Assembly (NCBI GenBank): GCA_973895155.1
Contig: OZ316895.1
Coordinates: 18,175,880-18,239,879 of the forward strand
Length of the DNA stretch: 64,000 bases
Reading direction: 5' to 3'
Origin: Marsupella aquatica
Lineage: Eukaryota; Plantae; Marchantiophyta
Under the pieces are notes generated by a model that saw only the letters and a program-made list of their open reading frames with translations, did no database searches and was not told where the DNA came from. Both the position numbers and the translations under genes were made by a program. Positions 1 to 64,000 of this stretch are shown here, piece by piece. Every line of letters begins with the position of its first letter. Position 1 is the first letter of the stretch.

Positions 1-790
1 CCATAAATGTTGTAAAGGAAACCATGAGGGAACTTAGTACACCAGATATGCACATTATTCAAATTCACTTTCATGAGAAAAAAAAGAAGTCACTAAGGAG
101 TGATTTAAAATGAAAGATTAAGCATTTATTTGGGGAGCCAAATACATTCAAAATATTCTAAGTTCACTAAAATTAAAAGGGGTTTAAAAGTTAATTCAAA
201 ATAAATTTAATATAAATTATTCACCTTGTTAAAGCACATTAAAATCAAAATAGTGAACACAAAATATGAATAAGACAAAATTTAAAAAGTGTATTCATCA
301 TATAAAAATAGTGGACACAAAAACTGAATAAGACAAAATTTGAAAAGTGCATTCACCATATAAAAATAGTGGATACAAAATCTGAACACAAAATCTGAAT
401 AAGACAAAATTTAAAAAGTGTATTCACCATATAAAAATAGTGGACACAAAAATTAAATAAGACAAAATTTGAAACTCTATGTTGAATCCATGGTGAATCC
501 ACCTTTCACAGGTTGTCTTATTCAGAGTTTTGGTGTCACATATTTTTATTTCAATGTGCCTTATCAAGGGGCAATATATATATATATATATAATATATAT
601 ATGACCCCTTTAATTCTAGAATTCTAGAGTATTTTGAATTTATTTTGGCAGCCCCTTTTTAAATTTTGATGTTTGTGATTTATCAGAAAGAAAGGCTACA
701 CCACTTGAACAAAGTATTCTCATGAGTGAGAGAAATGGTTCTGATTGTGTCTTAAGTTCCCCTTATGTTTTTCTTTCCTAAGTTTATGAT
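1..790. repeat. AT-rich foldback (long imperfect inverted repeat) with internal ~58-bp tandem repeats; probable non-autonomous DNA transposon, may extend left of the window
   Basis: 1-280 is an imperfect reverse complement of ~510-790. Examples: 132 GGGGAGCCAAATACATTCAAAATATTCTA pairs with ~625-655 TAGAGTATTTTGAATTTATTTTGGCAGCCCC, and 221-280 pairs with 512-572. Unit AAAATAGTGGACACAAAA..GAATAAGACAAAATTT.AAAAGTGTATTCACCATAT occurs about 4 times in 247-475. Confidence 0.65.
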
Positions 791-2522
791 TTTTATTGGA
801 ATGGGTGTCATTCATGAGGATATTGAAATTAAGTGCAAACATTATAGTATCCTTGATTGTACTTTTCATTGGTCAATGTGCACCAATATTTCTAGTTATG
901 TTTTCATATTTTATTTACTTTCAAAGCACTACAAGACAAAAACTCAAGCATGTTCTAGTGTAGGATGAACATGCTATATCACCATATAGGAGTTTCAATG
1001 GATAACATGGCCAAAACCACAACACAAACAATTACACTTGTGCAAGGCATTAAATTAGTTCAAACATATCCATGTGTAGAAAGTATACTTATTGAGCAAC
1101 TGTTCGATGATCAGACATCTTCCTCTACGTAAATCCTGTCAGGAGAAGAGGTTACCGATGTGTAACCATTTCTGCAGGGGCCTGCTATAGTCATAATCTA
1201 TTCTCCTGAAAACTTGAACCGGTAACCTCTTTCCGAGCAGGAGTTACATACGCTAATGCAGGGCAGGGCTGGGGTTATAGTCTGTAACCTGCTCCCCGAA
1301 TATTCAAAAAAGCTTTCCGGTAACCGTTGGTCAGCTTATTTTTATATTCCAGACGCAAGATTACAGCCTAATAACCCTGCGCCCAGACCTGCATTACCCT
1401 ATACGGGTTGATGGCGAATTTCAATGGCTCGCTTGTCCAAAGGTAGCCAGGGCCTTGTCACGAAGCTTTTTGTGTGTCCCTGTCTCCATTGCTGTAACGG
1501 GAGGAGGAGCGGAGCTGATGGGCGTTCCCATTATTCAGCCGTTCATATTACCGTTTGGGCCGCATTTCTCGCTCAATGAACACGCCCGTTGCGTTTTAAT
1601 AACAGCGTCGATTACAGCTTTCCACTAACGCAGCGGAGTACATGGGGACAATCAAGAGTCAGTCAATCGAATCACTTAAAAGGCTCTTCACAAAAAGCCT
1701 TTGCGATCAATTGAATTCACGAATTGCCAGTTAATGTAGTGCAGCTACGATCAATTTCCGGTGTACCCCTTTCTCGAGTTTCCACGGCCCACAGCTTCTT
1801 TGACATTGTCGGCCGGTCTCGACCGACCGCCTGCAAGCAAATCTGTTTCATCTAATTGGACTCGATTCTTACCTTCGAATTTTTCAGGGATAAGTGTCTT
1901 ACGCCAGTTGTGAAAGGACATTTCCGAAGAACGAGCTGTATGCTCTGCCGATACTCAACTACGCAAGTTGGAGGACGGAGGACTGTGAGTATTTCTCAGA
2001 AATGTTCGGAGGACAATTTCCTTACAGATCAGCGAGGAAGGATCTCTGTTGTTAAAAGTGGACAACGTTTGATGTAGTCTTGTTTCATCGCTCTACGCCT
2101 CACATTAACAGCTGAGTACGGTGTTCCCTGTTCTTGTTGACACATCCTATAGGTCTATCTCTGCTCTTCAAAAAATTGAAAACCTCCAGTGTCTCGCAAT
2201 TGTTCTGATCTGGTTTGTCATTTTCGACCTGCGCCTGCATTGGCCTGCCTCAATTTTTCAAGTAGAACGTATTCTGGGAACCATTGGAAGAAGGTGGTCA
2301 GACACCCGCATTCTCTATCGTACGTCACGACGTGCTTCGGTTCAGCGGTCGTCTTGCGGTCTTCTTGGTTCATCGCCATTGGAGGCTCCACATTTTGGAT
2401 TGCCTCAACTTCTTCGCGAAGGCACAGGAAAAACGAACTTGTTGCACCGATAGTTCAGCCCCATCTTTTGAAGCTGAAATTTGCAGTATTTGGGCCACTC
2501 GACGCCTCCTACCTCTGTCATC

Positions 2523-2777
2523 ATGTGTTTCATGGGTAAAATCTGCAAGCTGATTTCGTTCCTGATCGTCGTGCTGGTCTTGGTCACGTTATTATTTGGC
2601 TTTGGGTGGATTAAGAAAGTGAGTCACACTTGCGTACAAGGCCACTCGATGTCAGGCAATTGCGGGAATGGCTCATTTATTTCCCCTTCGCCCGCTTGGA
2701 CGCCATCATACGCGTCGTTGCATCAAAGCGCGTCAGCTTTCGACAACTACACGACGTCTGCTGTTAGTATACCTTGA
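2523..2777 (+). CDS. small single-pass membrane protein (MCFMGKICKLISFLIVVLVLVTLLFGFGW...), resembling an uncharacterised land-plant MCxxGK-TM family
   Basis: ATG 2523, open to TGA 2777. N-terminal MCFMGK is followed by a ~20-aa hydrophobic helix, FGFGW-KK and a Ser/Pro-rich tail. Family resemblance is from memory. A possible donor AAA|GTGAGT near 2619 means the 3' end could be spliced. Confidence 0.6.
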   Translation: MCFMGKICKLISFLIVVLVLVTLLFGFGWIKKVSHTCVQGHSMSGNCGNGSFISPSPAWTPSYASLHQSASAFDNYTTSAVSIP

Positions 2778-5478
2778 CGCAACCTCGGAGCATGAGCTGG
2801 CCTGTTCTCTCCGAACCCCAGCGTAATGCCAATGCTAACGAACGCTTCACCGATTAGATCTCCTCAAGGGCAAAGTTCGCTCATTGGACATCTTAGGCTC
2901 AAATTCTTAGTGAGAGACACTTCTAGCTTGGTCGACGTCGAAAAATCGGAGGGACAAGACAGGATCAAGAAAAGGATGCTGGCGGGTGAATGTTTTTGCA
3001 AAGATAGGCTTTACAATTTGAAATAAAATTACATCTCTTCTGCGTTACCTGCATCTCCTATGCGTGTCAAAGGACCTGCATCTCCTCTGAGTTTCTACGA
3101 AAAACTGCTGGAGGAGATGCAGTCGAAGGACCCCAGGATTATGGCAAAGACATGTTTTTGCAATCAGAAACAACGACAGGAAGCCTGTGTGCTGGTGAAC
3201 ACAACATCCAAGGACAACCTGTGAAAGCTTAGGGAGCGACTGGAAACGATTGGAAGCCTTGCTTTGTTGGCCGTGACAGTCGGAGGATGAATTTGGCAGG
3301 CTGAGCCAGAGGACCAAATCTCTTCTCGCTGGTCTGAGAGATGATGATGGGAAGGTTACTGGACCTTTTTTCCTCCTACCGAAGCTCAATCTGAGGTTTG
3401 CCTTCACAAGGTTGCAAACTTCCCTTGGAGATGTGGATTAGTCCATCAACTCAATCCTGCCAAAGCAATATTATAGCTGAAAATTTGCTCGAATTGCAAA
3501 ATTTGTTCTGGAAGGCAGTAGTAGGACTTCAAAGATAGTGTGTCCACTGGCTGAAAGTGTTCAACAGGACTTCAGTGAGAATGACGTCGCGGACACTATA
3601 TTTCATATTTGAAATTGGTACACGGAACTTCAAATTTGTAAACCCTGTCACGACTGGAATATTACTAATCAAGAATTTCGAGTTGTTTGTATCAATCGTC
3701 TTCCTGTAGACAACCTTTGCCAATGGGAGTCGATTCTTCCTCTTTCAATTGCTCGAGTATGTGGTGTGTCGCTTTGTAAATCTTACTTCTCATGTTCCTA
3801 GTACTTTGATTGCGACTGTCGGAAGTTCTGTGATGAAGTCTGGTGCAGTGGAGCATAGTATTATGCTGTTCGAGTGTACAGTCTGGTGCAGTGGAGCATA
3901 GTATGCATGCTGTTCGAGTAGTACACTCGAACAGGAGTTCGACACAAGCCAAGAAATAAATCAGTTGTGCATTACACATATACCGGGCGTGCTGACCAGA
4001 AAGGTAACGCTTCATCCTTACTGAATCCCAACGGTCGCTCCTTCTTTAGAAAACAGAAATCCTGTAACACCATGGTGACGAATACTTCGATTGCAGGACA
4101 CTATTTGAAATGCTGTTCGTCCCTCTCTTTCCGAAAAACTCAACTTGTGGATGCCTCGTCTCCTTTCACCAGAAACGTCGAATTGCTCATCGATAGGTGT
4201 AGCCTCACGTAACAAGAAGAGTACAAGGTTTTTGAAATTTGGTGGAAGGCTTGCTTTACGTTCTTAATGAACGGAGTTGCTATCGAAAGCAAAAACTGTA
4301 CTCCAACTCTTTTTAGGGACTGCACATTATATTAAGCAACTCGTTTTTGTATAAGATATAACTTGTATGCTGCTCATTTCAGGGACAATTGCCCATTTTT
4401 TGACAAGTTACTACTTTCGGTGATGGACTGTTGTCGACGTGCACTTCACTCCAGTTCGATACAGGGACTGCACATTGTAAGCAAATTGTTTATCGATGAA
4501 TGACTTTGCATGCCGGACTGTTGGCTGTAGGTGCTTGGCTTGTGCAAAAACTTCACGCCAATTACTTTTAGGGACTGTACATTTTAAAGCACTCGTTTTT
4601 CGAAAAGTTACTTCTTTGGCTGCTGGACTGCTGGCTCTCGGTGCTAAATAAAGAAAGAACGGTCAAGATTCTGTTTGAAAAAGTCCAGCATCCAATTTGT
4701 CGATGTCATTTGGTCTACCAATTTGCAGCTATAAACATCTTTTTGGTCATGATATACATGTCGTGTTTTATTGGAACAGAAAAAACAAACTCACTGTAAG
4801 CCACTAGCCGGTGGATACTCACAATGTATTCGGACCTGTCCTACGAAACAATGTATTGAATGTGAGGTGTTGGATGCCGAAAAGAGTTAGTGTCTATGAG
4901 ATACAGGAAGCATGAATACTCGACTATTCTAAACACCGTTGCGATCAGGTTTCGAATGACTCTGAACCATAAGAAACCCATATACACACAAATCGGTCTT
5001 CGAGAGGTTATTTTCATGCAGCGGCATTGACGGTAGGCATAAGGGGAGACCAGTGTGATGAGGGGTACTGTAATTGAATCTTGCGTAAAACAGGCTCTTA
5101 TGAAAGGAGAAACGCAGGTATAATAAGATATAGAATGGGCCCAACGATCAGAATAACCTGAATCCAATGTGAAATGGTGTGCTATTTGTGGCAGTAGACT
5201 TCCTGCGCCACTTTATGTGGCCTCCAAGTGTGCTAGTAGCCTCAGTTTTCACAATCGTTAAAGAGTGATTGGATCTTCTTTTTCAATATTAGTGGAAAAC
5301 TTTTAGAAGGATCTCCTTCAGTCGTAGAGAGTATCAGAGACGTAGAAAACAAGGAATAACAAGACCTCTTACCAAAATGTAGATTCGCCAATTGGGTATG
5401 GACCTTTAGGTCAATCTCAGAGAGCAGCCGTTGCGACTTTCACTGACAAAGCAATTACACATATCGCCTTCGACATGT

Positions 5479-8400
5479 TTAATTTATTAGAACCTTTATT
5501 CCAGTTTTTCCAAGCACCAAATATGCTACTAGCAATCCTAAGGCAATGCTGAGACTGTAGGCCATGATTATAATAATAGGCTCCTTCAAACCAACGAGCT
5601 CCAGATGATGGTGAAAGGGCGACATTCGGAACAGGCGACGTCCTTCGCCATACATTTTCTTTGTTAACTTGAAATAAAATACCTGCCATGGCACAAAAAT
5701 CCAGCAAGACAAACCTGAGACGAGCACCTTGAAAATGTTAAAATTGGAACCATACCGTACGACCCATTTCGCTTTACAAGGCACTAAAGATTCCGAGCCT
5801 CCAGTCAGAATGATGGACCAATGACTGAAATCATTCCGCACTCCACTGAAAACAACTATTGTAAGAGGGACATGCAGAAGGATAAAGTTTTTAACACTGT
5901 AAGCGGAGCTCGTCAACAAGAAAGCACACAATACAACACAAGAAAATACCGAACATTGGAACCCTAAACTTTCCATCTTCTCTTATGAGAACATCAGCTG
6001 GGCTTGGCAGATTCCCAAAACTAGACTCTGGCAAATGGCACTCCTCGTAATGATAATGCTAATTTACAAGATATGTGTCTCATTTACTCACTTTGCATAT
6101 TTACTAGACTTGTATACCCATGTAAATATCAGTGTCCTGAAATATCATCCATTTGCACAAAGTGACGACAAGTATTGTGGCAATGAAACCAAGTAATGCT
6201 CAAAAGGCTTGTAAGTGTGAGAGGTATGAAACCAAAACTTAGGAGAACGAGGGTGGAGAGCTCCAGGGCCGAGAGGTTACCTGGCCTATGACTGATAGAG
6301 TTTCAATTACAAATACCCCAGATGCAATAAAAAGAGGAAAGAACATGCCAGTGCAGCATGCCATTGCTGATAAGGCTCCACCTAAGGCCAACGATCCTGT
6401 ATCACCCATGAACACCTTCGCTTTGTACCTATTGTGCACCAGGAACCCAAAACATGCTCCAGCCATTGATGTCCCAAAAACTCCGAGTTCTGCTCAGGCA
6501 AACAAAGATACATGCACCAATTTATCATTGCGTAGATCGGGTTGCAGAATGCGACCTTACCAGAGTCTTCAAGCAGACAAAGACTTTCGTCTTCATGTGA
6601 TGGTCTGTGCCCACAAAATCTTGAGAATATCTACTGTAAGCCCAATATACAATTCCAAGCCTGTCTCAGCAGGACATTAAATGGACAAGGATCTAACGAC
6701 ATGGAGGGAATTGGACCCCCTGAGAAGTCAACCACGATTACATGATCGACATAGAACAAAACGTCAAGACTATAGGCTCCGTACCTGGACAGAGAGGAAG
6801 TACGGCCAATGACATTGCGATGAACGCAACTGCTGCTGTGCCACCAGCAAGTCCATCTAGACCATCAGTCAAATTAACACCGTTACTCATGGCTGCACAG
6901 CAAAATGCTGTGAGGGGCAAATACCATCTGCCCAGGTGCAGAAGTCCAAAGGGAGCTGGAAACCATACCACGGGCTTACTGCACGCAAAAAAGACCTGTT
7001 CAGCAACCAGCCGGACCTTAAAGATGATTGCTTGAACTATAGGGCAAGTTACAGGAGCATAACTGTTGGTCAGCCCAAGCAAACTAACAAATCAGAGGAA
7101 TGTCAATAGGTACAAACTAATAATCTAACTGTCGATTTTTTCATCACAACAAGTGCGTCACTGCAAATCAGAGCCCAGTAAAAGGTATCAGAATCCTATT
7201 TAAGTGCCCCAAGATTACAGTTTATTTAGATGTACAGTTAACTGGTGGTATGGGACGAGCCCCAATCTCACATTTTATGCGGATATGACGCCAACCGAAA
7301 GAAAAAACTTATTCCAATCGCAACCTGCCAATATACCACACATGAAGCTACGGTTGAGTTCCTCGCATGGTGAAGAAATGAAACTGGTGTGAGTCACGTT
7401 CAGCAGTCAAGTTGAGAATAATTTACCTGCATCATAAGTTTGACCACACCAGGGAGGCCATAGTTGTGCTTCCGCCAGAACGCCAGGCTATCGTCCAGCA
7501 ATCCTATTCCGGCCAAGGCAAGTGTAAATATCATGGCTGCCTCAACTTCAATTGAGTTGAAGCCTGTAAAGAGTCCTGCTATTGCCACACCCACTGGGAC
7601 AAAGAATAACCCTCCCATGGTTGGAGTACCGGTCTTGGCTTTATGAGAAGTTGGGCCCTCAATCCTAAATATCTGCACAGCTTTGAAATATTCCAGGACA
7701 GGAACAAACAAGTAGCCCAGAACTGCAGTGACTCCAGCAGAAAGTAGAAATGGTAGAGTAAGACGGAACGGAATAGCAAACTGATCGTTGACCAATATTT
7801 GATAGTCCACCAATACTACTGCACCAGCTGCGAGCAAGAAATGCCCTGTAGTGATAAGGACTCCAACCCTGCAAGAACATGTTTCTTTGATAATAAGCAC
7901 GCACTACAGAAACGATAACCTTTGAACATTAAGTTTGCACAATGGAGCAGACTTACGGTACCAAGTAACATCACCCTCATCTCGAAGGAAATCGATCTTG
8001 CCACGTAGACTCTAGTCCACACCTTGACTTGGTGCTATCCATTTTAATAGCTGGAGCCTGAAATGGCTCGACCGTCGACGAATTTGAAATCATTTTTTCA
8101 GGTGCAGAAATTGTTATCTTTTCCCCATCTTTTTGAGAGCTTGCAGGTGAGGAGAGAATCTTCCAATTCTGAAAAAAAAACGATGGTTACAACATTGTGC
8201 AAAGCGAAGCTAAAGCAGAGGCAGGAAACAAGAAAGAAATACTGTCACCTGCTTGAACTACTGAATGAAATTGAATCTAGATTTCAGATGAATTCACATT
8301 GGAAGAATCGTAAGACAACGGGAATGAAACAGTACACGATTTACATCCATGGACCGTGTTAGTAAAGAAACATGTCGGGAAAATGATTTCTAAGAATAGC

Positions 8401-8998
8401 TCTGATCAAGTACCTCAAGGAAATCTCGGACATGATTCTAGATTTCGATTTTACAAATTCAAACGTTTCCTGAAGGAATACATAATATCCTCACATGTCA
8501 TCGATCGTCAAGTTTAATCTAATCCTGTCTTTGCGGCTGAGAGAACGGAGATGAGTTACAACAAACCTGAGATGCAGCATCCCCAATGGGCTCTTCAACG
8601 CCACCACTCAAACTGCTCTGCCCATCACAACAGTTTATCTCTCGTCTACCAGCAAAGGGGCCAGAACACTTTCTGAGATTAAAAGCATCTCTAAAATTGG
8701 AATCCAAACCTCTGGACCGCTCAAGCTTCCATCTGCGATGACAATGTCGCACAAATGTCACATTTGAGCACCTCAATTGCTCGGTTTTGCCCTGCCTGAC
8801 TATGAACGAGGATGGGTCGCAGCTACTGACACTTCTAGGTTGCTGTGTTGATGTCAATGAGGTAACCTCATGCAGCAGGAGGAAAGACACAGCGTGGCTC
8901 CTACTGGAGTTACAGCACGATATCTCCATCGCCCTCGTTTCTGAAGATGGTGATCCTTTTGGTCCGCGCGACCTAGCGATGCAAGCTCCTGGAGCCAT
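5479..8998 (-). CDS. MraY: plastid phospho-N-acetylmuramoyl-pentapeptide transferase (MraY), 7 exons, 559 aa
   Basis: Exons complement(8567-8998, 8023-8168, 7427-7868, 7272-7324, 6785-6978, 6281-6489, 5479-5682). All are GT-AG and phase-compatible, totalling 1680 nt. Motifs: [49 protein letters not shown]. Ser/Arg-rich N-terminus consistent with a transit peptide. Confidence 0.95.
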
Positions 8999-11900
8999 GC
9001 AAGGCTTCCATCAGACTTACTCCTTCAGCCTGTAAACTCATCCATCCTCGTTCTTAAGACCAGCAATTACACACAATATCCTGTGAATCACAAAGCAAAG
9101 TGGTTTCTTTGCATCCATTCGGTCATGACTAACCTCAAACAGACATTTGAAGACGGAAGGCGTTTGAAGCCAAAAAACTAACGACGGTAAGGAAATCCAT
9201 TTCAATTTTGTGCAGACAGCGTGAGCCCAAATTTGTTTTTCAATTGTGTATATTTTCTGACATTTTCGATATTCTACGCAGTACAAGTTTCTGCTTCATC
9301 CAGCCACATAGAATACGGAATCTGGGAACGTAACACGTTGCTCTAATAATTTTTCATAACTTTCTAAACGTCAGAAGTTCGGATCAAGTTTGGGTAGGAT
9401 CCCAAAGTGTACAAAAAGAGTTTGGGGCAAGCAGGGGGCGGGGCCTCGTAGAGACTGGGCGTCAATTGCCGTTGGGCCTGCTGACCCCCTTAGAAGTCGA
9501 GTCAACTATGTAAACTGATTCTTCGGTGAGTAAATGTAGTCTTTTCCCTCTGATTCTATCGCATGTAGCTGGTGTTGTGTGTATTTTTGTCTGGGCAAAG
9601 GCGCCATTTCAAGGGGCGTACTGGGTGCGGACTAATGGTAGGGATTGCCACCCATTGCATACTACAAGGTTTTGTCGCGTCGATGGCTTGAAAGCCCCAA
9701 GCCGGGAGTTAGTCCGAGTCACTAACTATAGGAATATTCCAACGGTGGAAAACAAATATACCTATGACCAGTACGAGTTGCGTAAGTATTATACCGGTGA
9801 CTATATTGACTTAGCCCGACTTAGGGCTAATCGAGGCCATTACACACCTCCTTGCTCAAACCCTCACCCCTACTGGTGGTCGAGGTCGCCCCATGGAACT
9901 AAACTGGATTTAAGGCCCGGGTTAGGGGCGCGACAGACCAGTACATCCAGTCCTACAAATTCCTACTTGTTCAGTCATAAACTTCATCCTCTGATTCATC
10001 AGATATGTCACTACTACTAGGATCGCTACTGGTCCCCCTCTCCGTGGACTCGGCAGACTCATCTAAATACTGACAGACTGTCCCCGCCTCATTGTCGATA
10101 AACCTTGAACAATCCAGATATCTTCGAGCACCTCTCATTGATCGAAGTCCTTTCGCCTCCCAAGTCAAGACCATAGGAGCTTCATCAACCTGCCTTGCCG
10201 ATGTCTCAGCATAGCACAAAAGAGTAAAAGGCTTCTCAGGAGTAACCACAATGGATTCCTGGACTTCCTTCCGAAGACGAAGTCTCTCCTCAAAAAACCA
10301 ATCCACCCTCCTATCACTGACGCAACCACCGGCATCAGTTGACGAAGAGCAACAAAATGAAGAAAACAAAAGAAACCAAATAGGGAGTCCGACATCAGAA
10401 GAGGCCAAGTACTTTACTCCAGGTCAAATTCGTCTTTCTCGGTTGAAGGCCCAGCCTGTTCATCTCCTGGAATCGTGAACTCATCATCCGACCCAGCGTC
10501 TTGATTACCCTTGGCTGCCTGATTCTTAATCATCTTTGCCTTGCTCGAGTGCCTCTCAAGAACACTGTTTAAATGTTTTTGAGCACAGGAATGGAGAATG
10601 TCCCTGTCCTCAACACCGACAACAAACCTCCCGGAGTATTCTCCGACAGAAAACGAGCTCCCGTCACACACAGTCCAGTCAAGGACTATGTCTTTGGGTT
10701 TCGTGAGGAATTCCATCACGGCTTGCATGAACCCAATTGAAAGCCTGTTTAATCCATGGACCGTGTTAGTAAAGAAACATGTCGGGAAAATGATTTCTAA
10801 GAATAGCTCTGATCAAGTACCTCAAGGAAATCTCGGACATGATTCTAGATTTCGATTTTACAAATTCAAACGTTTCCTGAAGGAATACATAATATCCTCA
10901 CATGTCATCGATCGTCAAGTTTAATCTAATCCTGTCTTTGCGGCTGAGAGAACGGAGATGAGTTACAACAAACCTGAGATGCAGCATCCCCAATGGGCTC
11001 TTCAACGCCACCACTCAAACTGCTCTGCCCATCACAACAGTTTATCTCTCGTCTACCAGCAAAGGGGCCAGAACACTTTCTGAGATTAAAAGCATCTCTA
11101 AAATTGGAATCCAAACCTCTGGACCGCTCAAGCTTCCATCTGCGATGACAATGTCGCACAAATGTCACATTTGAGCACCTCAATTGCTCGGTTTTGCCCT
11201 GCCTGACTATGAACGAGGATGGGTCACAGCTACTGACACTTCTAGGTTGCTGTGTTGATGTCAATGAGGTAACCTCATGCAGCAGGAGGAAAGACACAGC
11301 GTGGCTCCTACTGGAGTTACAGCACGATATCTCCATCGCCCTCGTTTCTGAAGATGGTGATCCTTTTGGTCCGCGCGACCTAGCGATGCAAGCTCCTGGA
11401 GCCATGCAAGCCTTCCATCAGACTTACTCCTTCAGCCTGTAAACTCATCCATCCTCGTTCTTAAGACCAGCAATTACACACAATATCCTGTGAATCACAA
11501 AGCAAAGTGGTTTCTTTGCATCCATTCGGTCATGACTAACCTCAAACAGACATTTGAAGACGGAAGGCGTTTGAAGCCAAAAAACTAACGACGGTAAGGA
11601 AATCCATTTCAATTTTGTGCAGACAGCGTGAGCCCAAATTTGTTTTTCAATTGTGTATATTTTCTGACATTTTCGATATTCTACGCAGTACAAGTTTCTG
11701 CTTCATCCAGCCACATAGAATACGGAATCTGGGAACGTAACACGTTGCTCTAATAATTTTTCATAACTTTCTAAACGTCAGAAGTTCGGATCAAGTTTGG
11801 GTAGGATCCCAAAGTGTACAAAAAGAGTTTGGGGCAAGCAGGAGGCGGGGCCTCGTAGAGACTGGGCGTCAATTGCCGTTGGGCCTGCTGACCCCCTTAG

Positions 11901-13163
11901 AAGTCGAGTCAACTATGTAAACTGATTCTTCGGTGAGTAAATGTAGTCTTTTCCCTCTGATTCTATCGCATGTAGCTGGTGTTGTGTGTATTTTTGTCTG
12001 GGCAAAGGCGCCATTTCAAGGGGCGTACTGGGTGCGGACTAATGGTAGGGATTGCCACCCATTGCATACTACAAGGTTTTGTCGCGTCGATGGCTTGAAA
12101 GCCCCAAGCCGGGAGTTAGTCCGAGTCACTAACTATAGGAATATTCCAACGGTGGAAAACAAATATACCTATGACCAGTACGAGTTGCGTAAGTATTATA
12201 CCGGTGACTATATTGACTTAGCCCGACTTAGGGCTAATCGAGGCCATTACACACCTCCTTGCTCAAACCCTCACCCCTACTGGTGGTCGAGGTCGCCCCA
12301 TGGAACTAAACTGGATTTAAGGCCCGGGTTAGGGGCGCGACAGACCAGTACATCCAGTCCTACAAATTCCTACTTGTTCAGTCATAAACTTCATCCTCTG
12401 ATTCATCAGATATGTCACTACTACTAGGATCGCTACTGGTCCCCCTCTCCGTGGACTCGGCAGACTCATCTAAATACTGACAGACTGTCCCCGCCTCATT
12501 GTCGATAAACCTTGAACAATCCAGATATCTTCGAGCACCTCTCATTGATCGAAGTCCTTTCGCCTCCCAAGTCAAGACCATAGGAGCTTCATCAACCTGC
12601 CTTGCCGATGTCTCAGCATAGCACAAAAGAGTAAAAGGCTTCTCAGGAGTAACCACAATGGATTCCTGGACTTCCTTCCGAAGACGAAGTCTCTCCTCAA
12701 AAAACCAATCCACCCTCCTATCACTGACGCAACCACCGGCATCAGTTGACGAAGAGCAACAAAATGAAGAAAACAAAAGAAACCAAATAGGGAGTCCGAC
12801 ATCAGAAGAGGCCAAGTACTTTACTCCAGGTCAAATTCGTCTTTCTCGGTTGAAGGCCCAGCCTGTTCATCTCCTGGAATCGTGAACTCATCATCCGACC
12901 CAGCGTCTTGATTACCCTTGGCTGCCTGATTCTTAATCATCTTTGCCTTGCTCGAGTGCCTCTCAAGAACACTGTTTAAATGTTTTTGAGCACAGGAATG
13001 GAGAATGTCCCTGTCCTCAACACCGACAACAAACCTCCCGGAGTATTCTCCGACAGAAAACGAGCTCCCGTCACACACAGTCCAGTCAAGGACTATGTCT
13101 TTGGGTTTCGTGAGGAATTCCATCACGGCTTGCATGAACCCAATTGAAAGCCTGTTTAATCCA
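8345..13163. repeat. near-perfect 2407-bp tandem duplication (8345-10751 / 10752-13158)
   Basis: ORF sets are identical and offset by 2407. ATCCA microhomology at 8345, 10752 and 13159. Only 3 substitutions noticed (~8818/11227, ~9004/11411, ~9436/11843). Confidence 0.97.
10974..11405 (-). other. duplicated MraY coding exon 1 (with its upstream promoter region)
   Basis: Same translation as 8567-8998, with intact ATG and CAG|GTTTGT donor. No exon 2 in this copy. Confidence 0.9.
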
Positions 13164-16100
13164 GCAACAACCGCTGCTGGACACGGGTCAGTCTTAGGGT
13201 AACAAACACTCAACATTGACTTATGCCTGGCATCTTTCGAAGACGTCAAAGGAACATACGCTGGGTCTTTAGGAATCTTAGCATTATATTCCACACGACA
13301 AAAAACATCCAGGATGAGAGTGCACACCTGAACAAACCATAATACTTTAGAAATATTGAAAACTTTGTTAGCGAGCTCGCTAGCATTAACTGAGTTGAAA
13401 AACATGGAAAATTAACAGGTGAAACCGACCATATTGAGAAGTGGAAAATTAGCATTTTGTTATCGACATCGCTAGCATCAAACATATCAGAAAATTGAAG
13501 GGATAATTACCTCGATATCCATATTTGCCCTCCATAAAGGGGTAGACAACAAAACGGTATATTGTTGAGCATGTTTGAATTTGTTTTTTTTCTTGACTGC
13601 CGTAAATATTTGCCTCAAGTGATTGAAATCCAAGCTGTGCAACACAGCAACATATCCATCGTCTGAGAGCATTGGTCTCATCACTACAAAAAAATAATAC
13701 GGCAGTTTCTTGCTCCAAACATTCCAAGAAGGGACTTGTTTGTCTATAACGCGTGTTCTATGCCCAGTTGGACGAGAAATGAATCCCAAATGTGCTCCAA
13801 TCCCAACATAAGGCTTTCCATTAATTATGACAGGGTTCGGGTACTCTACGCTCTTTGACATCCCAGTATTCCATCGATCTCCATTGCCCATCCAAGATGG
13901 CCTCACTTTACTTACGCTAATTGAGTTTGCAGTATCGGTCAAATTGCTGCAAGCGAGGAAATGTCTCTGCCCATCCATCTTCAAACCACACATCCGAGCA
14001 ACACCTTGAGCAACTGAAACTTCTTCATCGTTCGAATCTAAAAGAATTTGGATATTCTGCTTCCGTTTCAAACGCTTTATACTTCCTAAATCCATTGTGC
14101 TCTTTGTTGTAACTTTGGCATTTGGGGACTGAGGTTCCTCACCATCATCTGCTCCGCTCTTCAAACTCTCAGAAGCAACTCCCTTCCTCCTCTCTATGAA
14201 GCAAAAGCCATTAGTGTCTGTATATTCGACACACATCGGGACTTGAAAATAAAAAGTAACAGAAAATTGACAGACTTACTTGGCTTCCCGGATATCTGGG
14301 ACCCATCTTTAGATGTGTCCTTCAATGCTCCTTTTCTTGGCTTCCGAGCTCGACTCCTATCCACTATGGCAGCTACACCAAGACAAGCCTTTTCCATTGC
14401 CTCGCAACCACCAACTTCAGCATCAGTGGGTGCCAATTTGGACTCCGAGACGGGCTCCGAGATGTAAGATTCCGGAAGGAATCCCCAATTGATCATGTGA
14501 AGAGCTGCTTTCTCTGTAGTGTCAAAGGTCACAGACCATTTGTCCGAGTCCAAATACCATGGACAGTGAAGAACCTCCCACTCACTCAATCTCCTCGGAG
14601 CTTCATTTCCCTCGCAAGGGAACATACAATATTCCCCAAACTTATCACCTATAGGGTCTGTAATGCTGTACATTAGTTAGAAATGATGGAAATTTTATAA
14701 ATTTTAAACTTTTTCTAACTCAAGGTACAATCTAGTTACCTTTTGTAGCAATTTAGATCAACTGAACACTTAACCTAATGTTATGCTTCATCGGAGGCTA
14801 TTGCCTCTATTGGACAAGGATCGCCAATATAAATCCTTGCTCTTTACATGCTACCAAGAAAGAAGACTGGACATCATTGGAGAAGCAATGCATACTAGAA
14901 GATTCAAGAACCGGACTCCAAAACACTTCTTCAGCAAGAATGAGCTCTCTGTGCAATTATCACAATCAGCCGATCTCTGCTATTTTAGTTAAATAGATAA
15001 AGTGGTCAGAAAAGTCTCATACTTTTTCAGGCATTAGTAGTTATGTAGTAGAATCATCCCTGAAAGTTTCATCTCAAACCTACATGTGGTTTGAAAGTTA
15101 AAATTATTTTAGTTTAGCTATTTTTTTACATAGCCGCGACTTCGCCGACGCTTTGAGAAAAGTCCTTTGTATTTTTGGACGCTTTGAAAAGCGTCCACCC
15201 AAGACCACGACGCTTTGAGAAGCGTCCGCCACCCAACCAATTGTACTCCGATGCTCTGCAATCCACATGAGGAGCGACGCCCACAGAAGCATCTGCTACC
15301 CCGAAGGTGACCTCGACACTGTGACGCCCACTAAAGCGTCCCGCCCGGAGCCCAGAAAATGGATGCTGCGACCAAAACCTCGAAATTCAGCCGACGCTTT
15401 CTGAAGCGTCCATAAAAGTCCTTTGTAGTTTTGGACGCTTTCTGAAGCGTCCACTATGTTCCCGACACTTAGAAAAATTTTCAGTTTTCGCACTTTTATA
15501 ACACCGCGCCACTTTTACCGATTTATTTGAGGCACTTAGAAGTCTCAGAAAAGTCTGAAACTTTGTCAGCATAGAGATTATATGTAGTAGAGTACCCTAG
15601 AAAAGTTTCAACTCATTCCGACTTTTAGTTTAGAAGTTAAAATTAGATTAAGATCACTGTTTATTAGTTTTACCGCAAACATCGACGCTTTGCAAAGCGT
15701 CCGCTCAAACCTCGACGCTTTGAGAAGCGTCCCCTGCATTTTTGACACTTTCAGCAGTGTCCATTCACTTTTCAAGGATGACCGTCATTAAGTTTATTCA
15801 AGACCCTTTAGATATGAAAAGACATGTCCTTTCAGTCTCTCAGTCTCCTTGCGTTCCTGCTAGCCTATATGAAGTAGAATTTGTGTCATTTTCAAGGGTG
15901 AAGAAATAAAGTAGTGCCTGTGGCATGTGCTGCAGTACTGGAATCACCTTTGCAAAGCTTCTGTGTGTTTTCGTATGGTATGGAGCTTGCAAATACAAAG
16001 GAATTCTTCTCCCTTCCTTGGTCTGAATGATTGAGAGTTTAGATCATTGAAGTAAAATTACTTATATGAAGTTGAATCTCAGAAGTATGAGGGAATAGAT

Positions 16101-18505
16101 TCCTTAAGTGGTGACAATCCATCTTCTTGAGTTCTTGATGCATAGTTTTTGGCATGACATTGCTTGTGCACGGATGCAAAGATTGTTACTCACCAATTAC
16201 CTGTGACTTCAATTTGATCATGATGGTGTTTATTATTCGTGACTCAGAGTACCGACTGGATATCGAAGTGATTGATTACTAGTTTCTTCTGAGTACCTTT
16301 GGAAGGAAAAGTTGAGACGTGTTGACGGCATTTTAGTAATCATCCTAGTACAGTAATCCATTCCAAAAATGTTCTTACGGATATACCACCCAAATCACAT
16401 CAAATGAAGTATTGATGAGAAGTTACCTTGGTGTTTTCCAGACTCCCTCATCATACCTCAAGATTTCATTGTGTTTTGTTATTTGTTTCCATTTTATTAA
16501 TTGCATTTACAATGTTAAGCAAACATTCAAATCTATGCCTTGCTGAGCAATCATAGTAAAAGGCTCAAACCTATGTTTTTTTTTTGTGACCTTAGTCATT
16601 CATAAGTGTTAAACGATAGAAAATCATTCCTTTCTTGTTCTTCCATGGGATCGAATACCGAGTTTTGGGCATTAAATGTTGATTTATGTCCTTAGTGCAA
16701 TACTACAGGGTCCTCTTTAACTCCTGCTATCCATGGGGAGAAGCAAGCTGGGTAGGACCACCAATAGAATTTGTCTGCTACTTCTCTGTCTACAAAAAAT
16801 TGATGCGTGTATCTCTTCGCTCTCCTCCAAAACAATGCAATGTCGACCTTCTCTCCTGTCTTGGGGGGACAAATCTGCTTGAAGAAACGAGTTTTCACAC
16901 AAGTTTGAAAATCCTCAAAATCCTCCTCAATGTCAAGGATTAGCAAAGCTTTCATCTTCTCTAAAGACGTAAGGATCCTCAACTCAGGGACAGAAGGCAT
17001 TACCTCAAAAACAATTCCAAACATGAGGGAAGACGCAATTGACTCGACTTGCTCCCACACTGCCCAACGATGAAGCCAAAGCTTAGTCTCACTATCTGAG
17101 AATTGACCTGGATGAAAGAATTTCTTCCGAAGCTCAAGACAACACTATGCCTCTAGGAGTGTACATCGGAGCTCTGGGGATAAGGAGGTCACACCAATGA
17201 ACAATTGAGCTCAATCAAGACCACAAGAAATATTTCCCCTTCCTTTGTCATCTGTTCTCTAGGCCTCCTTTCTCTCATTCTCACAGTAGTTATGCATTTT
17301 GACACATTTCTTGAAAAAGTCTCCAAACTCTGGATTTAGTAATGGACCGATCTTTGGAACTTTCACATTCCAATCAGCGAGTTGTTCTTTCATCATCTCA
17401 CAGATTGCTAAGTCATGTGCGGCCTTAGAGAGGGGCTCACCTTGAGCTTCCTTAAGAGCAAATTTCTTCTTCAGGTCCTCGGTCTGCCATGCAATGTTAG
17501 CAGCGGATAGTATATAAGTGCAGGCATCCAGCGTCATGTTCTTCGAATACCATGCCGCCTTCCGCACGTTTTTGCCATCTTCTACTGGAAAAGTTTGTAA
17601 TTCTCAGAGTCAATGATATCCTTGTAAACGGACAAGTCATTGTTCAGAATCTTCTGGACGCGTTCAGCCTCCAAAACCCAGGAGTTCTCTACATGACATT
17701 GAGTTAACCTGCCACAACATTCCCATGTTAGCGAGATTGCTAGCTGAAAGTGATATGGTAAAAAAGGAATTTCAGAAAGATATTATCCTGAGAACTTGCA
17801 CCTGTTCAATGCGTGCATTGCCGACTCAATCTGAACAAAAGAGTTCTTTTCACCCTTAAAAATCTTGCAGACTACTCGAGGATGGTACTTAATATCGTCA
17901 GGATGCTCTTCCACCAGTTGGCTCCACAAATACAATCAGTGGTTTCCATCAAAAACACAGAACATTTTGTCCTTGAGGATCTGGAAAGAAACATAAGAAT
18001 CACATTTGTGCTCAAACTCCTTGTTCTACAACACCCAAATATCATCCCAAGTTTTGCGGATGGCATCGGTACACATCTGGATTTCTCCATCCTTGTTTGT
18101 CATCTGAACGTAAAACCAAGGCGCATCTTCGATGTAACCCTACATTTTGAACTCCGACTTCAATGTGTCTATTGCAGTGGAATCCTTTTGTAGAGACCGA
18201 ACAATCTGCATGTTCCTCATCCGGCAGAGAGGAATTTTAGGGGGAGCCAATGCAAATCCGAACTCATTCACTTCGAATGAGTGAAGATGTCGGTTTATGA
18301 CAATCGTGTAAGGTTCCGAAGTGCTTGGATCAAACACAGGAGCCAATACATCTACCGCCGTCACCATCTTCGGTCGCCTTGGAGTCTTCAATCCCGTTGC
18401 AAGCGCTTTCTTGTTAGCTGTCGACCTGGTTTCTCTCCTTGTTGACTCCCTTGACTGAAATGATCCTCTCAAAGAAATACTCTCTGGAGACAACGATGAC
18501 TCCAT
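12821..18505 (-). pseudogene. ParB/Srx-like N-terminal domain fused to a C-terminal beta-class N4C/N6A DNA methyltransferase-like domain (transposon accessory gene), interrupted by a solo LTR
   Basis: The frame from ATG 18505 reads ...KMFCVFDGNH*LYLW (17950-17936; likely CGA>TGA of DGNHR). Introns at ~17709-17800 and 13328-13510. Removing LTR 14659-16707 plus one TSD copy joins GVKEDP|IGDKFGEY in frame. The C-terminus FMQAVMEFLTKPKDIVLDWTVCDGSSFSVGEYSGRFVVGVE (motif ~13111-13016) matches the motif X/I/II pattern of N6_N4_Mtase, preceded by PSWN..RPMLSDDGYVAVLHS. Confidence 0.6.
14659..16707 (+). mobile_element. solo LTR (2049 bp)
   Basis: TGTA...TACA termini. 5-bp TSD GGGTC at 14654-14658 and 16708-16712. 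Excision restores the host frame. Shares internal sequence with 29104-30887. Strand is a guess. Confidence 0.9.
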
Positions 18506-19136
18506 GAAATAAACCCCTTCGGAGAAGAGTGGTCGTGTCCGGAGACTGCAGCAGTTACACGCGTGAAAAATGTCTGCATTGCACTGCCTTTGGCAAAATA
18601 GAACAGCCGTACAAACTGTTACGAACTCCCAACAAAGCCTTACACAGTTATGATAGGGAACACTAACACCGATCGACAGTACGATGGAAGGAATAACAGA
18701 AATCTCCTGGCAACGACCACTAGTTGTACTTTTTGGAAAACCCAAAGAACAACCTTCACAACAAGGATAATCTTATCTATACAAAATGGTCCAGGTGTCA
18801 ACCGTATTTTGTACCGTTGACATTATGGTACCCGTTGACTATTCCCAACGTAATCCTAACGATAAAATTCGTAAAAATTTGATTGACTTTTTGGCTAGCA
18901 ATATCACTGGCATAAAAGGCATGATACAAATATCCTTCAAAAGAGGTCAAAACAACGGTTCATTTGTTGAAAAACATGCATAACCAAGCTAGCAAGATCG
19001 CTAGCATGGGACCCGTCCCAATCCGTTGAGTAAAAGACAAAATAACGGTCAAATCAATGGGAACTGTCTGACAATTTGTTTGATTAGTTGTTTCCGTTGG
19101 GATGAACAAAGATTTGGTCCTCCAAATAAGAGTCGT

Positions 19137-22100
19137 ATGGACGATTCAAAACATAGTCATTGTATTTTTGTATCCTCGGCAGAGATGATCTCGATGAATT
19201 CCAAGGTGGTTTTGGAGCGTAGAATCACGGGAGATGTGGTGGTACTGCCAAGTACCCCTGGTTCGTTGGAGGTGAGGGTAATAGAGTCCTTCCTTGCAAC
19301 TCATTTTGGAATCCCAAAAGATGACCTCATCATGAAGTTGTTTGAGTTGTATTCTCAAAAATGGACCACGGAGTCACCAATTGAGAGAGGACAGTAGTAC
19401 TTCCGGCAAAGTCTGGACATTGAAGGTTGGATCTTATGTCGAGGTTCTGTCCAATAAAGATGACTTTCCTGATGTCATTTTGGAACCGATGGATTTAGCT
19501 CCCGTTAATCAAACTCCTGTGATTGATCTTGGGAGGCCTCCCAAAGACATTGCTCTCGAGGTCATTGACATATCTCCAGATAGTCTAAGGCAAGACACAT
19601 CTTGTGGGTTGGCGAAGTCAGGAGGTGATTCCAAACCTGAAGGGTTAGCGACAAATTTGATTCAAAGGACTGGGGATAGCATGACCACAGTGTATCGGAT
19701 GAGTGCCTATGACGCTTTTATCAATATCAATGGAGCAAGTGAACTTGCACAATTTAGAAGAGGGAATCAATGGAACGAATGTCAGGTTTCGAATCTGCCA
19801 TCAACATACAATGGTAACGTTGTTTTTGAACTTCCTCCAGTCGAGGGGGCCGGGCGTGGAGGAGGTCTCTAAGATATGGATCGAGAGAAGGACAGCTATC
19901 CTTGGACGAGACTTGTCACTACATCTATGAATTTGAAGCCAAGGTTTCATTGGGCTGTGTCGAAAGTTTGTTGCGTTGGCGTTCTTGAATGCCATAATTT
20001 GGGTTGCCGGAAGTTGAAACATACTGGAGTGAAAAATGACTGCGCTTTCAGAGGGAAAGGGTTGCTGCTCAGTGACATCTTTCGTCTTGGAGAGTAAGTG
20101 AGTGAGGGCGGACTCGTCCGTGGCTTCTGTGAAGAAGAGAGGCCTCTCTGTATTCAAGATTGTCCGGCAAAATTGTTGTATGTATACCCTAAGCCAGGTT
20201 TGGAGAGTCACATTTCAATGCATATGTCCAGATTGGCTGTGCATATGGGATTTCATGACCACCCCGTTTGGAAGGGAAAATCTTGTTCTACAAGAAAAAT
20301 AGCGGAAGATGTTGTTTTAGGGGTCCATAGGTTGAATCCAGTCTCAACTCTTGCACGTCTGAGAAACCAGTCAATTGGGAACCTAGTCTCCCTATTGCAT
20401 CTAGAATCATCTCAGTTGTCGAGAGAAGAACAACAAGAAATTTGGAGTTCGATCGGAGTGGTTTCGACCGCTCCAAAGTTCCAAGCTATTCTTTGCAGTG
20501 TGAAGATGGATAATCCCAAAAAAGGAGAACTTGACTCACTTTGTGAAATGCAATCACGTAATAATTTCCCTTTTGTGCAAAGGTACCTGTTTCCTGGTCA
20601 AGGAAACATAAATGATCGAGCCCATATATTCAAAATGAGTACAAATGGTCTTGGATCGGGTGTGGAAATTTTGAGGAGCATGGAGTCTGGAGGAGTATTG
20701 GAAGGTTCTTGGGTGAGTTTTGATGTGATGCATCGTATCACTACTGGATGGTTGACCTTCAGCGCACACTTCTATGACCATAATTACCGCGCTCTGTGTA
20801 CAATTTTCACTTGCAAGTTAAGAGCCAAAGACACAGAGTCGCTTGAGACTGCGTGGAGGTTAATGGTAGATGTCACATCCGAGAATGGAGTCAATAATCC
20901 CATTATTGGAGGATTCATAGCAGACAATGCGGAGGCTGGCTGGATTGTTGTACGAAGGGTATTTTTTGGGGGTGTAAGAAATCCTCTGAAAGAGCATAGT
21001 GATGCTTTCCATTTCTCTCAATCCCTCAGAAAACACACTTTGGAGGGGATCAAGGAAGGATGTCATGCGGAGCACTATAAGATGTGGGAGAAGTTAAGAA
21101 TTGCTCCAACATACGTCGAAGCATATCGTATAGCCGATGACATTCAAAATGGTGGAAAGAAGGGAATTGTCACCCTTCCAAGCTTAAATCACTACAAGGG
21201 TGGATTTCATGGTGGGTTGTGCGGTGGAGACAATGGGGTAACTTTATTTGGGTGGTAAGTATTGGTCCATTATCTGTGATGCATTTACGCTAGCGAGATC
21301 GCTAGCCATAACACTTCTTTTTGTAAAGTTTTTGGTCACTGATTGAAACATGAGGATGCCTCAAGCTAGACATATCGCTAGTGAATACAAGTGTTAACTC
21401 TATTTATTTTTCAAACGCAAACTGCGAAGGAGTTTGCTTTGATGCCAAACTGTGCGGGAGCTGAATCTTGTCACGCATCAATGCGTTCGTGCCAGCCGAA
21501 GAAGAAAATTGGTTTGATGGAAGCTTGTGAAGTTGACCAGAATCGAGCAGCTGGACAAATTGCAGCGTTCACTGCATACTTGGAAGGGTGTCATTGTGGC
21601 AATGGTCCTACAATATTTGAGCTGGCCTATTGAAATGCAGATACAATGGGGTCGTTGGATGCCTATGAGAAGGCATCCAATCTACTATTTGAATCCTCTA
21701 GAAAATATGAGTTCTATAGAACAGTGCCTTTACATGGAGATCTTAGAACAACGTCAGGGAAAAGGAAGGGTAGTGCTTCTGCTTCTATTCATGAAAACGA
21801 TTCTCATCGACATGATAAGATATTGCGCACAGTGGCATCGCTGTCTAGTTCGAAAAGAAAAAATCTTTACACCGAATTTAGTAACTTTAGCGGTGCTTCT
21901 GATATTGGTGGACCTTCTGACTTTCCTGAAAATGAAGACAATCCCACTTGCCATAGACCTCCCCTTCCTCGTGAAGTTATTAATATATCAGATGATACCA
22001 GTGAAGAACGAAGCCGTGGAGATGCAACACAGGACCCGAACTACGTTGGAGAAATACCACAGTCTCAAAATAATCGGGATGAAATTTGGGATGCACCCCA

Positions 22101-22998
22101 AAGGATCCCTTTTATTGAAGAGGTTGATATGACGTATGGGACCTGGCAATTGAGCGGAGTGGAAAAGGGAGTGGACCTGTTTGCAACGGACGAGTGGACC
22201 AAAGTGTGTTTGGAAGAGATGAGTGCAGGAATCTCATCAAAGAAACTGGAATGAAGGCATTCCGGGCAGGAGTGGTTGGTGTTGCCATTCACGGATTGAG
22301 GTTGTCATCTCCACATTGTCAGCTTCTGTACTTCTGTCCAAATAATAAGTGCCATAAAACAGGTGGCAGAAGGACTCTTGCCCAGCTTCCGGAACCACCT
22401 GAGGCATTGCAGGTCTAGCGTGGGACCAGGCTGACCCCAACAGAGATTGACTTTCTTCTTCGAAACAGGTTTAAAATCAGAGGATTATCATACTCTGATC
22501 CAGCACCGATCGGGTCATTCTCCTCTCCAAATCATGTTGACCTCTGAATTGATGTGAATGCCTTCCCAGAAAGAGTTGACATTGGTTGTCCAGACCGTAG
22601 ATTCAAGACCCAGAATGGGAAAGGTGTTCGTCAACGTTTCCAGAACACCCCGGAGCTTCTCAAACACATTCGATCTGCGACTGACAAACATATGAGTCAT
22701 TGGAAGTGAGAAGATATGCCTCGGAAATGGGTGGGGATGGCAATATCTTATCGTCACTCACGAGACAGATTCTAAAATTGCACACGAGTACTGGGTCCAA
22801 GTGTGTTGTTTTCCTTCTTGCTCATGTGATGACTTCTACAAGAGACACACGAGAGGAAGACCCTACATGTCTTGTAAACACCTCCTGTGGGTGTACTTAA
22901 ATAAGTTCTCACTGAATTTAGAGAGAGACAATCTTGTGAAGCAGCCAATTCTGACTGTTGCTGAAGTGAGGAGTTTGATTCCGTTGCAGTGTAGTTGA
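19137..22998 (+). pseudogene. Mutator-like DDE transposase with N-terminal Cys/His zinc-finger region and C-terminal SWIM finger
   Basis: Core motifs WVSFDVMH, GFIADNAEA, DAFHFSQSL (CxxH position) and NCAGAESCHASM. SWIM motif SCSCDDF..SCKHLLWV (22816-22893). Zinc finger C..ECHNLGC..C..HMGFHDHPV. In-frame stops at 19870, 20095 and 21631, several frameshifts, and an intron from donor GTG|GTAAGT at 21255. Confidence 0.8.
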
Positions 22999-23425
22999 CT
23001 TAATCTCTATTATCCGTTGAGGTGAACATTTCCGCGTCCCTCATTTTGTCGCCTTCTGGTTTTCAGAACAGAGGAAGGTCCTCTACCTCACTAATTATAT
23101 TGTGTATGTAATGTTAGCGAGGGTCTATTACTATTTAGTAAGCATCGGCATTGTTGTTTACTTTGCTAGCGATGTCGCTGGCATTAAACTCGTGAAGTAA
23201 AGTATAAGGTTGGTAAATGGTTCCTTTTCGACGAAGTTCTTCATAACTTAGAGTTCAATAACTCATGTGTTGCAATTGTTTTTTGGATATACATACGAGA
23301 AAACAAACCATTTTAGACATGCATAGTTTTACTAGCGATGTCGCTAGCAATAATAGGACAGGTTGGAACACTACAATCGGACAAACTTCAGAAGATGTTA
23401 TTGCAAAATGAACAAAGATGTTCTG

Positions 23426-23999
23426 TCATATAATTCTGTTAGACATGAAATGTCCAATAACGCTTTGCAGATCCGAGGTCCAGGAACCAGACTGAGTATA
23501 CAATACACTGTTACAAAATGTATTTGCCCCTACAAGATGGACTACTGGTATTGACTTCTGTTCAAGGGCTCGCTGCCTTGTAGGCGTCGGAATCAGAGTC
23601 AGAGACTGTATCATAGTCGGAGGAAGCGAGGACGTTTTCTGTCCAATAGTTGTGGATCTCGAGGTCCCTCCATTATGACTCCTCCTCTTCTCTCTTGCGC
23701 TTCTCAGAAACCCCCTTAGAGACAGGGACATTAGAGCGAGAAGATGATGGTGTTCGGGAGACCGCCTTGGACAATGTCTCCTTACAAGGTGTGGCGAGCT
23801 TTGAGTCCTTGGAGACAACGGGAGCCACGCGACTAGAAGGAGATGTACTCCTCTTCGTTGTGTCCACAGAACTCTGCTTCTGCTTCTGCTTTGGTGGAGT
23901 GGACCTTGGCGGGGAGTCCAGTGGACCGTCAATTTCGGCGTTATATCGCCGAACTTCCAGAACCCATTTTGGAGCAGCTCCACTCTCGTTCCGTGCCAT
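23426..23999 (-). pseudogene. possible third accessory ORF of the element (Ser/Pro/Lys-rich, NLS-like KRKREEES)
   Basis: ATG 23999. The low-complexity frame continues past a stop into acidic SDYDTVSDSDSD. It is flanked by palindrome copies. No domain recognised. Confidence 0.3.
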
Positions 24000-24923
24000 T
24001 TCTCCCAGAAACAGAAACAGAAACCAATGCGATTCAGATTACTTGCAATCTTATGCAAAGTCTACTTATGTTGACAAACTAAAAAGAGAATGACAACGAG
24101 AACCTGAGAGAATAACAAACTGCAGGTGGAAAACACATGACAGAGAACTGAGATACCTCGATCCGGATCTGACTGCCAAATGTATGGTGCTTGTGATCAA
24201 GCAGGAACTCGATGTAATGCTTCGACGACAGTAGCTTCGACGACAGTAGCAGAAGTCACAAAAGGGCTTTGACTCCCACGAAGACAACAAGAGAATCGCA
24301 CTTCGAGTCCGCGATGAACACAATGAGAGCCCGAAAGAGTGGCCGAAAGGGAATGAATGGAAATGTTTCTCAAGGTGTGAGGGAGATATAGGGGATGGTG
24401 GATAGCGGGAGATCCTTCCCAACGGATTGGGATCTTGTCTGTTGGGTGTTCTAAGATCTTTTATGTTGCGCATCTCATGCTCGGCGCCCGGATGAAGCTT
24501 TGGATTTTGTCCTTGGATGCGCTCCCGAGATTTTTTCAGTCAAAGGACATTATTCCCTGTCCGTTATCATTATGATTTATTCACGTCGTTAACGATCGCA
24601 CGCCAAAGTACATGCGAGAATTATGGGTGGCATGGTTGCTAGCAATTTCGCTAGCCTGACGTATGTTCAGATAGTATGGTCACTTAGAGTTTCTTTAAGT
24701 GGCCAGTTGTGCGTGAAATACTCGATATGCACAAATGTACCGTCCATGGCAGGTTTCATTATAGAGTAGAATATTGATTTTTCTGTTATTCAACAGGTTA
24801 GTTTTGTCCTAGCGAGTTTCAAGTCATGCCAGCGAGGTGATAACCATGCCAGATTTTGCATATATGGACGAGAAAATGTTCCCGTGCGAGGAATTTTTTT
24901 ACTGTTTCCTCGCACGTTACAAT

Positions 24924-24998
24924 GACCCGCCTGCAACTCAGTGGTAGAGCACTACTATGTACATGAGAGCTCCTAGGTTCAATGTCCATGTTGTTGAC
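24924..24998 (+). pseudogene. degenerate tRNA-like sequence (tRNA pseudogene or SINE head)
   Basis: A-box-like AACTCAGTGGTAGAGCA and B-box-like GGTTCAAT at tRNA spacing. Stems do not pair well. Confidence 0.45.
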
Positions 24999-26242
24999 GG
25001 TTCCAAGAGTACATTGATTTAAAAACCCTAAACCCTAAACTTTGATTTAGGTAGGATTTTTCTTATGAATGAGAGAGTTGTGAACATCAAAACTTGCATG
25101 ATGTTATCTTTCATTTCATTTCATATGAAAGACAGAGTTATGGGCGTGATGGTTTGAATGATGTTGTGAAAGATCCGTTTTGCAGCATTCTTTAAATTAC
25201 TTATACCCTCTCCTATAGCAGCCCCCGTCAGAAATAGATGTTGTCATCAAGGAAAACCAGCAAGAACCGAACTCTAGATGGAGTTCACAAGATGTTCCCA
25301 GAGAATGTCTGCCTCTGAAAGACGCATTGCATTGTTGAGACATTGCTTGCAAGGAACTACGGAGAGCATGAACCTTGCCAAGGATTACATGAATATAGTC
25401 ACAGAGCTTTGTCTTCTTCGCACGAAATGAATTTGTCCATCCAAGCTTACAGGTTTCGATGCAGATCGCATCGAGACTTACTAGCGTGATACATACGAAG
25501 GTTTGCACATCGTTCACTTTGATTGGTGAATGCGGTTTTAAGTCCATAGTCGTTAAATCTTGTGAATAAAATGTTAATGCTCTGAGAAATCATCACCAGA
25601 GTAGAGAGGCAGAGAACTATCGTCAAGACGAAAACTACAGGGGAGATGGTGGTGAACGCAAACAGAAAATTCCGAGAATTTCCTTTCTGCTAAGCCCGTG
25701 ATTCGAGATGAAATCAAGGTTTTCTGTTGAAGTCGTGACAAAGTTGACTAATTCAACGAGATCAAGAAGTCACCCTACCAAACCCATAATGAAACACAAT
25801 TTTTAATCTTTACAAATGGCGTTATCGTTAACTATAAAGCCACGATTTCGCAACGATCCCAAACGACGATTATTCCAAATTACTGCCGAAAACTGAGACG
25901 TAGAATACAAAGTGTCTTTCGTAATGGGCTTTTTCGAATAATTCGAAGCCAATGAAATTGACTTGTCGGCAAATCAGTAAACCAACTACTCAAGCTTTCA
26001 CAAGCTCGAATTGATGGACCTTGCAGTACGAATAAATACCACAACTCGATCGAGCCTCACATTCGTCCAATCAAATACAAGGAAAAAACTCTACAATTGC
26101 TCATGAAAAGCCAGCCTCGTACGTTTGCATGAAGAAAATGTGTGTACAAAGTTGAAGCCAGAATATCAGTACAGAAGGAGACAGTCGTTCCTGGACCCAG
26201 CAAGTCCAGAAATCTCGCTTGCATTTAGGGGAGACAGCGAGC

Positions 26243-28022
26243 CTATTTCACGGGGTATGGGAGGGAGAGAACATAGAGTAGGAAGTAAGCCCAGCCTACT
26301 CCAGACAAGCCTCCGAAGAAGAAGCCTCCGGCAAAGCTGGCCCAGCCTTGTGAGGTCTGGAGCTTGTCAGCTTCCTTCTTCCTTCCGCTCAGGGTGAGGG
26401 AGGGAGCCAGAGACGGGGCACCTTCCTTAAATGTTGCAATCCCGTAGATGGTCAAACACACAGATAAGATCACAACCAAACCTGCCGCTCCGAAAGCTCC
26501 AGCAGTTCCTGCAATCTCGGTGTTGCGGAGAGGACCAGCCTTGACGAATGGGCCCACCAACAAGAAACCGTGCGCAAGACCCACCTCAACTCCTCTCAAC
26601 AAGGGAGAGACAGATGTGCGGTAGGCGGGGAGGTTGGACAAATACCAGGCGATTAGAGGGCTGGATGTGATCGGGGTCTCAAATCCACCAACAAAGGGGT
26701 CTCCGTTCAGTGGCTCCACAACTTGATACTGCGACAAGACGACAATCGCGGAGTTTCAGGTTCACAAATACAATCCAGCTTTCAATACGATTACCACGAA
26801 CTAAACAGAGTGACAACAATACATCCACGCAGGAAATGTCATGCTGTGCTGCACCTCACAGCACAAATTTGAGTAGACGCTATCCTGGCGATCTATCTTG
26901 AATTCTCAGAATAGACCATAAGATGGGGCAGACAAGCGGGGCGACAAATGCCAGGAACGTTGCCATCCGAACCTGAGCCTCATTACCCGAACTAGGACCT
27001 AACTAACGACGACTGCTGGACAGAGTGCGGACGTCTCTGTCCACGACGTACTAGCTAGATCAACCTCTCCCACAGAGTGGCGGAGACGGACCACAACTAA
27101 AAGTTTCGTCTCCTTCTATAGAGAAAGACTCCTCTTCAGCCTTTGTAGTATGCCGCTAGTCAGGCAGCAGAATTGAATGCAGCTACTATTCCGACGCAAG
27201 AACTGGTCCACGGCTCCAGGTAACTGACGGTAATAGTCTTTACACAAGGCCAAGGACACAGATTATCTCCATGGTCGCTATGGCTATGGCCCTTCCCCAA
27301 GTTGGAAGGTCCTCTTCGGACACAAGCTAGCTCTATCTTCACTCGACATTTTGGCCACAACGACTGAGTGAGAGATTTCAGAAGACAACATCCCTAACAA
27401 GGCGGCATCCGCATGCTTTGGCCACAACGACTGAGTGAGAGATTTCAGAAGACAACATCCCTAACAAGGTGGCATCCGCATGCAATACACTGCCGTCCAT
27501 TACAAGGCTCTCCTACTCAGGCCGCCAGATAACATCAGAGCATTCAAAAGTCCCAAGAGAAAGGTAGACAGAAATGGCTAGCTACGATGTGTCTGGCAAC
27601 GAAAGTTTCGATGCCAGGAGTAGCTGAACCTGCTCAAATAAGTGGTAGGATCATTCCACACGTCGTGTACAGTTCAATGGACTAAGAAAATGCGACGCCA
27701 CATCGATGCAGCAAAGGGAGGGACCAAAGGCAAGCCAGCCCCATCACTGACGAAGGCCCGAAGTAGACATCGAGAGATTGTGGTATGGAGCTCAAACACT
27801 ACATCAATGTTACAGAAACTAAAGGACACATACCTTCCCCTCGGTGGTGGTAGCTGCACGCGCTCCAGCGGGCCTGGCGGCAACGAGTGAAGTGGGAGCA
27901 GACTGCCGGAACCGCAGAGGGGCAGCAGAGCCGAAAAATGCACAGCTGCGCACGGACGTCTTGGTCGCGCATTGCTGCAGCGACAAGAGTCCTCCAGCCT
28001 TGACCATCGCGGTGGTTGCCAT
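26243..28022 (-). CDS. psaL: photosystem I subunit XI (PsaL), nuclear-encoded, 2 exons, 224 aa
   Basis: Exon 1 (28022-27834) is a transit peptide, [11 protein letters not shown]...TTTEGK|GTATGT. Exon 2 (26728-26243) reads [46 protein letters not shown]. Confidence 0.97.
27350..27484. repeat. 67-bp tandem duplication in the psaL intron
   Basis: TTTGGCCACAACGACTGAGTGAGAG...GGCATCCGCATGC occurs twice with one mismatch. Confidence 0.9.
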
Positions 28023-28173
28023 CTTCACTTCTCTGTACAATTCAATCACAATTTTCCCACAGATGTTCGCCCACAATTGAGAATGTGCAAGTCACACTCT
28101 CCGTCTGTAGACCGAGTCGATGGACGAATGCAGAAGGAAGGTCTTTCTATGGCGAAATCGAAGCATTTCGCAA

Positions 28174-28220
28174 GCCAATAGAGGAGGCCACGTGCTAGTC
28201 TTAAAGGGCTGGGATAAGAT
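28174..28220. promoter_or_regulatory. light-responsive module upstream of psaL: CCAAT, G-box GCCACGTG, I-box GATAAG
   Basis: GCCAAT at ~28174, GCCACGTG at 28187-28194 and GGATAAG at ~28212, 150-200 bp upstream of the ATG. This combination is typical of nuclear photosynthesis genes. Confidence 0.55.
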
Positions 28221-28338
28221 TCTGGATAGCTTTACCTCCCAATGGCTCAGGCGGATGAATGAATTATTTCCTAAGGAATATACGTTAAAATAAATAACTC
28301 GAGATCCTACTAAAGTGTATATATGGGTTAGGATAGTT

Positions 28339-31300
28339 GTTTTTTCTTTTTTTCCAAGAAATCCCCAAAACAAGGGGGGGGGGGGGGGGGGAACCCAAAA
28401 CAACAAACAAGGGAGCAAACACCACCCCAGCAAAAGGAAGCCCAAAAAGGACACCACGGACACCCCCAAAGACCACACAAAGACCCTAATCGGGCCATGG
28501 AAGCCAAGCACGCCACCGGAGAGTAGCAACCAGCGGCAACCAGAAGAAAGGACCCCAACAGGTCCACCACCTGGAGCAAGGGTGTCTACTACTCCACTGG
28601 CCAGGGGGCCTAGTATCACTACAACACTCACTATCATCCAAGGAGCAAGGGTACTGGTGGTCAGTCAACCAACACCAAGGCCCAGATTCATCATTCAGAG
28701 TACAGTGGGTCCTGAGATAGTTCCACTCCCTATTCCTACTCCTATCCCAACCACTACCTAACAGAGTCATCCCCAAGTGAGTACCACAAAGAGGAGGGTA
28801 ACAATCAAGGGCCGAAGCCCAAGCCAAGCACGAGTAATCAGGCATCATTGCTAAAGTCCAAGTTAAGAGCTTGGGGGATCTCATTGGTCGCCCAAGGTTT
28901 AAGGACCTCATGGAGCTCATGGATAGCCCGCTGGAGTTGCCGTGCCTTCTTGTGAGACTTGCAGCTATCTCTCATGGAGTGAAGGTGGATCTCCGTCTGT
29001 CGCAAGATGACCCACCCAGGGATACGCCCGAGAAATTGGGCATAGCTAGCAGCATTCCTCTCATTCCAAATGTGGCAGCACAATTCAGAGAGAAGGATCA
29101 GAGTGTGGAAAGGCATTTTTGTTGAAAATTATGAATAAGAGCTTATTCGGGATTTTTTTTCCTTTTTGGAGCAAAGCATGACACTTCCTGAATCGTCCAC
29201 TCTCTTTTGACGCTTTATGAGGCGTCTGCCTTAACTACTCTGTTTCAAGCAGCTCAATTCAGGACGCTTTTTGAAGCGTCCCTCGCGATGTAAACGCCGA
29301 CCTCAGCGTTCCGGTTTCAAAGGCAAAATAGGCTCGACGCTTCCAGAATCGTCCATATATGATGATGGAAACCAACGCTTTCTGAAGCGTCCTGAAGGCG
29401 TCCACAGCAATACAAGTCCTGACTAAGCGTCTCCAATCCAGTACAAGACACGACGCTTAGCAAGGCGTCCAATAGTGTCGACACCCCGCTACCGAATCTT
29501 ACCACGTGAAACCTGGACGCTTTCTGAAGCGTCCATATGAGAAGCTAGAGGGACGCGACGCCCTCAAACGCGGCACCAAGTTCTGAAGCGTCCGTGACAA
29601 ACACCAAGCAATACGAGACGCTCGTGAAGCATTTGCTACCCGCAAACCTGAAGATGGACGCTGCCGACCCATACATAAAATGTTGGACGACGCTTCTTGA
29701 AGCGTCCACAAAAGTCCTTTGTCATTTTCAACGCTTCCTGAAGAGTTCACCAAAGTTCTCGACACTTCGAAACATTTTTCATTTTCTCACTTTTTATTAC
29801 AATATGACACTTTTACCGATTTATTTGAAGTACTTAGGAGTTCTAGAAAAGTCTGAAACTTTGTCACCATAGAGATTATATGTAGTAGAGTACCCTAGAA
29901 AAGTTTCACCTCATTCCAACTTTTAGTTTAGAAGTTAAAATTCTAACAAGATCATTGTTTATTAGTTTTAGCGAAAACACCAAGGCTTTGTAAAGCGTCT
30001 CTCTCTTCCACACTTTACTTTTTCCACCTTTTATGAGATTACCTTTTAGATATTGAGGTTTGAAAGGACATGACCCTTCACTTAGAAGTCTACACCTATA
30101 AGACCCCTCAATTTACCCATCTTCAAGGGGGACAAAACTTTATTCACACAGAAAATTCTGAATAGTTCTCCACCTTCCAATTTAACAAGAATGATTTGTA
30201 TGGAAGTAAAGCATATGTTATCATTTGTAAATGAATTCAGGAGAGATCCCTTTTGGTGACTGAGTTATAATCACAAACCTTTGAGATTCCCATCAAATTC
30301 ACTGCTAGGCTTGCTTGCTATGTCAAGAGTCGCTAGCTAATTCGAGGATAGATGATGAAATTTAAGGAGAAAAATTCAATTTTCAGAGTATCAGAGTACC
30401 GTTGTTTTACTTTGGCATATGTATCAGAGTTTGATTTGAATTGCGTACCGTTGATAATCAAACCATGTTGACGGTATTTTAATATATATCTCAGTGAAAC
30501 CAACCATAAATGTACTGTGGGTTTGGTGAGCAAAAGAGTCCTTTTAATTCACATCTTTGTGATATCAGAAGGAAAGAGAGAATCTGATTTGATAATTTTA
30601 ATCCTGTCTATACTAAGACCATAGTCCTTTCTGAAGGAGTGGCAATAGCAAATTAAACAATATCTATTCACATATTTGACTCCCTTTTGATTTCATAACT
30701 CAAAGTTATCTTTTCCTTGTGTTTTGTTAATTTTATCCTTTGTTTGAGATTGAAAGATTTAGAGCAGAGCTCTAAACCACTCAAACTTGTTAATTTATTC
30801 AATCTATTTCCAATCTGTTCTTAAAGGGACCGAAACCCGAGTTTATAAAGATATTTTGTTACTTTGTGTTCTTTCGATCATACAACACAGAGGGCCAGGT
30901 TTCCTTTTCTGCACACGAATAGCTCCCTAGAGAGAATTGTATAGCGATCCAAAAGTAAACCTCAGGGCACTAGAGTGGCGCAGGAGGAGTTGCACTTCCT
31001 GCCACTGGCCCTGTACTCTGCAGCAGCCAAAAAATAAATGTTCAGTTTGTTCAAAGTGATAGTGGCAACGTGCACACAGGCCGTCGCTCACCTCCCACTT
31101 GCTAGCTCTGCCATTAGTGAAAAACCCATGTTGAAGTAACCGCCAAATGAAGAAACGGACATGGGGCATAGTCCAGCCTCCCCACAGTTGTTTCCAGCGT
31201 TGTTGCCAGGACTCCGCCATCCCAATTTGGCCCCATCGACGGTTCAATTTGGTTGTCTTACGGAACAAGGGAGGAGCACTGCACCCACCTGCGGTTAGGG

Positions 31301-31370
31301 AAATTCCATCCCTGGTTCTTCCCAGTCCAATTCCACTTCCAACCAGTTCTGTGGAAGAGTTGGTCGTCAA
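28339..31370 (-). mobile_element. 5'-truncated L1-type LINE (zf-RVT region plus 3' UTR), interrupted by a solo LTR
   Basis: WKQLW..PHVRFFIWRLLQHGFFT..CARC..EQTEHLFFGC, then KRKPGPL|ILLSELCCHIWNERN after removing the LTR. A-rich tail on the minus strand at ~28339-28352. Confidence 0.85.
29104..30887 (+). mobile_element. solo LTR (1784 bp), related to 14659-16707
   Basis: TGT...ACA termini. TSD CAGAG at 29099-29103 and 30888-30892. Shared block AGAGATTATATGTAGTAGAGTACCCTAGAAAAGTTTCA and GACGCTT..AAGCGTC repeats. Strand is a guess. Confidence 0.9.
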
Positions 31371-34300
31371 GAAAGTGAAGAGATTTTTGGCATCTTAGAA
31401 GAGTCTAGTGGATGTGAACCATCGATAGAGGAAGTGCTTCTATCAATATATCAAGGTGAATCAGAGATAGAGATTGGAAGAAGTTTATATGAGGTTCTAG
31501 CCTACCTAGTTCAGGAAGAGATTGAGATTAACACCAAATATAAAACAGTGGATAAAAAGGTTAGATCAGCATCTACTCCATTACCTTTAGAAGCTAAAGA
31601 GTTGCTACAGAAAGCTAGTAAAGAACCTTCTTTGAGGAATTGGGATAAGATAGGTCACACATTCACTAAGAAGACATTGGATAGTTTGCAAATTGGAGGG
31701 GATGGCTTACTCACCAATGTTGAGGTTGAGGCTTTTCGGAAGATGATATCAAAACATGGGAAGGCCTTTTCCTTCAACATACATGAAATAGGTTGTGTCA
31801 ACCCAAGGGAAGTGACACCAATGATCATCTTTACTGTTCTTCATATTCCATGGGATTTGAGGCCATTACCAATACCTCGAGCATTGATGCAAGGAGTGGT
31901 AGACTTGCTGAAGGAGAAGTTGAAAGCAAGAATCTTGGAGAGATCCAATAACCAATATGCAAATCGTTGGTTCACTGTGAGAAAGAAAAATGGGAAGTTG
32001 CGATTCATTCAAGATATGCAACCGCCAAACAAGGTCACAATCAGAAATGTTGGCACCGGACCAGTGGTTGATGAATTTGCAGAGGAGTTTGCTGGTAAGG
32101 CAATTTACTCAATTGGGGATCTGTATTCTGGGTATGATCAATTCCAACTTGCTGAGAGTGGGATATTACCACCATGAGAACACCATTGGGGTTGATGAAG
32201 ATGTGTACCTTGCCACAAGGAGCTACAAATTTGGTAGCCCACATGCAAAATGCCATGAATAGGATTTTGCAATCTTTTATTCCACAAAAGACTCGACCAT
32301 TTTTGGATGACATTCCTATCAAGGGATGTGTGGAGGAGTGCAAGGATGAAAGAGTTAGGGAGGATGGACTATGACAATTTGTGTGAGACCATCTTCAAGA
32401 CGTTGTAGCAATTCTGAAATGATTGATGGAGGTTGGTGTTATACTTTTTGGTGAAAAATCTGCATTTGGCCTTAAAGAGATCTTAGTGGTTGGGCAAAAA
32501 TGTGGTTCATATGGAAGGAAGTCTAATGATGCAAAGGTAGATGCTATTAATCATATGAAGGATTGTAGTTCCGTGAGTGAAGTTAGGAGATTTCTGGGTG
32601 GATGTGTGTTCTACAGAATATGGATACCTCATTTTGCTCATATTGCAGAACCTCTATATGATTTATTAAGGAAGAAGGTTAAGTTTGTATGGACTGATAG
32701 ACATTCCAAAGCAATGACTAGGATGAAAGAAGCATTGTTGAGTCCACCAGTTCTTAGAACAATAAACTATGACAATGATCAACCTGTAATTGTCAACTGA
32801 TTCTAGTCCCATAGCAGCATGGTGGGCTATAGGACAGGATGATGAGGAAGGACATCGTTTTGCTACTCGCTTTGGGGCTAAGATCTTTGATGAAAGACAA
32901 AGAAGGTACCCGCAAGTCAAACGAGAACTATGGGGTGCAAGATGCGCCATAAGACAAGAGAAACATTTCTTGATAGGAGCAAGGGTTATTCTGGAAACTG
33001 ATTGTAAGCCATTATTAGGGATGAGCTCTAACTATGACACTCCAGATATAGCTATGCTAAGGTGGATAGCCTTTATTAGGATGATTAATCCTGAACTAAG
33101 GCATATCAAGGGAAAATATAATCCAGGCTGATATGTTATCAAGGGCAAGATATCATGAGAAACAAAATAATTAGTAAACATGTCATAGTAGTCAGTGGAA
33201 GTGAGGCACGTACAGAAATTGAGTCTATAGAGTTTAAAGAAGAACTCTACTCGGGGAAGCTACGAATCATAGGGCAATATATGAAGAAATTGGAAAAAGA
33301 AAAAGGGTGGACACATGAGGAGTTCAAGAAGATTCGGAAAGAGGCATACCAATTTCTTCTCAGAGATGGGTATCTTTGGAAACGTCCAAAGAAAAAGGGA
33401 CATGTGCCTTTGCGGGTTATTGATGATGTTGATACAAAGGCACAAGTACTTCAAAATTATCATGATCAACAGGACATAGAGGAGTCCAAGCTACTTACGA
33501 TAAGATTCATGAGTTCTACTGGTGGCCACGAGTTTACATGGATGTTAGGGACTATGTGGAGAGTTGTAAGGTGTGCCAAATATACTCCAAGCTAAGGCAT
33601 AGAGATGGGTTGAATCCTACTTACCCATTGGCCTTACATTTTCAATGGGTATTAGACATAGTGCATATGCCAAGTGGAACAAGGGGTGCAAAGTACTTAG
33701 TATTGGTAAGAGAAGACTTATCTTCATATGTAGAGGGAAGGGCACTAGCATCCAATAAGACAGAGTCGGTTTGTAAGTTTGTTTTGGAAGATATCATTGC
33801 TAGGCATGGATGTTTTTCTCAAATGAGGGTTGATCGAGGGGAGCTAAATAGTGAAGAAGCACACGACTTCTTTGCTAAGTTTGGCATCAAACTTAAGCTT
33901 ACAACAGCTTATAATCCAGAGGCAAACGGAAAAAGTGAAAGAGGTCATCCACCAATAGTCAATGCTTTAGTCAAAGCATGCAAAGGCAACACATTCCAAT
34001 GGCCTAATCTACTACCATTAGCTCTGATGGCAGATAGATTAACTTGTAGCTTGGTTAGTGGATTTCCCCCTATAGAGCTTGCTTCAGGACATTTGCCATT
34101 GATGCCAATTGAAGAAAAAGTACAAAGTTGGCGGACCATAGAGTGGAAGGATGAGGTTTCTAGAGAAGACTTGATTACTAGAAGGATAGAGCATTTCAAT
34201 CAAACTCCAGAAAAGATTGCTATAGCCTTAGAGCGCGTCAAAGCGGTAAGATTGAAGAACAAATCAAGATTTGATTAGACTCACCGACCCCGACCTATCC

Positions 34301-35850
34301 CAATCAAAGAAGGAGATTGGGTGCTTATCTCAGATAATACTTTGGACAATCAACACTCAACACTTAAAAAGTTTGCGAGGCGATGGATGGGACCTTTTGT
34401 GGTCACCCAAATCCACGATAATGCAATGTATAATGCCAGAGAGATGGATGGAACACATCATCGAACCCGATATGCAGGAATGCGGATCAAGCTATTCAAA
34501 AGAAGAACAAAATTTAGTGTCAAATATATCATTGATGAAGACTTACCAAGTGAAAAAGAAATCTGGGACTCACAAATTAGTAGGGGTGAATAATCTTATC
34601 CAAAATGATTGGTGCAGACCGGAGGCTGCACAGGTTTAGTAGGGGTAATATGCCATAAAGAAATGAGTTTTGGAGTTAGAATACCTCACATAGAGTTTAT
34701 CACTCCATTAGATATTATTAAAAATTAAATAAAAATAAATAGTGTGACTTAGAGTAGTCATTTATAAATTATTATATATAATAGACCAAAATCATAGAAT
34801 AGGTAAAAATAAAATAGTATACCAAAATAATAGTATACCAAAATAATAGTATACAAAAATAATAGTAGACCAAATGAGTATAGTAGGCCAAATGAGTATA
34901 GTAGGCCAAGATAATAGAATAGGACAAAATAAGATAGCGGGCAAAAAAGTGGGCTAGCAAATTGTGGGTAGTCCACTTTACAAAATAGTAGGCTAAGATA
35001 GTGGGCTAGCAAATTGTGGATAGTCCACTTTACAAAATAGTGTGCTAAGATAGTGGGCAAAAAAGTGAGCTAGCAAATTGTGGGTGGTCAACATTTCAAA
35101 GTATAAATAGAAGGAAACTTGCTTCCCATAGGGCATTGTGTTCCCACTATTGAGAGTTGAGTCCATGGTTTGCCTTGATATAACGGAGTGCTATACCGCC
35201 GGTTTTCATGATGGAAGGAATTGAGTATTTTTCTTATGGTCATGGAGGGCTATGCCACCACTTGAGCACCTTAAGTTAAATACTCAAATCTGGCAAGGAC
35301 GGCTGTGTCGTCTGTATCAAGGATATATTATCAAAGGTTAACTTATACCATAGGCTTTAGCTATTCCCCATAGATTGTGAATGATGTTGCATGGGTTGCC
35401 AAGAGTGCATAGATTGTCGGGAGTGGTTGTCAACCCATTTTTTATTAGATTACATTATTTAGATAAAATTGTAATGCCTCAGACGTTTATGTATCAATTT
35501 GGTTTAGATTTTGCCACCATGGTTATGAATTCAAATATTCCACTCATATATCTCGTAGTTACTTATGAAGAAGAGTGGGTGTGTACTATCTATATTTTGT
35601 ATTAGAAAAGATGAATTTGAATCAGGTCCCAAGTCCAATCTTAAATTTGATGTCTTCCTTGAGTCTAAAGATTATTGTGCGAAGGAAGATAGCGTGTAGG
35701 GAAATCTTAGTAAGAAAGTTTGGAGAAGAGTCGTATAATGTTATAGTATCTTCGGAAGAAGCTCTAATACTTTACGGGGATCATCCAAGGGGAACTTTAA
35801 GTATTTTTGTGCTTGTATAGTTTAGGTAAGTAGTCGTATTTGCACAGGCA
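31371..35850 (+). mobile_element. 5'-truncated Ty3/gypsy retrotransposon: degenerate RT-RNaseH-integrase, PPT and 3' LTR
   Basis: RT motifs KKNGKLRFIQD, DLYSGYDQ, LPQG and FLDD. RNase H TDSS..RELWG..ETDC. Integrase SCKVCQ, LDIVHM, DRGEL and NGKSERGH. Domain order RT-RH-IN. PPT-like AGTAGGGG at ~34638. LTR 34651-35850 with TGCC...GGCA ends. Confidence 0.92.
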
Positions 35851-37746
35851 GCAAGGCCCAGTGTCTCTCGAGTAGTTTAAAACCCCAAGACAACGCCTAA
35901 GTGCTCTTGGTGCCCAAACACCTCCACAGAATTCCTTGAGAAAGTAACTTGGTACCTTTTTCACCTCCAACGGCCACTCTCATACCAAGCGGTACTTGCT
36001 CCCTAATGCGACCGTCATTTAACGGTCCTCACTATGTGCACAAGTAACCAAACACCTTGGTAAGTAACCCGTAGGATCTAGACCCTCTAAGACTAGCATC
36101 CTAACTCAAGCTCAAAAGACATTGGTAAGTAGGTTAGCAAATAGAACCTCCTAGACCAGCATGGCCTTGCCATAAGCCAGAGCCAACACTCACTATTCAT
36201 CCATAATAGTCCCTCGTTGGGTGTTGCCCGTGCTTCCCCATTTTCTATCCTTCATTGGTTGACCGCCTTGCCCCAAGACATGTTCATGGCCCAAATAGCT
36301 TAGCTTGTCCCAAATCTTGCCCTAAAACACCAGGCCCAGATTGGCCCCGACTCTAACAACCAACTCCAAGGTTCTCGCTCAACTGATAGTCTAGGGGCCA
36401 AGTGCACAAGTTTGGAACTCAACCTCCATGCCTACTCTGCTTTGCCTTCCAAATGCAAGTTTCCGTGGGAAACTGAACACGGCTTGGCTACGGTTTTGGC
36501 AGGATTTGGCAAGCGGGCGAGAGATCCCCCGCAAACCCCTAGAATCCATGGCACCCTCAGATCCAGATGAGCTCAGGAGGATGTAGTACTCCCCAACGGA
36601 CTTCCTGTTGAGAAGTTATCGTTGTTTCTATTTTGGCATTTCCTCTTGGTGTCGCGATCACCGTGGCTCACGACTTGGGCTTGCCCTTGGCCCCCAAGGC
36701 GACACCACTTCCCTCATATATGCGTTTGGAGACCTGCCACCCCCAAACCGGTTTTGGTCCCCTATATTTGGCCCCTAACCTAGACTCCAACCTGCATGCA
36801 TGGGCACACAACTAATTTGCTATGCCCATAACTTTCTAGCTAGATGTCCGTAGGCACTCAGTGCCTTAGCCCATTGTGATCGGGCCAACCCCGTGCTCAT
36901 GCCTAGGCCCATCCCGTCATCACTCGGGGGTCCCGAAAGGCCGCACCTAGACCACATCGTATCTCATGCGCCAAGCGTCCGTTGCGCATGAAGTAAACTT
37001 TGTTAGCCTTACGCCCAAGTGGAGCTCTCTTACTCAGGGCCTCAAAACTCAAAGTCCGTTCGGGGTCCGGACAGCCCACCTTGAGCCCGGTCTCTTCCCA
37101 TGACCCAACCAGCCCCAAGCTAGTCTAAGTTCTTAGTGTGCTTTTAGGGTTTAGGCTAGTGCAATGCCTCATTTCCCACTAGTGTCCCCATACTTAGTCC
37201 CCACCGGATGGCCGTTCCAGGGCTTGGACCATAAAGGAGCTCGGTGTCAAAGTCAACAACAACGAAGCTAAGTTTTAGGGTAGTCGAGTTCTGCGACTGT
37301 GGAGTAATCAAAGAGAAACATGGCAACAATCCCACCAACTATTGTATGGTACTTTAATGTTTCCTAGTTTTGATTACATATTGAAGATGTGTGCCTGACA
37401 TGGTAACCCACATCATGAGCATTTACAAAGTTTCTGTTGTTCAATATGTCGATTCCTTTGTGACTCTTACTAGCTTTTCCTCCTTTTTCCATTATTTAGT
37501 TGAGGTATTGTTAGTATAGACTATTTTACCACCAAAATTGAGAAGGTGATTAGTGGGGAGGGATGTTAACAAAAGCAAGTAGTGGTGAAGATTGGGTGAA
37601 ACATGGTCTTGAGGTCTTCTGATCATCCACGTACCCACTTGACTGTCACAACACAGAGCTTAAAGCAGTGTTCTCATGTAGGGAGGAGCAAACAGAAGAA
37701 GTGCTGAGAGACCAATCAGTAAACAGAAAGGGGCAGAACAAACATA

Positions 37747-37775
37747 CAACAACAACAACAACAACAACAACAACA
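37747..37775. repeat. (CAA)n microsatellite
   Basis: About 9 consecutive CAA units. Confidence 0.95.
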
Positions 37776-40702
37776 GGAAAGAGAAAGTAGATTGAGAGGA
37801 TTGTAAGGAAATAGCTTTTGGTGGGCAGCTGCGTGTGAAATGTCAGGTCTTCGATTCATAGAAACTTCATGTGGCCCAGGTCAACAGTGCAGGTGACCCA
37901 GGTGCAGCAGTCCACGAATTGCAAATGAAATTGAGATGACAAGGAGGTGAAAATTGGGCTACGTTGTACCTACCAGTTGAAGGTGCGCAGAGAAGGGGAA
38001 TTTAGGCCTTCATTTGTGCTTGTTCCTTGTTTGGGAAATTTCTGGGATGCTGGCGACTTGCACAACAGTTGCACAAAATGTCGCAAAATGATAGGGAAAT
38101 AATGAGGGATTTTTATTTAATCAACTCTCTCCTGGGTATATTTTGCTTAATCAGCCTCTTCAAAACTTTTATGCCCCAATCAACCCCCTCTTTATGCTCG
38201 GTACTGAATGTTCCTCTTAAAGTTCTTATAACATGAGTTTTGAGGTTAGAAGCACCAAACTGGATCAATTGTGATTGTATGCCTCAACCACCACCATGCA
38301 AGCCTCGACCACAAACCATGCAAGTATTTTACAATGAACCGTGCTATTATTGGGGCTTGAATTGAGTGCAGGTGACGTTGTGGAGACGTGTCACTCCTTT
38401 ATTTTTGCCTATACATCAAATTAGGGCTATTTGGATCAATGTCTTCACTTTGTAAACCTCGTTACGTGTTTTGTGATATCCTCTCATTACGTCATTTTCA
38501 TTCACGCAAGAACGGCGACAAGTTCTCCATGGCTTTCACGAGGCACATGAACCTGCCAGATTTGATTGCATAGGAAAGCAAGGTATTGTTGTGCAGATGG
38601 TTGAATTTGGATGTCAATTTCTGGAACATGTAAACTGAGGAGACAATGTCACTTCCTGTAATGTGTAAATTGAGGAAACAAAGTCAATTCATGGCGTGCA
38701 GAGCTTGCATATGGTTGACTTTATATTGTTGGCTTTTCTTGATGTTTTGACAAGACTTACCTCCCTTTTACTTATGTGAACATTGAAGTACAAGATGGCA
38801 GGTGATGTAAGTGAACTTAATCTTTGGCATAGACATCCCCTCTGTGAGGTGGACATCCCCAGTTTGGATAGACAATCACCAGAAAGAGCTAGGCAGGGAA
38901 CAACAAGAAGACATCTCAAAAATCTGACATTAATTCTATATGGGAAGAGTCATGAAGAAGGTGACTGATATTTATATGCAAGCAGGTGAATGATATTTAT
39001 ATGCAAGCTGCTCCTATGTATGAATTGTAGATCACAAGGCTACTGATTTGAACTTCCATGGCTTACTCTTTGAGGTTCCATTTGAAGATGTTGTTGTTAG
39101 ATGATAGCACTACTCTTTGAAGTTCTTGCACCTAAAGACTTTCTCCATTATATGTTTTCACATTCTACAATGCTCTTGGCAGTGGAAGCAGAGGTGGCTC
39201 GCATTCATCTCAGCAAGCGTTTTAGCAATTTTCATGATTTTGATAGAGGTCTGGCCGGGTAGTGTATAGACTTTAAAAACTTTTGCCAATTTTTGAACAA
39301 GGGTCTCTCAATTTAGTAAAATTGTTCATCGACATAAAAGTAAGTCGAGTGGTGCCATTAGACCCGGGCCCAAGAGTCTTGAATGCAGTGCTAGTTCAGA
39401 GGACAGATTCAGATGTCCATGAGTAGATGATGATGATCAAGATGAACTAGATTGGAACTATGATAGTGATTATGGTTAGTATGGTGGGTTCTGTGAGAAA
39501 AGAATGACATCCGAACCAAAGGGGATAGGAAGAACACACAATGCCCATGCACAACCATTACTCACAGCGGAAGAGGTTCGCTCATCAGGAATCCACACCT
39601 ATATCATTGTGTTTTTGTTTTCAAGGTTTACAAACCTATTACTTGTACACTATGTCTATATATTCTGTGAGGGTTTGTATGATATGCTTGTGTTCCCACT
39701 GCATGCAGTTGGAAGACCATGAGTTTCAAATTACTATTCAACAAATGACAGGATCAAAAAACCATTCTGGAGTAGACATTCTCACATCTGCTTCTCAGGT
39801 TATTGTTTTTGTATACCTAAACCATAATATCTTCTTTGTGTTTTATCTACAATATTTTAGTATACAATAACATCAATGTCTTCTTCTATACAATGACACT
39901 ATTGTCTTTTGTGTTTCCATATGCAACATGAATGTGTGTATTGCAAGGCTTGGACCTCTAGATCCAAATCAGAGGGACACTATCAAGTCATTCCATCTTG
40001 AGTGGTGTAAGCCCGCTGAACTCATACAGAAATTATTGACGAGAAAGGTCACTGCCAATAACATACAACCATGAAGAAGTCATATGCCAATTCAGATACA
40101 ATGGATTTGGCATTCTACGGGAGAAAAAGTGTTTTAAGGAGAGACTGCGTGACAAAAGCCCCAGCTCGGGAGAAAAAATGTTTTAAGGAGAGATTGATTG
40201 ACAAAAACCCCGGCTCGGGAGTCTTAAACTTCCGGCTTTGTGACGTCCGAATTCCTCATTTGCCTCAATTACGGCAGCACTCTCGTAAAGCGGAATTCCG
40301 TAACAGCGACATCCTCTGAAGGAAAATCGTCCGGGCCTGCAGCAACAGGGAACTGCAGTAGTTGTGCAGTGCTATCGAAACAATTTCATAGTCATACAGT
40401 TGGTAGGTACTTTGCTGTCCGAAGCAGTCAAGATTGATAAAATCATAATCAAATTGTGTCTTGTGCGACAGCGAAAAAATGCCTATTTTCTGATAGTTAG
40501 CAGGATCCTGAGACTTAGAGGATCAAGCCACTGAACCTTTATAGGGTAGTTGGTTCAAAAGAATGGATGAGTCTACTTTTAGACTTGTGCCCTCGAAGGG
40601 TAGACTTGGTGCTGGAAAGCACCGAGTCACTCAAACTGTTGGCTACAACTGTAAAATGTGAAATACATCTATAGACAGCAACCGTCAACTCGGTTGAACC
40701 TG

Positions 40703-43601
40703 TTATCTGGTTCGTCCAGTACCTATGAATACGGAGTCTTGATCATTCAAATGTGCCAAGAGCTCGAGTGCTTTCCTTTTCGCTCGACTTGTACCTGAGT
40801 GCAATAAGTCGGCCAAGGGTTCAGCGGCTCCTAGATTCCGTGCAGTAGTTGCATGAATCCCATTGCTTGTGCAGAGAGCAAGCAGGACCGAAGCTCCATT
40901 CTCTTTGTTGCGAGGGGATCCGTTCCTAATCAAGTCTACAAGGATCGGAATAACATTTGTCCGACCAATTGCAAGACGGCCTTCTTGGTGCGTAGCAAGT
41001 ACTGCCAAGATAGCAAGTGCCTCATCCACCATTCCCAAACTAGTATCAACCAGTAAATCCATAAGCGGTGGCACAATTCCTGTCCTAACTGCCTTCGCCT
41101 TGTTTCCCTGATAGATGGAAAGGGTAAACAGAGCAGTCGCAGCATCCTTCTTGCCACGGCTCTGGCCCTCTTGTAAGAGAACTACAAGAGCTGGAATGGC
41201 CCCCGAATTCCCGATTGTTACCTTGTGTTCATCCACAGCTGACAGACTGAACAATGTGGCCGCAGAATTCTCTCGCGCTTCCATGCTACCATGTTTCAGG
41301 ACTTCAACGATTGGATCAATGGCTCCAGCACTCACTATCGCCCGCTTGTTGCTCTCGTGAATAGACAAATTCAGAAGTGCAGTTACTGCATGTTCTTGAG
41401 TCTTCAGATCCGGTGTTGACAACAGGGAAACCAAGATGGGAATGGCCCCACTTTCTGCGATGCAGAGCCTGTTCTCAGGGCTCGCTTTTGCAAGCAGCCG
41501 CAGTTCTCCAGCAGCTCCACGTTGCACCTCTATCTGATCGCTTGCTAATTTCAAGAGAAGAGGTCCCGCCTGTATTTCATCACCAGAACTAGTGGATAAA
41601 CCGGTGCTAATCCCACTATATTTCCCAATTCTTCCATTGCTGCTTTTGGGAACGTCCAACCCATTCGTTTCACACCATTGTGCAATAAGGCTTCGAAGCA
41701 CATAATTTGGAGTTAAGGCCAGGTGAGACAACTGCTGTTGCGTTTTAGGGCAAGTTTTATGGGCATTATCAAGCCATTTTTGGATACATGCCCGTTCGTA
41801 AGTCTGCGTCAAAAGATCACACGGCAAAAATTTAGATTTCTACCAGTAATAACGTTCATAGAATTGGACGATTCTGCACTACCAAAACAACGACGAATCC
41901 CGAAAGAAGAAATCGCAAGCCCACAAGCAAGGATCATAGATAGGACACATAAAGCAACGGACATAGAAGATGGGGCTACCTGTCCAGTAGCAACAATCAC
42001 GGGATCATGCATGAGTTCCAGGGATATAGGACACTTGAAGTCATCTGGTGGAACAGGATCTCGTCCTTTAGATGAGGAAGCCTTGTGTGCCTTCGAAGCA
42101 GTATAAGACGACGCAGCGTCCTTTTCATCTTCGACTTGAATCTGCTTCAGGACTTTGATCATATGGTCCAGACCTTGTTCCTCTGACCGACTGGTCGCAG
42201 CACCCCTTCTGCCTTCCAAAGCTTTTAGTTCTTGCTTCCAAGATGTCTCCTTTTGAAGCTGTAGTTTTTCTGCCACTTTTTGCAAGGCACCACGATCACC
42301 GTCTGCGCCATCTGCTTCACAAGTGAGTAGAGTATTCACGGCCTGAAAAAGTTGTTCATCCTGCGAATCTACTCGTCCTTTGGCTCGTTTCAACTGTAAA
42401 TGAACAAGGTCCACCTGTATAGATACAATACGAACAACGGTATCACGTTAGCATGATGGGAAATACCCTCAGATGCCACAATACATTTTAGGAGATAATC
42501 TGACCTTAACCGTGGTGATATCGATAACTACGACAAAATGCAGATGAAAATCTACTTCGGACCGCCATTCCTGTTACTACCTCTGGACTTTGAACAAACA
42601 AGAGGTTGATTTCATCGACAACACTCTCACATGCAGCAAAACATTAGAAAGAACGCAGAGAGACTAGACTGGGGACGGATGGGAAGCAAAACCTGTTCAT
42701 GTACTTCGTCGGAAATATCCAGCGAGTCCAGACGTAGGCTATCGAGAGCCCGACTTAAGTCTGCTGTCAGCTCCCGAAACCTAGAAGAGGTCTTCTCTCT
42801 GTCCAATATCTGCAAACAATCCATTTTTGGATACCGCTGAGCAAGGGCAACTGGTATAACTTCGATGCCTGCCTAAAGTGGTGCATCTCCGAGAGACGCC
42901 TAGCGCAGTCATCGCGACAAAGAGCAAGCGTCTAACTCGCTCGTCAAAACAGATCGGCGATAGACATCGCCAGACCATTCACGTTGATGCACCTTCCTAT
43001 AGAAACTTCATGAAAATCTCTTCATATTATGGTAAGATCGAACGGGTTCTCAACACGAACGGTTGACTACAGTACTAAGCGAATGTGTTAAGCCATAAGG
43101 GCAACTTGTTCAGAGCAATGTATTTTCCGAGTAGTACCGGATGATGAGTATTGAGCTACTAATACGCTGCAGTTGTCTCTCGAGAATATGCAACTACGAT
43201 AAAGTACTCGACTGAATAGCCTTCCTCATCGATTCCAGAAAACAACTTAACAATTGTCAGGGCCTTGTGTGGTCAAAGACGAGCGATATCTACTGCCGAG
43301 TTCTTCGAGATGGGACGGGAATACTCACCAGAACGAATTGACTGCCGTCCCGGCATTCCTGAAGCAGATCTTTCGCATTACACAGCGCCGTGTAGATTGT
43401 CCTAAATGGCGAAACAGCAGCAGCGGGTAACGAACATCCTGTTTCCCTGAGCTCCTCGAACAGAGGTGCCAAGACTTTAATCCTACGAGTCAAATTCGAA
43501 CAGTCTTTTCTATAACTCCTAACGGCATCGCCTATGGCGGTTAACTCCAAAACGAGGTCCACGAGACCCTGAATGAGGTCCTGCGACTCTTTCCTGTCCA
43601 T
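40703..43601 (-). CDS. plant U-box/ARM E3 ubiquitin ligase (UND + U-box + ARM repeats; PUB13/SPL11-like), 4 exons, 641 aa
   Basis: Exons complement(43329-43601, 42693-42809, 41980-42414, 40703-41803), all phase 0 GT-AG, totalling 1926 nt. U-box [23 protein letters not shown]|[21 protein letters not shown] motifs [26 protein letters not shown] and [10 protein letters not shown]. Confidence 0.95.
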
Positions 43602-45239
43602 TTTGGACAATCAAAATGAAACCCTCCGCGATCGTCCCTCCGAAGGAATTCTTCCCAATGATGTCTTCCTTAAGATGAAGGTCTCTTCACTCCCAAACCT
43701 GAGTGTGGATGACCAGAGTCTCCCTTGCTACCAATCACCCCGCCTTCCCTCAACACTAACATTAGCACAATGGATGTCCCACCACCTGTAAGCACTCCCC
43801 CGAAGAAATCCTAATCGAACAGCCGAAATAAAAGACCCTTTGCCCCTCAAATATGCGTCTGAACCATCCTTTTACCAGAGGCACAACCTGCACGTCCTCT
43901 CCCTCGACCTCTTCCTCGACGGCAAAAGACCGATAACCCTTCCTGTCACGAAGAAACAGATCCGCTAAACACACTGGCGAGGTGAACTTATGGACAGTCT
44001 CATCAGCATCGCTTCACGATGTTCGCATCTGTTGCTCGCCTGATCTGAACGTCTATAGATATTGAGTCCGCACTCGACTTCGATCCAAAAGCAGACGAAA
44101 CGTACTGCTATCACCCTCCTCCCTTGCAGTCCATCTTTGTCTACATTCCAGTCTCACTGCACGATGCAGTAACAACTTCGTCCGACATATCCCACAAAAG
44201 TCACTGAATGGTTTTCCTCAAACGAAATTCAATCGAATTAGATCCCACAGCTACAAATCCATGACGAACTCTTCACGACTGATATGAAGGAGATCCAAAC
44301 TTTTCCAGTCGACCCTGACCTTTTCTTTCCATCTAAGGTCCCAAAGAGTACGAAGGTTCAGCTCCTGACCCTTTCTACTAAGACGGCCAACTCTGCCTCT
44401 AATCCGGGCCCAGCGCTTTTGACGACTTTGACATAGTCGGTCTCCTCCAATGTAGCACTCCAACTCCGGAAAATCGAGTTGGCCAAGCCAGCCCTTATTA
44501 TCAACCAATCACAACCACTTTCGATCACACCTCCTATGTAGCAATCCAACTCCGGAAAACCGAGTTGGCTAAGGCAGCCCTTATATCAACGAGCCCAACC
44601 ACAAACTCTCTTTCGACTACAGAGCCGCTCCTCCCTCCGTTCGCTCCCCCCTCTCTCTATGGTCCTCTACCACACCTCGCGTGAAGTAGTCAATTTTATT
44701 GACCGCCAGAGCTTCATTCCTCACGAATACTCAATCATTTATGTACAATCTTTCATCTTCCCTCTATTCCTCAATCCTGATCTGTTCCCCACAACCCCGA
44801 TGGCAAGCCGGCTGGGTTTTCTTCATTACTGCGGCAACGCCAACCCTCGTAGTCCTGGCGGTAGGGTGTCGAGGCCCTGCCGGATCAACGCGGACGGTCA
44901 TCAACACAGACGGAACCGCAGTGGGATGCAGCTCACCATGAATAACCCTCTCCAAGGGCACGACCTCCCGGCCAGTCAGCCCGAAAACGCGGGTAGGTAC
45001 GTAGCACCGGTCGGTAGGCTGGATATAGCTACTGTGTGCGTGGCAGAAGCCGAGACATTATTCGAGAGGGTGTAAAACGGCGGAGTGAATGATGTCATCG
45101 AGCGCAGTCCAGAACGAGGGAGCAAGCTTACCCGAGGCGAGCCAGTGACCTAAGCCGCAATCATCCCAGCTTTCAATAATAGGCGTGTCAAAGCTTTCAA
45201 TAATAGGCGTGTCAAAGCTGGGTCACCAATGGAAATTAA

Positions 45240-47520
45240 GTATTTGTGTGAGATATATGCTTGATGATCGCTCGTGAACTTTTTTACCTGATGGATGGGT
45301 CCCTAGGTAACATTTTTTATCAAGTAGGACCCCTCTTAATGACCAATACACCTGTTCTTGTGTGGTGCCTACACCTGTCCTTGTGTGGTGCCTACTATGT
45401 ATGGTGACTCCAAGTAAACTGCAAAGTTGAACCGTGCGGTCAACCTTGCATGGTCGACCGAGAAATCACGGAGATGATTCGAGAGAAACCGCAAAAAATG
45501 ACTGCCGTTGTTGAAATTTTGATTTGAAGACAATATGCATTATGTCTTCGGATACAATGGGTTAATGTCTGAAGACTCAATGGATTATGTCTTCCCATGT
45601 TTCAAGGTTTAGCCCTGAAGTTTAACAGGGAGTGTGAGGGAAAATCATATTCCTTGATACAATATTTGTACACCCCTCAATCCCTGGAAAAGCTACAATC
45701 TTATTGGCTTAAAAATTCTGACAGCATCCCTACTCCTTACCTAGCCCCATGGAACCTAGCTCTAAGGGTCTATCACCTAAATTTCTTATAAGGGTCCCAA
45801 GTCCCATCAAGCATACACTTTCTATCTCTCCCATTTTTTAAATTCCATAACTGGGTCCATAAAGGATATACCACAAATCCGAGATATATGCTTGATGGGC
45901 CCTCTGGTGAACCTTTCTTACCTGATGGGCCCCTAGGTAACTTTTTTTACCAAGTAGGACCCCTCTTAATGACCAGTACACCTGTTCTTGTGTGGTGCTT
46001 ACACCTGTCATTGTATGGTGCCTACTATGTATGGTTACTCCAAGCAAACTGCAAAGTTGAACCGTGCGGTCAACCTTGCATGGTCGATCGAGAAACCACG
46101 GAGATGATTCGGGAGAAACCGCGAAAAGTGACTGCCGCTGTCGAAACTGTGATTTGAAGACAATATGCATTATGTCTTCGGATTCACTGGGTTAATGCCT
46201 GAAGACACAATGGATTATGTCTTCGGGTTCAAATTTTTACTGTATCATGGGGTAGTTATTAGGTATGTTTTTCACATTGCGCACATGGGTTTTTCACGAT
46301 GTTTTCATGCACGACTATCAGCGTCAGTGTGGGGTACCTCCAATTGTCCACAAAGAATATTCAAGTTCAATGTTCAGAATTTGCCTACTGCCGCTACAAC
46401 AAAAATTGGCAAATGATTGACAAATGCACTCAAAAAATGGTAATACTCCCCTGTGCAATGCATACAAACAATTTCAAAAGAAGACAAACCCAAAGGTATC
46501 GGGGTACACCCTAAACCCTAACCCCTTGCCCCTGTATACAAATAGTTTAGGGTATTCTCATTGGCTCCTAAGTCAAAATTCATACATTTGAAATACTATG
46601 TACACCTTGGCATACAGTGTATTTGGGCCCAGGGGATGTCAGAGGGAGTGATCGTACTCCCTACCCCTGGCCCATGGAACCTGGCCCGTATGAAACTTTT
46701 GTTACAAATTAGCCTCCCTTTGACACTTTTGTGTCAAATGTTCTTGTAAAGTTACTATAAAGAATTTTAGTTTGATATTGTCACCAATAAGAGCTACTGT
46801 GAAGTTTAGAGTCAAACCATGGTCACTGACAAACTACACCATTGGGAGAACTGCAAAATAATTGCGGGTGTAGTGCGAATTGTGAGTTCCTAAGTGAAGA
46901 CAATAATTATGGTTCATGTCTTCAAGTTTGAATTTTGTCTTTAGACTGTTTCACAAAACTTATGCATAGGGTTTGCATGATGTTTTGACGTTTATCTTTG
47001 TTTTTTTTTGTCTAAGTATGGAATCAATCCTCTACTTTTGGCCATTGGTCTGTATTGCAACGTTTAAAAATTGTCTTCTCACATCTAGACCCCAAATTTG
47101 TCTAAGTATGGAAAGAACCAAGGATCTTTTACTCTTGGCTGTTTTCCCTTGTTACAACTTTCAAAAATTGTCTAATTGTGAAACAACAACACCGTGGACT
47201 CCCTCATAACGGGAAAATTTTGCTAGTTTGCAAGAACTAGACTAAATGTTAGACTAAATATTGTACAAACTCACTATCCTATAGCTATGGATCCCTTAAA
47301 ACTCCATAATCATGTGAAGACATAATCCATTATGTCTTCAAGCATAGATGTATGCAGGGTGTGATGAATTGCAATGGGAAATGTACGGTTTACCATGCAT
47401 TTAGGCACCACATAAGAACCATGTGTACGGAACCTATGTAGGGGCCTAGTTGATAACAACATTTTGTGAGGCCTAGTTTGTAACAAAAGTTTAATAGGGG
47501 CATGTCACGTAAATTTGCTT
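45240..47520. repeat. composite non-coding repeat (direct and inverted copies) with GAAGAC-N12-GTCTTC palindromes; probable non-autonomous DNA transposon
   Basis: ~45250-45595 is repeated at ~45880-46225, and ~47390-47440 is inverted relative to ~45975-46040. Palindromes at ~45526, 45571, 46156, 46201, 46896 (longer spacer) and 47316. Confidence 0.6.
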
Positions 47521-48437
47521 CCGCACTACATTCCAACCACCTTGAGCGTTGTCCGCCATAAAGCCATGAATATGGACTTTGTGAAGACCATTCTCATCTG
47601 GAAGCTCTAACATTGCCAAGCCCTCTCAAGTGATTTTGCATCTTCTACCCTCAACTTGCAATTAAATATCAAGCAACGTGGATAGTTAAGGTCATAAGCA
47701 TGGACACTAAATGTAAGCTAGTCATTAGTCTTTCAATGCATCACATCAAAACTAACCCAAGCACCCTTAAGAGACCCTCCAGGTTTCATCCTCAGAAGGA
47801 GATCTAGTCCCGAGCCTTCTCCTCTAACTGTAATTTGAAAATGTGTGCACTCTCCTCTCGACACCCTTGCCCTGGGAGCAAGAACCTTTGAAGAAAGGGG
47901 AAGGTGATGTTCTTTTGGATGCTTACTAGGAACTCCATTTCCTCTCTCCCTTTTTGGTCAGATTGCCAAATACTTCTCAAGAGATTAAACAATTTATGTG
48001 GGGTAGAGATCACCTGCACAACTACATATGCGAACGTCGTTTTCCAAGTCAACATCTTCCAAAATGTCACCACGTAACGTAAATGTCCCTAGCACGTCGT
48101 CAAATACATTTACGTCTTCTGACAAAACGTATATTTTACGTTGTACATGACTTGGTAATGTTACGTCTTGTGTGACGACGTAATGAAGATTAACGTCCTC
48201 CTAAACAAGGCAACTTAACGTCTTTGTGGGTGGTCTAAATTAAGGTTCCCTGGACGTCGCAAGACTACCTTACGTCATACTTTAGTGTGTATTGTAATTA
48301 ACGTCTCACTAGACATATTAACTTGCTTTGCTTTTGACATCGTATTTGACACAACTCTAGGTCCATAAAGCGCAAAGTGAAGACTTATATGCACACATTC
48401 TTCATGGTAACGGAAGCAGGTCTGCCCTATTTACACA

Positions 48438-48978
48438 ATGGCTAACATGTTTGAGGGAGTTTGTGCCATTCTTCTGAGTAGTGATGGGAAAGTGGATACG
48501 ATCTTTCACCAGTGTGTCCATGCACTGGCCCTTGGTGGTGGCCTGTGGGAGAAACATTTGTCTGCACAAACTACTCACATTGTCGCAACTGATTGGGACA
48601 CATTGGACCGTTACTTTGATTGGATGGATTTTCTCTTAGCATATCAGTTTCAACACACTCAAATTGTAAGATGGGACTGGATATTTGCATGCAAGAAAGC
48701 AAATGCAATAGTGGATGTCTTGCCATTCAAGTTGTACCCAGCTCAGCCATTCAGACAAACTAGCATTACTTTGAAAGAGGATTGTGGTCGCTTCAGGGAC
48801 CTCATGGTTGAGATTAAGGGGTACCAGGATGAGGTGCTATGTATATAGGAAAAGGGTGCTAAGAAGAAGATGTTGTTCAGGAAGGCTTGTGAAGAGAAGT
48901 ATGCTGCTAAAAAGAGAGAATGGGATGAGTGGCGTAAAACTATTTCCCCTCCAGAGTCTCCTGAGCACTCAGCAATAA
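48438..48978 (+). pseudogene. BRCT-domain-like ORF with a helical C-terminus inside the CACTA relic
   Basis: FEGVCAILL..ALALGGG..SAQTTHIVA..QIVRWDWIFACKKANAIVDVLPF matches the BRCT signature (FxG, GG, THlI, IV..W..C). TAG at 48846 may be premature. Confidence 0.6.
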
Positions 48979-49347
48979 GCTAGGATGTATAGTTCCTGCT
49001 GCATGTAGACATTGATAGCTTTTTGCCTTTGAAGACCACTTTACACTGTGGCACTTGTATCATTTTGTGTTTAAGTAAAGTGAAAATATCCCATATATAT
49101 AACATCGCTTCTGTAACGTAAATTATCTTTGCGTTGTCCTATACATTGCATATATTAAATAACATCACCCTGTGAGATGTAAAGTACAAGGATGATGGTA
49201 ATTAACGTTGTGCCAACAGACGTTAAATATAATGAATATCGTCTAGTAAGACGTAAAACAAAATAAACATCGTATATGAAATTGTTCAGGATTGGAACGT
49301 CGTTGGTGGGAACTCAAAATCCTGTATGCACAACGTAACTTGTAACT

Positions 49348-49962
49348 CTACTCATCATCTTCATCAAGAGGTGATCTCATGAAGAGTTTTTGCCTACGAG
49401 GGAAGACTGGCACAATAACAGACCATGATGGTTGTGTTTCCATGGGTACCATGAAGCACTGATCCACCTGGCTTGGGAAAACTATTGTGTCACTATATTC
49501 TGTCCCTATTAGTGCCCTTTGTGTAGTGTCTACACGGTAAAATCCACACTCATCCTTAACCAGTGTGGCTCTACTCGGAGGGGACATGATTGACTTGTAC
49601 CATTTCACCTCCAAGACAACTGTGTTGAAAGAGCCAAAGTCCACCTCCAGAATATCCATAATGGTACCACAGTATGGTATCTCATTTTCCCCCTCATACG
49701 TGGACATGAAGATAGAGGAATCGGTTGTCATTTTCTTCATGTGATCAGTTCTCCAAGTTCTAAAGTGACACCCTGAATCATACATGTGTGTGTGAGACAT
49801 CGTTGTAATAGATGGCCCCCTAATGATGTTTTGTATATCTTGCTCAATGGATGTCGGACCATGTGACCGCAAGTAACGGTCCATGCGGTCTTGCGCCCAA
49901 ACATGCAATGAGTGAAGTTGTGATGTTTCCCGTGACAATGTCAATTGGTTATCCACCCATGC
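49348..49962 (-). pseudogene. CACTA/EnSpm transposase C-terminal fragment (DUF4216-like)
   Basis: YCGTIMDILEVDFGSFNTVVLEVKWY..VKDECGFYRVD..DTIVFPSQVDQCF..WSVIV. ACGT-rich subterminal-like repeats at 48030-48340 and 49100-49340. Cut by the insertion at 49963. Confidence 0.8.
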
Positions 49963-52900
49963 TGTGACGCCGCCGGTACGGCAAGTAATGAGTAATTCGG
50001 TCTAAACCGTGCCTAGCACGCGCGTTAGGGGTATCTTAGGCCGCTATGATTAGCATAATGACAGTATTTAGGTAGCCATTATGAATAGGAAATCATTAGT
50101 CAATAAGGAGAATTCATGTTCGGGCTGGCGGCGCGTCGCCATTCGCACGCCCGGGTTACGAGCGTGGAGGGGCCCCTCCCTCGGGTCCGTATAACAAACT
50201 TCGGGAGGCGTCCACTGACACGCGGTGACTCAGACCGGTGGAGTGGCCGGTACACTACAAGCGTGAACGGTTCAGCCTATAGGCAACGAGGAGATGTCGG
50301 GGGATCGACAAGCCCTCAAGGTATAAAAAGGGAGCCGACCCTTTGGAGTGCACCAGTCCATCAGTCCACGCGCCAGCTTCGACCCCAGCTCTCTCGTTCG
50401 CTCTAAGTCGCCACTACTATCTCCTCTGAATGTCGCATACGATCCTCTCCAGTTTGGCCATTCGATTCTGGATGCAGTTCCTATCTACCGGAAGACACTT
50501 GGCCGACTCATTGAAACACGCCAACCCGCGCCGATACGAAATCGAACGCGAATACGAGAGAGCCATCCGCCTAGCAGGACGACACCACTACATCCTTAAC
50601 TTTGACTACCCATCTCAGAGCGAGCTTTATCGACCAGCAGAGGTATTTGGGTACTTCTTCAACGGAGACAAATATATCGGTTTCTGGGAAACATTGCTTC
50701 GGCTTCCGGATGAGGTCTTCAATATCCCGGATATGATCGACTTGCAACGACATCACTTCGACCACATCCCTGCTCAGGTTCGGTCTATCATCAACAGTGA
50801 GTCCAGCACTACCCGTTCGACAAGGTCGTCTGCACTTGCTTCGGAGAACTTCTACCAGCACCTGCAGAGCTTCATGGAAACTAGACCCGCAACCACCGGC
50901 GCCGACCCAGTCGACCCCATACCCGTACCCGCACCAACGTAGACTCAGGCTCAGGCTCAGCTTCAGTCTTAGTCTCAGCCTAGCCAACCCCCACCGTCGA
51001 TCGCCCCGCCAGCAGTACAAGTACGCTACGTTATCAACGCTGTGGACCTTAGCGACGATGACGAGGCTACCCCACCCTTGCTCAGGCGGCCCAGAGGAGC
51101 AAACACTCAGGGGGCCGACACTACATCATCCCCTCCCCATGCTCGGACCAAGGAGCGGCTCCAGCAGATAACACAGTGACCGTGGCCGCCCCGGGACCAA
51201 TACTAACGGCGGTAGCACTACCTATGCCCGATCGAGAGGATGGGGAGGTGTCACCCTCCCCGAGCCAGTCACGAGGGAAGAAGAGGAAGGAACCCACCAC
51301 TGCATCCGGGTTACCCTTGGCCACGGTAGTCGTGGCCAAGGTGACAATGCACCGCATGGGGGAAAACGTGCATAAGAACATCCTCCATCCCAAGCATGCA
51401 GTGTACCTGAAGACTCAGGGATTCGAGCACCTCGCCTCTCTCCCCTGGAACACTTGCAGGTACTACGGGGAGGACATGATAGAATTTGTCAAGAATTATG
51501 ATGACGCACGTCAATATACTCGGCTGCGGGGAAGGAATATGTCCCTCACGGAAGAACGGCTCAAGATGATCTTCGGATTACCCGAAGGTGACCATCGAGT
51601 CGAATCACGGGCTCTCGGGGGCAAGGGAGCCAAGTACCAATCCTCGAGTTTTCCCTCAGAGGGAGCAGTGGACAACGGGTTTGTGATGAGGACCTGCCTC
51701 ATCCCCGAGATAGCTGAGCGACTGGAGTTCCAAAGTACGCCCTCCACATGATGGAACCCCGGGGGGAGATCTCCGCCGCCCAGGTTATCCAGGTCGAGAA
51801 CTATCGACCTAGGAAGTGGGCGTCGTACTTCGCTAAGAAATTCCATGAAGAGATAGAGCGGCGAAGGAACACGCTGTACATTGGCAGGAAGGCGTACTTC
51901 GCTAGCCACATCAAGATCATTCTTGATTGGTACGCTCAGTTTGATCGACAAACCCTTCCTAGTGTCAACGTTACAAAGCTGGTCCCTCCTAGGTGGGTTT
52001 TCCCGGCCTTGGAGAGACGGCCCCAACCCGAGGCCCGAAGTCCAGCGGAAACGCAAACTTCACCCACCCCACCCCCACAAGTAGCTGTAGTCGTAACCGA
52101 GGAGGTACCGGATGGGTCGGTTATTGCAACCATAGATGCGATCCAACAGGCCGGGCTAAGTACAAAAGTCGGTACAACGGAGGTCTTACTCGAGCCCGGG
52201 TCTCCCAAAGACCCACCGGTGGCTATTCCGGAGAACCAGACATTGCTGCAGGAGGACACTCCAGCCCCTTCCAACATTACGTCCCCACGGCTGGATGTCA
52301 CTGCCCCGGCCCCCGCGCGTGTTGACGTCTGCCCTGCCCAACTCCGGACAGACACAACCTGGACCACCTGGAACTCTTCGTACCGGGTACATTTCTAAAC
52401 GGGCTTCTGGGAGATTTCTCTCATCAAATTGCTCGGGATATCGGGGAGTTCATGGCCTGGAAGGTAGCCTGTTTCTTCAATCAGGAGTTAGTTGCCGCAG
52501 TAAAGGCAGGTCGGGCCCAGTCGGAGGCCCTTCAGAGGATAGAGCGGTACCGGGTGGAGTCCGTATACTTAAAGAACGAAGTTGCGGCTCAAGAGGCTGA
52601 GTTTTTGCAACTACGATCCAAAGTTGTAGCCACCGATGATTTGTTAGCAAAGGCGCACGCCCTTACCGCCCTAGCCGAGCAGGCCAAAGCTGGGAATGAG
52701 GCCGAGATTGCACGACTCCGGAACCAGATTGACAGTTTGAAGAATCAAACTGTCATCTGGCACAAGGACCTGGAGGAGGCCGAAGAATGGGCCCAGCGGG
52801 ACACTACGGAGATAGCCACGCTACAGGCCAAAGTGGCACGGCTCCAAACTGAAGCCGAGAAGCAGGACCAGCTGGCGGGCAAGCTGACGAGCGACGCCCA

Positions 52901-53967
52901 TCAGCTGGAGGAGGCATGCCAGGAGGCAGCGGAGGAGACAGACGCGGCGAAGCGAGAGAATGAATCTCTGCTGGACTAGGTCCAGCTCCTCAAGGCGGAC
53001 AACGACAGACTTCGTAAGCAGCGGGATGGCCGCTCCCACTCGGGTGGCTTTGGCAAACGTGCCAGGCATTAGCGGCGGAGTAGGAATAGAATAGGGTTAG
53101 GAGTAGCTAAGTTAGGCTATTGGGACAGGCACCTGCCTTAGTTACAGCAGCACTACCATGTTGTCTAGCCTGCGTAGATTAGGATCTTCTAATAAGACAC
53201 AGCCGTTTTTTGGCCTGACAATCAGATTAGTTAGGACCTAAGTCAGCAAATCTTCGGGCGGGAGGACACTCCGTTCCTCAGCCCTTAGTATTTAGCGCAC
53301 CCCTCGATAGAGGCAGGGGGTTTTAGTCTCAGAGTTGGACATCCGTGGTATGTGCGGGGAGTCTCGACCTTTGGGAGTGAAAGAGTACCAAGGGGAGGGG
53401 GTAGGACTAAGCTCGTCGGGTGAGTGCGGAGCCGGGCTCCGTTGTAGTATACTCTCTCGGCCTTGAACCTATTCATTCCGGAGCTATCGGGTCAACCAAG
53501 TGTACGCACATGTCCCCTATGTAGTAAAATCCTTTCCCATTATTTCCTTCGTGTAAATCAAGATTGTATGCTTGTGCGCGTGTATGTGTGTGTGAATCTC
53601 GTGTATAGGTGACAACGCCGGGCCGAACGCACTACCCGAGTCGTGCACGGGGTGCAGCTTGCAGGTATGTGGTTGCGAGCACGGGTTGAGGACCTGTATC
53701 ATAGAATCCGGATCAAAGGCGGACAACACGAAGGCTTAGAAGTCCTTAAGCCGGGGTCGATCCTGTTATCGACTAAGGTATGTTCCGGCGGCGGAACACA
53801 AACCATACCTAGGAGATGTCCGTATCTAATAGTAGGCGCACTTAGCGCTAGTTTACGTGAATTAGGTGCATTACGCTCTTCCCTCCCTGCCCGAACCCTC
53901 ATATTTACGAAAGAGGTGCCCGTTTAAAGTTGAAGCCCGAGTTAAGGCCAAGGCTGATGACGTGACA
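49963..53967 (+). mobile_element. 4005-bp solo-LTR-like insertion carrying an internal degenerate gene
   Basis: TGTGACG...CGTGACA termini. TSD CATGC at 49958-49962 and 53968-53972. TATA-like GTATAAAAAG at 50321. No internal direct terminal repeats seen. Confidence 0.85.
50430..53071 (+). pseudogene. element-borne gene: globular plant-transposon-type domain plus long coiled coil
   Basis: Collinear ORFs 50430-50942, 51176-51751, 51748-52398 and 52452-52979 are broken by stops and frameshifts. Homologous to 60435-61055. Confidence 0.65.
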
Positions 53968-56178
53968 CATGCTCTATTCACATACCAACATGCACACACC
54001 TTATTAGGATTCATCACAGCAGCAATACATGAACAAGAACAAACTGAATTTTCATGAATGGTTTAGGTGTCATGCCGAGGGACAGTGCCTCTTGTGCACA
54101 TCGACATGTCCCTCGCATGCCCGCTAGGTATGTAGTTAGGGCTAGTGTACTACTTGAGTTAGTGTCATGTTCTTGTAGCAAGTCTGGGCCTTTCTTGAAG
54201 CAAAACGTGCTTGTTAGTGTGACGCCTTGACTTGATCTACTTAGGGTGTGTTTCTCTTTGTCGGTTTTCAATTCTTCTTGAATCGCTATTGACAGAGCTC
54301 AGACAGTGCTCGTCAATTCCGTACACGGGATTCACAGTGATTCGTTAAATGCTCCTGGCCGATCTTGGCATCCCGCCGGTTTTTGATTCAATTTCAGTAC
54401 AATTGTTTCTCTTACGCCTTTTATTCAAGAAGAACTGTTGAGATAGCGGTGAAGGGAAGAAGATTGCTTGTGACGATTTTGACAATTTTTGGTGAAGCCA
54501 TTGCAATTTCTTCAACGAACATCGGAGCGATGGACTGAAAGTTATGAGTTTATGTTGTTATGTGTATACTTAAGTGTATACACATATCAATGCTCTCGAC
54601 GGGGTCCGGAGTTCCCTTTCCGGTTGCATCCACAATGCCTTTGCTGCTTCCGATTGTCACTGCCAACCTGCTACCACGAATTGCTTCCGGCTGCTGCACA
54701 AGGCATTGCGTCTTCACTTGCATTTTTGGCGACCTTTTGGGAGTTCGGGGCCCCCTTTTTCGTAGGTTTTTATGGCCATTTCCCGGCCACGGCTGCCGCG
54801 CGACTACCTTCGGACTGCCTTGGCCACCGACTACTTCTCGGCTGCATAGGGCCGTGCGCCAGTTTTTCTTTCGGCCCTTTCTTACTCCCTTTTCACCTCC
54901 GTCGCCTCGCCATTCCTTCCGCTTTGGTGTGCAGGCTGTGCATAGGGCATCGTGCCCTTGCCTTGCCCATTTCCTTTCTTCTTTTTCCCTCCGGTTTCAG
55001 CGTTAAAGCAGGGAAGGGGGAATTCAATTAGACTCCCTCTCTTGGGAGTAGGTTCACCCGTGGCCAGGCAGGAGCGCAAGGAGAGGGCACGAGGCCCTAT
55101 GAAGCATTAATTAAAGGGGGAGGGGTAGGGAGTACATACGACCCCTTTCCCTCAGGAGTCCTCCTGCAGGGCACGAAGCCCATCCAACAGCATTAAGGTG
55201 GGGAGGGGGAAGCTAAAGGAGGGCACAAGGCCCTATGAAGAAGTAAAGAGGGAGGGGGAGTTAACGTCGACCCCCTTTGGGAGTCTTTCTGCAGGGCACG
55301 GAGCCCACTGTTAGCATTAAAGAAGGGGGAGTACATACGACTCCCTTCTTGGGAGTCCTCCTGCCAGGCACGAGGCCCAAATTACAAGGCATTTACAAGG
55401 AGGGGAGTTTGGGAGCTCATGAGGAGGGTGTATGGCACGAAGCCCTATGCAAGGCTCGAGCAATTGAGGCCCATTTTTCTTTCCCCTCGCCTCCCTTTTG
55501 AGTTGTTTCTTCCGTTTCTTTCTCGCCTTTCTTGCCATCGATGACCTGCATAGGACACCGTGCCCCGATACCATGTCCCCACTTGGCCCGGTTTTCATTT
55601 CCTACCGACGCGCACCCTTGCTGCCAGTTTTTGGGACCACATTGGGGCCGACGTATACACTTTAAAGGGGCCCGATGTATACACTTAAGGGGGCCCCTAT
55701 TCACGTTTTCAAGGGCCCATTCTTCCCAGATTTCTTTATTGCCACCACATGTCATCTACATAGACTTTGACAGTTTCTTGGCGCTTACACATTCTACACA
55801 TTTCTGCCTCGCAATTGTTTGTTTCCCTTGTGGGTTTCATTTCCTAGCCTTGGGTTGCCACTCCTTTTTCTTGTCAGTTTCTTTCCCATCGGCACCCCAG
55901 GTGAGCATGTAGCATGTTAGCAGAGGAGCCAAGTCGTAGCAGCTCATCACCATCGACACCCTGGTACCACTTGCAGAGTGATCCACGACCGTTGGTGCCA
56001 ATTTCATTGGAGTCTCGGCAATTTTGACGACATCAGTAGATAGCAGCAACACCCACACCACGCAATCCTTTTGCAACATTTGGTGGTCGCTTCACCTCTA
56101 CCCCAAAGCCTGCTATCGCTTCTTTACCCTTTACTCCATCTCCATCAGTGGTTGTCCCTGCTTCATCCAACATATAGC

Positions 56179-58825
56179 ATGGATGCCAGCCACTCATCTG
56201 GCCGCATTGAGCGTTTCAGCGGGCGGCCAGGCACTGTTTCTTTGCGTGAGTTCAAATCCACTTTCTACACTGTCGTTTACAAATTGGAGTTGAAGTACGA
56301 CAATTTCACAAATGCATTTGCATTTAAGCAGCTAGCCAGGTATGTGCACCATGAGGCTTTGGATGTGTATGAGCAACATTCTCAACAACTGCTTGCTGTC
56401 ACCCAATTGCCTAACCCTGCCTATGCCAGTGCAATTGCGGCAGCCTCACAATTGGCCTTACAGAATGCCATTGTTGCCCATGTTGTTGCTCCTGCCACTT
56501 CCCCTCCTACTCTAGTTCCTACCACTGCGCCAGTTACTCCCACTGTCTTGGCACAGGCTACATTAGGCATTTCTCCCACCATTGATTCTCCTGCCTTTGC
56601 TGATCCAGTGGCTGAGTTTTTCCAGGTTCTTGAATTGGATATCCCAATCAAGAGTGCTGACAAAATCATGCAGTTGGCCACCTTTGTGAGGCAGAGCGAT
56701 GAAATATTGAAGATGATATATTGCCGACTTCTCAAGCTGAAGGAGGACACCCAGAGCATCACTGACCTGGAAGCTGCTCATCGCTATCTTCGCGCATTGG
56801 AGGGCACACCAGCTCTCCATTCCCAAGTGTTGCAACAAGTATTCTCAGAGTTTGGAGACAGCACCCTGCTCAATGTCTATGACACTGCTGAGAAACTTGA
56901 GTTGGCCCATGCACATTATGAGGCCAGTATTGCGCATCCACCGTGATCCAGGTACCAGGCTGTTGCCCCTACACTGGCCACCCCTTCCCGTGTGCCACAG
57001 TATGGTTCCAAGACCAAGCCAGCCCATGTTGCTTTTATGCTGCCATCTTGCAACTACTGTGGTAACCCCAATCAAAAGGCTAATGAATGTGATATTGTTG
57101 TTGAGGACCTGTCTTGTGATTTTTGCGAGAAAGTGGGTCACTTGGAGGCAGTTTGTTTTGCCAAATTCCCAGAGAGGAAGCAACTACGACAACAGGCCCC
57201 TCATCCTGCTCCTGTTTCCACTCCCCCACCAGCTAGGAGGGCTTCTATTGCCTCAGTTGCTCCTCCTTCCAGTGGCAAAGCACCCGGTGCCAACAAATTG
57301 CCCAAGCAGCAACAGAAGCAACCAGCTCAGAAGGAGGCTCACAACGCACAGGCAACTCAACTCCAGTCTCTAACTCATGAGGTTGAGTCCCTACGTGCCC
57401 AACTTGCCAACATCAAAGGCAAGTCAACTGCCTCTGCTAGTCCTTCTCAACCGGCTGGTCACGTGCAACCCATCCCTGGCCCAGGCACCACTGATAGTTC
57501 AACACCTCTACCCCGCTCTTTCTATGGCTTGCCATTTGATGCTCATATGGGTGAGTGTGTGTTGTCCACTACTACACAGTCTGGCCTTACAGCAGAATTT
57601 TCAGATTCATTCTGCCCATCCTATTTTGCTTACCAACAAGCCAGTGCTACCTCCCGTACTGCTCCCACACGCCGCATTGTACAGGTTGATGGTCTTGCTA
57701 CTGGTCCTATGACTAGAGCTAGGGGAGCTTGGGCTGTCATGCCCCAATCTTTTCAACCCCTCACGCTTGCTGAAGAGCGCACCTTGTTGGCGAGGGGGGA
57801 GGGAGTTGCAGCTACATCCATTCCACCACCAGGTGCTACTGACATTTCACAGGGAGTTGTTTCTCCTGAGCTGCTTGAGCATTTCACCTCCGGTATGGCA
57901 CAAAGGATTCTTACAACTCCACTTTTCAGTTGCCACAATTTACAGTTGGATGCTAGAGCTATCATGAGAGTGCTAGAGGGCTCACTGCATTCTTCATCAG
58001 CCCCTATGCCACCGGTTTTGGAGGTCTAATCTCATGTACATGCTGGACTTTCTTCTTCTCCATTACATGCTTCCACTGGTTTGGCTATCCCAATACCAAT
58101 TTCCAGTGGTAGAGATGACAGTATTGCTGCAGATTGTGTGACCAGAGCTACACTTGATTCTGGTCATGCTGCTCCATCTTTCCTGGCTATGTTGTTGAGT
58201 GGGAAGACCGTGGACACTAACTCCCTTCACAAGGTACCTCATCATTTGCCAAAAGTGGTGCCTAGTGACAGGACTTTAGTTTCCACCACCATTGCCATTG
58301 TTGACAACAGGAATTCAGCAGTCAAGTTGGAGGGTCATACTCCTCAGGTGGTCATGCTAGACAGAGGTGCTCAACCAGTGATATTGGGCATTCAGTTTGC
58401 CAAGAAGATGGGATTGTTGACTGATCATTTACAGCAATCCAAGTGGCACATTTGGACTGCTAGTGGCACTATGGAGGATGTGTTGGGTGAGAGTTCTACT
58501 TTACTCACTCTCACTTTTAATGGAGGTACAGATCAGAAACTGCATTTCCCAGTCAGATGTTTGGTTACCAATGCCACTACGTATGATGTGCTCATTGGCC
58601 AGAAGACTTTGTTCCCACCAGGTTTTACCATTGACAACTGGCATGAGCATGCATACTATAGAGTTTATTGGCATACGTATGACTCACACTTGGGCTACAT
58701 TCCACTTGATTTGCATGGTGCCCATACACCTATGGCTCACCACTGTGTGTTGAACGTAGTGCACACAGCTACCTATGTCAACCACCCATTGCAGGATTGG
58801 ATTGAGGAGGATGATGATGAGGTGG
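56179..58825 (+). pseudogene. LTR retrotransposon (Ty3/gypsy-like) gag-protease, truncated by a nested insertion
   Basis: One frame with stops at 56944 and 58027. Gag-like IERFSG..SLREFK. Zinc knuckles CNYCGNPNQKANEC and CDFCEKVGHLEAVC. Protease VMLDRGAQPVILG..YDVLIG. Confidence 0.85.
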
Positions 58826-59837
58826 TGTGATGCCTAGCCAGGAATCACTAGGCCAGTTTAAATGATAAAATAAGGAGTAAACCCTGGAAACACATTAGTA
58901 TAGTAGCAAAAATATAGAAAATATAAATAATTAAGGGTGGCTATGGAACCCGAGTTGAGGCCGGAAGTAAAAACACCGGGGGAGGGAACACGATTAGGGT
59001 TAGGGCGCGCTAAGTGCCGGCGGCTATAGGTAACTAACAGGAAGGAAGACCAGTTAGGGAGGGGTAAGGATCGATCGCAAGGAATGGCGGCTCATTTGCA
59101 AGCACGAACTAAGCAGACGACTACGGGAGGCCAACTACTGTCCGCTGCTCAGGCAAGCACTCGGGGTGGAAGCAGATACCGACAATCAACTCAAGAAGGG
59201 TATGAGCAACGTCAATCAAGCTGCTCATTTTTGGGGATGCCTATTAGAACGGGCAACTGAGTACATTGGGACCTACGAGGACAAAGAATCGGAGAGAGCC
59301 ACTCGAGAACGGGAGGAGCTCGCTCGACTGTGGGAGCTACAGAAGTCTGCCTTCTTAGGAGGAGAACTCATTACGGCTGAATTCTTGTGGACACCTACTG
59401 CCGACGAACTCGACAATCTTCTGTTTTGTGAGAACAGAATAGTCGGCATCCGAGAGGCCATCAACCATTGCAACGACATACACTAGGAGTTTAAGGGTAG
59501 CACGGAGGGGTGGACAAAGGCAACCATGCTGGGAGAAACATCCACGGCAGCCGCTATGAAGAGGAAAGGGAACATCAATGAAGAGACCACCCCTGCAAAG
59601 AGAACAAGGTCGGCGGCACCAAGGAAGCCAGCAGAGCAAGGGAGCAGGAGGTAGGAAGAAGCCGAAGAAGAGGAGGTCGACCTCATCAATGTCGTTCCAG
59701 CAAGGGATGACACCTGGAAAGGCTGGGCGGCGACCCTCCCTGAGGAAGTGCAATTACACTTTGTACGCAAAGAGGATGCATGCTTTACGCCTATGCAGAC
59801 TCGGAAGTACCAGGGCTTCATGGCCGGATCCGGCTTG

Positions 59838-60409
59838 CACAAACTTTGGCATGAACCTAGCCCACGGCAGCAATACTACATGAGAGATGTGAACCCCATG
59901 AAGAAATATCGAGAACAAGAATACTTATCTAGCACTATCTCAGTACAACTTAGACAACTTATTGCTCAGTATAGACTAAGCTCACACCACCTTGAAGTAG
60001 AACAAGGGAGATGGAAGGATATTGACAGGAAAAAGAGGGTTTGTCAACTATGTGATAGCTCTAGTATAGAAAATGAATATCATGTATTCATTGCTTGCAA
60101 GTTTTATGAGGGGGTTAGGATGGCATCTCAAATCTTGGTGAAAGATTTGTATGCATTGTTTGGTCTGCCCCCTCAGCAACTTGGAAGATATATCTTTGCG
60201 GTGGATAGGGAAAGGAGAATAGGTTTGGAAAATCTTTCAGGGCTCTCTAGGTCCATAGTTTCTTTGAGGACATAGTTGTCCTCTTCTGAGCAATCTCTTT
60301 TGGTTGCTCTTTTCTTTGATTGCATTGTACTTTACTTTTTGTGGCAACTCCTTTGACTTTCATGGTCCCGGAGCTTATAATACATTACCATTACCATTAC
60401 CATTACCAT
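59838..60409 (+). mobile_element. 3' fragment of a non-L1 LINE (RTE/RTEX- or CR1-like) with a (CATTAC)n tail
   Basis: IAQYRLSSHHLEVEQGRW..RVCQLC..IENEYHVFIAC, stop at 60275, short UTR and tandem CATTAC tail at ~60382-60409. The 5' boundary is approximate. Confidence 0.8.
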
Positions 60410-62153
60410 AAAGTTACCATGGCTGAAGCCGAAGGTGTCGGATTCATACTTATTAGAATTCGTGGGATCTTGGGAGCCCGAGACCAATTCCACAAGGGTG
60501 TATGGGAAAGAATTCTATCTCACTCCCCGAGTGATTGCCGAAGTGTTTGGCTTGCCAACGGGCAATAAGACCAAAGTAGATACCCGGAAGACCTTGCCAG
60601 ACAAGGAATTCCGATCATTCCCAGGGCCATCAACGAAGAATGGCTTCTTTTGGAACACTTGCACCAACCCGCACATAGGAGAGATAATCGATTTCTTGCG
60701 GGTAACCATGCATTGCAACTTGCCGAGGCCAGAGATCGGCAAGGCACAGGTTTACCTGGCGGAGAGGCCAGACCGCAGCCGGGACTACAACGGATACCTC
60801 CTCACCCAATTGAAGAAAATCTTGAAGGAGGAACAACAGGTGATTGGCAAGGGAAACGTGTCCCGGCTTGGCTATCATATGCCGCTGTTGTGCCGGTATG
60901 CCCGAAGTCAGATATTCGCCCCAGTACTTCCCCTGCAGGCAAGAGCACTAGAGGAGGTTTCGGAACCGAGGCCGGCAATAGAGAAACCAACCCAGCCCAA
61001 CAGTCCTACAATCGAACAGGTGTTTAGGCCGAGGAAGGAGGACTTGCCGATGTAGCAACCAGGCATGCAGAATCTGCTGAAATTGCTGGAGAAGGAAAGG
61101 AGGACGGCAATGGCAACGGGACCGGTACGGAATACTGCTCCCAAAGTTGGCCTAAGCCACCTTACCAGGGAAAACCCCTTTACCAGGATCAAGGAGAGAA
61201 GGAGGCCGGAACACGAGTTGGGAGTCCGAATGTATGTAGGAGCCTCAAGTCCCGAAGCCGAGGAAAAGCAGCCCAAAGCTCCTGGTCGCGATAGGGAGAA
61301 GAAGAGATCAACGTGGAAGCCAAAGGAACCAGGACCCGTGATCTGTGAGGCCGTGTTCACGGCATAACCAGGAGAGCAGCAGGGGGAGCCGGTAGTCCAA
61401 ACTGCAGAGGAGGCGGTAGAAGGCTACGAACATGATGACTCTGGCTATGGGTCAGACCATCATGTTCCAGGAGTAAGGACCTATGGCAGGTTCATCCCCA
61501 CTCTTCCAAGAGTAGTTTGAGGGGACCCCACCCAACAGAGCAGCCCCGAGTCTCCCCCACCAGATGTCGCTCCCCTGAGCTTTGACGGCATAAAACAGAT
61601 GGCACAAGAGTTTCAGGAGCGACTCAGGGAGGAAGAGAAGGCAGCCCTGGCTAGGGAGAAAGATTTACCAGGGGGAGAATGGCCAGAGCACATCAGGCGG
61701 CTTGCAGAAAAACAAAGCAGTCCTCCAGCCACGATAGAAGAAATCCGCAAGGCGGCTTGGGAACAAACGCTGCAATGGTTGATGCTGATGACTTCTACTC
61801 ACTCTGCCTATGCTAAAGAAAGAGCCATGGAGTACGGGGAGATGTGTGGGGAACTTGCACTCAGCATCTTTGGGGAGGAGTTGGAGCAGGGACCCTTTTT
61901 CCAGAGGGAGATGTTGGAGAAGCGTCGATTAGAAGAAGCGATGGCTTTGGAGAGAAGCAAGAAGGACAAGGTCATCCGTCGGCTTAGGGCAAGGGAAGCC
62001 GAGGTAGAAGACCTGAATGCGGCCAAGAAAGCCCAAAATGAGCTGCGGATTAAGCGGCATGAGCTAAACATCATGCAGGGGCAATTGGATACCGCGCAGT
62101 CTGATAATCAAATTATCAAGGATAAACTGACTCGGACCCAAGGAGAGTTGGCC

Positions 62154-62449
62154 CTCGGGGGTTTCACTTCCACAAAAATGGCATATCGCGTGCGACGAAT
62201 GATAGGGTCATTTTCTTGGTTCTAAGGGAAGACTTAAGAATTTTTGTAGAAGAACAATAGGACCTTTTAAATTCAATTTTGAGACTTATAAGAACGTTAG
62301 GGTCTTTTTAATCCAATTTTTAGAATATTCCAAGAATATTCCAACTTTATAGGGGTTAAAAAATTTTAAAAAATCTTACATTTTAGGGGGTCCGAGGCCT
62401 AAAAACGTCGCAGGCGATGGGGAGGTCCCCATATAGTGAGACCCCCGAG
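62154..62449. mobile_element. 296-bp MITE with 15-bp TIRs and an 8-bp TSD (hAT-like by TSD length)
   Basis: CTCGGGGGTTTCACT...AGTGAGACCCCCGAG. TSD AGTTGGCC / AGTTGGCT. AT-rich interior. Removal restores the frame QGELA|DAIKEKEK. Confidence 0.88.
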
Positions 62450-64000
62450 AGTTGGCTGATGCGATCAAGGAGAAGGAGAAGTGGAAGCGAGAGTTGAGAA
62501 ACGCAGAGGAGGCCCACATAGCAGCCAACAACCGGGCCATGGCGGAGACCCAGAGAAGGGAGAGGGTGTTGAAGGGGGAGCTCGAGGATATCCACGGAGC
62601 CCTTGAGCAGAAGGAGACCGAGTTAGGAAAATCCTATCAGGCGATCATTGTGCTACGACAAGAGCTTGCATCCCTGACGGCCAGCTTCAAGGCCGACCTC
62701 CGTGAGAAAGACGACCAGCTCGACCAGACTTATGCCAAGATGAATAAAATGGAGTCTGAGGTCGTAACGGAGCTCAACAAGGAGCTAAGAGCAACCCAGG
62801 AAGAGAGGGCTACCTTAAAAAAGAAGCTAGAGGAAGCCCAAAGAGAATTGGAGGAAGCCCAGAAGGAATGGGAGGAGGCGTGCAAGGACCTGGACGAATT
62901 GCAGGAGGAGTTGGAGGAAAGCACACGGAAGATGGAGAACTTACAGCGGCGAGCCGACAACCAAACAAAGTGGCTGAAGAAATAGGCCGCAATATTTAAG
63001 TGCTTGGCTTCCTCAAGTCCAACTCCAATAGGGGCAACCAAGTTGCCAGAAGTAGTACTGGCCAAAGGACAAGCCGAGACACTCGCACCGGTGCCAGAGG
63101 TAAGTGGCAAGGGGAAGGGACCAGCTGCCGAAACAAGGAAGAAGAAAAAGCAAAAACCTTTTGGGTTGAGGAGTAACACGGCTTCTCAAGCCATCGTGAC
63201 CAAGGAGGTAATCCCGGCACCAACCTCAGGCAGGGTCACGGTACAGGATCCAACTATCCTACAAGGCGGGAATGGCAAGGGCGAAGCCGGAATGCTCAGT
63301 GATGAGGCCAGTGTACCGAATCCACCACTAGAACAGGTCGGGGAAGCCGTAACCATATCAGAGGCCGTGGCCAATGCTGAGGCCGAAGCCGAGGGTGGAC
63401 CCAATCAGGCCGATGGAGAGTTGACTCAGTCCAGAGCAGGTAATCTGTCAGAGGACGGACCTACGGTAGTGGCTATGGAGGAAGTGTTGGGGGCGTCCAT
63501 TGAGGATCAGCCACCACTACCATGACGGTGGTGGAGGGCTGCTCCTTTCAAGGAGGGCGGACGTGGAGGGAGGAGGCGTGAGTGGGCAGGGCGGGCTCAG
63601 ATCTCCAAGTTTAGAATTAGGATCAAGACCGGGAGGCGGCCCTGACACTTAGCTTAGTGGGATTGCGGATCCACTGGTAAGAGCAACACTTGTGCTCCTG
63701 CCTCGCTGTACATAGGTAGATTACGGTCAGGTTAGATTAAGCTTACGCTGCAAGGAATTGGGCGGATCCACTGCCAGGATAAGTACCTGGGCAGCGGGGG
63801 GGTTCAGGGCCTTCTTCCTTAGCAAGTTTTTAGTGCACCAGTAGGGCTGGGATCAAGTAGTTAAAGAAGCTCTCGGTTAGTTATGTTGTGACCCGTGTGT
63901 ATATTCATGTTTCCTCATACCTAAGAGATGAATAGAGTTGGCCTCACGGCTTAGTTCGTAGATCTTGTGTATGAGAAGTACTGTTTGTATGGCAAGTGCA

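Follow-up and report, generated by a model that had tools for sequence, protein, structure and literature searches.

Organization of the locus

The analysed window (64,000 bp of contig OZ316895.1 of the liverwort Marsupella aquatica) contains a transposon that is likely of the Mutator type, membership being judged by motifs only. Its transposase gene (plus strand) and a long accessory gene (minus strand) are arranged head-to-head, with start codons at 19137 and 18505, respectively, 631 bp apart. The features are listed below in window coordinates.

11910..12341, unstranded: LTR-like piece of higher depth, ends CA; at the expected left end; left boundary approximate
12378..12723, minus strand: probable last exon of the accessory gene, acidic tail; canonical GT..AG, in frame
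12825..13327, minus strand: accessory exon 4, motif X/I half of the beta-class methyltransferase-like domain; motif I degenerate
13511..14193, minus strand: accessory exon 3, covers a linker and the opening half of the methyltransferase-like domain, with S-R-P-T at the motif IV position
14280..14653, minus strand: accessory exon 2, second part; homology to Riccia proteins
14659..16707, unstranded: solo LTR inside exon 2; TG..CA, 5-bp target duplication
16708..17708, minus strand: accessory exon 2, first part, coding for a helical region; three stops and a frameshift near 17580; E = 3e-20 to P0040
17802..18505, minus strand: accessory exon 1, three in-frame stops; its product has a disordered N-terminus and a ParB/Srx-type domain
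18506..19136, unstranded: head-to-head intergenic region; palindrome copies at 18894 and 18988
19137..21260, plus strand: transposase exon 1, Cys/His zinc-binding-like region, D-(67)-D-(26)-DxxH; two stops, two frameshifts
21261..21410, plus strand: transposase intron, ends approximate; palindrome copies at 21289 and 21365
21411..22998, plus strand: transposase exon 2, bearing a candidate catalytic E, a linker of low complexity and a SWIM-like CxC..CxH at the C-terminus; several stops
23429..24040, minus strand: third reading frame, Ser/Lys-rich, low-complexity; contig depth below the two main genes
24884..24928, unstranded: right terminus, GGG.. on the minus strand, internal hairpin; common to many short elements
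13367..24655, unstranded: span of the palindrome copies, which start at 13367, 13459, 17727, 18894, 18988, 21289, 21365, 23165, 23331 and 24638

An earlier note on this DNA had described the head-to-head pair (~630 bp apart), a multi-exon gene that can be rebuilt across a solo LTR, and a dead copy, and all three points are borne out. The two genes are found at the coordinates it gives; its bounds (12821..22998) are exceeded by the probable exon at 12723-12378 and by the element itself, which extends beyond 22998 to a right end at 24928.

The element is repeated in the genome: summed contig depth is raised, and sets of 39, 13, 36 and 18 contigs exit the window at 24928 into dissimilar flanks. 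The copy in the window is dead, both the accessory gene and the transposase carrying lesions (stops and frameshifts). It is also left-truncated, and its left end and target-site duplication are lost. A search within the window gave no left end matching 24928 and no flank duplication, where a Mutator element would have terminal inverted repeats and a target-site duplication of 8-11 bp, and the LTR-like piece appears to sit where the left end should be. The best-scoring terminus pairs of that search, in which the end at 24928 is unused, were taken as chance. The third reading frame is possibly a further accessory exon; a Pfam search with it gave no match.

Accessory gene and its homologues

The accessory gene comprises five exons between 18505 and about 12378, interrupted by the solo LTR. 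Contigs of runs X2 and X5 omit this LTR exactly and thus represent the empty site (joint 14652-16707). In tblastn the exons align in order with the intact Riccia proteins P0166, P0050 and P0168 (E = 8e-41 for the N-terminal half; 4e-4 to 8e-3, and 0.073 in one case, for the C-terminal exons; 2e-36 for the window copy against P0168). The last exon would probably bring the gene to about 1200 codons, and Pfam gave no homology support for it. No window piece was matched in the Pfam search.

Intact copies, which the earlier note proposed to seek by tblastn, do exist: the liverwort Riccia sorocarpa has dispersed copies encoding 1207 aa, and homologues also occur in ferns of the genus Adiantum. In Riccia there are twelve gene models (among its genes R1sor_027256 and R1sor_001606) on six contigs, some 94-95% identical; judged from the sequences, such dispersed, near-identical copies are the pattern expected for mobile cargo. 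Riccia and Adiantum are the sources of the named accessory homologues. Among 28 transposase matches the only named ones are two from Calypogeia fissa (CAM6104164.1, CAM6102386.1), and thirty cluster look-ups gave no Calypogeia accessory gene. On the available sequences, the pairing of the two genes is known from Marsupella aquatica only. A second locus with both genes was sought in metagenomes (0 of 41 candidates with a single protein query; 1 of 76 with an alignment query, on a 2-kb contig too short for linkage), in viral contigs (0/30) and in prokaryotic genomes (0/42), and none was obtained.

No prokaryotic donor is named, since tblastn against phages gave only three short matches (E = 4e-3). 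Likewise no origin or transfer is claimed, because in a quick tree of 116 rows (118 aligned, three too short dropped, the window row added) the window row falls in no strongly supported clade.

ParB-like N-terminal domain

The N-terminal motif reported earlier, FCVFDGNH(R), is present as FCVFDGNH followed by a TGA stop at the R position. Arginine occupies this position in 84% of the aligned homologue rows, the preceding G, N and H being kept in 95%, 99% and 94%, so by alignment the DGNHR-like motif is near-invariant among homologues. Among 150 homologue matches, DGNHR is found in 71, EGNHR in 14 and variants in 15; the pattern is absent from 50, many of which are short fragments.

AlphaFold gives the Riccia homologue P0168 pLDDT values of 85-98 by block across residues 11-170. 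With this model, Foldseek ranks one ParB and two Noc entries first, at weak E-values of 0.14-0.17 and with no row below 0.001. For the N-terminal domain, the matches listed by the unbiased VIA structural search (48,161 chains) are KorB (Z 7.4, rmsd 2.7, 95 residues aligned) and PadC (Z 6.8). When these results were re-examined, each of the top 14 rows proved to belong to the ParB family, the best being Myxococcus ParB (Z 8.5, rmsd 5.2, 182 aligned), whose superposition covers the nucleotide-binding and DNA-binding parts; superpositions that reach into the DNA-binding part have an rmsd of 5-6. For the N-terminal domain alone, ParB, Noc and KorB are matched with Z 7.4-8.5 and rmsd 2.3-2.7 over 93-96 residues. 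The Z-scores of these matches are middling and identities are 8-14%. Rows matching residues 374-450 were set aside as generic helical hairpins.

In the model, the N-terminus is thus a ParB/Srx nucleotide-binding fold of the ParB/Noc-like kind, as proposed earlier from the motif. Sequence searches for it were negative: a word-index search with the ParB region gave nothing, PDB sequences searched with a ParB alignment profile gave no match, and Pfam found ParBc in none of the 118 homologues. No ParA partner was seen.

Methyltransferase-like C-terminal domain

By homology, the C-terminal part is a beta-class N6/N4 methyltransferase domain, as had been suggested. P0166 matches PF01555 (E = 5e-5), the phage methyltransferase family phrog_3008 is matched at E = 2e-7, the Atlas search gives a score of 0.95 with 10/10 agreement of the top family matches, and the motif order is that of the beta class (IV before I). 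Of the two Pfam domains proposed as a check, PF01555 was recovered, in one of 118 homologues, and ParBc was not. Exon 4 matches 5HEK (E = 0.022) and NF010253 (E = 0.0012); the E-values for the beta-class homology as a whole are significant, but no curated family cut-off was shown to be reached (NF010253, 15-19 bits against 244). The previously noted string TKPKDIVLDWTVCDGSS..GRFVVGVE is encoded by this exon (13327-12825). The AlphaFold model of the domain, built from 10 sequences, has a pLDDT of 34. Matches of exon 3 to nitrous-oxide reductase (E = 0.16) were taken as chance, and an Atlas lead for the exon-3 part was discarded (score of only 0.75).

Motif IV could be read in seven copies (three further alignment rows do not reach it) as SRPT, DLPT (twice), DMPS, DMPT, DFPI and DVPF. 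The canonical (D/N/S)PP(Y/F/W) is found in 0/7, whereas the first residue (D/S) and the proline are kept in 7/7. The aromatic residue, which stacks the target base (PMC10406627, accessible text), is present in one copy and absent from six. Motif I is glycine-rich in three near-identical Riccia rows.

Transposase

The spacing D-(67/68)-D is found in 18 of 28 homologue sequences, as is DxxH 26 residues after the second D, the rest being fragments or variants; this presumably corresponds to a MULE-type DDE core. The candidate catalytic E is common to the window transposase and a related locus, L001. Pfam gave no MULE or SWIM match for the window pieces or the transposase homologues, so the label 'DDE/SWIM' given earlier stands as a reading of motifs and lacks a Pfam counterpart. 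A PDB search with the transposase profile also gave no match.

The 18-bp palindrome

The element contains ten copies of an 18-bp palindrome, GCTAGCGA-NN-TCGCTAGC, against 0.05 expected; 0/100 shuffles reach ten. All copies lie within the element and in its non-coding DNA, which makes up ~25% of it: five in introns of both genes and five in intergenic or subterminal positions. In the remaining 52 kb of the window no copy was found with up to four mismatches allowed. L001, whose transposase intron is at the same position, carries within that intron three perfect palindromes with the same 7-bp arms and another centre. The palindrome is absent from the earlier note.

Possible function of the accessory protein

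The best reading, by analogy, is that the accessory protein is self-targeting and comparable to VANC. The protein of intact copies would bind the 18-bp palindromes of its own, likely Mutator-type, element and help keep it active, probably without methylating DNA; the chances of this proposal are put at even. A ParB dimer would recognise the palindromes in the way parS is recognised by its bacterial counterpart, and might load as a nucleotide-gated clamp that spreads along the element, and the methylase-like domain would serve as a DNA-binding or shielding module. The outcome would be local anti-silencing or transposition licensing, as for VANC in VANDAL elements. The VANC analogy, drawn previously, gains weight because the palindromes are non-coding.

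ParB-type clamps bridge DNA. The ParB-fold protein could act in transposition, joining distant ends or targeting insertion, and not against silencing, with the palindromes being sites of the transposase. The N-terminal Cys/His region of the transposase may bind DNA; the transposase intron contains two palindromes, and a third is found near the right end. Transposases themselves can activate cognate copies sequence-specifically, according to the accessible part of bioRxiv 2026.08.24.746577, hence such an assignment of the palindromes. This explanation is rather unlikely, as the known right end is over 1.5 kb away from nine of the ten copies and carries a hairpin motif unlike the palindrome.

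An active DNA amino-methyltransferase, guided to the element by ParB and writing 4mC/6mA to mark or protect its copies, would fit the family matches, the beta-class motif order, the kept residues of motif IV and the glycine-rich motif I of Riccia. Some active phage methyltransferases have DLPY-type motifs. Active methylation is nevertheless doubtful because the canonical (D/S)PPY is missing from every readable copy, which goes against the earlier idea that the module marks DNA by methylation; the stacking aromatic is mostly absent, motif I of the window copy is degenerate, and the active 4mC enzymes of Marchantia retain TSPPY, as far as the accessible sources describe them. An active enzyme is accordingly judged unlikely.

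That the two genes are separate mobile units, nested or adjacent by chance, is very improbable. None of the contigs listed carries both start codons, the locus searches yielded no second two-gene locus, this copy lacks its left end and target duplication, and like cargo switches superfamilies in algae (bioRxiv 10.1101/2025.02.11.637652, available part). However, summed contig depth in run X1 stays raised throughout both genes and the spacer (1,800-8,300 when the LTR pieces are left aside; flanks 93-187), parts of the spacer are bridged by contigs from other copies, and the identical palindrome is found in introns of both genes. Intronic RNA hairpins or relics of tiny mobile insertions, unrelated to the ParB-like protein, would suit the intronic half of the palindromes and the L001 copies, which would fold, but are the least probable explanation given the five intergenic or subterminal copies and the absence of the palindrome from the rest of the window.

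Beyond the self-targeting reading, a broader version is conceivable by analogy, though doubtful: a widespread and so far undescribed family of large transposons with ParB/parS-like self-recognition could exist in liverworts and ferns. A nucleotide-gated clamp would load on family-specific palindromes, spread along the element and bring in a methylase-fold domain, which would either write a non-canonical mark or block host 5mC.

Comparison with known systems

The caution that ParB-methyltransferase proteins may already be published was justified. In Ectocarpus Sola1-1_Ec32 a ParB + N4/N6-methyltransferase gene lies opposite the transposase, and self-binding and self-modification were hypothesised (PMC12477816, accessible text). 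Both proteins are of about 1100-1200 aa and face a DDE transposase. That element belongs to a brown alga and has a Sola-1 transposase, a 4-bp target duplication and AACCG termini, whereas the present element is from a land plant, with a transposase that is Mutator-like and a terminus that reads GGG; the two are compared by architecture. The accessible text of PMC12477816 mentions neither palindromes nor the state of the catalytic motif.

In red algae, PAG3 ParB genes adjoin inverted-repeat arrays, and PAG2/PAG3-type cargo, including PF01555 cargo, is found on Plavaka and also on Chondrus Mutator elements and moves between transposon superfamilies (bioRxiv 10.1101/2025.02.11.637652, as far as available). 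There, the fusion partner of ParB is a 2OG oxygenase and that of the methylase is SET, the two fusions being separate genes with tandem repeat arrays; here, one ParB-methylase fusion is accompanied by single palindromes dispersed through introns.

The Arabidopsis VANDAL elements are likewise of the Mutator type, with an accessory gene and short non-coding motifs that differ between related families; VANC21 binds such motifs in the non-coding DNA of VANDAL21, both in introns and in intergenic and terminal stretches (PMC5735166, in the text available). In the same text, the VANC motifs measure 8-9 bp, lack palindromic symmetry and often occur in tandem, and VANC, for which anti-silencing was demonstrated, is presented neither as a ParB nor as a methylase protein. 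Pfam matches of the 118 accessory homologues included no plant-transposon accessory family.

With bacterial ParB, Noc and KorB the accessory protein shares the predicted N-terminal fold, a GxxR-type motif and a palindromic candidate site, and with phage ParB + N6_N4_Mtase fusions the C-terminal beta-class methylase domain. It differs from them in its introns, its length (about 1200 aa), a long middle part that is helical and disordered, insertions within the ParB domain and the non-canonical motif IV. Marchantia MpDN4MT1 and bdelloid N4CMT also have a eukaryotic beta-class amino-methyltransferase domain of prokaryotic type; the sources, where accessible, describe them as domesticated host enzymes with intact SPPY and demonstrated 4mC activity, in contrast to the ParB-fused, motif-degenerate transposon cargo considered here.

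No report of ParB-methylase transposon cargo in land plants was found in the literature. Since such cargo is published for Ectocarpus Sola1, and related cargo for red algae (both sources in their accessible parts), the present element is a new land-plant variant and not a new category.

Implications

The ParB-based accessory genes of algal transposons are hypothesised self-regulators, and the finding carries this class into land plants. The methylase domain may be a pseudo-enzyme, which calls for caution with such cargo. The finding provides intact, near-identical copies in a sequenced liverwort and a precisely defined candidate site, which varies from one related family to another, and the hypothesis is thereby testable in Marchantia or Riccia. 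The broader version with ParB/parS-like self-recognition, considered doubtful above, would if true represent a second, bacterially derived anti-silencing system of land plants, independent of VANC, and could provide a programmable chromatin-targeting tool.

Accessory gene structure

The window carries PsaL, a MraY-like gene, a U-box/ARM gene and retrotransposon pieces, which identifies it as plant nuclear DNA. The accessory gene, which encodes the ParB-like and methylase-like protein, comprises about 1200 codons, and its splice sites and phases are consistent:

18505-17802, minus strand: exon 1 (splice sites and phase)
17708-14280, minus strand: exon 2, split by a solo LTR
14659-16707: solo LTR in exon 2 (TG..CA ends, 5-bp target duplication)
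14193-13511, minus strand: exon 3 (splice sites and phase)
13327-12825, minus strand: exon 4 (splice sites and phase)
12723-12378, minus strand: probable exon 5 (splice sites and phase)

Contigs of two sequencing runs skip the solo LTR exactly, which bears out the reconstruction of the gene across it in the earlier note. The copy is dead, as was also claimed there: exon 1 contains three stops, one of which takes the place of the DGNH-R arginine, and exon 2 contains three stops and a frameshift near 17580. At 29639-29999 a piece of the same LTR family (82% identity) adjoins the decayed pol region of a retrotransposon (about 31300-34300). The window also has a tandem duplication of 2.4 kb (8340-10756 and 10748-13163, 99.8% identity), which takes in the accessory gene's 3' end, an LTR-like piece and flanking low-depth DNA and may be a recent event or an assembly artefact.

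Homologues of the accessory gene

A HMMER search of 1.84 billion representatives yielded 223 homologous proteins at E <= 0.001, 68 of them at E <= 1e-10. Thirty proteins were looked up (27 of the accessory family and three transposases); the named members among the 27 belong to Riccia sorocarpa, Adiantum capillus-veneris and A. nelumboides. R. sorocarpa has 12 gene models of the family across six contigs, including the full-length P0166 (R1sor_027256, 1207 aa). The window exons match along the Riccia proteins in order. The earlier note proposed a tblastn search for intact copies, and intact homologues do exist.

The A. capillus-veneris model P0117 (KAI5065344.1) also includes a NIF/FCP1-like phosphatase domain (E 2e-12), which is either a genuine fusion or a gene-model merge. 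In three 156-aa Logan products (P0100, P0202 and P0203) the start of the ParB exon is joined directly to the methylase motif-I region, which suggests internally deleted copies; their joints link the two ends of the accessory gene independently.

Transposase and element ends

The transposase gene has two exons with several stops and two frameshifts. Its homologues (28 among 8,000 scored candidates; the two named ones both from Calypogeia fissa) share D-(67/68)-D-(26)-DxxH, with the candidate E located after the intron, and the window copy ends in a SWIM-like CxC..CxH. The DDE-type and SWIM-like motifs described previously are present, and their pattern is taken here to be Mutator-like, but no Pfam or PDB profile match confirmed this class. 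In MULEs the target duplications measure 8-11 bp (PMC6446971); the copy in the window is truncated.

A more decayed transposase fragment of the same family is located at 47497-48028 (minus strand); a profile search of the window found no ParB-like gene beside it. Nearby are a BRCT-like frame (48411-48845, plus strand; weak match, E 0.034) and a frame (49348-50001, minus strand) that resembles the C-terminal region of EnSpm/CACTA transposases.

Summed contig depth in run X1, which does not equal copy number, was 1,800-8,300 over both genes and the spacer (LTR pieces excluded) versus 93-187 in the flanks; run X2 gave a similar pattern. In four runs from three studies, 39, 13, 36 and 18 contigs diverge at 24928 into unlike sequence (agreement 0.35-0.43), which places the right end of the element there. 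No left counterpart was found within the window, where an LTR-like piece (with its end at 12341) and the tandem duplication occupy the expected region.

The depth of the terminal 45 bp (24884-24928) is far above that of the element body. Contig loose ends suggest that this terminus is common to many short hairpin-like elements, possibly non-autonomous derivatives. Directly adjoining it is a short tRNA-like repeat (24929-24983), itself repeated in the runs, in which ARAGORN called no tRNA; telomere-like CCCTAAA units follow near 25020. Within the element, a third, Ser/Lys-rich reading frame (23429-24040, minus strand), convergent with the transposase, had no family match.

Palindromes within the element

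The follow-up analysis revealed an 18-bp palindrome absent from the earlier observations, GCTAGCGA-NN-TCGCTAGC, in 10 copies (<=3 mismatches) versus 0.05 expected; the pattern was derived from the same copies, so this comparison is post hoc, though the margin is large. Five copies are intronic, three of them in the accessory gene and two in the transposase gene; another two occupy the spacer, two follow the transposase and one sits close to the right end. The rest of the window has none. Nearly all arm departures from the consensus are C-to-T or G-to-A, as would be expected from decay of methylated DNA. At a single related transposase locus (L001), the same transposase intron carries three palindromes that share their 7-bp arms with those of the window and have another centre. 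The palindromes could be bound by the transposase and serve in transposition, which is considered unlikely.

Domains of the accessory protein

The ParB region of the family is characterized by IPLCR..VR, L..F...GY, [DE]GNHR..AW and a closing A-M..N. The model of the intact Riccia homologue P0168 (118 sequences) has block pLDDT of 85-98 over residues 11-170 and is mostly confident up to about residue 440. Foldseek ranked ParB and Noc first, but at E 0.14 or worse with this long query; in a wide VIA search, KorB and PadC were the listed matches to the N-terminal domain, in a listing crowded by generic helices. In a second structural comparison the first 14 chains were all ParB-family (Z up to 8.5), some alignments extending into the DNA-binding part. 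The ParB-like identity originally proposed is therefore supported at the level of the modelled fold, a shared fold being no proof of function.

Likeness to amino-DNA-methyltransferases was also recovered. Window exon 4 alone matches a DpnA-type adenine methyltransferase (E 0.022) and NF010253 (E 0.0012), and the Riccia domain matches PF01555 (E 5e-5), phage methyltransferase families (E 2e-7) and N6_N4_Mtase clusters in Atlas (score 0.95); the motif order is beta-class. Motif I is degenerate in the window copy and glycine-rich in Riccia. The window copy has SRPT as motif IV, and relatives have DLPT, DMPS, DMPT, DFPI or DVPF; the motif is canonical in none of seven copies and retains the aromatic residue in one. 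In N4CMT this residue stacks the target base (PMC10406627). Judged from these motifs, methyltransferase activity is doubtful, and an active 4mC/6mA writer is slightly less probable than transposase-bound palindromes.

Prior art and possible function

A gene for a ParB-like plus N4/N6-methyltransferase protein, on the strand opposite a transposase, has been described in the Ectocarpus element Sola1-1_Ec32 (PMC12477816). The Bostrychia preprint (bioRxiv 10.1101/2025.02.11.637652) describes transposon cargo that joins ParB to an oxygenase and a methylase to SET, together with arrays of inverted repeats, and finds such cargo on Chondrus Mutator elements too. PMC4738411 reports Dam-type enzymes fused to ParB-HTH in chlorophytes and chytrids; PMID 21507349 is the green-algal source cited in the prior-art paper. 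No paper on land-plant transposons with such a gene was found in the literature searched, which covers subscription journals thinly. The initial observation is real, and it concerns a new land-plant form of a recently described kind of transposon accessory gene with a putative function.

None of the retrieved loci contained both genes, and no species is common to the named relatives of the one gene and those of the other. Taken over both genes, the closest named relatives are liverwort and fern proteins, so the DNA likely belongs to a non-seed land plant. Chance adjacency of the two genes is given very little probability. That the palindromes act as RNA hairpins is the least probable explanation.

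Self-recognition by the ParB-like protein through palindromes of its own family, with a probably inactive methylase fold, is the most likely reading, with about an even chance of being correct. The palindrome distribution mirrors that of the sites of VANC21, an Arabidopsis VANDAL anti-silencing protein (PMC5735166). A ParB-like dimer would bind the palindromes, perhaps loading as a nucleotide-gated clamp that spreads, and would counter silencing or license transposition.
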